Origin: an archaeon
GTDB taxonomy: Archaea > Nanobdellota > Nanobdellia > Woesearchaeales > UBA9642
DNA: 35,819 bases
Direction: 5' to 3'
Assembly: GCA_043806035.1 (NCBI GenBank)
Contig: JAZDHK010000007.1
Location: 1-35,819 of the forward strand
The notes beneath the pieces were generated by a model. That model did not search any database and was not told where the DNA came from. It worked only from the letters and a program-made list of their open reading frames with translations. The position numbers and the translations under genes are program-made. Below are positions 1 to 35,819 of the stretch, piece after piece (the first letter of the stretch is position 1; the number at the start of each line of letters is the position of its first letter).

Positions 1-1
1 A

Positions 2-67
2 TGGACTAATCCGTTCGGCGATGGTACGACGGGAAAGAAGATACTCGAAATCGTGAGGGGCGGCTAG
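2..67 (+). CDS. wecB: C-terminal fragment of UDP-N-acetylglucosamine 2-epimerase (non-hydrolysing), truncated by window start
   Basis: Frame 2 reads WTNPFGDGTTGKKILEIVRGG*; NP(F/Y)GDG is the characteristic WecB C-terminal motif. Not in the ORF track. Confidence 0.75.
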   Translation, partial: WTNPFGDGTTGKKILEIVRGG

Positions 68-73
68 AGAACG

Positions 74-892
74 ATGCTCAAAAAGGGAATTTCTGTATTC
101 ATACTGACAAAAAATTGTGAGGAGACAGTACGAAAGACACTGGAGAGCGTACGCTGGGCTGACGAGATCATCATCGTCGATGGTTTCAGCACGGACAAAA
201 CACTCGAGATATGTAAAAGGTATAAGGCAAAGATTTTTCAGAGAAAATTCGAGGGCTTCGATAAAGAGAGGAATTTTGGCATTGCACAGTGTAAGTACCC
301 GTGGATCTTTGAGATCGATGCAGATGAATATCTGACCGAAGAACTCGAGCAAGACATACAAGATATCGTCGCACATGATGCGGATGGGGATTATTTTACC
401 ATAAAGAGAAAGGATTATTACCTCAGAAGGCATCTGACCACGCTCAAACTCATACGGTTGTACAGACAAGGCGTTGCACGATATGAAAATCCCACTCATG
501 AGCAGATAATCGTGAAAGGAAGAAAAGGAAGATGCCTGAACGGTCATGCAGAACACATGGCAACGGATACGGATTCCATATTTGATGATTTGAGGAAGAT
601 AGAACATGAAACTGAAAAAGAAGTGCTCAACCGATTCAAAAACGAGGACATGGGAAAATTGTCACTCCTAGTTAACATGATAGTGAGACCTGTAGTTCTA
701 TTTTTCGCATGGTATGTGTACAAAGGTTTCTTCAGAAGCGGAATCCCCGGACTGATCTTTTGCCTATACAACTCGTTCATCTATGAGTTTTTGATATATG
801 TAAAATATTATGAGAAGAAATACATTCGTGGCAATACAAAAATTAATAAAATGGTATTACAAAATCATTATGCCAGAGAAAACAAAAAATAG
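74..892 (+). CDS. Glycosyltransferase family 2 (WaaE/KdtX beta-1,4-glucosyltransferase-like)
   Basis: ISVFILTKNCE, IIIVDGFSTDKT, WIFEIDADE (DxD), THE, and C-terminal GFFRSGIPGLI motifs. Confidence 0.85.
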   Translation: MLKKGISVFILTKNCEETVRKTLESVRWADEIIIVDGFSTDKTLEICKRYKAKIFQRKFEGFDKERNFGIAQCKYPWIFEIDADEYLTEELEQDIQDIVAHDADGDYFTIKRKDYYLRRHLTTLKLIRLYRQGVARYENPTHEQIIVKGRKGRCLNGHAEHMATDTDSIFDDLRKIEHETEKEVLNRFKNEDMGKLSLLVNMIVRPVVLFFAWYVYKGFFRSGIPGLIFCLYNSFIYEFLIYVKYYEKKYIRGNTKINKMVLQNHYARENKK

Positions 893-915
893 AAAGAACC
901 ATCGATAAATAACGG

Positions 916-1527
916 GTGAAATGTGTGACTTCGCAACTTAGTGAGATGGTGATGCCAGAAAATTTAGCAGCGTGGTTTTATTCCAAACTTAATAAAGGGA
1001 AGATACTCGATATAGGTTGTTGTACGGGTATTTTTGGAAAATATAAACCAGAGGGATATACTGTTTATGGTATCGATGTAGAAAGAGACCTATTGAAGGG
1101 GGCTTCAAAATATGAAACAGTTCGTTATGGGAACGCAGAAAAAAGAATTCCATTCAAGAATGCCTATTTTGATGGAATATTCTGTAGAGCAGTATTGGAA
1201 CACGTGAGAGATTATAGAACATTCATGAAAGAATTAAACAGAGTGACTAAAAAAAACGGAATACTCATCCTCACCTGTGGTCTCCCTAGTTTTCGATATT
1301 GGGATGATTATGATCATTTCATGCCGCATTCTCCTGTTGGCATGAGAAAGATGTGTGAAGATTATGGTTTTAAAGTAATAAAAACACATTATCAGGGAAA
1401 TATACCTTTTTTCGGAATGCTGCATTGGCAGGATAAAGCAATAAAACTCATGAGTATTCCCTTATTCAGTAAACCATTCAGAAGTGCAACAATACTCATC
1501 TGTCAGAAAAAAAAAGATATCGTATAA
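916..1527 (+). CDS. Class I SAM-dependent methyltransferase (Methyltransf_11 type)
   Basis: ILDIGCCTG motif I, IPFKNAYFDGIF, VLEHV, LNRVTKKNG; true start may be the ATG near 946-952. Confidence 0.85.
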   Translation: MKCVTSQLSEMVMPENLAAWFYSKLNKGKILDIGCCTGIFGKYKPEGYTVYGIDVERDLLKGASKYETVRYGNAEKRIPFKNAYFDGIFCRAVLEHVRDYRTFMKELNRVTKKNGILILTCGLPSFRYWDDYDHFMPHSPVGMRKMCEDYGFKVIKTHYQGNIPFFGMLHWQDKAIKLMSIPLFSKPFRSATILICQKKKDIV

Positions 1528-1539
1528 AAACTGATATTA

Positions 1540-2400
1540 ATGAAAAAACTTAAACTGAAAAAGATAAAATGTGAAATTTGCGGCTCTCAAGACTACACGC
1601 TGTACAGGAAGAATTCCGGGCTTGCTATGGTGCAATGCAAAACGTGCAAACTAGTCTACGTGAATCCCCAACCGACACTCAGTTATCTTAAGGATTTTTA
1701 CAACAAAGGAGAGTATCGAGAAGAAAGATGGGATTTCATACCCTCATACATACAATTGATAACCGATGGCCACAGAAAAGTGGCGGACTACCTCATCGGA
1801 AAGACGAAAACCAAAAAACCTCAGATGCTGGATATTGGGAGCGGACTAACCGATCAATTCCACTATCTGCAAAAAAAGAATTGGAACGTGATGGGAACGG
1901 AACTGTCCAAGACATTCGTAGACGCCTATATCCAGAGAGGCTTCACCATTAAGTATGGTGATGTGCTCAAGATGCATTTCAAAGAGAAGAAGTTTGATGT
2001 CATAGTCATGATGGCTGTACTTGAGCATCTGACCAATCCCAAGAAATACTTGCTTGAATGCCACAGGTTACTGAAAGATGAGGGTGTGCTCATCTTCAAA
2101 ATACCCAACCTGCACTATACGCTGATGAACTCAACGAAGCTTCCTTTGTCTGAACAGATGCACTTGTTCCATTTCACGCCAACAACAATAAAAATGTTGC
2201 TAGAAAAATGTGGTTTCGAAATCATAAAGAATGAGCCTCTGCTCGAATGCGGTTCTGAGAACAAGTTAAAGCATGCTGTGATGGTCGCATGGGACAAGGT
2301 GTCTTGGGTGATCTACAAAGCAACAGGAATGCATACAAACCTGCAAATGACCGTGTATGCAAAAAAATCAAAGAGAAACTGCCATGGCAAGCATCGATAA
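1540..2400 (+). CDS. Class I SAM-dependent methyltransferase with N-terminal zinc ribbon (glycan-locus type)
   Basis: CEIC...CKTC zinc knuckle, LVYVNPQP, MLDIGSG, FDVIVMMAVLEHLTNP, HLFHFTP. Confidence 0.85.
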   Translation: MKKLKLKKIKCEICGSQDYTLYRKNSGLAMVQCKTCKLVYVNPQPTLSYLKDFYNKGEYREERWDFIPSYIQLITDGHRKVADYLIGKTKTKKPQMLDIGSGLTDQFHYLQKKNWNVMGTELSKTFVDAYIQRGFTIKYGDVLKMHFKEKKFDVIVMMAVLEHLTNPKKYLLECHRLLKDEGVLIFKIPNLHYTLMNSTKLPLSEQMHLFHFTPTTIKMLLEKCGFEIIKNEPLLECGSENKLKHAVMVAWDKVSWVIYKATGMHTNLQMTVYAKKSKRNCHGKHR

Positions 2401-3112
2401 GAAAAAAGTGTACAAGAAAGATGAGGAAAAAAACTATGTCTGGATAGCATATAGAACACTTGCTTTGCCATTTATCAAATTCTTCATGAATACGAAAATA
2501 ACTCCTAACGCGATCACCATCACGGGCGCTATCATCTCATTCATTTCTGTGCTCCTGTTTTATCTCAATCTCGGATTGGGATACGATATCCTTGCATTTT
2601 TCATCTATCAATTTAGTATCATATTCGATTTTTGTGATGGAAGCATTGCACGGTTAAAGAAGATGAGTTCCGTTTTTGGGCATTTTCTGGATGGGATTCT
2701 CGACACATACAGATATTTTTTCCTCCATTTTGCAGTGGTCCTACGAGTATTTACGACATACCATGATGTGACCATATTCTATTTCTTTGCACTATACCTC
2801 TTGGCAGATTCGCTCGTAGCAACAACCGGAAATCTGCGACTCATCTACAGCAAGAATGACAAAGAGAAAATAAAAGTGAAGAATGTCATAAAGCCAATGA
2901 ACATGATGTTCAAGCCGATCATGATTATTTTCAATAATATAAACACGTTATTTGATATATTCTTTAGCGTGCTCTTCATATTGGTGAATTTCAGCCCGCT
3001 ATATGTGAAACTCTTTTTTGTGGTATTGATAGGTGCAAGCATGATACAGCATTTTGCAGGATCGCTTGTATTCTATAAGATATTCAGAAAGGAAGAATTT
3101 CCTGAAGAATAG
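2384..3112 (+). CDS. CDP-alcohol phosphatidyltransferase/phosphotransferase family membrane protein
   Basis: TPNAIT and the DxxDGxxARx7GxxxDxxxD signature (DFCDGSIARLKKMSSVFGHFLDGILD); several TM segments; start moved to ATG 2384. Confidence 0.9.
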   Translation: MASIDKKKVYKKDEEKNYVWIAYRTLALPFIKFFMNTKITPNAITITGAIISFISVLLFYLNLGLGYDILAFFIYQFSIIFDFCDGSIARLKKMSSVFGHFLDGILDTYRYFFLHFAVVLRVFTTYHDVTIFYFFALYLLADSLVATTGNLRLIYSKNDKEKIKVKNVIKPMNMMFKPIMIIFNNINTLFDIFFSVLFILVNFSPLYVKLFFVVLIGASMIQHFAGSLVFYKIFRKEEFPEE

Positions 3113-3141
3113 AGATATCTGGACCAGCAGAGATGAGTTCA

Positions 3142-3174
3142 ACTGCGGGTTTCGCTGCTACTCAACCCGCAAGT
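3142..3174. terminator. Hairpin between convergent genes
   Basis: TGCGGGTT (3144-3151) / AACCCGCA (3164-3171) inverted repeat, extendable by ACT/AGT, lying between stops at 3112 and 3212. Confidence 0.45.
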
Positions 3175-3211
3175 ATTCTCGGCCGCACGATAAAAGTGAA
3201 AGGAGTGCTCG

Positions 3212-4705
3212 TTATTTTTCTCTTGCTTGGTTAATGATGGATTTTATTTCTCCAACGTCCAACAATTTCGTTATAAGAATTAGCACAAGGTACACACTTC
3301 CGCACAGTACACCTATAAGGACCGATTCTAAGTAAGGGTTGAGGCTGAACTGGTGTTTAAGAACAAATGCGAGGAGCGTAACTACCACAGATATCACTGC
3401 TATCTTTAGCCAATAAACAATCGGCAATGCAAGAGTCAGGAACTTCTTAAGATAAAACATGCTTAAGACTAACATGACGGCAAAGGTCAATGCACATGCG
3501 ATTGCCGCACCGGTCACCGTAAAGTATTTTATCAAAAGTATATTGGCAACCACATTGAACAGAACACCTATTAACATAAGTCGTGCATTGATTTCTGGTT
3601 TGTTTATACCTGAAAAGACTGAAGAGTTTACATTAAAGAAGGAGTAGAAAACCAGTCCTACCACCAACACCCTCAGAGGATTGACTGCAAGATAATATTC
3701 TGGACCGAAGAGTAAGGTGACTATAACGTCAGCAAAAGCGAAAATCATCAGACTTAATGGCACAATGAGCATAAATAAATATTTGTAAATTAGTTTTATG
3801 CCCTCGTTGAGCTGTGTCTTGTGGTTTCTTACCCACAATTCAGAGACAAACGGCAGCAAGAAGACTCCCAGACCCTCACCAAAAAAAAGGATGAGCCTTG
3901 CGGTCGGCAATGCAACATTATATATTCCCACACCAACAACTCCGACCATTACTGTCAAAATGACGGTGTCAATCATAGTAAGCACAAGAATGCTTGACTC
4001 AACAATTAATTGAGGAAGCCCGAATTTCATAAGCTTGATGATTAATAATTTATCAAATTTTATTTTTTTTGAAAAAAAAGCAGGAAATGTTTTTTTTAAG
4101 AAAATCGGCAAAAATATTGCTATAAACAGTATGGGATAGATCAAATATGCCAATGCGGGAACGAGATAGCCAAGATTGCATTTGAACATCACAACTGACA
4201 TCAGGAAAACGCTAAGCAATGACAAATGGAAAATGGCAGAATATTCCAAAAATCGTTGGAAGCCTATGAACCCCCAACGTAACGTATCAACAACGCACTT
4301 TATGGTAAGACCCACAACAACGAGTTTCAATATCAAGGATGCTGTCTGGTCTTTGAAGTAATGCATTGCCAAATAATCTGCGAACAAAAAGAACAGCACA
4401 AGAACGATTGCGGAAAAAATGAGCTGTACCACGAGCGTTAAAACCAGACTTGACTTTATGTCATCAAACCTCTTCTTTATCTTGAATTCAGGAATGTATC
4501 TTGTTATAGCAGTGCCTAACCCTATCGAGGAAAATGATATGACAAGAGAGACAGCAGCGTACACGGCATAAAAGAGGCCGTACTCAGTGACGGTTAGATT
4601 TCGAGCAAACAGTATACGTAGTAGATAGGCAAAGAGTGCACCAACTATGGCAAACCCATAGATGATGCTTGTCGAGGTTATCGCCCGTCGCATATACGAT
4701 GCCAT
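3212..4705 (-). CDS. Oligosaccharide flippase (Wzx/AglR, MOP superfamily)
   Basis: 497 aa with about 14 hydrophobic segments; ILFARNLTVTEYGLF, GLGTAITRYI, VGIYNVA, NILLIKYFTVTGAAIA patterns. Confidence 0.9.
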   Translation of the reverse strand: MASYMRRAITSTSIIYGFAIVGALFAYLLRILFARNLTVTEYGLFYAVYAAVSLVISFSSIGLGTAITRYIPEFKIKKRFDDIKSSLVLTLVVQLIFSAIVLVLFFLFADYLAMHYFKDQTASLILKLVVVGLTIKCVVDTLRWGFIGFQRFLEYSAIFHLSLLSVFLMSVVMFKCNLGYLVPALAYLIYPILFIAIFLPIFLKKTFPAFFSKKIKFDKLLIIKLMKFGLPQLIVESSILVLTMIDTVILTVMVGVVGVGIYNVALPTARLILFFGEGLGVFLLPFVSELWVRNHKTQLNEGIKLIYKYLFMLIVPLSLMIFAFADVIVTLLFGPEYYLAVNPLRVLVVGLVFYSFFNVNSSVFSGINKPEINARLMLIGVLFNVVANILLIKYFTVTGAAIACALTFAVMLVLSMFYLKKFLTLALPIVYWLKIAVISVVVTLLAFVLKHQFSLNPYLESVLIGVLCGSVYLVLILITKLLDVGEIKSIINQAREK

Positions 4706-4724
4706 ACTGCCTGCAAAAAAAGAA

Positions 4725-4800
4725 GGGGTATTTATAATGATTGTCCATGAGCACCCAAAACTATATAAATGAGTTCTTTTACTAGTGCCACTAGTGGTGG
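4725..4800. promoter_or_regulatory. Divergent archaeal promoters with candidate palindromic operator
   Basis: TTATAAAT on minus strand (about 4730-4737), about 25 nt before the flippase ATG; AAAAC-TATATAAA (4762-4769) on plus strand; tandem ACTAGT at 4781-4786 and 4790-4795, the latter within the 10-bp palindrome CCACTAGTGG. Confidence 0.6.
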
Positions 4801-4807
4801 TATTTTA

Positions 4808-5341
4808 ATGAAAAAGATTGTGTGGGAGAACAAATCCAACAGACAGCTCTGCGTCACCATCCCCAAGGATTCCGGCATCAAAGCAGGGGATATCGTCAAC
4901 GTGGAGAAAGAGAAAATCAAGCGCATCGTATATAGTTATGTCACCGGTGACCTGTTCCACTACGGCCATTTGCAACTGCTCGAGAAAGCAAATGAGCTAG
5001 GAGATTTCCACATCTGTGGCGTTCTCACGGACAAAGCCATCAGCGCATACAAAGCAAAGCCCATCGCAAGTTTCAAGGAACGAAGCGCCATTATCTCCTC
5101 ATTGCGCTGTGTCGATATGGTCATGACACAAAAAGACAAGGATCCGACAGAAAATCTCAAGAGCATACATGAGCAGTTCAAACACGCTAAACTTATCCTG
5201 ATTCACGGTTCGGATTGGAAACAGATACCTGGCGCCGCATTTATCAAAAAAATAAAAGGGGAGATAGTCCGCCCGCCATTCTATGAAAGACTGTCCACCC
5301 ACAAGATATTGGCAAAAATCAAGGAGGGATACATACAATGA
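4808..5341 (+). CDS. AbrB-like N-terminal domain fused to HxGH cytidylyltransferase (TagD / PEP-mutase-associated type)
   Basis: N-term QLCVTIPKDSGIKAGDIVNVE (AbrB/SpoVT swapped-hairpin pattern); GDLFHYGH, GVLTD, ERSAII, VDMV, HGSDW, LST motifs; start ATG 4808 after GGTGG. Confidence 0.85.
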   Translation: MKKIVWENKSNRQLCVTIPKDSGIKAGDIVNVEKEKIKRIVYSYVTGDLFHYGHLQLLEKANELGDFHICGVLTDKAISAYKAKPIASFKERSAIISSLRCVDMVMTQKDKDPTENLKSIHEQFKHAKLILIHGSDWKQIPGAAFIKKIKGEIVRPPFYERLSTHKILAKIKEGYIQ

Positions 5342-6117
5342 AAGCCATCATCATCGCAGCAGGACCGTGCAAGCGGCTACGACCGCTGACCGATGACCTG
5401 CCCAAATGCATGCTGCACATCAACGGCAAGCCCATACTGCAGAATACCCTGGAGCTTTTGCGCGAAAAGGGAATACGAGACATCTCAGTCATCAGAGGGT
5501 ACAAAAAAGAGAAAATCAATTTCCCGAGCATCACCTATTTCGAGAACACCGATTTTTGGAACAACAACATACTGCACTCACTGCTGTTCGCACGCCCTAA
5601 ATTAGAAGAGGCAAACGAGAAACGTGAACACGTCATCGTCTCCTATTCGGACATCTGGTATGATGCCAGTGTCCTTAACGCATTATGGGAAAAAGAAGGA
5701 GATATCGTATCCACCATCGATATCAACTGGCTGCAGCATTATGACGGCAGGACAAACCATCCTCTCCAAGAGGCAGAAAAAGTCATACTGGATGAGAACG
5801 ACAACATCGTGCGAATAGGCAAGCACATCCTCCTTGAAGAATTGCCCGAAAACAGGCATGGTGAATTCATCGGATTGTGGAAATTCTCCCCCCAAGGCAT
5901 ACATATTTTCCTGAGGCATTTCGACAGGGTGCATGCTCTGCTGAAAATGACCGATCCACACCAGCATGCGAGCGAATGGCAAAAATCATACATCACCGAT
6001 ATGTTCCAGGAACTGATAGACCAAGGAGAGCGATTGGACTGTGCACGCATAAAGGAGAACTGGGCCGAGTTCGACACCGTCCAAGATTTCATGTTAGCAA
6101 ACGGGACAAATAGGTAA
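5338..6117 (+). CDS. LicC/PntC-like phosphocholine/phosphonate cytidylyltransferase (NTP_transf)
   Basis: AIIIAAGPCKRLRPLTDDLPKCML, NNILHSL, VSYSDI, RIGK, GEFIGL, WAEFDT; ATGA overlap with the upstream gene. Confidence 0.85.
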   Translation: MKAIIIAAGPCKRLRPLTDDLPKCMLHINGKPILQNTLELLREKGIRDISVIRGYKKEKINFPSITYFENTDFWNNNILHSLLFARPKLEEANEKREHVIVSYSDIWYDASVLNALWEKEGDIVSTIDINWLQHYDGRTNHPLQEAEKVILDENDNIVRIGKHILLEELPENRHGEFIGLWKFSPQGIHIFLRHFDRVHALLKMTDPHQHASEWQKSYITDMFQELIDQGERLDCARIKENWAEFDTVQDFMLANGTNR

Positions 6118-6148
6118 AAACATGCAAAAACAAGCACGAGGTGGAAAC

Positions 6149-7084
6149 GTGAAGAAAGAATTGATTGTGTTGTTAATTTTGTGTTTTGGCATCGCATTAA
6201 CGGGATGCCAGGCGAATACCACAGGAAATGTGGTGAAGACGAACACTGTGGGTGCTGTAGTGAAAACGGATGACATCAAAGTATTAAGAATGGGATTGAT
6301 TCCTGCAGATGACGCAGAGGAGATGCTGCGCAGCTACGAACCCGTACAGGAATACCTGTCAGAACAGCTGGGCATTCCTGTCGAGATACAAGTGACCTCT
6401 GATTACACTGCTGCCATTGAAGCGATGCGATCGAAGCACATCGATATGGCATGGTTCGGCCCGTTCTCATATGTGATTGCAAAGAACGTGGCAGGTGCCG
6501 AGGCAATTGTGAATGGCGTGCGAAGGTCGGACAACAAATCGGATTATCGTTCGATTATCGTCGTGCGTGCTGATAGCGGCATCAAGACATTGCAGGATCT
6601 GAAAGGCAAGAAATTCGCATTTGTCGATCCCGCATCGACATCAGGAAATCTTATCCCGAGAAAATTGCTGATAGACAACGGCATCGATCCGGACAAGGAT
6701 TTCAAAACGAGCTTTTATGCGGGAACGCATAACGCAGTCGAATATTCCATTGCGAATGGAAAAGTCGATGCAGGCGCGGACAGCGACAATTCGTATGCAC
6801 GCATGGTGGAAACAGGGGAGATAGACCCTGCGGTGAACAAGGTGATCTTCACCTCACCACCAATACCTGGGTCGCCCATAGTGGTCCGAGGCGATCTGCC
6901 TAAAGATCTAAAGGACAAGATAAAGAACGCACTCATCAATATGGACCAGAATACGATAGGGAAAGTCAACGGTTGGGGAAATATCGATCACTACCTGGAA
7001 GTTTCGGACAGCGACTATGACATCATCAGGGAAACAGCGAAGACGCTGGGCATGGATGTCACGAATGCAGCGGCAGCGAAATAG
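6149..7084 (+). CDS. phnD: Phosphonate/phosphite ABC transporter substrate-binding lipoprotein
   Basis: GTG start after GAGGTGG; lipobox-like ALTG|C; DYTAAIEAM, FGPFSY, FAFVDPASTSG, GTH, SPPIPGSPIVVR. Confidence 0.92.
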   Translation: MKKELIVLLILCFGIALTGCQANTTGNVVKTNTVGAVVKTDDIKVLRMGLIPADDAEEMLRSYEPVQEYLSEQLGIPVEIQVTSDYTAAIEAMRSKHIDMAWFGPFSYVIAKNVAGAEAIVNGVRRSDNKSDYRSIIVVRADSGIKTLQDLKGKKFAFVDPASTSGNLIPRKLLIDNGIDPDKDFKTSFYAGTHNAVEYSIANGKVDAGADSDNSYARMVETGEIDPAVNKVIFTSPPIPGSPIVVRGDLPKDLKDKIKNALINMDQNTIGKVNGWGNIDHYLEVSDSDYDIIRETAKTLGMDVTNAAAAK

Positions 7085-7088
7085 ATGA

Positions 7089-7108
7089 ATTATTTTATTA
7101 TTTTTTTA
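7089..7108 (+). terminator. Intra-operon T-rich terminator after phnD
   Basis: ATTATTTTATTATTTTTTT immediately after the phnD stop; typical archaeal oligo-T signal. Confidence 0.45.
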
Positions 7109-7133
7109 CATCTTATGATAGGAGTATACACTC

Positions 7134-7865
7134 ATGAACCAGGAAGCATTTTGGAAAGTACGGGCAGAGAAGTACAACCAGCTCAAATGGGTGAGCGAAC
7201 CCACCTATATTGAAGAGGTATTATCAGCAGGAAGATTCAACAGACAAGATAATGTATTAGATGTTGGAACGGGGACAGGAGTCATTGCGCACGCCGTAGC
7301 CCCTCACGTAAAGCAGGTGATAGGTCTGGACATATCGCAGGACATGCTCGACCATAGCAACTGGAAAGACAACAAATACTTCATAAAAGGCGATATTCGA
7401 AATCCCGTGTTTTATGATGGGATCTTTGATAAAGTGACAGCAAGGATGGTTTTCCATCACATCCTGCAGGATACACATGTTGCGATGAACGAATGTTTCA
7501 GAGTATTGCGGAAAGGTGGCCTCTTGATACTATCAGAGGGCGTTCCCCCGTCTGCAGATCTCAAACAAGAGTACATGGACATATTCAGCTTAAAAGAGGA
7601 ACGATTGACGTTTCTCGAAGAGGATCTTATACACCTGATGGAACAGGCAGGATTCAAGAACATCACCATCAAAGAACACATCATGAATGGATTCAGTGTG
7701 AAGAACTGGCTCGAGAATAGTGGTCTTCCTCAAGAAAAACAGGACAAGATATTCGAGATGCACGTTACGGGTTCGGAACGTTTTAAAAGGGAGTATGCAA
7801 TGAAGATAACCAACGGAGATTGCCTGATAAAGATCAAAAGCCTCATCCTCATCGGGGAAAAATAA
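7134..7865 (+). CDS. Class I SAM-dependent methyltransferase inserted in the phn operon
   Basis: VLDVGTGTG, GLDISQDML, FDKVTARMVFHHI, RVLRKGG; GGAG RBS. Confidence 0.88.
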   Translation: MNQEAFWKVRAEKYNQLKWVSEPTYIEEVLSAGRFNRQDNVLDVGTGTGVIAHAVAPHVKQVIGLDISQDMLDHSNWKDNKYFIKGDIRNPVFYDGIFDKVTARMVFHHILQDTHVAMNECFRVLRKGGLLILSEGVPPSADLKQEYMDIFSLKEERLTFLEEDLIHLMEQAGFKNITIKEHIMNGFSVKNWLENSGLPQEKQDKIFEMHVTGSERFKREYAMKITNGDCLIKIKSLILIGEK

Positions 7866-7884
7866 GAAAGACGCATCATCGGTT

Positions 7885-8664
7885 ATGAACATGATACGGA
7901 TACGAAATCTGACACACAAGTACAAGAACAGGAACGAAGAGGCTCTGCAAAAAGTGAACTTGCACGTCAAGAAGGGAGAGCACGTCGTCATCATAGGATC
8001 GTCAGGATCGGGAAAGTCGACCTTGCTCAAATGCATCAACAGACTCATCAATCCTACTGCGGGCAGCATTCGTATCGACGGGGAAGAAATAATCAAGACC
8101 AAAGAAAAAAAAGCAGAACGGTTGCGTGGAAAAATGGGCATGATCTTCCAGAATTTCAATCTCGTTGAGAGAGAAACCGTCTATTATAATGTGATGAACG
8201 GCAGGCTCAGATACAATACCACCTTCACCACCTTATTCGGGAAGTTTTCAAAAGAGGACCATGCCATCGTCGAGGACAGCCTGAACAGGGTTGGTCTTCT
8301 CGCATACAAGCATGAGCGCGTCACCAACTTAAGCGGAGGACAAAAGCAGCGAGTGGCGATCGCCCGTGCGCTATCGCAAAAACCAGAAGCAATACTCGCC
8401 GATGAGCCCGTGTCTAATCTGGATCCGAAACTGATGAAAGAGATCATGGACTTGCTCAAGAATATCTGCGAGGAAAAAGGCATAACGCTCGTCACCAGCC
8501 TGCACTTCCTTGACTTTGCAAAAAGATATGCATCGAGAATAATCGCGATGAAGGAAGGAAAAATCGTCTTTGACGGCAAGCCTGGCGATTTGACCGAGAA
8601 AGATATCGTCGACATTTACGGCAAGACAAAAGACTGGTTCATGTATGGAAAAACAGGATATTGA
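7885..8664 (+). CDS. phnC: Phosphonate ABC transporter ATP-binding protein
   Basis: Walker A GSSGSGKST, IFQNFNLV, LSGGQKQRVAIARAL, ILADEPVSNLDP, SLH. Confidence 0.92.
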   Translation: MNMIRIRNLTHKYKNRNEEALQKVNLHVKKGEHVVIIGSSGSGKSTLLKCINRLINPTAGSIRIDGEEIIKTKEKKAERLRGKMGMIFQNFNLVERETVYYNVMNGRLRYNTTFTTLFGKFSKEDHAIVEDSLNRVGLLAYKHERVTNLSGGQKQRVAIARALSQKPEAILADEPVSNLDPKLMKEIMDLLKNICEEKGITLVTSLHFLDFAKRYASRIIAMKEGKIVFDGKPGDLTEKDIVDIYGKTKDWFMYGKTGY

Positions 8665-9491
8665 CCATGAAGAAAAAAAAGAAAAACAGCGAAGCACGGA
8701 GCAAAATTAAGCTTCCCAAGTGGAAATACAAGGGCATACTCATAGGTGTGCTGGTCGTCATCATCTATTACTGGGCCATTTCGGGAACGGGAGTGAGCCC
8801 GTCAGAATTCATCAAGGGCATCCCTTTCATGATGGATTTTATAGGAAGAATGTTCCCTCCTGATTTCACCAATCTTGGCAGGTTCTTGATGAAGGCTGTC
8901 GAGACGTTGCAGATGGCAATAGTTGGGTCTACAATCGGCATGCTCCTCGCATTACCCTTGTCATTTCTTGCAGCAAGAAACGTGATGCCGAACAAATTCA
9001 TCTACCACTCAATCAGGAGCTTGTTCGATACCCTGCGCGGCATAAATGAGATCGTGTGGGGTCTCATATTCGTCTCCATGGTCGGCCTTGGTCCCTTCCC
9101 CGGAGTGTTGGCATTGGCCGCTCACGTCACAGGAGCGCTGGGCAGGTATTTTTCAGAGGCTATCGAGACAGTGGATCAAGACGTAATAAAGGCAGTTGTT
9201 TCAACGGGCGCGAACAGAATCCAGGTCATCATACGAGGCATATTCCCTCAAGTAAAGCCGTTGTTCATCAACTACGCATTGTACTATCTTGAGAATAATT
9301 TCAGGGCCGCGACAGTCCTCGGATTGGTCGGTGCTGGCGGCATCGGCATGGAGTTGCTGACGAGCGTGCGACTGTTCAGAAACAGAGAGGTCATCGTCAT
9401 CCTTATCATCATGGTTCTCATGGTCACCTTGATCGACAGGTTCAGCGCATACATACGCAAGAAGGTCATCAAGGTAGAATCATTGGACTAA
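8661..9491 (+). CDS. phnE: Phosphonate ABC transporter permease
   Basis: RMFPPD, ETLQMA, FLAARN, GLGPFPGVLAL, ENNFRAATVLGLVGAGGIG; start TTG 8661 or ATG 8667. Confidence 0.92.
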   Translation: MTMKKKKKNSEARSKIKLPKWKYKGILIGVLVVIIYYWAISGTGVSPSEFIKGIPFMMDFIGRMFPPDFTNLGRFLMKAVETLQMAIVGSTIGMLLALPLSFLAARNVMPNKFIYHSIRSLFDTLRGINEIVWGLIFVSMVGLGPFPGVLALAAHVTGALGRYFSEAIETVDQDVIKAVVSTGANRIQVIIRGIFPQVKPLFINYALYYLENNFRAATVLGLVGAGGIGMELLTSVRLFRNREVIVILIIMVLMVTLIDRFSAYIRKKVIKVESLD

Positions 9492-9531
9492 ACACATAAA
9501 ACGTTATAAATACTGAAAAGAGGAAACGCGC

Positions 9532-10227
9532 ATGAAAGTCATTATTTTAGCATCAGGCAAGTCAACACGGTTGCTTCCGTTGACGAAGGAAACGCCGCAA
9601 TGCCTCTTGCGAATAAAAGGGAAGGAAATCCTGACCCACCAGTTAGCACATCTCAAGAAGGCAGGAATGCAGGACATACTCGTTGTTTGCGGGTATCTTG
9701 CAGACAAGGTCGAGACATTTTGCAAAGGCATCCGTGTCAAAACAGCATTGAATCCATTTTATGACATTTCTGGGCTGGCGATGAGCTTGTGGGTGGTCAA
9801 GGATGAATTGAAACATGGGTTTTTGATGGTGTATTCTGATGTAGTATTTGATCCTGCCATCATTGAAGGGGTCATGAAACACAAAGGAGATATTTACTTG
9901 GCCATTCAGAAAAACCGCCCTCGAGAGGAGGCTGAAAAAGTCATTGAAGAAAAAGGCGTGCTAAGAAGAATGACTAAAAAGAAAGTCCCTGAAGGAAATG
10001 GAGAGTTTGTGGGCATTGCACGGTTTTCGGAGAAAGGGGCTAAACTACTGCTCGATGAGTTGCATGCTGTCGCAAAAAAGAATATTGCTGCTTCACTAAT
10101 AGAGGTGATTGATACGCTCATAAGGAAAGGGATAACCGTACGCGCGTATGACATCAAAGATGCCGACTATGTTGACATCGATTTTCCTGCTGACATCAAA
10201 CGTGCAATAGACATCTTTGAATTCTGA
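9532..10227 (+). CDS. Second LicC/PntC-like nucleotidyltransferase
   Basis: VIILASGKSTRLLPLTKETPQCLL, NPFY, YSDV, GEFVGIA, YVDIDFPAD; own TATA (TTATAAAT 9504-9511). Confidence 0.85.
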   Translation: MKVIILASGKSTRLLPLTKETPQCLLRIKGKEILTHQLAHLKKAGMQDILVVCGYLADKVETFCKGIRVKTALNPFYDISGLAMSLWVVKDELKHGFLMVYSDVVFDPAIIEGVMKHKGDIYLAIQKNRPREEAEKVIEEKGVLRRMTKKKVPEGNGEFVGIARFSEKGAKLLLDELHAVAKKNIAASLIEVIDTLIRKGITVRAYDIKDADYVDIDFPADIKRAIDIFEF

Positions 10228-10243
10228 AGTGACCTGTTTGAGC

Positions 10244-11221
10244 CTACCGCTTGTTCTGCGCATAGATGTCATAGATGAGTGTGATGCAGTGCAGGGCATC
10301 GTGCAAATCAGAGAGTGGCTTGTTTTCTTGGATGTGCATAACAAAATCCTCAAACTCTAAATCCCACGATCTGTCCTCTTCAGGGAAAGAAAATACTTCT
10401 TTGTCAGGGGGTCCCATCTCGGGTTTCATCTGATAGAAGGTGAGTGTTTCCACTCCATAACTTCTGCCTAACCCGCTAATTTCGATTTTTGCATTCCTGC
10501 ACATGATTTCGAACGAGAAGAGGTTCTTCCATTCGGTCCAGCAGGCATGGAGTTGCATGATTTGTCCTTGAGCGGTGCGAAGGAGAGCAAATCCGTTGTC
10601 TTCAACATCCATGTTCCAGAAATAGGTGGGGGTGAAGCCGACTGCATCTGCAAATTCTCCAAGAAACATGTTTCCAAGGTCGATGAGATGACAGCCTTGG
10701 TCCAACAACTCTCCTCCTCCAGATATGTCTTTTTTAGCTCGCCATTCCGTGTCATAGCCTATCCTGCCTCCGTGACCGTAGCGCGCCCTGATGAACATTA
10801 TGTCTCCGACAGAATCTTTTTTGAGGAGTTCTTTTGCTTTCAGCATGGCGGGATGATAACGGTGATTAAAGCCGACCTTTACCTTGATATTCTTTCCTCG
10901 AACGGCATCGAGCAATGTTTTCATCTCTTGCGGATTGCGCGCACCTGGTTTTTCGATGAGGACGTGCTTGCCGTGCTTGACTGCGTCAAGTGCTACAGGA
11001 ATGAGCATGTCGTTTGATGTGGAAACGATGACGATGTCAACGTCCGATCTCGTGACCTCTGTATACTCGGTAGTGAAACGGCAGGCATGTGCTTGGCTGA
11101 GCGTTCGTGCACGTTCTATGTTGGTGTCTGCGACAATCAAGAGTGTGTGGTCGTGCAGGGTTTTTGCTCGTTTGGTGCCGATGAATCCGCAACCGACAAT
11201 GCCTACCTTGTATTTTTTCAT
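10244..11221 (-). CDS. Gfo/Idh/MocA oxidoreductase (LmbZ/CcbZ family)
   Basis: VGIVGCGFIG, KHVLIEKP, VGFNHRY, GGGELLDQGCHLID. Confidence 0.88.
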   Translation of the reverse strand: MKKYKVGIVGCGFIGTKRAKTLHDHTLLIVADTNIERARTLSQAHACRFTTEYTEVTRSDVDIVIVSTSNDMLIPVALDAVKHGKHVLIEKPGARNPQEMKTLLDAVRGKNIKVKVGFNHRYHPAMLKAKELLKKDSVGDIMFIRARYGHGGRIGYDTEWRAKKDISGGGELLDQGCHLIDLGNMFLGEFADAVGFTPTYFWNMDVEDNGFALLRTAQGQIMQLHACWTEWKNLFSFEIMCRNAKIEISGLGRSYGVETLTFYQMKPEMGPPDKEVFSFPEEDRSWDLEFEDFVMHIQENKPLSDLHDALHCITLIYDIYAQNKR

Positions 11222-11994
11222 TTGTGCACCTCTAGGCTCTTGATGAGCGCTGCGTCTATTCTTCGTAACGTGAACAGATCTTTGTCATATGCTGCACTGC
11301 TGCGCTTGTCCCAATCATCATACAAATGGAGGAATCTGCCCGTAATGTTGTCCGATTGTTCTGTGCAGAGGAAGATAATGAATCGTTCAAGGCGGACAGG
11401 ATCAGCCCACGTCTTTGGTTCTTCATCGTGCAGTTGCTCGTCCCACATCTTTGTCTTGTGCTTTCCAGGGGCGATGACATTGATCGTGAGTTCAGGATGC
11501 TCTTCTGCCAGCGTTTCAGTGAAGCGGACCACTGCCGTCTTGGAACAGGCATATGCTGTGTGGTATCTTCTTGGATAGGCACTACCTCCTCCTGCAAAAT
11601 TGATGATCTTTCCTTTGCGTGCCTTTCGCAGGAGGGGAATGAGCAGTTGACATGCCTGCGCTGTGCCGAAGAGATTGACGGCAAATGTCGCTTTCCAAGC
11701 ATCCAGGTCGTTTTCGAGAAATGGACCAACAGGGCCAGTGACGCCTGCACAATTAATAAGCACATCTAGTGCCGTGATTCCGGACAGTGTACGCGAGAGG
11801 TCAGCCGAGTCAGCAATATTGCAGTGCAGCGTGTGCACTGCCGCCCCGTATGTCTTTTTGAGCGTCGAAGAAAGGATTTCTAGTTGTTCCTTCTCTATGG
11901 AAAGCAGGATGAGTGCAAAGTTGTGTTTTGCCAGAATGTGAGCTATCTTCGTACCTATGCCGCCCGTCGCACCCGTCAGAAGTACTGTTGGCAC
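11218..11994 (-). CDS. Short-chain dehydrogenase/reductase (paralog 2)
   Basis: LLTGATGGIG, INCAG, AYACSK (YxxxK), NVIAPG; start moved to GTG 11994 after GGAGGTGA. Confidence 0.88.
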   Translation of the reverse strand: MPTVLLTGATGGIGTKIAHILAKHNFALILLSIEKEQLEILSSTLKKTYGAAVHTLHCNIADSADLSRTLSGITALDVLINCAGVTGPVGPFLENDLDAWKATFAVNLFGTAQACQLLIPLLRKARKGKIINFAGGGSAYPRRYHTAYACSKTAVVRFTETLAEEHPELTINVIAPGKHKTKMWDEQLHDEEPKTWADPVRLERFIIFLCTEQSDNITGRFLHLYDDWDKRSSAAYDKDLFTLRRIDAALIKSLEVHK

Positions 11995-11998
11995 GCAT

Positions 11999-12859
11999 TC
12001 ACCTCCAGTGCAATCCTCTTTCTTTTGGCATGATGCGTCGCAGGGTGTATACGTCAGTGCTCTGAAGATCATTAATGTGCGTTTGGAATTCTCCCCACTT
12101 GTCCCAGACTGCGCTGATGAGTTTTCCCGAGACACCGTTGCTTTCTTCGCTCGCCAAATACACGCACAATGCCGCCCCTTTCTCTAAAGGAACTCCCCCT
12201 TCTTTTTTTTGACGTACTGATTTTTCGTAAAATGCTTTATCCACAAACTCAGGACCTGCCTCGAGAACCTCTTCCAAAAATCGTGTATTGAGTGCACCGG
12301 GCGCTATGGCGTTGATGTCTATGTGGAATGGCGCGTATTCTTTTGCGAGGGTTTCTGTTAGTCGGATAACTCCTGCCTTTGATGTGACGTACGCACTCAT
12401 GGTGGGGAGTGCACCGGGTCCTCCTCCTGCAATGTTGATGATTTTTCCATACTTGTTCGCCTGCATGTGTGGCAGGATGTGCTTACAGAAATACATCGTG
12501 CCGAATAGGTTGGTGACGATGGTCTGTTTCCACTCCTCGCTATTGTTGATGTCAAGCTTTCCTTTTGGTCCGCAAATGCCCGCATTGTTTACCATGATGC
12601 GAATAATGCCGAGTTCACGTATGCTGTAGTCGATGAATTGCTGTACTGCATGCTCATCAGCGACATCTACGGCGCGACATATGATTTTTTGCTTGTCCTG
12701 TGCCAGGGCACGCAGGTGTGCAACGGCAGCCGTGAGTTTCTTCTCATTGCGCGCACAGAGAGACAGTGATGCCCCTTCCTTGACGAATGCTTCAGCTATT
12801 GCTAAGCCCAATCCTTGGTTGGCTCCTGTGATTATTGCATTGCAATTGGTCAGTTTCAT
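11999..12859 (-). CDS. Short-chain dehydrogenase/reductase (paralog 1)
   Basis: ITGANQGLG, VNNAG, AYVTSK, NAIAPG; ATG 12859 overlaps the upstream stop (ATGA). Confidence 0.9.
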   Translation of the reverse strand: MKLTNCNAIITGANQGLGLAIAEAFVKEGASLSLCARNEKKLTAAVAHLRALAQDKQKIICRAVDVADEHAVQQFIDYSIRELGIIRIMVNNAGICGPKGKLDINNSEEWKQTIVTNLFGTMYFCKHILPHMQANKYGKIINIAGGGPGALPTMSAYVTSKAGVIRLTETLAKEYAPFHIDINAIAPGALNTRFLEEVLEAGPEFVDKAFYEKSVRQKKEGGVPLEKGAALCVYLASEESNGVSGKLISAVWDKWGEFQTHINDLQSTDVYTLRRIMPKERGLHWR

Positions 12860-14136
12860 GCTCTCCCCACACATACGTATGTGAAATCTTTTTTTTCAGG
12901 AAGTTCTTTCTCGATGAATCCCGTCGGATCGATGATTTTTTTTCCTGAGAATGATGCGGGATGGTCTGCCCACAGTTTCTTGAACGCCTGATGTTCTGTT
13001 GAAATAATGATGCATTCGGCTGAGCTAAGTGCGTCCTGCACAGTGGTTTGGAGCTGTATCGTATCAGAAAGGGATGCGGACAGCGCGGTTATGTACGGGT
13101 CGTAGGCGTAGACAATGCCTCCTTGCGAGCGTATCCATTCGCACAACTCCACTGAAGAAGATCTTCGTAAGGTGTTTGTGTTTGGTTTGTAAGTGAGGCC
13201 GAGTACGGCGAAACGTACGTTCTGCAATTTGCCGAACAGTTCTATGCATTTCCGTTTCAGCCAGCCTTTGTGGTAGTCATTGCTTGCCTTGACCGCTTCG
13301 ATGAGCATAGCTTTTTTGTGGTTTTCGTGGCTAAGATCGATAAGGAAGTTGATGTCTCTGGCAAGAGTTCCTCCTGCGAAGGAAAGCCCGGGACCGAGGT
13401 ATGCTTTGGGTCCTATGCGCGCTTCCGTCTTGAGCCCTCGTGCCACTTCCTTAGCGTCTGCACCCACTGCTTCACATATCGTTGCAAGCTCGTTCGCAAA
13501 AACGACGGAGGTGGCAAGGAAGGAATTGATGGCGTGCTTGGTCATTTCTGCCGACTCTGTCTTCATCCATTCTAGCCTGTCTGTTATTTTGGAGAAGAGT
13601 GGCCTGAATTCTTCCACGTCCGAGAGATTGCGCACGCCTATAATGATTCGGTCTGGTTCGCGGAACACCTGTATTGCCTGGCCCAATCTCAAATTTTCTG
13701 GAGAACAGGCAACATGCACGCTTTTTCCCGCTTGCACGAAAAGGTCTTCTATCTCTTTTGTAAATCCGACGGGCGCTTGGGAGGAAATAATGACTTTTGC
13801 CCCTTGAGGAACATACGGCAGTACTTTTCGTATGTTGTCCTTGACAAAAGCGAGATCTGCCACGTCATGGTCGTCAACTGGTGTATCGAAGGCAACCCAG
13901 AACACGTCGACTCCAGCAAGCGCTGATTTTGCATCGGTGGTAAAGGAGAGCGTGCTGTTCAGGTTCTTTTTGATGAGCTCTTCAAGACCGGGCTCGAACA
14001 GTGGAGGTTTTCCATTTTTAAGATTGGTTATCGTTTTTTCGTCAAAGTCAAGACCAATAACAGTACAACCGGAATCTGCTAGACAGGCTGCAGTGACGCA
14101 GCCCAGATGCCATAATCCAAAGACGCATACGTTCAT
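12856..14136 (-). CDS. UDP-glucose/GDP-mannose dehydrogenase homolog lacking the catalytic Cys (LmbL family)
   Basis: GLWHLG, EPGL, DTP, PENLRLG, SAEMTKHAINSF, GPGLSFAGGTLARD (canonical GGxC), LGLTYKPNT; start ATG 14136. Confidence 0.88.
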   Translation of the reverse strand: MNVCVFGLWHLGCVTAACLADSGCTVIGLDFDEKTITNLKNGKPPLFEPGLEELIKKNLNSTLSFTTDAKSALAGVDVFWVAFDTPVDDHDVADLAFVKDNIRKVLPYVPQGAKVIISSQAPVGFTKEIEDLFVQAGKSVHVACSPENLRLGQAIQVFREPDRIIIGVRNLSDVEEFRPLFSKITDRLEWMKTESAEMTKHAINSFLATSVVFANELATICEAVGADAKEVARGLKTEARIGPKAYLGPGLSFAGGTLARDINFLIDLSHENHKKAMLIEAVKASNDYHKGWLKRKCIELFGKLQNVRFAVLGLTYKPNTNTLRRSSSVELCEWIRSQGGIVYAYDPYITALSASLSDTIQLQTTVQDALSSAECIIISTEHQAFKKLWADHPASFSGKKIIDPTGFIEKELPEKKDFTYVCVGRA

Positions 14137-14231
14137 CACACACCCCACACGCACATATGAGAGGGAGAAAGAGGACAATTTATAAATTTAGTGCTGAATG
14201 CTGCTCCACTGAAAACGCCTGCAACAGGCGC

Positions 14232-14912
14232 TTATTTGAACTTTGCGGCATCATTCAGGAACATCTGCACCGTCTCTTTCGTATACGGATGTATGAGCAT
14301 GCCGTTCAGCAGGTTAGGGACTACGGTGACGATGTGTCCGCCTGCATCGAGCCATTCGATGACGTTAAGCACTTCTCTCGTGCTTGCGCAGATGATCTTT
14401 GCTTTCAGGTTGAACATGTCGAGCAGTTTTCGCAGTTTCTTCACTTCTTCGATAGAGTTGTAGCCCATGTTATTGACCCTACCACAGAAGATGCTGACGT
14501 ATGTTGCCCCTGCAAGGGCTGCGAGGAAGCATTGCTGTGCGCTCATCATTGCCGTGACATTGATGCGGACGTTGTGCACATTTTCAAGATCATAAATGAC
14601 CTTCATGTTGTCCAATTCTCCATTTGGCCCGTGGATGGGTACTTTGATGTTGATGTTCTCCGCCCAGTGCGAGAATTCTATGGCTTGTTCTATCATGTCT
14701 TGCATGTTTTCGTTGCTGGTGAGCTCGACAGAGAGTGGCAATGGGTAGATGAGCTGGGCTATTTCTATGCAGACGCGTTTCACACCCTCCATGCCGCCGC
14801 TGACTCCTGATTTTGCGAGGATTGTTGGATTGGTGGTTACTCCCCTGATGATGCCCATTTCGAGATAGTGCTTGATTTCGCTGATGTTTCCTGTGTCCAA
14901 AAATATTGGCAT
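14232..14912 (-). CDS. tal: Transaldolase, TalC/MipB type (LmbR family)
   Basis: IFLDT, GVTTNPT, LSVE, IKVP (Schiff-base Lys), INVT, YVSIFCGR, ASTR; the Glu/Phe pair indicates transaldolase rather than fructose-6-P aldolase. Confidence 0.9.
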   Translation of the reverse strand: MPIFLDTGNISEIKHYLEMGIIRGVTTNPTILAKSGVSGGMEGVKRVCIEIAQLIYPLPLSVELTSNENMQDMIEQAIEFSHWAENINIKVPIHGPNGELDNMKVIYDLENVHNVRINVTAMMSAQQCFLAALAGATYVSIFCGRVNNMGYNSIEEVKKLRKLLDMFNLKAKIICASTREVLNVIEWLDAGGHIVTVVPNLLNGMLIHPYTKETVQMFLNDAAKFK

Positions 14913-14936
14913 GATTTCCCCCCCTTGTCGTTGTGT

Positions 14937-15371
14937 CTAGTTCCTCTCCTCTTTTGATTCCCAGCAAAAATTGATTTGCTTGTCCGTCTCTTGAAAGAAC
15001 AGCGTGGGCCTGAACTGTGCTGTTGGTTTGTGGAACATGACCGCGGTGACATTTCCTGCAAATGCAGACAGGGTTTTTCCCGTGTTCGTGCAGTCATCGA
15101 CGACAAGCGTGTTCGGCGTGATGCGTTCTTTATTGGTAATAAGCGGCAGTCCTGTCATGTAGCTCAGCTTCACGCCAAGGCACAGACCCCCACGCGGCAA
15201 CGCGTAGATGCTATCAAAGGGTCTGTTCAGCACGTGGAGTTCATCGTACAAGTGCTTAATAGCTCTCTCGAACATGTCCCACGTGACAAAAATCCGTTGT
15301 TCTATGTTCATTTCATCGAAGAGCGTGTACTCAAGGATGTTCTTCAACACAACGTTATTCAGACGTGCCAT
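14937..15371 (-). CDS. Small type I phosphoribosyltransferase (Gpt-like)
   Basis: VTW, IYALPRGGL, PRPP-binding loop LVVDDCTNTGKTL, C-terminal FCWE; GGAGG RBS. Confidence 0.8.
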   Translation of the reverse strand: MARLNNVVLKNILEYTLFDEMNIEQRIFVTWDMFERAIKHLYDELHVLNRPFDSIYALPRGGLCLGVKLSYMTGLPLITNKERITPNTLVVDDCTNTGKTLSAFAGNVTAVMFHKPTAQFRPTLFFQETDKQINFCWESKEERN

Positions 15372-16042
15372 TGGCCGTCCTCTCCATACTCGTTCACGAG
15401 TTCTTTCAGGCGCTCGACGAGTGCTTCCTTGCCATGAATGTGTTCATCATAGTCTTGGATGAGTTCTTTCAGTCTGAAAATGATGAGGTGATGGATATCA
15501 CCATGAAACCCTTCCACTAACGGCGTTGAATTTTTTGGTACGATGATGCAGGCATCTGCAAGTTCCGTGAATGCCCCTCCATCAAAGCCTGCAATGCCTA
15601 TCGCTTTGCCCCCCTTGTCTTTGACGAACTGCATGGCCTTGGTCAAATTCTGGCTCCAGGCCAGTGCGTTGCCCCTTCCTTTTCCTCCATGGACGCTGAA
15701 GCAGACGATGACATCTCCTCGCTTGATGAAGTTCTCGATCTGGCCGACAAAGACGTTGTCCCATCCCTCGTCATTAATCCATGCGGTAATGAGGGAAGGG
15801 TTCTCGACAAGAGAAATGGCTTTTATGCGTTTCTTGTTTTTGCTCATGGTCGTTTTTGCCAAGTCTGCGGCGAAATGGCTTGCCGTGCCCGCACTGCCTC
15901 CACAGCCCGCAACATAGACGTGGTTGCCTTTCTGCCATGCCTCGAAGAGGATATCTACTGCTTTTGCAATTGCTGTTCTGTCTATGTTGATAGCAATGTC
16001 CTGTATTTCATCAAGATACGTTGCGATATAGTCCTCATGCAT
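15359..16042 (-). CDS. SIS-domain sugar-phosphate isomerase (GmhA/LmbN-like)
   Basis: GCGGSAGTASHFAADL, TAWINDEGW, GFDGG, VEGFH; SVHGG in place of GmhA STSG. Confidence 0.85.
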   Translation of the reverse strand: MHEDYIATYLDEIQDIAINIDRTAIAKAVDILFEAWQKGNHVYVAGCGGSAGTASHFAADLAKTTMSKNKKRIKAISLVENPSLITAWINDEGWDNVFVGQIENFIKRGDVIVCFSVHGGKGRGNALAWSQNLTKAMQFVKDKGGKAIGIAGFDGGAFTELADACIIVPKNSTPLVEGFHGDIHHLIIFRLKELIQDYDEHIHGKEALVERLKELVNEYGEDGQWHV

Positions 16043-17060
16043 GATACCCCTCCGCTATATTCATCAGATGATCTTCTCTGTAGACGATGCGTGCGCCGTC
16101 AAAATCAAACCGGAATGGCATGTAGATGAGCCCTTCTTTTTCGAGGAGGGTTTTGATGCGATCGTGGTTGTTCTCGACATAAACCATGAGGAATCCGCCG
16201 CCTCCAGCGCCGATGATCTTCCCACCTAATGCGCCGTTACGCATGGCAAGGTCGTACCACGTGTCTATTTGTGAGTTAGACATGCTTTGGGTTATCTTGC
16301 GCTTGAGTTCCCAGTGGACGTTCATCCATTCTCCGAATCTGGGCAGGTTGGCGACTTCAAGACATTTCCTGCTTTGGTCCCCTATTTTTTTGATCTCGTG
16401 ATAGTAGGAGAACATATCGTCCTGGCTGGTCTTGCTTTCCGCCTTCGTTTTCTGCTCTTGCAAGAGTGCGTTGGCGCTGTGCGTGAATCCCGTGAAGAAG
16501 AGCATGAGGTTTTTTTCGAGCTTGCGTATGTTTTCGTGCTCTATGTTAATGGGTGTTACAATGACTCTGCCGTTCGTTCCTATCTTGAGATGGTTAAGGT
16601 GCCCGAATGCCGAGGCGTACTGGTCTTGCTTACCTATAGGTTCCTTGAGGACGTTCATGGTTATGTGTGATGCATCCTCGGCAAGCTTGTACTTTGAGAC
16701 GACTTCTCCTTTATAGAAGTAGAGCGCATTGAGCAAACCGACAAGGAATGCGCTTGAGCTGCCAAGACCATTTCCTGCAGGAAGGTCTGCAATGGAGTGT
16801 ATTTCTATACTTTCTTTAATGCCAAGAAGTCGCAGCGCCTCTCTGATGAGCGGATGTTGTATGTCATCGAGGTCATTGACGATCTCCGTCCGAGAGTAGT
16901 TGAGCTTGATGTCGGTGTCCACTCTACGACTTACGGTGATGTAGACATACTTGTTGATGCTCGCCGTAAGCAAGGATCCGCCGAATTTGTCCGCAAAGAA
17001 GGGGAGGTCCGTGCCTCCACCACCTAGCGATATGCGCAATGGCGCTCTGCTGATAATCAT
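16035..17060 (-). CDS. hddA: GHMP sugar-phosphate 1-kinase (HddA/LmbP-like)
   Basis: SRAPLRISLGGGGTDLP, DLPAGNGLGSSSA, GKQDQY, GALGGKIIGAGGGGF. Confidence 0.88.
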   Translation of the reverse strand: MIISRAPLRISLGGGGTDLPFFADKFGGSLLTASINKYVYITVSRRVDTDIKLNYSRTEIVNDLDDIQHPLIREALRLLGIKESIEIHSIADLPAGNGLGSSSAFLVGLLNALYFYKGEVVSKYKLAEDASHITMNVLKEPIGKQDQYASAFGHLNHLKIGTNGRVIVTPINIEHENIRKLEKNLMLFFTGFTHSANALLQEQKTKAESKTSQDDMFSYYHEIKKIGDQSRKCLEVANLPRFGEWMNVHWELKRKITQSMSNSQIDTWYDLAMRNGALGGKIIGAGGGGFLMVYVENNHDRIKTLLEKEGLIYMPFRFDFDGARIVYREDHLMNIAEGYHA

Positions 17061-17140
17061 AAACTACCACCACTTAACACTTTTTCAATAACTCTGAATA
17101 ACTAATATATAAATCTTTCTTAGAAAGTGTTATAAATAGA
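17061..17140 (-). promoter_or_regulatory. Promoter region of the kinase-isomerase-PRTase-transaldolase operon
   Basis: Minus-strand TTTATATA (17106-17113); inverted repeat TAACACTTT (17075-17083) / AAAGTGTTA (17124-17132); CTTTCT-T-AGAAAG palindrome; GGTGG RBS. Confidence 0.55.
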
Positions 17141-17206
17141 GTAAAAAGAAACAAATAACAACCCAATAATGACAAAAGAATGAGTTTATTGGTAGATGGG
17201 ATGAAA

Positions 17207-18529
17207 TCAAAGAAGTCTCATAAGAGCTTCACTCAGCGTTGCAACGGCACAATCAGGCGCTGCGTTGATGTTCAGCTCATGTTTGCTTCCTAATCCCTCT
17301 CCTGATGTCAGGATGGTTTTGCATCCCGCTGCCTTTCCTGCCGCAATGTCTGAAGGCGAGTCTCCTATCATCCAGGATTCTGACAGATCGAGATAGGGGT
17401 CGTCTTTCTTAGCTTGTAGGATGAGCCCGGGTTTTGGTTTTCTGCAGTCACAATCCATCTTGAGTTCTGGAATTTCTCCAAAAAATCCTTTTTCAGGATG
17501 ATGCGGACAAACGTAGATTGCGTCAATATACGCCCCTTCTGCCGCCAGTGCATCAGTCATTTTCTTGTGAACCCTGTCCAGATCGGAAAAGGTCATGAAT
17601 CCTTTCGCAATGATAGGTTGGTTTGTGACAATGATGGCGAAATAGTCGCTTTCATTGATGCGCTTGATGGCCTCAACCACTCCAGGCAGCAGCTCGAATT
17701 GTTCAGGAGAGGTTATGTTTTCTGCGTTCTTGTTGATGACGCCATCCCTGTCAAGGAATATCGCCTTTCTTTTTTTGGTCATGTGCATGATGTCCTTACC
17801 TTTCCACGCAACCCTGAAACGGAGGTATTTCTCGAGCCTGCCGAATTCACGAAAGTCATTGCAGACGAATGCCTGCATGCGTTCCTTATTCACCAGCAGT
17901 TTGGGGAAGACATCTTTGGCAAAATCGACCTTTTTTCCTTCAAGAATGTACTCAAAAACGCTCGGTTCGATGATGTAGATGCCGTTGTTGATGTACGCGT
18001 TGGTGCTGTTGGCAAAATCTTCAGGAGTCGGTTTCTCGATGAAGGACGTTATCATGAATTGTGCATCCGTGCGTATGAGACTGGAACTTTTGTATCCTTT
18101 CGGAAGGTCTCTTACCACAACCGTGCAGGCGGCATGGTGACGGTTGTGTTGTGCAAGGGCGTCGTCCAGCTGCAGCGGGGTAAGCACGTCGCCATAGAAG
18201 ACGATAAACGTATCGTCGATTTTTTTCCGAAGCAGGCCGACCGATCCTGCAGTGCCTAAGAGCTGTTCTGGTTCGGCGCTGTAATCAATATGCATGCCTA
18301 TCTTTTCGCCGTTGCCAAAATACGCCTTGACCTGTTCAGCGAGGTGTGCAACGCAAAAAATGATGTTAGTATAGCCTTGCCGCTTGAATTCGAGCAATTG
18401 GTGCTCGATAAGTGGCCTATCCCCGAGCGGGATGAGGCATTTGGGGATGGTCTGCGTGAACGGCTGCATACGTGTCGCAAGGCCCCCCGCGACGATAACG
18501 ATGACCGGTTTGTCAGGTTCTTTCATCAT
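17207..18529 (-). CDS. Bifunctional sugar-1-phosphate nucleotidyltransferase (HddC/LmbO-like) + HAD bisphosphate phosphatase (GmhB/LmbK-like)
   Basis: N-term VAGGLATRM...PKCL, LGTAG, YGD, FIEKP; C-term FLDRDGVIN, VTNQ, CPHHP, CDCRKPKPG, MIGD. Confidence 0.9.
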   Translation of the reverse strand: MMKEPDKPVIVIVAGGLATRMQPFTQTIPKCLIPLGDRPLIEHQLLEFKRQGYTNIIFCVAHLAEQVKAYFGNGEKIGMHIDYSAEPEQLLGTAGSVGLLRKKIDDTFIVFYGDVLTPLQLDDALAQHNRHHAACTVVVRDLPKGYKSSSLIRTDAQFMITSFIEKPTPEDFANSTNAYINNGIYIIEPSVFEYILEGKKVDFAKDVFPKLLVNKERMQAFVCNDFREFGRLEKYLRFRVAWKGKDIMHMTKKRKAIFLDRDGVINKNAENITSPEQFELLPGVVEAIKRINESDYFAIIVTNQPIIAKGFMTFSDLDRVHKKMTDALAAEGAYIDAIYVCPHHPEKGFFGEIPELKMDCDCRKPKPGLILQAKKDDPYLDLSESWMIGDSPSDIAAGKAAGCKTILTSGEGLGSKHELNINAAPDCAVATLSEALMRLL

Positions 18530-19466
18530 ACACCCACTGGTTGTTCTTAAGCCAGTTGATGGTCTTCTTGACTGCCTGCTCGATGTTCAGCTTTGGCTTC
18601 CAGCCAAGCGCCATCATTTTCTTGACATCAAGAAGAATGAACGGACTATCCCCCACCCAACCGCGCTCTCCTCCCGAATACGTGAACTTCACATCATTAA
18701 GGCCGAGCTCTTTGCACACGATATTCGCTATGGGCATGACTTGTATGTATTCTGGCGTGCCAAGATTGAAGATGTTAATGTTGTCCTTGCATTTCGTTAT
18801 GGCGAGAAACAAGGCGTCCATACAGTCCTGCACGTACAGGTAGCTCTTCTTCTGCTGACCATCGCCAAGCATGTGCAGTCCCTTTGGATTCTCTCTGAGG
18901 CGTTGGTAGAAGTCGAAGACGCAGCCATGCGTGTAACGCTCTCCCATGAGACTTACGAACCTGAAGATGAATACCTGAAAGTCATAACCGACGGCATATG
19001 CCTGCAGTAAGCCTTCGCACGCAAGCTTTGACGCTCCGTACATGGAAGTTTGGATGGGAAAATGATAGTCCTCCGGTGTAGGGAATACGTCAGGCTCTCC
19101 GTAGATGCTGCCCGTGCTTGCGAATGCTATCCTTTTGACGTTGCAGGTGCGCATGGCTTCGAGGACGTTGCTTGTTGCTATGGTGTTCTGCTCAAGGCAT
19201 TTTGTTGGGTATTTGAGATTGTCTTTCACGTCTGCATTCGCTGCCATGTGAAAGACGAAGTCGACGCCAACCATCGCCTTGCACAGACTCTTCATGTCGA
19301 GCAGGTCCGCCTTGACAAAGGTGATGTGTTTTTTTGCATTTTCCAAGAAACGCAGATTTCCTGTCGACAGATTGTCGTACACGATAACGTCATGACCCTG
19401 GTGCACAAGCCTGTCAACGACAGTACTGCCAACGAACCCTGCTCCGCCAGTAACGAGATATTTCAT
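18513..19466 (-). CDS. NAD-dependent nucleotide-sugar epimerase (extended SDR, LmbM/GalE-like)
   Basis: VTGGAGFVGS, DNLSTG, FHMAANADV, SMYGASK, GDGQQKKSYLYV; ATG 19466 after GAGGTGA. Confidence 0.9.
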   Translation of the reverse strand: MKYLVTGGAGFVGSTVVDRLVHQGHDVIVYDNLSTGNLRFLENAKKHITFVKADLLDMKSLCKAMVGVDFVFHMAANADVKDNLKYPTKCLEQNTIATSNVLEAMRTCNVKRIAFASTGSIYGEPDVFPTPEDYHFPIQTSMYGASKLACEGLLQAYAVGYDFQVFIFRFVSLMGERYTHGCVFDFYQRLRENPKGLHMLGDGQQKKSYLYVQDCMDALFLAITKCKDNINIFNLGTPEYIQVMPIANIVCKELGLNDVKFTYSGGERGWVGDSPFILLDVKKMMALGWKPKLNIEQAVKKTINWLKNNQWVYDERT

Positions 19467-19471
19467 ATCAT

Positions 19472-20446
19472 TCACCTCACGATGCCTCTGTACTCTCCCA
19501 CACAATAACCAAAATGCAAAAGCAAAAAGACGAGGAAGACCTGTCCTGATAAGTGCAGTTTTTTCGCTTTCGCGCTCAAGATGATTGCATAGATGAGCGT
19601 GCCTGGAAAGTAGAGCAAAGGGATGAAGAACAGCGGATTCCAGATGGCAAGGAGGGATGAGGCGATAACGATGCCGAACGCAAGAGGAAGAAGGTAGAGT
19701 GGATTGTTGTCAGAGAACTGCTTCTTGAGAAATCCCATGCGGACCCTCCCGTAGAGGACCATGTTCTTCCAGAACTTTATCGGTGTTGGCCTGAACTTGT
19801 GCCAGACAAAACTGTCCTTAAGCCCCATAAGGACGTATCCTTTCTTTTTAAGCAGCAACCCGAGAATCCAGTCATCACCCATATTTCCTGCATACGTGGG
19901 AAAAAGCCCAACATGAAACAGCGCTTTTTTCTCAAACAGGCAATTCGTGCAGGAAAGGCTGAAGACCTGTCCGTCTTTTTTCAGTGGCTTTGCCTGGATG
20001 CTGCCCAAGCTTCCCAGAAATGAGTTAAAGGCAATGCCTATTGCTGTCGTGAAGTCGTCTTTTTCTGCAAGAGGAATGTTTGCCCCACCCACCCCCGCAA
20101 GATGAGGAACGGTCTTTTCGTACGAACAATACTTGCGCGCCAAGTTGTTCAACCAGTCTTTGGGAGGTATGCAGTCGGCATCGGTGAATGCGATGAATTC
20201 ATAGTTTGCCTTGCGTACGCCCACATTCCTGCTCGAATTCTGAAAACGCCCCTTATCTGTAAAGAATCGCACGTTCTTGTGTCGTTTGGAATAGGATTTG
20301 ACAATTTTTGGAGTGGCGTCTGTTGATTGGCCATCAGCCACCACTATCTCGAACGGCTGCGTGTATTTTTGCGCGAGCAATGCATCTAAACACAGGGAGA
20401 TGTTCCTCTCTTCATTCCTCGTTATGACGACTATGGAGACACGCAT
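19472..20446 (-). CDS. Glycosyltransferase family 2 (ExoA-like, C-terminal TM helices)
   Basis: VSIVVITRNEE, ADGQSTD, FTDADC, GVGG; ATG 20446 about 25 nt after TATATAAA. Confidence 0.88.
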   Translation of the reverse strand: MRVSIVVITRNEERNISLCLDALLAQKYTQPFEIVVADGQSTDATPKIVKSYSKRHKNVRFFTDKGRFQNSSRNVGVRKANYEFIAFTDADCIPPKDWLNNLARKYCSYEKTVPHLAGVGGANIPLAEKDDFTTAIGIAFNSFLGSLGSIQAKPLKKDGQVFSLSCTNCLFEKKALFHVGLFPTYAGNMGDDWILGLLLKKKGYVLMGLKDSFVWHKFRPTPIKFWKNMVLYGRVRMGFLKKQFSDNNPLYLLPLAFGIVIASSLLAIWNPLFFIPLLYFPGTLIYAIILSAKAKKLHLSGQVFLVFLLLHFGYCVGEYRGIVR

Positions 20447-20469
20447 GACGAGAAGGATGAGACCTTGAT

Positions 20470-21486
20470 TTATATAGATTTCCGCAAAAGATGACGATTC
20501 ATCAGCAAGCCCGTCAGGACCCCCCACCCATACCCTGCGTGCATGATCGGAATCAAGAACACACATCGCACGTATTCAGGGTCTTTGTGCATGATTATTT
20601 CTTCTGCTGTGACGAGGAAGAGGATGAGCACGTAGGTGAGCAGGAGCAAAAAGAAGAAAAAACGAACAAGCGGATTGAAGAGTGCGGCTATCGCTGCGAT
20701 GAAAAAAAACAGCATGAGCACTGCCAGGGTCGGCGCATACCAGCGTATCGATTGTTTGTGTTTGAGCATGGTCTTGGACATGATCCTACCATAATAGAGC
20801 ATGTGCGAAAAGAATGCACATGCCGATGCTTGTTCATGATGGAATATGGACACGGATGGAAAAAAGAATAATTGCAAACCTTGCTGTCGCAATCTGAAGT
20901 TAAGCTCGTTGTCATCGCTGTTGAAGAGCGTTTCATCATATCTGTTCTTAACAAGCACGTCTTTTCTGTAGAGCGCGTTGCAGTTAGCAATGCTGTCTGT
21001 GGCAAAGGGCGCCCGTTCCTGTGCACTTCCGCTCGAGAGAAGGTCTGATATGATTTGCGCTTGTTTGGAATCTGCGGGGTGTGGCAGTCTTGGTCCGCCG
21101 ACACATGCTACCGTTCTTGGCTGTTGGCCAATGGCTGAAACAAGCGAAGAGAGCCAATGCTTGGGGACTGAGCAGTCCGCATCAGTGAATGTAATGTATG
21201 CTGCTTTTTTGTTGCTTGCGTCGATGACGCAGTTTCTTGCATGACAGGGGCCGAACGCATCGTGCGTCGCTGTGTCGATGATGCGTATGCGCTTGCTTTT
21301 TTTCTGCAATTGCTCCACGGTAGAAAAGGTGTTGTCTGTGGAACGGTCATTGACGAAGATGATTTCAAAAGAAGACTTTGGATAGTCTTGGTCGAGGATG
21401 CAGTGCAGGGTCTCTGCGATGTGTACCTCTTCGTTTTTAGCGATGACACCAACGGTAACGAAGGGAGACGCTGATTTTTTGCGCAT
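20470..21486 (-). CDS. Glycosyltransferase family 2 (ExoA-like paralog)
   Basis: VTVGVIAKNEE, NDRSTD, FTDADC, SDDNELNFRL; ATG 21486 after ATTTATAAAT (21508-21517). Confidence 0.88.
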   Translation of the reverse strand: MRKKSASPFVTVGVIAKNEEVHIAETLHCILDQDYPKSSFEIIFVNDRSTDNTFSTVEQLQKKSKRIRIIDTATHDAFGPCHARNCVIDASNKKAAYITFTDADCSVPKHWLSSLVSAIGQQPRTVACVGGPRLPHPADSKQAQIISDLLSSGSAQERAPFATDSIANCNALYRKDVLVKNRYDETLFNSDDNELNFRLRQQGLQLFFFPSVSIFHHEQASACAFFSHMLYYGRIMSKTMLKHKQSIRWYAPTLAVLMLFFFIAAIAALFNPLVRFFFFLLLLTYVLILFLVTAEEIIMHKDPEYVRCVFLIPIMHAGYGWGVLTGLLMNRHLLRKSI

Positions 21487-21557
21487 GCGACGTCCAGGGC
21501 AAAAATCATTTATAAATGTATAGAAAAGTTTAAAAAGCATCTTGGATTCCTTCATTT

Positions 21558-21671
21558 TGGACGGTCACAGCTGCCTGGTTATACCCGATCCCATTTCGAA
21601 CTCGGAAGTCAAGCAGGCACACGTTGCGGGCTGTACTGCACTCATGTGTGGGAATCCCGCTTCGCTGTCCA
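21558..21671 (+). rRNA. rrf: 5S ribosomal RNA, stand-alone
   Basis: Terminal helix TGGACGG/CTGTCCA; conserved CCCGATCCCATTTCGAACTCGGAAGTCAAGC; GTACT and GGGAA elements; TTTAAAAA about 25 nt upstream and T-tract downstream. Confidence 0.93.
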
Positions 21672-21708
21672 CCTTTTTTCTAAAAAGAAAATAAACAGAA
21701 AAGAATGA

Positions 21709-21939
21709 TTACGACAGCACTGATTCCCCTTCCATCATCAAGTATTCTTCGAGCTCCTTATCCAGATCGTCTTCTGCCTTTTGGGCGTTCTTAAGTATTG
21801 TTTCATAATACTGCACGGGTTTGATGCTCGTGATGATCGTCCGTTGGATGATGTATCTGCCGTTTTTGCTCTTGCCGATTCTGTTCTGGATGATGGGCAT
21901 CCGTCTGAACTGTTCTTCTTTTTTGTTCGTTAATCCCAT
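21709..21939 (-). CDS. Small hypothetical protein (76 aa; basic N-half, acidic tail)
   Basis: ATG 21939 after GAGGTGA; MPIIQNRIGKSKNGRYIIQRTIITSIKPVQYYE core. Confidence 0.7.
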   Translation of the reverse strand: MGLTNKKEEQFRRMPIIQNRIGKSKNGRYIIQRTIITSIKPVQYYETILKNAQKAEDDLDKELEEYLMMEGESVLS

Positions 21940-22081
21940 GGTTTCACCTCGCGCATGAAGCGCATCATCTTTTGTCATCACATCATTCTTATGCATTTTT
22001 AAGAAAAAATCACAAAATCTGCGACAAGCCGTCTTGCATTGCACACGGAAGAATTATAAAGTCTGAAGGCATTCTGCACGC

Positions 22082-22798
22082 ATGAACGTTGCATTCGTCA
22101 TTCCCACGTACAATGAGGCAGCGAACATACAAAAACTCATCCCTCAAATTGCGAAGGTCATGCACGACACAGTCACACACACTACATACAAAATAATTAT
22201 CGTCGATGATGAGTCTCCTGACGGCACGGGGCGCATTGTTGATGTACTGGCAAAAAAATATCCAGTATACGTCATTCATAGGAAAATACGAAATGGCCTG
22301 GGTGAGGCGTACAAGACAGGTCTGAAGTATGGACTCCGCACTGCTGACCTCATTTTTTCCATGGATGCCGATCTCTCCCACAACCCAAAAAGGATTCCTG
22401 CCATGATTGCTGCCGCAAAACATGCTGATGTGGTCATCGGCTCAAGGTACATTTCTGGAGGGGGCGTGGTGAATTGGCCATGGCACCGTAAGCTGCTCAG
22501 CAAGGGCGCGAATACGCTTGCTGCAATGATCCTTGGATTGAATGCACACGATTGCACATCAGGATACAGGTGTTATAGGAAAAAAGTGCTCACGTCCATC
22601 GACTTGAATAGCATCCATTCGAACGGCTATTCCTTCCTCGAGGACATTCTCTACCGTTGTGTGAGAAAAGAATTTAAACTAGCGGAGATTCCCATAGTCT
22701 TTAAGGACAGAGTGCGAGGGGTATCGAAGCTCTCCAAGAAGGAACTGTGGCGTTTCTTCCTTACCCTTCTCAGGCTGCGGTTGGGGTTGAAAACATGA
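22082..22798 (+). CDS. Polyprenol-phosphate mannose synthase (DPM1-like GT2)
   Basis: [58 protein letters not shown]. Confidence 0.9.
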
Positions 22799-23817
22799 AA
22801 GCGCTCATCACGGGAATAACGGGACAGGACGGAAGTTACCTTGCAGAATTGCTGCTCAGCAAAGGGTATGAAGTGCATGGTATCGTTCGAAGGTCAAGCA
22901 CGATGAACCGAGAGCGTCTTGCGGCAATCCATCGCGGTGAGATAACTGATAATCCAAAACTCACCCTTCATTATGGCGATCTTTCAGACACTAGCTCTTT
23001 GATGCATATTGTCCAGAAGGTACAACCAGATGAAGTATACAATCTCGGTGCGCAGAGCCATGTGCGCATCAGCTTTGACATTCCCGAATACACGGCAGAT
23101 GTCACAGGGGTGGGGACATTACGCCTGCTTGAGGCAGTCCGTACGCTACGTCCCAGTGCAAAATTCTACCAGGCATCCACTTCAGAGCTGTATGGTGACG
23201 TAACCCAAGGAATGCAGGACGAGAACACTCCCTTCAATCCGCAAAGCCCCTATGCATCAGCAAAATATTTCGCCCATCAAACAACCATAAATTATAGGCG
23301 AGGGTATGGGCTGTTCGCCTGTGCGGGCATTCTCTTCAATCACGAAAGTCCGCGGAGAGGAGAGAATTTTGTCACGAAAAAGATCACGAATGCCGTTGCA
23401 GACATAAAAAAAGGTCTGCCGTACGTACTTGAGTTAGGCAATCTTGAAGCGCGACGGGATTGGGGGTACGCTCCCGAATATGTTGAGGCAATGTGGCGCA
23501 TGCTGCAGCAGGATACACCTGACGATTTCGTCATCGCGACAGGAGAGACGCACACTGTACGAGAGTTCATGGAGAAGACATTTGCCATTGCAGGCATTCC
23601 CGTTGCATCCAATGGTAAGGAAGGTCCTCTCGAAGAATACATACGTACAGACACGAACAAGACGGTCATGCGGATAGACCCTGTGTATTATCGTCCGAAC
23701 GAGGTGAATTACTTGCTCGGCAATCCAGGAAAGGCTGAACGGATTCTTGGTTGGAAGCCGAAGACAACGTTCGAAGAGCTCGTCCGCATCATGGTCGAGC
23801 ATGACCTGAAAAAATGA
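22795..23817 (+). CDS. gmd: GDP-mannose 4,6-dehydratase
   Basis: [57 protein letters not shown]. Confidence 0.96.
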
Positions 23818-24731
23818 ACCTGCTCATCACTGGTTGTTCAGGATTCGTAGGAAGCTATCTTGCAGAACATCTTCTTGCGCAGAACCACACCATACATGGC
23901 ACGGATCGTGTTGAGCAAAACGTTTCAGGCGTGCACATGCATGTACTGGACATACGCAATGCAGAAGCCGTTGTTACATTGGTGCAGGACATACGTCCAG
24001 ATTACGTCTATCATCTTGCGGGATTCAGTTCAGTCAGGGAAAGTTGGCTGCATCCCGATGAAGCACAATCCGTAAATGTCGGGGGAACAAAGAATGTGCT
24101 TGATGCGCTGCTACACGTCCCACCGCTCAAGAAAGTGCTCGTCATATCCTCTGGTGAAGTGTACGGTTCTCCTAAAAACAATCCGGTTTCTGAGCAGGAT
24201 GCGCTTGAACCACTATCGCCGTACGCACAATCTCGCGTCGAACAAGAGACGCTTTGTGCAACATACATGGACCGCTTGCCCATCATCATCAGCAGAAGCT
24301 TCAACCACACAGGTCCAGGGCAGACACACGCCATGGTCTGTGGCAGCATCACCAAACAAGTCGCTGATATGATTACGCAAGACAAAGAGCGCATCCTGCA
24401 CATCCGCGATGCGTCCGTACGCAGGGACTTCAGCGACGTTCGCGACGTCGTACGCGCGTACAGCATGGCAATGGAGCATTGTCCCGCAGGACTTACGTTC
24501 AATACGTGCTCAGGCAGGGCATATTCCATCCGTGACATCATTGACATGGCCATTGCACACGTTCCTGGCAAAGTTCTCATCGATGAGCAAAAAGATGCAC
24601 AGCGAAAGACAGACATTCCTTTGCTGTACGGCAGCCATGCATTGCTGACACAGCACACAGGATGGCAACCCATCATTCCGTTCGAGAAGACGATTGCAGA
24701 CATGATTGCATACTGGGTAGAACGTGTGTAA
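23814..24731 (+). CDS. rmd: GDP-4-keto-6-deoxy-D-mannose reductase-like (GDP-D-rhamnose route)
   Basis: [53 protein letters not shown]; coupled to gmd by ATGA overlap. Confidence 0.75.
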
Positions 24732-24806
24732 TTGCAGGGAGTAGGTATCCTCATTGCGATTCGGGAACCGTACTCCCCTTAGTCGAAAGCACTTCCGTGC
24801 AGGATA

Positions 24807-24951
24807 TGCGGGGAGTAGGATTCGAACCCACGAAGGCGCTAAGCCAGTAGATGGCTCAGTGCAGGCCTTGCGGACTGCACAAACTTGAGTATGGGTTGTT
24901 AGCGCCAAGACGCCAAACATCTACCCCGTTTGGCCACTCCGGCATCCCCGC
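24807..24951 (-). tRNA. tRNA-Leu(CAA) with two introns (30/31: 24891-24920; 37/38: 24853-24883)
   Basis: Acceptor stem GCGGGGA/TCCCCGC + A73, GGTTCGAATCC T-arm, long variable arm, anticodon stem GTAGA/TCTAC; removing two BHB/BHL-bounded inserts gives loop CTCAAGA and an 84-nt tRNA; TTTATAAA promoter at 24976-24983; no encoded CCA. Confidence 0.92.
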
Positions 24952-24984
24952 ATGACAGATAGAAAAAGATGGCGGTTTATAAAA

Positions 24985-25494
24985 TTAACCCATCCTCTTG
25001 AGTTTCGCTTCTATTCCTGAGAGCAAATCGTTCAATTGGTCTAGTTCCGATTTTGGTTTTATAGTAGGAGATGTTGGTTTGGGTGTCGGTTGTGGCTCTG
25101 GCTTGATGGGTTGTTTTTTTGGCTGTTCTGTTTTCTGCTGTTCTGCTTTGGCAGCTTCCTGCCGTGCCTTCTGTACAGCCTCTTGCTTTGCTTTCTCTTC
25201 TGCTGCGCGTTTTGCGCGCAACTGGTTTCTGTACGCTGCGATCTTCTCGTCTGGGAAGTACTTGTTGAGCTTGTTGCAAAGCAGGGTTACTTCTTTGAGT
25301 TGTTCTCTGAATCGTTCGAAGAATAATTGTTTTTTTTGCCTGAGTAGGACGAGCTTATGATAGTCTTGCAGTGCGTAAATGACGCGCCTGCTGCTTTCCA
25401 GAACTCCACGTCGTATGTCAGGAGCATCCTTTACTGCAACAAAATAGTCTTCTTGCGCAGTTGCCTCTTTCTGTTTAGGTAGTGGTTTTGCCAA
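24985..25494 (-). CDS. Hypothetical coiled-coil protein with K/P/Q-rich linker
   Basis: 169-aa ORF with TTG start, helical N-half and short C-terminal helix; operon with the two upstream genes. Confidence 0.75.
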   Translation of the reverse strand: MAKPLPKQKEATAQEDYFVAVKDAPDIRRGVLESSRRVIYALQDYHKLVLLRQKKQLFFERFREQLKEVTLLCNKLNKYFPDEKIAAYRNQLRAKRAAEEKAKQEAVQKARQEAAKAEQQKTEQPKKQPIKPEPQPTPKPTSPTIKPKSELDQLNDLLSGIEAKLKRMG

Positions 25495-25496
25495 TC

Positions 25497-25724
25497 TTAC
25501 ACATCAGGTTCGAACAATGTTTTGTCTATCGTCGCAATGCGTTTTGCAATGTCATCTAGGTTTCGGTTCCAATCATCGAGCTCTTTGTCCTCTTCTGCTT
25601 TGAGCTGATTGATTTGCTGTATGGTCTCTTTGGACTCTGCTACTTTTGCCTTAAGGACGTCCATGATGTCCAGCACTTCTTTGTAGTCGTTGATTTTCAC
25701 GAAGACGGGAGCAGTATCTGCCAT
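25497..25724 (-). CDS. Small hypothetical coiled-coil protein
   Basis: ATG 25724 after GAGGTGA; PVFVKINDY...IDKTLFE. Confidence 0.8.
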   Translation of the reverse strand: MADTAPVFVKINDYKEVLDIMDVLKAKVAESKETIQQINQLKAEEDKELDDWNRNLDDIAKRIATIDKTLFEPDV

Positions 25725-25734
25725 GTGGTTCACC

Positions 25735-26475
25735 TCATTCGAATAGTACACCATCAATGTACATGAGCTTTTTCTGCATGAAATCCAATGCGTCGTGGAA
25801 TGCGTTCATCTGCTTTCTGAACTTTGCATCCTGCTCATCATAACTGCCTATTTCATCATTTGCTCGTTTCAGGTTTTTTGTCATATCTTTGAGTGATGTG
25901 ACGATGAAGTCATAATCCATGGCGCTGACGAACAGCTCAAATTGTCTTGTTTTCATGGTGTTCATTAATGGATCTGGAGGAAGGAAGTCGGGAATTTGCG
26001 TTCGTTGCATTTGTTGCGGTGGCTGCATCTGTGCTTGCGTGCGTGGTTGGGAGGGAACGGCAACGGGAGGAGACAAGGAAGGCTGTTGCACGTTGAGTGG
26101 AGGTGGTTTTGTATCTGGTGGAGGGAATGGCTTGAAGTCTTCTGGTTTTGGTTCTTCAATGGGGTCTTCTCTGTAGGGAAGGTAGTCGCTCATAGAGATA
26201 TCCGCTTGAGTATCCTCTTGTGCAGCATCGTGCACGTCAAACGAGGGCAAGGGCGGCATGGCTTGTGCTGGTGCCCCGTATGTTGGAGAAGATCCTAGTT
26301 CATCGTACTTGCGAAGATTAAACGGTTGTTGTGCTGGTTGCTGGATGGGCAAAGATTGCTGCGATGGAGGTTGCTGCAGTGGTGGAGCTTGTTGGACTGG
26401 CGGTTGTGCAACAGGTGGTTTTGGAATGTCACCTAGTTCTTTTTTCTTTTTGAATATGTCGAGGAAGCCCAACAA
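25735..26475 (-). CDS. Hypothetical protein: amphipathic N-term, P/Q-rich disordered linker, C-terminal coiled coil paralogous to 25497-25724
   Basis: (M)GFLDIFKKKK N-term after GGGGTGA; C-term LFVSAMDY...IDGVLFE. Confidence 0.78.
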   Translation of the reverse strand: MLGFLDIFKKKKELGDIPKPPVAQPPVQQAPPLQQPPSQQSLPIQQPAQQPFNLRKYDELGSSPTYGAPAQAMPPLPSFDVHDAAQEDTQADISMSDYLPYREDPIEEPKPEDFKPFPPPDTKPPPLNVQQPSLSPPVAVPSQPRTQAQMQPPQQMQRTQIPDFLPPDPLMNTMKTRQFELFVSAMDYDFIVTSLKDMTKNLKRANDEIGSYDEQDAKFRKQMNAFHDALDFMQKKLMYIDGVLFE

Positions 26476-26644
26476 TTCACCCCTTTCGGGCTTTTTTACC
26501 AGAACAGAGTACTTAAAGATTTCTTATTATTTGCGAATGGTAACGAAAATAGTGGTTGTGTTGAAAATATTCCGTTTCTAATCGGGTGTTTTTTCGAAAA
26601 AAAGGGGAGAAGGCATAAGAAGCGAAACAAAAAGGGTTTGCTTC

Positions 26645-26948
26645 ATGAAAGAGCTCATCCTTGCAGTCATTATCTGCATGCTGCCGTTTGTTGCCGGGAT
26701 GCACATCAACGAAATCATGTACAATCCTGTTGGCAGCGATAATCACGGGACAGGTGGCGTATGAGAGCAAAAGCAGCAGGCAAAAGACAATTGCCGGGTA
26801 TGCCTTGCTTGGCATGCTGTGCACGTACTTCATTCTACGAGGGAACGATAGCTTTATAAGACGAAAGCAACTCTGCAAAAGCCATGAAAGAAGCGGAGAT
26901 TCAGGAGAAACTCAAAGCGGGATTCATGCGGGCAAGGATCATCTTTGA
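26645..26948 (+). pseudogene. Internally deleted lamin-tail-domain (LTD) surface protein: N-terminal stub joined out of frame to a C-terminal membrane anchor
   Basis: 26645-26764 = signal peptide + MHINEIMYNPVGSD then a stop; the +1 frame from 26739 reads IITGQVAYESKSSRQKTIAGYALLGMLCTYFILR (linker + TM + basic residues). Confidence 0.65.
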
Positions 26949-27480
26949 GATGATCGGCAACCCGAAGGAGCACGTCATCAAGACTCTCAAAGGATACATT
27001 GCTAACATCAAGAGTGACGAGCGCATCATTACGTTGGGTGAAGACTACGCCGAACCTGAGGAGATGGACGATGGCAAGCTGTGGAGTACGTTCTGCGAGC
27101 TGGAAGTGCTCATCAAGGATCTTGAGACATTCACCTGGCTGTGCGTGAATTTCAGTCCTGCAAGCATCGAAGTTTTGGAGCCTGACGAGTTTCTCATCAC
27201 CAATAAGGATTTGGGGATTTGGCTGAATGAGCTGCTGCTACGCTTGCACGAGATAGGCATAGGGTTCAAGCAGCAGGCATCTGAGAATGAATTGCTCAAG
27301 AGGAACATGAACGCTCTCGTCAGAAATAGCGTGCTGCTCGCTCTCAGTGAGCCAAAGACGCAGGAGATGATTGCAAAAAGCATCGGTGTCGAACCTTCCG
27401 AGTTGCTCACGCCGTTCTTAGAGGCCATGGTCAAAGAGGGACGCATCAGGAAAGAGGGTGACGTGTTTGTCAAAGCCTAA
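26884..27480 (+). CDS. Uncharacterised protein, possible C-terminal winged helix
   Basis: 198-aa ORF with TTTATAA about 25 nt upstream; EMIGNPKEHV, FSPASIEVLEP; C-term TQEMIAKSIGV...LEAMVKEGRIRKEG. Confidence 0.8.
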   Translation: MKEAEIQEKLKAGFMRARIIFEMIGNPKEHVIKTLKGYIANIKSDERIITLGEDYAEPEEMDDGKLWSTFCELEVLIKDLETFTWLCVNFSPASIEVLEPDEFLITNKDLGIWLNELLLRLHEIGIGFKQQASENELLKRNMNALVRNSVLLALSEPKTQEMIAKSIGVEPSELLTPFLEAMVKEGRIRKEGDVFVKA

Positions 27481-28333
27481 AGTGTCAGAGAAGAAAAGAG
27501 TGCGGGAAAAAGCACCGGTCAAAAAGCTGAGCCTTCCTGTTCAGGAGAAGAAAGCACAGGAGGGTATAGCTCCCGTCATGCAACAGCAAGATACTGCATC
27601 TCCGACAACAGATGGGTTCAAACCGGCTTCTCTGGATGACATACAGTGCGAGCTCGAGTCGTTGCTGTTCAGTGCGGGAAAAAGCATGAGCGAGGAAAAG
27701 CTTGCCGAGTTGACGAAACGGGATCCGAAACAGATCACGCAGGCGCTCAAAAAGCTCCAGCAAGAATATGCGGGCAGGGGCTCTAGTCTGGCCGTCTTTG
27801 AAGAGGCAGGGAATTGGAAGATCAACGTCAAGGAAAAATATCTCAGATTGGTACGAAAAATCGTCGCTGACATTGAGGTAAGCAAGAGCTTGCTGAAGAC
27901 GCTGGCGGCCATTGCATGGAAGAGCCCTGTCTTGCAGAGCGAAATCATCCGTATCCGGAGCAACAAAGGATACGATCACATTCTCGGGCTGGAAGAGATG
28001 GGATTCATCGTCAAGGAGAAGAAAGGAAGGAGTTTCATTATCAAAACAACGCAGAAGTTTGCTGATTATTTCGAGGTCGACAACAAGGGCAGCATCAAGA
28101 CTGCATTTCAGAACGTTCACGTGCCGCAACAGACCACATTGCAAGAAATGCCACAACCTGAGCAACCTACTGAGTTCATTCCTCAAACTATCCCTGTAGA
28201 AAGAACAATAGACCGTGAATTTCTGGACAGAATTGACAAGAAGATAGAGGATGTTGCAAAGCGCAATGCAGAAACGGAGCTTCCGAAGAGACAAGAAAAA
28301 GAAGCGCAAGAGGAAAATTCTCCAAATATTTAA
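27458..28333 (+). CDS. scpB: SMC-Scp complex subunit ScpB
   Basis: LESLLFSAG, LKTLAAIAWKSPVLQSEIIRIR, HILGLEEMGFI, TTQKFADYF; start may be TTG 27467. Confidence 0.88.
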   Translation: MTCLSKPKVSEKKRVREKAPVKKLSLPVQEKKAQEGIAPVMQQQDTASPTTDGFKPASLDDIQCELESLLFSAGKSMSEEKLAELTKRDPKQITQALKKLQQEYAGRGSSLAVFEEAGNWKINVKEKYLRLVRKIVADIEVSKSLLKTLAAIAWKSPVLQSEIIRIRSNKGYDHILGLEEMGFIVKEKKGRSFIIKTTQKFADYFEVDNKGSIKTAFQNVHVPQQTTLQEMPQPEQPTEFIPQTIPVERTIDREFLDRIDKKIEDVAKRNAETELPKRQEKEAQEENSPNI

Positions 28334-28358
28334 AAAGCCTCGGAACAGGAATGCGGTC

Positions 28359-31300
28359 ATGAGGGCGTGGTTTATCTTGCTGCTGCTATTGCCGATAGCG
28401 TCAGCTGAGATCGATGTGCGCGTGTATGGCAGCCAGAATGTGAGTGGCTATCGTGCCATGACGGACACCACAACGTTTTTCATCCGAAGTTCAAGTCCTG
28501 TGAATTTTGTGAGTGCAGACGGCCAGCTACTGCCTATTCCCTGTGTTGATAGAGCGTATTTTTTTGAGTGCCAACAGACCTTTCCAAGTGATACTCGACC
28601 GGCAGGAATGAAGAATTTTACTATCAACAACACGGATGGAGAAAGCCATCCTGGCAATTTCACTGTCGATGGCGTCTCTCCCACCATCGTTGTTGATGAG
28701 GAAAGCCTTACACTCAGGGGCAGGGGCGTGACGTTCACGTACGCTCTTGAGGATCATGCTGCAGAGAATGAGGAAGGATGCTCTGGATTGAAACAGCTCA
28801 TCGTGCTTGCCAATAACCGTGTACAGGACGGCATGAACTTCTCGGAAGTATGCAACAGCTCGGGCACGTACGCATTCTCGTATCAGGGAGAAGAAGAAAC
28901 GATAGACATACGCCTGCGCGTGCATGATGCCGTGAACAATTATGCAGAGACGGAACTGTCTTCATTGCATGGCGATTTCTCTGCACCGCGCATAAGCGAC
29001 CAATTCACAATTTGGCAAGGCGCAGAACAACTCACCAGGATTTCTTTGAATCCCGAAAGCATTTCCCTCGTTCGTATCGACCTGCGCATAGAGGACGAGA
29101 ACTTGAGCACAGTCGTTGGCGATTTGTCATCGCTGAACCCAATGCACCCTGAATACGCAGACCTTACCGCTACGTGCTATCGTGCAGATGAAGGCTACCA
29201 CTGTAGTTTTGAAAACATTGCATTGCAACCCGAGACGGGAACGTTGACTATCGTAATTGTGGCGAACGATACCTCAGGAAATATTGTTGAAGGAGAAAGC
29301 AGTGCACAGCTCGAGGTCGTTGCTGCTGCAGGCAGTGTGCGCTTCATTGGACCCGGCAGGGAACATTGTGATCAGCAGTGCTTCATCACAAACAGGACAT
29401 CGTTCATTGTTGAACTGGAGCCCGGCTCTGATTTCAGCACAGGGAATGTGCTCGTCTCGACAGACAACACAAACCAACCTATTCGTGTAAGAAATTGTTC
29501 TCTCGCCAATGTTTGGACGTGCACCTCGCCAAGCATGGCGCTCGACATGCAGGAAGGACAATCAGCAAGGGTATACGTCGCCACAGGATCAACTGATGAT
29601 TATGGCAATCCCCTAACGGAAGGTATGCTGGAGAATGTCGTGGTATTTGACAGCACTCCGCCGCAAAATGATTCAGCCATAACGGTCAATCTCGACTGTC
29701 CCGTCTTCGGAGAGCCGCTTGAGATTAACGTGCTCGTGCGTGAGGAGCTTTCAACGCAAGTGTTCATTGCCGCCAATACGAGCAGGATCAGCACGCACGC
29801 ATTCATTGAGGAAGCATGCATTCCGGGAAGCAGATGGAATTGCACGTTGCACGTACAAGATCTGACGACGACGAGCCTGAACACGACGCTGGATATCGTC
29901 ATAAGGGATTTGGCAGGCAACAAATTCATCATGCAACGCAACGTGTCCATTTGCGAGAACATCAATGCACGATCAAACGTCATCAGCAGCATAGAAGCAA
30001 CACAGATTCCCGTCATCGACAAGCAAATAGCAACCTATCGCAGGTTCAAGGCATATGTGCCGTTGCGTGTGCATTTTGTCGATACGAGCTCGAGCATCGT
30101 GGAGAGCGAGGCAATTATCTGTTCTGCGCGGGATGCGGAGCATGACGTCAATGAGGAGTACTTGTTCGACAATCCGGAGCTGCTCATGAGCAGATCGTCG
30201 ACGCCCGTGCTCTCCTTTTACATCGGTAGAGAGGGTGAAGTGGAATTCCCTGACAAGATAAATTTGACGTGCGAACTCGATTTCTACACGAGACAGGGAT
30301 CAAGAAGATATCGGGAGCCTGAGACGAAAACGTTCAGCGTGCTGCTGGGCACGACGAATGTCGAGCTGGGAAATTTCGACACGGTCACGCAGAAAAAGTA
30401 TGATGATGCGGTGAGTAAAATCCACAAGCTGCAACAATCGATAGAACGCAGGGAAAGCATTGACCGGATTGCCGGAACGTTCTGCCGCATCGTTGAATAC
30501 ATAGGTATGATTAATGGAGCCATGCAAACACTGCGGACGACAATTTACACGTTCTGCATGGCACTGTATGCCATACCGTTAGGAGTGACACAAGCTGCCG
30601 CAGAGGCAATATGGGCTGCCGCAAACACCGTGCTTGGCTTCTTCCATGGCACAATTACCCAGTACATCTACCCTCCAGGAAGCGTGCTCTTCTCTATCAT
30701 AGCAAATCCCACGGGAACTGGCCCATACATCAAACTTTTCTGCTTCATCTACACGTGCAAGTTCTACGAGGCAGACGAGTACATCGCTATCGTATCGCAA
30801 GTTGGGGGGAACATGGCATCAGGTCTTGGCCCGAGCGTCACAGGACACAGTCTTCCTGGACCGAGCGGGACAACACGGCTAGATTGGAGGGGAAGAACGG
30901 TGAGCCCTGGACGAAATGGACCAATCAAACTCGATATTCGAGTAGCGGGAAGTAATGAGCTGCCCACGGTTGATGAAATCATGGCCACAACGGGTTTGTA
31001 TGACGGCAATTGGATAATAAATCCGTATAAGAGCAAGTACAATGACGCATTGTGCATTCCTGCACAAATTTATAACATGAAGAAGGAAAAGCAGATTGCG
31101 TGCAAGTACGCACACTGCCTGCAAGACATGAAGGACAGCGGCCAACAGCCCGAGTTGTGCGAATACAATTATCGCATGGGCAATTGCCTCTACGTCGAGA
31201 GTGCACAGGTGAAGCTGCACGGTCCTGCGTCGGTGAGTGATTTCTTCAAGGGCATGCTGACGCAGATCATCAACGCACTGCCTTCCATCATCATTTCTAT

Positions 31301-31511
31301 AGGTTACCAAATAGGCTGTGCTAATTATTATGTCATGGGAGGCCATCTTGCAGATTCGGAACTTGCAACGTCAGGATGGCACGGCGCTGCCTGCGGAGTG
31401 ACGGGAACGATTCTTGGCTTGCGAGAAGTTATGCAAATGTTCGACAGCAGGTATTGGCAGCCGAGCGCGTACAGTTCGGATAATTTGGGTGATGCATGCG
31501 ACGGTCTATAA
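28359..31511 (+). CDS. Large secreted Cys-rich surface protein (about 1050 aa; beta-sandwich repeats, coiled coil, hydrophobic helices)
   Basis: Signal peptide MRAWFILLLLLPIASA; repeated DxxxP / DxxGN Ig-like boundaries; many NxS/T sequons; TTTAAAAA upstream. Confidence 0.85.
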   Translation: MRAWFILLLLLPIASAEIDVRVYGSQNVSGYRAMTDTTTFFIRSSSPVNFVSADGQLLPIPCVDRAYFFECQQTFPSDTRPAGMKNFTINNTDGESHPGNFTVDGVSPTIVVDEESLTLRGRGVTFTYALEDHAAENEEGCSGLKQLIVLANNRVQDGMNFSEVCNSSGTYAFSYQGEEETIDIRLRVHDAVNNYAETELSSLHGDFSAPRISDQFTIWQGAEQLTRISLNPESISLVRIDLRIEDENLSTVVGDLSSLNPMHPEYADLTATCYRADEGYHCSFENIALQPETGTLTIVIVANDTSGNIVEGESSAQLEVVAAAGSVRFIGPGREHCDQQCFITNRTSFIVELEPGSDFSTGNVLVSTDNTNQPIRVRNCSLANVWTCTSPSMALDMQEGQSARVYVATGSTDDYGNPLTEGMLENVVVFDSTPPQNDSAITVNLDCPVFGEPLEINVLVREELSTQVFIAANTSRISTHAFIEEACIPGSRWNCTLHVQDLTTTSLNTTLDIVIRDLAGNKFIMQRNVSICENINARSNVISSIEATQIPVIDKQIATYRRFKAYVPLRVHFVDTSSSIVESEAIICSARDAEHDVNEEYLFDNPELLMSRSSTPVLSFYIGREGEVEFPDKINLTCELDFYTRQGSRRYREPETKTFSVLLGTTNVELGNFDTVTQKKYDDAVSKIHKLQQSIERRESIDRIAGTFCRIVEYIGMINGAMQTLRTTIYTFCMALYAIPLGVTQAAAEAIWAAANTVLGFFHGTITQYIYPPGSVLFSIIANPTGTGPYIKLFCFIYTCKFYEADEYIAIVSQVGGNMASGLGPSVTGHSLPGPSGTTRLDWRGRTVSPGRNGPIKLDIRVAGSNELPTVDEIMATTGLYDGNWIINPYKSKYNDALCIPAQIYNMKKEKQIACKYAHCLQDMKDSGQQPELCEYNYRMGNCLYVESAQVKLHGPASVSDFFKGMLTQIINALPSIIISIGYQIGCANYYVMGGHLADSELATSGWHGAACGVTGTILGLREVMQMFDSRYWQPSAYSSDNLGDACDGL

Positions 31512-32128
31512 TGTTTGGTATGCTGGGCATGGTGCTGCTTATCTGCTCAGGCATTGTGCTGGCAAGCTGGCTCGAGGACAGGACAAGTGAGTACAGAACG
31601 AACAGCGAATACCAGTGGCAAGTAGCAAGCACCAGCACAGGCTATTGGGATTTTCTCACGCCATGGGATCCAAAATACGACGAGCGAGGGGATCCTCGAA
31701 ACTACAATTTCGGCTGGTATCCGTTGCATGATTGGGAGTACGAGGTGTGCTTGCGTGATTTCAGTCCTGAAGTCAAGCAGACGTTCAGACGAAGCTATGA
31801 CCCGTACAATCGTGTTTATGATCTCACGGTGCAGGCGAATGCATTCAAGAAGAACATCACCTTGCTCAATGCGGACAACGTAACTGTGGATTGGACGTTC
31901 GAGTACGTGTACGAATGGTACGTGCAGCCAACGACGGGCAGAGCCAGTTATGCCGTGTTCAAAGTGCGAGATGATGGTGCAAGAGAGAATATTGCTATTG
32001 ACCGGTCTGCGGATTATGTCAGCGGCTCCGCGGGCTACATTGCAGAGTATTCGCAGAGCAACTACACACAATTAGTAGTTCAGACAAACGGCGCTGATGC
32101 AATGGTTGTTCCCGTGGTGGTCAGATGA
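31511..32128 (+). CDS. Secreted hypothetical protein, aromatic-rich
   Basis: Signal peptide MFGMLGMVLLICSGIVLA; TAATG overlap with the upstream gene. Confidence 0.78.
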   Translation: MFGMLGMVLLICSGIVLASWLEDRTSEYRTNSEYQWQVASTSTGYWDFLTPWDPKYDERGDPRNYNFGWYPLHDWEYEVCLRDFSPEVKQTFRRSYDPYNRVYDLTVQANAFKKNITLLNADNVTVDWTFEYVYEWYVQPTTGRASYAVFKVRDDGARENIAIDRSADYVSGSAGYIAEYSQSNYTQLVVQTNGADAMVVPVVVR

Positions 32129-34314
32129 GCAAAGGCCAAGTGACGCTCTTCATCATCATCGGCATAGTCATACTCATTGCTGTAGTGATTCTGTTGTTCG
32201 TTCTGCGCAAGGACGTGCAAGAGCAGCTACCAGACATCCCTAACACGTTCCTTCCTGTTTCTCACCACGTAGAAACTTGTCTGAAAGAGACTGTCCGTGA
32301 GGCAGTGGATGACGCTTCGCAGCACGGCGGCTATCCTGCCATCGATGACGAGGAGATTTCAGGACGGCAATTCACGCAAGATGTGTTGCATCCGACTGAG
32401 GCAGATGTTGTTCTACTGGGGGATACATATGGCATCCCGTACTGGTTGTACTTGAGCAGCTCGAATGATTGCCAGGACTGCGTCTTCGATTCACTCGCGC
32501 CAGAGTTGCCAGAGATTGAGAATCAACTTTCTCGATACGTGAATAAGCACATAGACGAGTGCCTGGACTTCAACGTCCTACGCAGTCAAGGGTTCGAGAT
32601 AATCATCAACAGCACGCCTTCCTCGAAAGTGTTCATCAACGAGAAGGATGTGAGTGCAAGGCTCAACTACACACTCGTCGTTCAAAGAAACGATGAACAA
32701 TTCACACTCACCGCATTCCATACCGTCCTGAACATTCCCCTGAAAGAAATGTATATTTTGGCGTTGAACATCACGCAGGCAGAAGCGAACACACAGTTTT
32801 TGGAAAATGTGATTTTGTATGAGCTGAACACGTATGGGGGAACGAGGGCAGATCTCTTGCCTCCCAGTACCGAGCAGTCAGTCGAGGAGTACAGCTATCT
32901 GATGTGGGGACTGTCACGGACAAAACTGCAGTTCATGCAGCTCATGAGCCGCGACATGAACGCCGTGCAAGTACGCGGAGCGTTGAATGCACGATACATA
33001 ACAGGAAACACGACGCAAGAGCGCAGATTCTATGAAGCAACTGCACTCAATATTTTCCCTAATGTCACGTTCAATGACACCACCATCGATGTCGTGTACA
33101 TGAACTGGGATCCGTATTTTGTCATCCAGCCGAGCGATGGAGAGATCATCAGCCAGAGCATCTATGAGGGAGGAAGTTTTACAAGCTTCGTCCCCTCACG
33201 GAGGTTCAGCAACTATCATTTCTTCTACGACATTTCCCTGCCCGTGGTTGTGCAGATAACCAAGCATTTGCCTGAAGGTGAGACAGTGCGTTTCCTCTTC
33301 GCATTGGAAGCGAACATCAGGGAGAACAAGCGACTTCCCGAATGGATTGCAGGACTAGGCACTATCCCCTGGAATTATGAGAATATCGGCTTTCTCGTCA
33401 ATGGCATGGGAGATTCCTTCACTGATCCTTCAGGGGAGACGTATTCACTCGAAAGGCTGAATGCATCGGTCATCTTCTGCGATCCCAAACAAAGAATTTC
33501 TGCACCCGTAAAGATACGAACGTATGATACCAGAACAAGAGAACCGCTTGAGGGTGTCGAGGTGACGTTCGGTTGCGGCAGACACGTCAGCTGCCCAGAA
33601 GGAGACACGCAATACAATGTCAGTTCTCGCAGGGCTGAATTCATCGGAAAACTGCCGTTGTGCATGAATGGCTATGCCTCGCTCAAGAAGGCAGGGTATT
33701 GGACGAAAGTCATCCCCCTAACGCCGAGCATGTCAGAATCTGTCTCAGTGGGAGCGTATTTGGAGCGACTCGTAGATAAGAATGTGTCAGTGATGAAAGT
33801 GCAACTCACCCGTGCGGGTGATGGTTTTGCAGCGCAGCCAGCAGTTCCTCTTGGAGAGAATGAGACTGTTGTTCTGACATTGGTCAAAAATGTGACGGGT
33901 TTGGAGGAACCACTCTCCACGACGTTAGTGCTACAGGGAAATGAAAGCAAAATTGCCAGTCTCGTTACAGGAATGTATGCAGTAACGGGCACGTTCATGA
34001 GCACACACAACATCATCATTCCCAGGAATTGTGACAGGAACTGCATCGAGAGGAATTGGTTAAGGGAATGCACGAATTGGCTCTACTACCCAAGCAGCGA
34101 CATCAATCTTACTGGCATGCCTTCAGGAGGCATTGAGATGGACAGGTGGCGCGTGTATCAGGATGATCTTGATGAGGATAACGTACTCGTTATTAACATT
34201 CTCGTCTTGCCTGATCCTCCGTGCTTGCAAGAGATGGAATGGTTCGGCAAGATCAAAGAATTCTCTGAGCAGTTCATGATCCAACCTGTTTTCATGAATA
34301 GCACGCAAGGGTAG
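32125..34314 (+). CDS. Large pilin-like protein with class III signal peptide
   Basis: MSKG|QVTLFIIIGIVILIAVVILLF prepilin-peptidase motif followed by a Cys-containing extracellular region. Confidence 0.85.
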   Translation: MSKGQVTLFIIIGIVILIAVVILLFVLRKDVQEQLPDIPNTFLPVSHHVETCLKETVREAVDDASQHGGYPAIDDEEISGRQFTQDVLHPTEADVVLLGDTYGIPYWLYLSSSNDCQDCVFDSLAPELPEIENQLSRYVNKHIDECLDFNVLRSQGFEIIINSTPSSKVFINEKDVSARLNYTLVVQRNDEQFTLTAFHTVLNIPLKEMYILALNITQAEANTQFLENVILYELNTYGGTRADLLPPSTEQSVEEYSYLMWGLSRTKLQFMQLMSRDMNAVQVRGALNARYITGNTTQERRFYEATALNIFPNVTFNDTTIDVVYMNWDPYFVIQPSDGEIISQSIYEGGSFTSFVPSRRFSNYHFFYDISLPVVVQITKHLPEGETVRFLFALEANIRENKRLPEWIAGLGTIPWNYENIGFLVNGMGDSFTDPSGETYSLERLNASVIFCDPKQRISAPVKIRTYDTRTREPLEGVEVTFGCGRHVSCPEGDTQYNVSSRRAEFIGKLPLCMNGYASLKKAGYWTKVIPLTPSMSESVSVGAYLERLVDKNVSVMKVQLTRAGDGFAAQPAVPLGENETVVLTLVKNVTGLEEPLSTTLVLQGNESKIASLVTGMYAVTGTFMSTHNIIIPRNCDRNCIERNWLRECTNWLYYPSSDINLTGMPSGGIEMDRWRVYQDDLDEDNVLVINILVLPDPPCLQEMEWFGKIKEFSEQFMIQPVFMNSTQG

Positions 34315-34350
34315 TAAACTTTAAATAGCCCTCCTGCCGAAATGGCATGC

Positions 34351-35819
34351 ATGAAGGTGTGGGTAGTTGTTGCCGTACTTGCAGTCATTCTTCTCATTCC
34401 TTTCGTTCATGCAGATGTCGATGTGCGCATCAGAGGCAGTGCTGGTTTCGACGGGTACAGGCAAAGCACGGACGTAACAAATGTCCTTATCAGGAGCACG
34501 GGCAACATATCGTACGTGAGCAGCGACGACCAGCTGCTGCCCATTCCTTGCACGAGGAACGAATACTTTTACGAGTGTGCAATTACACTACCTGCAGACA
34601 CGAAAGAGCCAGGCATCAAGACCATCGTGGTGAATACGACACAGGAACTCTTCACAGACACATTCATCGTTGACGCTCAAGCACCCGTTGTCAGTGCAGA
34701 AACCACGCTCTCAGGAAGGATGGTGAACATCGCGTACAGCATCGCCGATGGCACAGGAGGGGATGGTGTGTGTTCTGGCATCAACAGGACAGACGTGTAT
34801 CTGAACCAGCAACTTGCCGAGACCATTCCCGGGCAGAACCTGCCAGGTTTTTGCAGTCAGGAAGGAACGCTCACCTTGACGTATAACGGTTCTGACCCGC
34901 ACGTGGATGTCTACTTGAGATCGTACGATAACGTCGGCCAGTACGCCGAGTCAGCACATGCAGAACAGATAGGAGACTATAACGAGCCAGTTATCAACAA
35001 CCAATTCACGATCTGGAACGGCAATGAGCAGATCACGCGTCTTTCTTTGAATCCTGAAAGCGCGCCTGTCGTCAGATTAGAGTTGCGTATTGATGATGCC
35101 AATCCCGTCACTGCTCGTGCTGACATTTCAGCGTTGAATCCTCTTGAAGGAACGCGCGACCTGAACTGCATCCAGGAACAGGAAGAATCGCTTTGCACAC
35201 TAAGTGGCATTACGTTGCAGCCGCAGTCAGACAACATCGTGATAGATGTCACTGCCGTTGATTCGTATGGTAACGAGGCAAGAGGAGAGAGCGGGCTTTC
35301 TGTCAGCGTCGTGAGCAACGCAGGCAGCGCAGGTAGGTTAGGACCTCCTGAAAGCCAATGCGACAGCACATGCTTTGTAGGTCCTACACCAACAAGATTC
35401 TTGCTCAACATTCCCACGGGATCGTCATTCTCGACAGCAAATGTCTTCTTTAATCTGGAAGATGTAGGGTGCGGGGCAAGGACGAAAGTGAGAGACTGCA
35501 TATTGTCCAGTGATGTGTGGACGTGTACGTCTCCGCTCATGACTCCCTCGATGCGAGGAGAGGGCAGCCCTGTCAGGATAAGCATCGCTGCGGGGTCAAC
35601 TGACGATTATGGCAATCCTCTCGAAACGGGGGTTTTGGATAGTATTTTGACATTCGATGCTGCAGCTCCACAATCGGCAAGCGCAGTAACAGAGAATTTG
35701 GAATGTCCCATCAATGGAGAGACGCTTGAGCTGAACGTGCTCGTCACAGAATCTACTTCCACAAAAGTGTTCATTGGAGCAAACGTAAGCAAGATAAGCA
35801 CTGATGCGTTTGTCGAGGA
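34351..35819 (+). CDS. Large secreted protein, paralog of 28359-31511 (runs off window end)
   Basis: Open frame missing from the ORF track: MKVWVVVAVLAVILLIPFVHA signal, DVRIRGS, QLLPIPC, QFTIW, SLNPES, GSTDDYGNPL shared with the paralog; TTTAAATA at about 34320. Confidence 0.88.
   Translation, partial: MKVWVVVAVLAVILLIPFVHADVDVRIRGSAGFDGYRQSTDVTNVLIRSTGNISYVSSDDQLLPIPCTRNEYFYECAITLPADTKEPGIKTIVVNTTQELFTDTFIVDAQAPVVSAETTLSGRMVNIAYSIADGTGGDGVCSGINRTDVYLNQQLAETIPGQNLPGFCSQEGTLTLTYNGSDPHVDVYLRSYDNVGQYAESAHAEQIGDYNEPVINNQFTIWNGNEQITRLSLNPESAPVVRLELRIDDANPVTARADISALNPLEGTRDLNCIQEQEESLCTLSGITLQPQSDNIVIDVTAVDSYGNEARGESGLSVSVVSNAGSAGRLGPPESQCDSTCFVGPTPTRFLLNIPTGSSFSTANVFFNLEDVGCGARTKVRDCILSSDVWTCTSPLMTPSMRGEGSPVRISIAAGSTDDYGNPLETGVLDSILTFDAAAPQSASAVTENLECPINGETLELNVLVTESTSTKVFIGANVSKISTDAFVE

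Follow-up and report, generated by a model that had tools for sequence, protein, structure and literature searches.

A closely similar enzyme set is known from the lincosamide octose pathway, in which the roles of LmbR, LmbN, LmbP, LmbK, LmbO, LmbM, LmbL and LmbZ are tabulated (Table 2 of PMC4351081; Table 1 of PMC12945683) and in which LmbR, according to the available part of PMC5854111, forms octulose-8-phosphate from fructose-6-phosphate or sedoheptulose-7-phosphate plus ribose-5-phosphate. The second system to be considered is the pathway to GDP-D-glycero-alpha-D-manno-heptose (GmhA, HddA, GmhB, HddC), which has four protein families and the chemical logic in common with the locus described here and is the source of the closest solved structures for three of its proteins.

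The locus is situated at positions 10244-19466 of the window, i.e., the whole analysed stretch of 35,819 nucleotides from an archaeon of the Woesearchaeales. Compared by the family names and roles given in the available parts of the sources, it shares with the lincosamide pathway a transaldolase, an isomerase, a kinase, a phosphatase, a nucleotidyltransferase, an epimerase, a dehydrogenase and an NAD(P) oxidoreductase, the transaldolase as first committed step being a common hallmark. An earlier note on this DNA had matched it to the lincosamide sugar genes, with SDRs replacing the aminotransferase, and at the level of enzyme families this is borne out by what these sources tabulate (PMC4351081, PMC12945683). 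There are also differences: the cassette possesses one or two classical SDRs but no aminotransferase, it contains neither carrier-protein domains nor thiol or amino-acid condensation genes, and it occurs in an archaeal glycan locus and in many non-actinomycete bacteria, whereas a fused nucleotidyltransferase-phosphatase and an inserted PRTase-like gene distinguish the window itself. Given this occurrence, the product would be a surface-glycan building block, not an antibiotic. Compared with the GDP-heptose pathway, the cassette adds a dedicated transaldolase and a four-enzyme redox/epimerase module.

Distribution and gene order of the cassette

The window operon is best explained as a local variant of a cassette that is widespread but uncharacterised and that would assemble a nucleotide-activated higher sugar de novo and subsequently modify it; this nine-gene set, conserved over many bacterial and archaeal phyla, is the main new result. 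Relatives of its Thr-type dehydrogenase (see below) are encoded in at least 578 of 599 pattern-matched stretches of species-representative genomes. All nine enzyme families are found together in 49 of the best 80 related loci, and 39 of these 80, from around 20 phyla, exhibit one shared gene order (epimerase, dehydrogenase, SDR, Gfo, kinase, nucleotidyltransferase, isomerase, phosphatase, transaldolase) within a span of 6.1-7.5 kb, such that the arrangement lies far above chance. The archaeal framing of the earlier note had to be given up, as the cassette is cross-domain and patchy across bacterial and archaeal phyla; among the window's own kin, just 2 of 41 genomes carry it. The early enzymes of the window are no more than about 30-36%, or in a wider range 25-40%, identical to those of the bacterial cassette (transaldolase around 30%, isomerase 32-40%, phosphatase 27-43%, nucleotidyltransferase 27-44%). 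The RefSeq pipeline gives the cassette genes generic names only. Frequencies among "roomy loci" refer in the following to the 40 loci with at least 7 kb on either side.

Enzymes encoded in the archaeal operon

According to the ORF list and the Pfam and NCBIfam scans, positions 10244-19466 constitute a single operon-like run, all on the minus strand, in which neighbouring genes overlap or are separated by at most 146 nt; the gene families listed in the earlier note are all present there and contiguous. Aminotransferase families had no match among the 35 window ORFs scanned, nor was an acetyltransferase found among those scanned.

The run begins with an extended-SDR NDP-sugar epimerase (18513-19466; Epimerase, 171 bits), for which a start at M14 corresponds to the end coordinate 19466 given previously. 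Its strongest solved relatives are 3EHE (299 bits) and 8RDG (268 bits), which fall into a subgroup of GDP-preferring, promiscuous archaeal 4-epimerases according to the available part of PMC12171764; membership in this GDP-sugar 4-epimerase subgroup is supported by sequence, and an LmbM-like role is proposed. For the Pyrococcus horikoshii (PhGal4E_1, 8RDG) and Archaeoglobus fulgidus (3EHE) enzymes, GDP-L-fucose and GDP-glucose served as substrates, without pathway context, whereas the window epimerase belongs to a family fixed in the cassette (40 of 40 roomy loci), which suggests a higher sugar as native substrate.

In the product of the following gene (17207-18529; Pfam, NCBIfam), a sugar-1-phosphate nucleotidyltransferase (NTP-transferase; residues ~11-236) is joined to a GmhB-like phosphatase of the HAD-IIIA type (~253-435), a fusion also found in the related loci L001 and L073 and in genome G043. 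Its PDB matches comprise GmhB (110 bits) and mannose-1-phosphate guanylyltransferases; concerning the nucleotidyltransferase domain, the best PDB match is 8x7s, named UTP-glucose-1-phosphate uridylyltransferase, and the top NCBIfam match is mannose-1-phosphate guanylyltransferase. We propose LmbO-like and LmbK-like roles for the two domains.

For the HddA-like GHMP kinase (16035-17060; GHMP N and C domains), which reaches 180.6 bits on the HddA model (cut-off 600), has 3k85, 4usk and 4n3o as PDB relatives and finds a counterpart in 39 of the 40 roomy loci, a role as anomeric sugar-phosphate kinase (LmbP-like) is proposed. The SIS-domain, GmhA-like isomerase (15359-16042; SIS_2) scores 96.9 bits on the gmhA model (cut-off 209.45), and its best PDB matches are phosphoheptose isomerases at up to 69 bits. 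It thereby outscores the bacterial cassette isomerases (48-60 bits), in three genomes of which canonical GmhA reaches 164-208 bits on the same model; it is a candidate ketose-phosphate isomerase with an LmbN-like role.

Between isomerase and transaldolase, a 144-aa ORF (14937-15371) carries the PRPP motif LVVDDCTNTGKT. Its predicted fold (AF2, pLDDT 86.8; best Foldseek matches 1vdm, HGXPRT and XGPRT) is closest to purine phosphoribosyltransferases. The family comprises 31 clusters, a gene of this type occupies the same position in L001 and L073, and the insertion is regarded as specific to the window's lineage.

The short (class-V type) transaldolase (14232-14912; TAL_FSA, 131.5 bits) is the single PF00923 match in its own genome and keeps both the Schiff-base Lys and the Phe typical of transaldolases when aligned to 3s0c and 3r8r. 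In the tree, it groups with L001 and L073, apart from the large cassette transaldolase clade, the stem of which measures 3.05 changes per site. A transaldolase is present in 35 of the 40 roomy loci. That it is dedicated to the pathway is indicated by this long stem, by a long housekeeping transaldolase elsewhere in four of five carrier genomes, and by fusions to HAD (4) or SIS (1) domains among the ten transaldolase-containing long forms scanned. Sequence comparison thus supports that transaldolase and isomerase of the bacterial form are dedicated, divergent paralogues beside the housekeeping ones.

The late enzymes begin with a homologue of UDP-glucose/GDP-mannose dehydrogenases (12856-14136), which retains all three UDPG_MGDP_dh domains of the 6-dehydrogenases, passes TIGR03026 (300.9 bits; cut-off 189.8) and has PDB relatives at up to 207 bits. 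In the active site, alignment to PDB 3gg2 places GLSFAGGTLARD opposite GCGYGGSCFPKD of that structure, such that Thr takes the place of the catalytic Cys, confirming the Cys-less homologue noticed previously, and in the motif (GGTLARD versus GGSCFPKD of 3gg2) the Lys following the Cys is changed to Arg as well. Both replacements set the subfamily apart from the 6-dehydrogenases, and GGTLARD is unchanged in all 20 aligned homologues; in the absence of the catalytic Cys, the enzyme would not be expected to carry out the second oxidation, which yields the acid. LmbL is said (Wang et al. 2020) to be UDP-Glc-DH-like and LmbZ Gfo-like, with a 6,8-dehydration as the chemistry concerned. For the Thr-type dehydrogenase, the marker gene of the cassette, we propose an LmbL-like role.

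SDR 'B' (11999-12874; adh_short, 172 bits) represents the kind of SDR found in canonical cassettes and directly follows the dehydrogenase homologue in 38 of the 40 roomy loci (42-63% identity). SDR 'A' (11218-11994; adh_short, 138 bits; motifs TGATGGIG and YACSK), the ORF of which extends to 12135 with a likely GTG start at 11994, has relatives of 48-52% identity that form the N-terminal part of fusions with the Thr-type dehydrogenase (P0007 and P0010), a link that ties the late enzymes together. Both are proposed ketoreductases. The Gfo/Idh/MocA NAD(P) oxidoreductase (10244-11221; Pfam GFO_IDH_MocA N and C domains), with sugar C3 or keto oxidoreductases as best PDB relatives and counterparts in all 40 roomy loci (46-68% identity), may take an LmbZ-like role as the reduction half of the dehydration.

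Proposed product and alternative readings

As the window families match LmbR/N/P/K/O/M/L/Z, with ketoreductases for the aminotransferase, a GDP-8-deoxy-octose-type sugar would be the best reading of the cassette, with a probability of roughly 0.55; the choice between C8 and C7 lies beyond what sequence can decide. The non-amino deoxy-octose nucleotide of the earlier note is thereby upheld in part: the family match, the loss of the Cys, the dedicated transaldolase and isomerase of the bacterial form and the GDP-type epimerase speak for it, whereas the distance of the window's early enzymes from the bacterial cassette, the position of its transaldolase outside the large clade and the higher gmhA score of its isomerase speak against it.

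In the proposed pathway, the transaldolase would transfer a C3 unit from fructose-6-phosphate onto ribose-5-phosphate, and the resulting octulose-8-phosphate would be converted into the aldose by the GmhA-like isomerase, phosphorylated at C1 by the HddA-like kinase, freed of its terminal phosphate by the GmhB-like domain and turned into GDP-octose by the fused nucleotidyltransferase. The Cys-less dehydrogenase homologue would then oxidise the C6 secondary alcohol, and the Cys loss would be explained by a ketone being formed without any thiohemiacetal step; the Gfo enzyme would finish the 6,8-dehydration, the 4-epimerase-type SDR would reset stereocentres, and the classical SDRs would reduce the keto group where lincosamide producers transaminate. 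Apart from Kdo-type acids, the literature searched on prokaryotic surface glycans yielded no C8 aldose.

A modified GDP-heptose (C7), for which the transaldolase merely supplies sedoheptulose-7-phosphate, is less probable but a serious rival. GmhA/HddA/GmhB/HddC-like enzymes would then form GDP-D-glycero-alpha-D-manno-heptose, and dehydrogenase, Gfo enzyme, SDRs and epimerase would alter C6 and C4. Among named proteins, heptose enzymes are indeed the best matches to the four early enzymes, as are they in every case among the closest solved relatives of kinase, phosphatase and isomerase; however, the window proteins score below the cut-off of all four heptose equivalog models, in line with the earlier objection to a plain GDP-heptose annotation. 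The Cys-to-Thr change would suit C7 as well, the heptose C6 being a secondary alcohol too, but a C6-keto heptose would have no C8 hydroxyl to eliminate, and Lmb-type dehydration would not apply. Concerning the transaldolase, the pentose-phosphate pathway is often incomplete in such archaea, such that a cluster-borne copy could be a supply enzyme, and G043 contains a half-cassette devoid of late genes with an ordinary-type transaldolase behind the isomerase. Bacteria with a housekeeping transaldolase, for which sedoheptulose-7-phosphate is a standard metabolite, nevertheless keep a second, strongly divergent cassette copy, which in some cases forms a single protein with the phosphatase or isomerase. 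The cassette isomerase is far from the canonical GmhA of the same genome, and to our knowledge, characterised GDP-heptose clusters carry no transaldolase. No transketolase was found in the window's own genome (93.7% complete), which leaves no evident source of erythrose-4-phosphate for sedoheptulose-7-phosphate, but this argument is weak because the sister genome G013, with the same cassette, possesses one (as do 24 of the 41 genomes in that search), a point in favour of C7. RpiA, RpiB, Rpe and PRPP synthase were not found in the own genome either, and the supply of ribose-5-phosphate is thus equally unexplained.

A higher sugar of other size or activation, e.g., a C9 ketose-derived one (hexose-6-phosphate as acceptor) or one carried by a nucleotide other than GDP, is improbable. 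The aldose phosphates that accept the C3 unit from transaldolases vary in length, as stated in the available part of PMC5854111, but the only characterised pathway with such an enzyme set, as far as covered by the available parts of PMC4351081, PMC5854111 and PMC12945683, gives a C8 sugar. The long stem beneath the cassette transaldolases indicates a changed enzyme and does not tell in what respect it changed. As to the nucleotide, the uridylyltransferase 8x7s is set against the guanylyltransferase match in NCBIfam and the GDP-preferring epimerase subgroup. Chance neighbourhood of an ordinary heptose module and a separate WbpA/WbpB-like uronic-acid module (dehydrogenase plus Gfo), a pair known from 2,3-diacetamido-uronic acid pathways as well, with a weak match of the Gfo enzyme to the archaeal UDP-GlcNAc 3-dehydrogenase model (90.5 bits; cut-off 450) as a further pointer, is highly improbable in view of the single order of early and late genes in 39 of the best 80 loci from around 20 phyla, the absence in 20 of 20 aligned homologues of the Cys required for acid formation, and the lack of aminotransferase and acetyltransferase among the window ORFs scanned.

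Glycosyltransferases and surface-glycan surroundings

Directly upstream of the operon and on the same strand, two GT2 genes (19472-20566 and 20470-21555; Glycos_transf_2, 92 and 88 bits) probably make use of the sugar nucleotide; the GDP-8-deoxy-octose-type sugar would pass through them into a surface glycan, for which the S-layer or pilin glycans named in the earlier note are candidates. Bacterial cassettes are accompanied by a conserved GT2 in 20, a methyltransferase in 11 and a GtrA-family protein in 6 of the 40 roomy loci, and by their GT2 and GtrA companions they resemble lipid-linked sugar transfer of the Gtr/Arn type (GT2 polyprenyl-phosphate glycosyltransferase, GtrA-type flippase, membrane transferase). 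Queries with the bacterial-type GT2 and GtrA of L040 had no match for the window's closest loci, L001 and L073. In contrast to Gtr/Arn-type transfer, the neighbourhood in the window possesses two other GT2 genes and a Wzx-type flippase, and a GT2a homologue, 53-54% identical, occupies the equivalent position in L001 and L073.

Enzyme set of the minus-strand operon

Between 10244 and 19466 of the window, every long ORF with a protein-family match lies on the minus strand, and neighbouring genes overlap or are separated by at most 146 nt. From the upstream end, Pfam and NCBIfam identify an extended-SDR epimerase (18513-19466, with its start at M14), a nucleotidyltransferase fused to a HAD-IIIA phosphatase (17207-18529), a GHMP kinase (16035-17060), a SIS isomerase (15359-16042), a short transaldolase (14232-14912), an NDP-sugar dehydrogenase homologue (12856-14136), two classical SDRs, "B" (11999-12874) and "A" (11218-11994), and a Gfo/Idh/MocA oxidoreductase (10244-11221); a purine-PRTase-like ORF of 144 aa (14937-15371, minus strand) is situated between isomerase and transaldolase. 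Two GT2 glycosyltransferases (19472-21555) are found directly upstream of the operon. An earlier note on this DNA had placed these families in one minus-strand cluster, with which ORF calls, Pfam, and NCBIfam agree in every item.

For the lincomycin sugar pathway, the published role tables list LmbR as transaldolase, LmbN as isomerase, LmbP as kinase, LmbK as phosphatase, LmbO as guanylyltransferase, LmbM as epimerase, LmbL as dehydrogenase, LmbZ as oxidoreductase, and LmbS as aminotransferase (PMC4351081, PMC12945683). LmbR is described as forming an octulose phosphate from F6P or S7P and R5P (PMC5854111), and GDP-octose as being converted to GDP-lincosamide by LmbM, LmbL, and the celesticetin proteins CcbZ and CcbS (PMC12945683). 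Eight enzyme families are common to this pathway and the operon (transaldolase, isomerase, kinase, phosphatase, nucleotidyltransferase, epimerase, dehydrogenase, and NAD(P) oxidoreductase), whereas the window possesses two classical SDRs in place of the LmbS/CcbS-type aminotransferase, for which there was no family match among its 35 ORFs; the earlier note had anticipated both the co-encoded roles and this replacement. LmbL was reportedly described by Wang et al. in 2020 as UDP-glucose-dehydrogenase-like and LmbZ as Gfo-like, the step in question being a 6,8-dehydration. When seven window proteins were searched against PDB sequences, none of the lincosamide sugar enzymes was among the matches.

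The dehydrogenase homologue scores 300.9 bits against the NCBIfam model of the NDP-sugar dehydrogenase subfamily (cut-off 189.8). When it is aligned to PDB 3gg2, GLSFAGGTLARD in its active site lies opposite GCGYGGSCFPKD, such that the catalytic Cys is replaced by Thr and the next Lys by Arg, and the protein is Cys-less, as had been claimed; the two-fold oxidising UDP-glucose 6-dehydrogenases require a Cys at this position for the thiohemiacetal/thioester. The motif GGTLARD is invariant in 20 of 20 aligned homologues. Two long homologues (P0007 and P0010), both with GGTLARD, are SDR-dehydrogenase fusions, the SDR part of which is of the type of the window's SDR "A".

Concerning the transaldolase, the Schiff-base Lys and a Phe are kept (IKVP and VSIFCGR, vs VKIP and VSPFVGR of 3s0c). 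Phe versus Tyr at that position separates transaldolases from fructose-6-P aldolases (FSA), and by this rule, taken from general background, the window protein, with Lys and Phe rather than the FSA-type Tyr, is a transaldolase; its TIGR00875 score is below the cut-off (157.8 vs 245.95).

The 144-aa protein, whose window copy has no match in Pfam, is part of a small protein family (31 clusters) and contains a PRPP-binding motif; VVDDCTxTGKT and PRGGL are invariant or nearly so across 19 sequences of the family. Its predicted structure (pLDDT 86.8) resembles purine phosphoribosyltransferases (1vdm, HGXPRT, XGPRT), with a Foldseek probability of 1.00 against 1vdm, 5bqo, and 1a97. Motif and modelled fold together are those of a type I purine PRTase, and this activity is predicted.

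Distribution and gene order of the cassette

The Thr-type dehydrogenase, which serves as marker gene, is represented by more than 120 clusters at 52-67% identity. A locus scan with one genome per species gave at least 599 pattern-matched stretches, at least 578 of which encode relatives of this dehydrogenase. The best 80 loci were analysed by tblastn with the window proteins, repeated with Paraburkholderia proteins; by record title, 69 are bacterial, from about 18 phyla, and 11 archaeal (Methanoregulaceae, Methanospirillum, Methanosarcinales, Thermoplasmata, a Nanoarchaeota MAG, and an unclassified archaeon). Cultured carriers among these 80 are Paraburkholderia dinghuensis, Rhizobium sp. BK313, Pollutimonas bauzanensis, and Mycolicibacterium sp. 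P1-18.

All nine families were found in 49 of the best 80 loci, the remainder lying mostly on short contigs, and a single gene order, spanning 6.1-7.5 kb, was found in 39: epimerase, dehydrogenase homologue, SDR, Gfo, kinase, nucleotidyltransferase, isomerase, phosphatase, transaldolase. For the 40 of these 80 loci that are flanked by 7 kb or more in both directions, the window queries detected the epimerase and Gfo genes 40 times each, the kinase 39, the SDR 38, the nucleotidyltransferase and the transaldolase 35 each, and the phosphatase and the isomerase 34 each; with Paraburkholderia queries, the isomerase was detected in 36 of the 40. Within the same 40, bacterial cassettes are often preceded by a conserved GT2 (20/40), a methyltransferase (11/40), or a GtrA-family protein (6/40). 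Two Methanoregulaceae loci (L010 and L016) contain no classical SDR and have the Gfo gene relocated behind the transaldolase; in L010, the next gene is a small ORF that matches a methyltransferase domain only weakly (E 0.003).

Directly after the Paraburkholderia cassette (locus L040, 17305-19272), a 655-aa protein without Pfam match is encoded, for which the other 79 of the best 80 loci were negative except for one weak match in L053; it may be a membrane transferase using a lipid-linked sugar. The cassette also occurs on large Rhizobium replicons (H1, H2) and, in rearranged order, on plasmid 3 of the pig-gut pathogen Lawsonia intracellularis (L097, NC_008014.1 9571-28875), beside genes for a membrane protein resembling lysyl-PG synthase and for two hypothetical proteins, each about 1090 aa long. 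RefSeq names on the Lawsonia plasmid are generic ("SIS domain-containing protein", "HAD-IIIA family hydrolase", "transaldolase", "nucleotide sugar dehydrogenase", "SDR family oxidoreductase", "Gfo/Idh/MocA family oxidoreductase", "galactokinase", "nucleotidyltransferase family protein"), and relatives of the Thr-type dehydrogenase are also annotated as "UDPglucose 6-dehydrogenase".

In a maximum-likelihood tree of 58 transaldolase rows, those of the bacterial and Methanoregula cassettes form one clade (100/100) with a stem of 3.05 changes per site. Nine rows had been excluded beforehand, either for ORF lengths outside 190-300 aa (L023, L027, L059, L063, L078, L040, L042, L069) or as a duplicate of the window (L081). 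Membership of the window transaldolase in the bacterial clade is unsupported; it falls into its own small clade, and the tree in effect splits three ways. Queried with the cassette transaldolase of Mycolicibacterium, a set of 1.84 billion representatives gave 655 matches at E <= 1e-30; the ten of most Streptomyces-like composition carried no informative names. The cassette type was present in 4 of 401 sampled Actinomycetes genomes, the query's own included. ESM Atlas matches were to "transaldolase family" clusters only. Ten transaldolase-containing long forms comprised four phosphatase-transaldolase fusions and one transaldolase-SIS fusion, and one Radical_SAM_2-transaldolase protein was also seen (with the two SDR-dehydrogenase fusions P0007 and P0010, these are proteins P0158, P0161, P0175, P0179, P0165, and P0261).

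Two transaldolase-family genes are found in all five carrier genomes checked; the second copy in four, G001-G004, is a long transaldolase of the housekeeping type with high scores (286-321 bits). A housekeeping second copy in every carrier does not hold for the fifth, G005 (Methanoregulaceae; loci L014 and L088), in which two nearly identical cassette-type genes lie 1.2 Mb apart, possibly as a second cassette or a recent duplication.

Candidate product and competing explanations

The best explanation, with a probability of roughly 55%, is a GDP-octose pathway whose end product is an 8-deoxy sugar with a reduced keto group, because the lincosamide sugar pathway is the only characterised one with the cassette's enzyme set. 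The transaldolase of the operon, which has intact catalytic residues, would use ribose-5-P as acceptor and yield octulose-8-P; the dehydrogenase homologue would oxidise the secondary alcohol at C6 to a ketone, which the loss of the Cys fits; and a dehydration of Lmb type would remove the C8 hydroxyl, giving an 8-deoxy sugar.

The main rival is a modified GDP-heptose, which we consider less likely but serious, and which is stronger for the window than for the bacterial cassettes since the early enzymes of the window resemble ordinary ones more closely. Compared with bacterial cassettes, the window's epimerase (52-60% identity), dehydrogenase (46-64%), SDR "B" (36-60%), Gfo protein (38-57%), and kinase (39-51%; 62% in one short fragment) are well conserved, whereas transaldolase (about 30%), isomerase (32-40%), phosphatase (27-43%), and nucleotidyltransferase (27-44%) are poorly conserved. 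In PDB searches, the closest structures are HddA/WcbL for the kinase, GmhB for the phosphatase domain, and GmhA for the isomerase. Against the curated NCBIfam models for GDP-D-glycero-alpha-D-manno-heptose synthesis, all four window enzymes remain below the cut-offs: the isomerase for gmhA (96.9 vs 209.45), the kinase for HddA (180.6 vs 600), the phosphatase for GmhB (NF006506, 153.5 vs 178; NF050049, 103.5 vs 250), and the nucleotidyltransferase for HddC (76.2 vs 300). The cassette isomerases of five carriers score 48-60 bits with the gmhA model; canonical GmhA proteins in three of those genomes score 164-208.

A further point touching the heptose alternative is precursor supply. In the source genome (1.5 Mb, 42 contigs, 93.7% complete), searches for transketolase (either domain), RpiA, RpiB, Rpe, and PRPP synthase found none of them, and the cassette transaldolase is the sole one detected. 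The obvious source of erythrose-4-P for sedoheptulose-7-P is thereby removed, but ribose-5-P is left equally unexplained. To conclude from this that no heptose is made is weakened by the transketolase present in G013 (Nanoarchaeota archaeon WY4.bin80, of the same family) and in 24 of 41 kin genomes, and the erythrose-4-P argument is therefore given little weight.

Another chain length or another nucleotide is clearly less probable again. Among solved structures, the epimerase, which has the SDR catalytic Tyr-x3-Lys as YGASK, is closest to 3EHE of A. fulgidus (299 bits) and to PhGal4E_1 of P. horikoshii (8RDG, 268 bits). PhGal4E_1 and A. fulgidus relatives are described as a GDP-preferring, highly promiscuous subgroup of 4-epimerases (PMC12171764), and by relation to these proteins the window epimerase is a predicted member of the GDP-sugar 4-epimerase subgroup.

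That early and late genes are two unrelated modules is very improbable. Variant loci without early genes exist (e.g., L017, L025, L079). A half-cassette is present in the related genome G043, of the same order (L090, G043:C58, 6383-10996), with epimerase, fused transferase-phosphatase, kinase, isomerase, and a transaldolase of ordinary type, and without dehydrogenase, SDR, and Gfo; the position of the transaldolase behind the isomerase with three different transaldolase lineages argues that the transaldolase product feeds the isomerase. The transaldolase and the isomerase are regarded as enzymes of the pathway and not as bystanders.

The window's own gene order (GT2, epimerase, transferase-phosphatase fusion, kinase, isomerase, PRTase-like gene, transaldolase, late genes) is shared, among the best 80 loci, only with L001 and with L073, the cassette locus of G013, at 48-77% identity. 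A true Thr-type dehydrogenase (>700 bits) was found in two of 41 kin genomes, the source genome and G013, the other 14 matches reaching at most 336 bits; within this lineage, the cassette thus has a patchy distribution. The same two genomes have the PRTase-like gene within the cassette (G013 copy: L089, 9564-...) and no detected PRPP synthase, whereas the enzyme is present in three genomes without that gene (G043, G044, G038), a comparison of few genomes. Speculatively, a PRTase lacking PRPP supply may act in reverse, or may supply ribose phosphate or guanine nucleotides.

Returning to the GDP-octose pathway, we propose that the cassette may represent a version of the lincosamide sugar pathway that works with a ketoreductase and for primary glycans, across both domains. 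A more far-reaching reading is put forward tentatively, all its parts taken jointly: the GGTLARD nine-gene cassette would make GDP-8-deoxy-octose, a new class of neutral C8 sugar in prokaryotic surface glycans of hundreds of bacterial and archaeal species; it would be the primary-metabolism ancestor of the Streptomyces lincosamide sugar pathway, in which the ketoreductase was swapped for an aminotransferase; and the DPANN PRTase-like enzyme would be PRPP-forming or nucleotide-splitting, feeding ribose phosphate to the transaldolase in cells without pentose-phosphate pathway and PRPP synthase.

In the open-access papers searched, no description of the cassette or of such an octose in surface glycans was found (subscription papers and supplements may differ), and GDP-octose and octulose 8-phosphate were found in lincosamide and metabolomics contexts only. 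An E. coli survey names "octoses" as a sugar class only, which we assume to be Kdo-type acids. If the product is indeed an octose, sugars hitherto known from a single antibiotic family would be a common cell-surface building block in both prokaryotic domains, with carriers including cultured Paraburkholderia, Rhizobium, Pollutimonas, and Mycolicibacterium as well as the Lawsonia intracellularis plasmid, and the lincosamide sugar pathway would have an evolutionary source. It would also give a function to the large Cys-less branch of UDP-glucose dehydrogenases and to the divergent transaldolase clade with its 655 representatives, suggest a native substrate class for the promiscuous GDP-sugar 4-epimerases, and correct generic annotations such as "galactokinase", "transaldolase", "nucleotide sugar dehydrogenase", and "UDPglucose 6-dehydrogenase". 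Even for a heptose derivative, a widespread, order-conserved nine-gene cassette without assigned product merits characterisation.

Surroundings of the operon

The wider window is a glycan-synthesis island, for which Pfam indicates more GT2 enzymes, three methyltransferases, and a flippase of Wzx/MurJ type. A second GDP-sugar pathway adjoins the cassette at 22747-24731 (plus strand), with a GDP-mannose 4,6-dehydratase (467 bits) and a GDP-fucose-synthase-like SDR. Seven ORFs within 24985-27480 and 28251-35817, among them ORFs of 1086, 729, and >492 aa, have no Pfam match at E <= 1e-5 and might encode surface proteins; an ScpB gene lies at 27458-28333. On the other side, 2357-10227 (plus strand) contains genes for a CDP-alcohol phosphatidyltransferase, a cytidylyltransferase, two MobA/LicC-like nucleotidyltransferases, a methyltransferase, and a phosphonate-binding ABC transporter of PhnD type (binding protein 251 bits), which together hint at a phosphonate or phospho-alcohol decoration of the same glycan.
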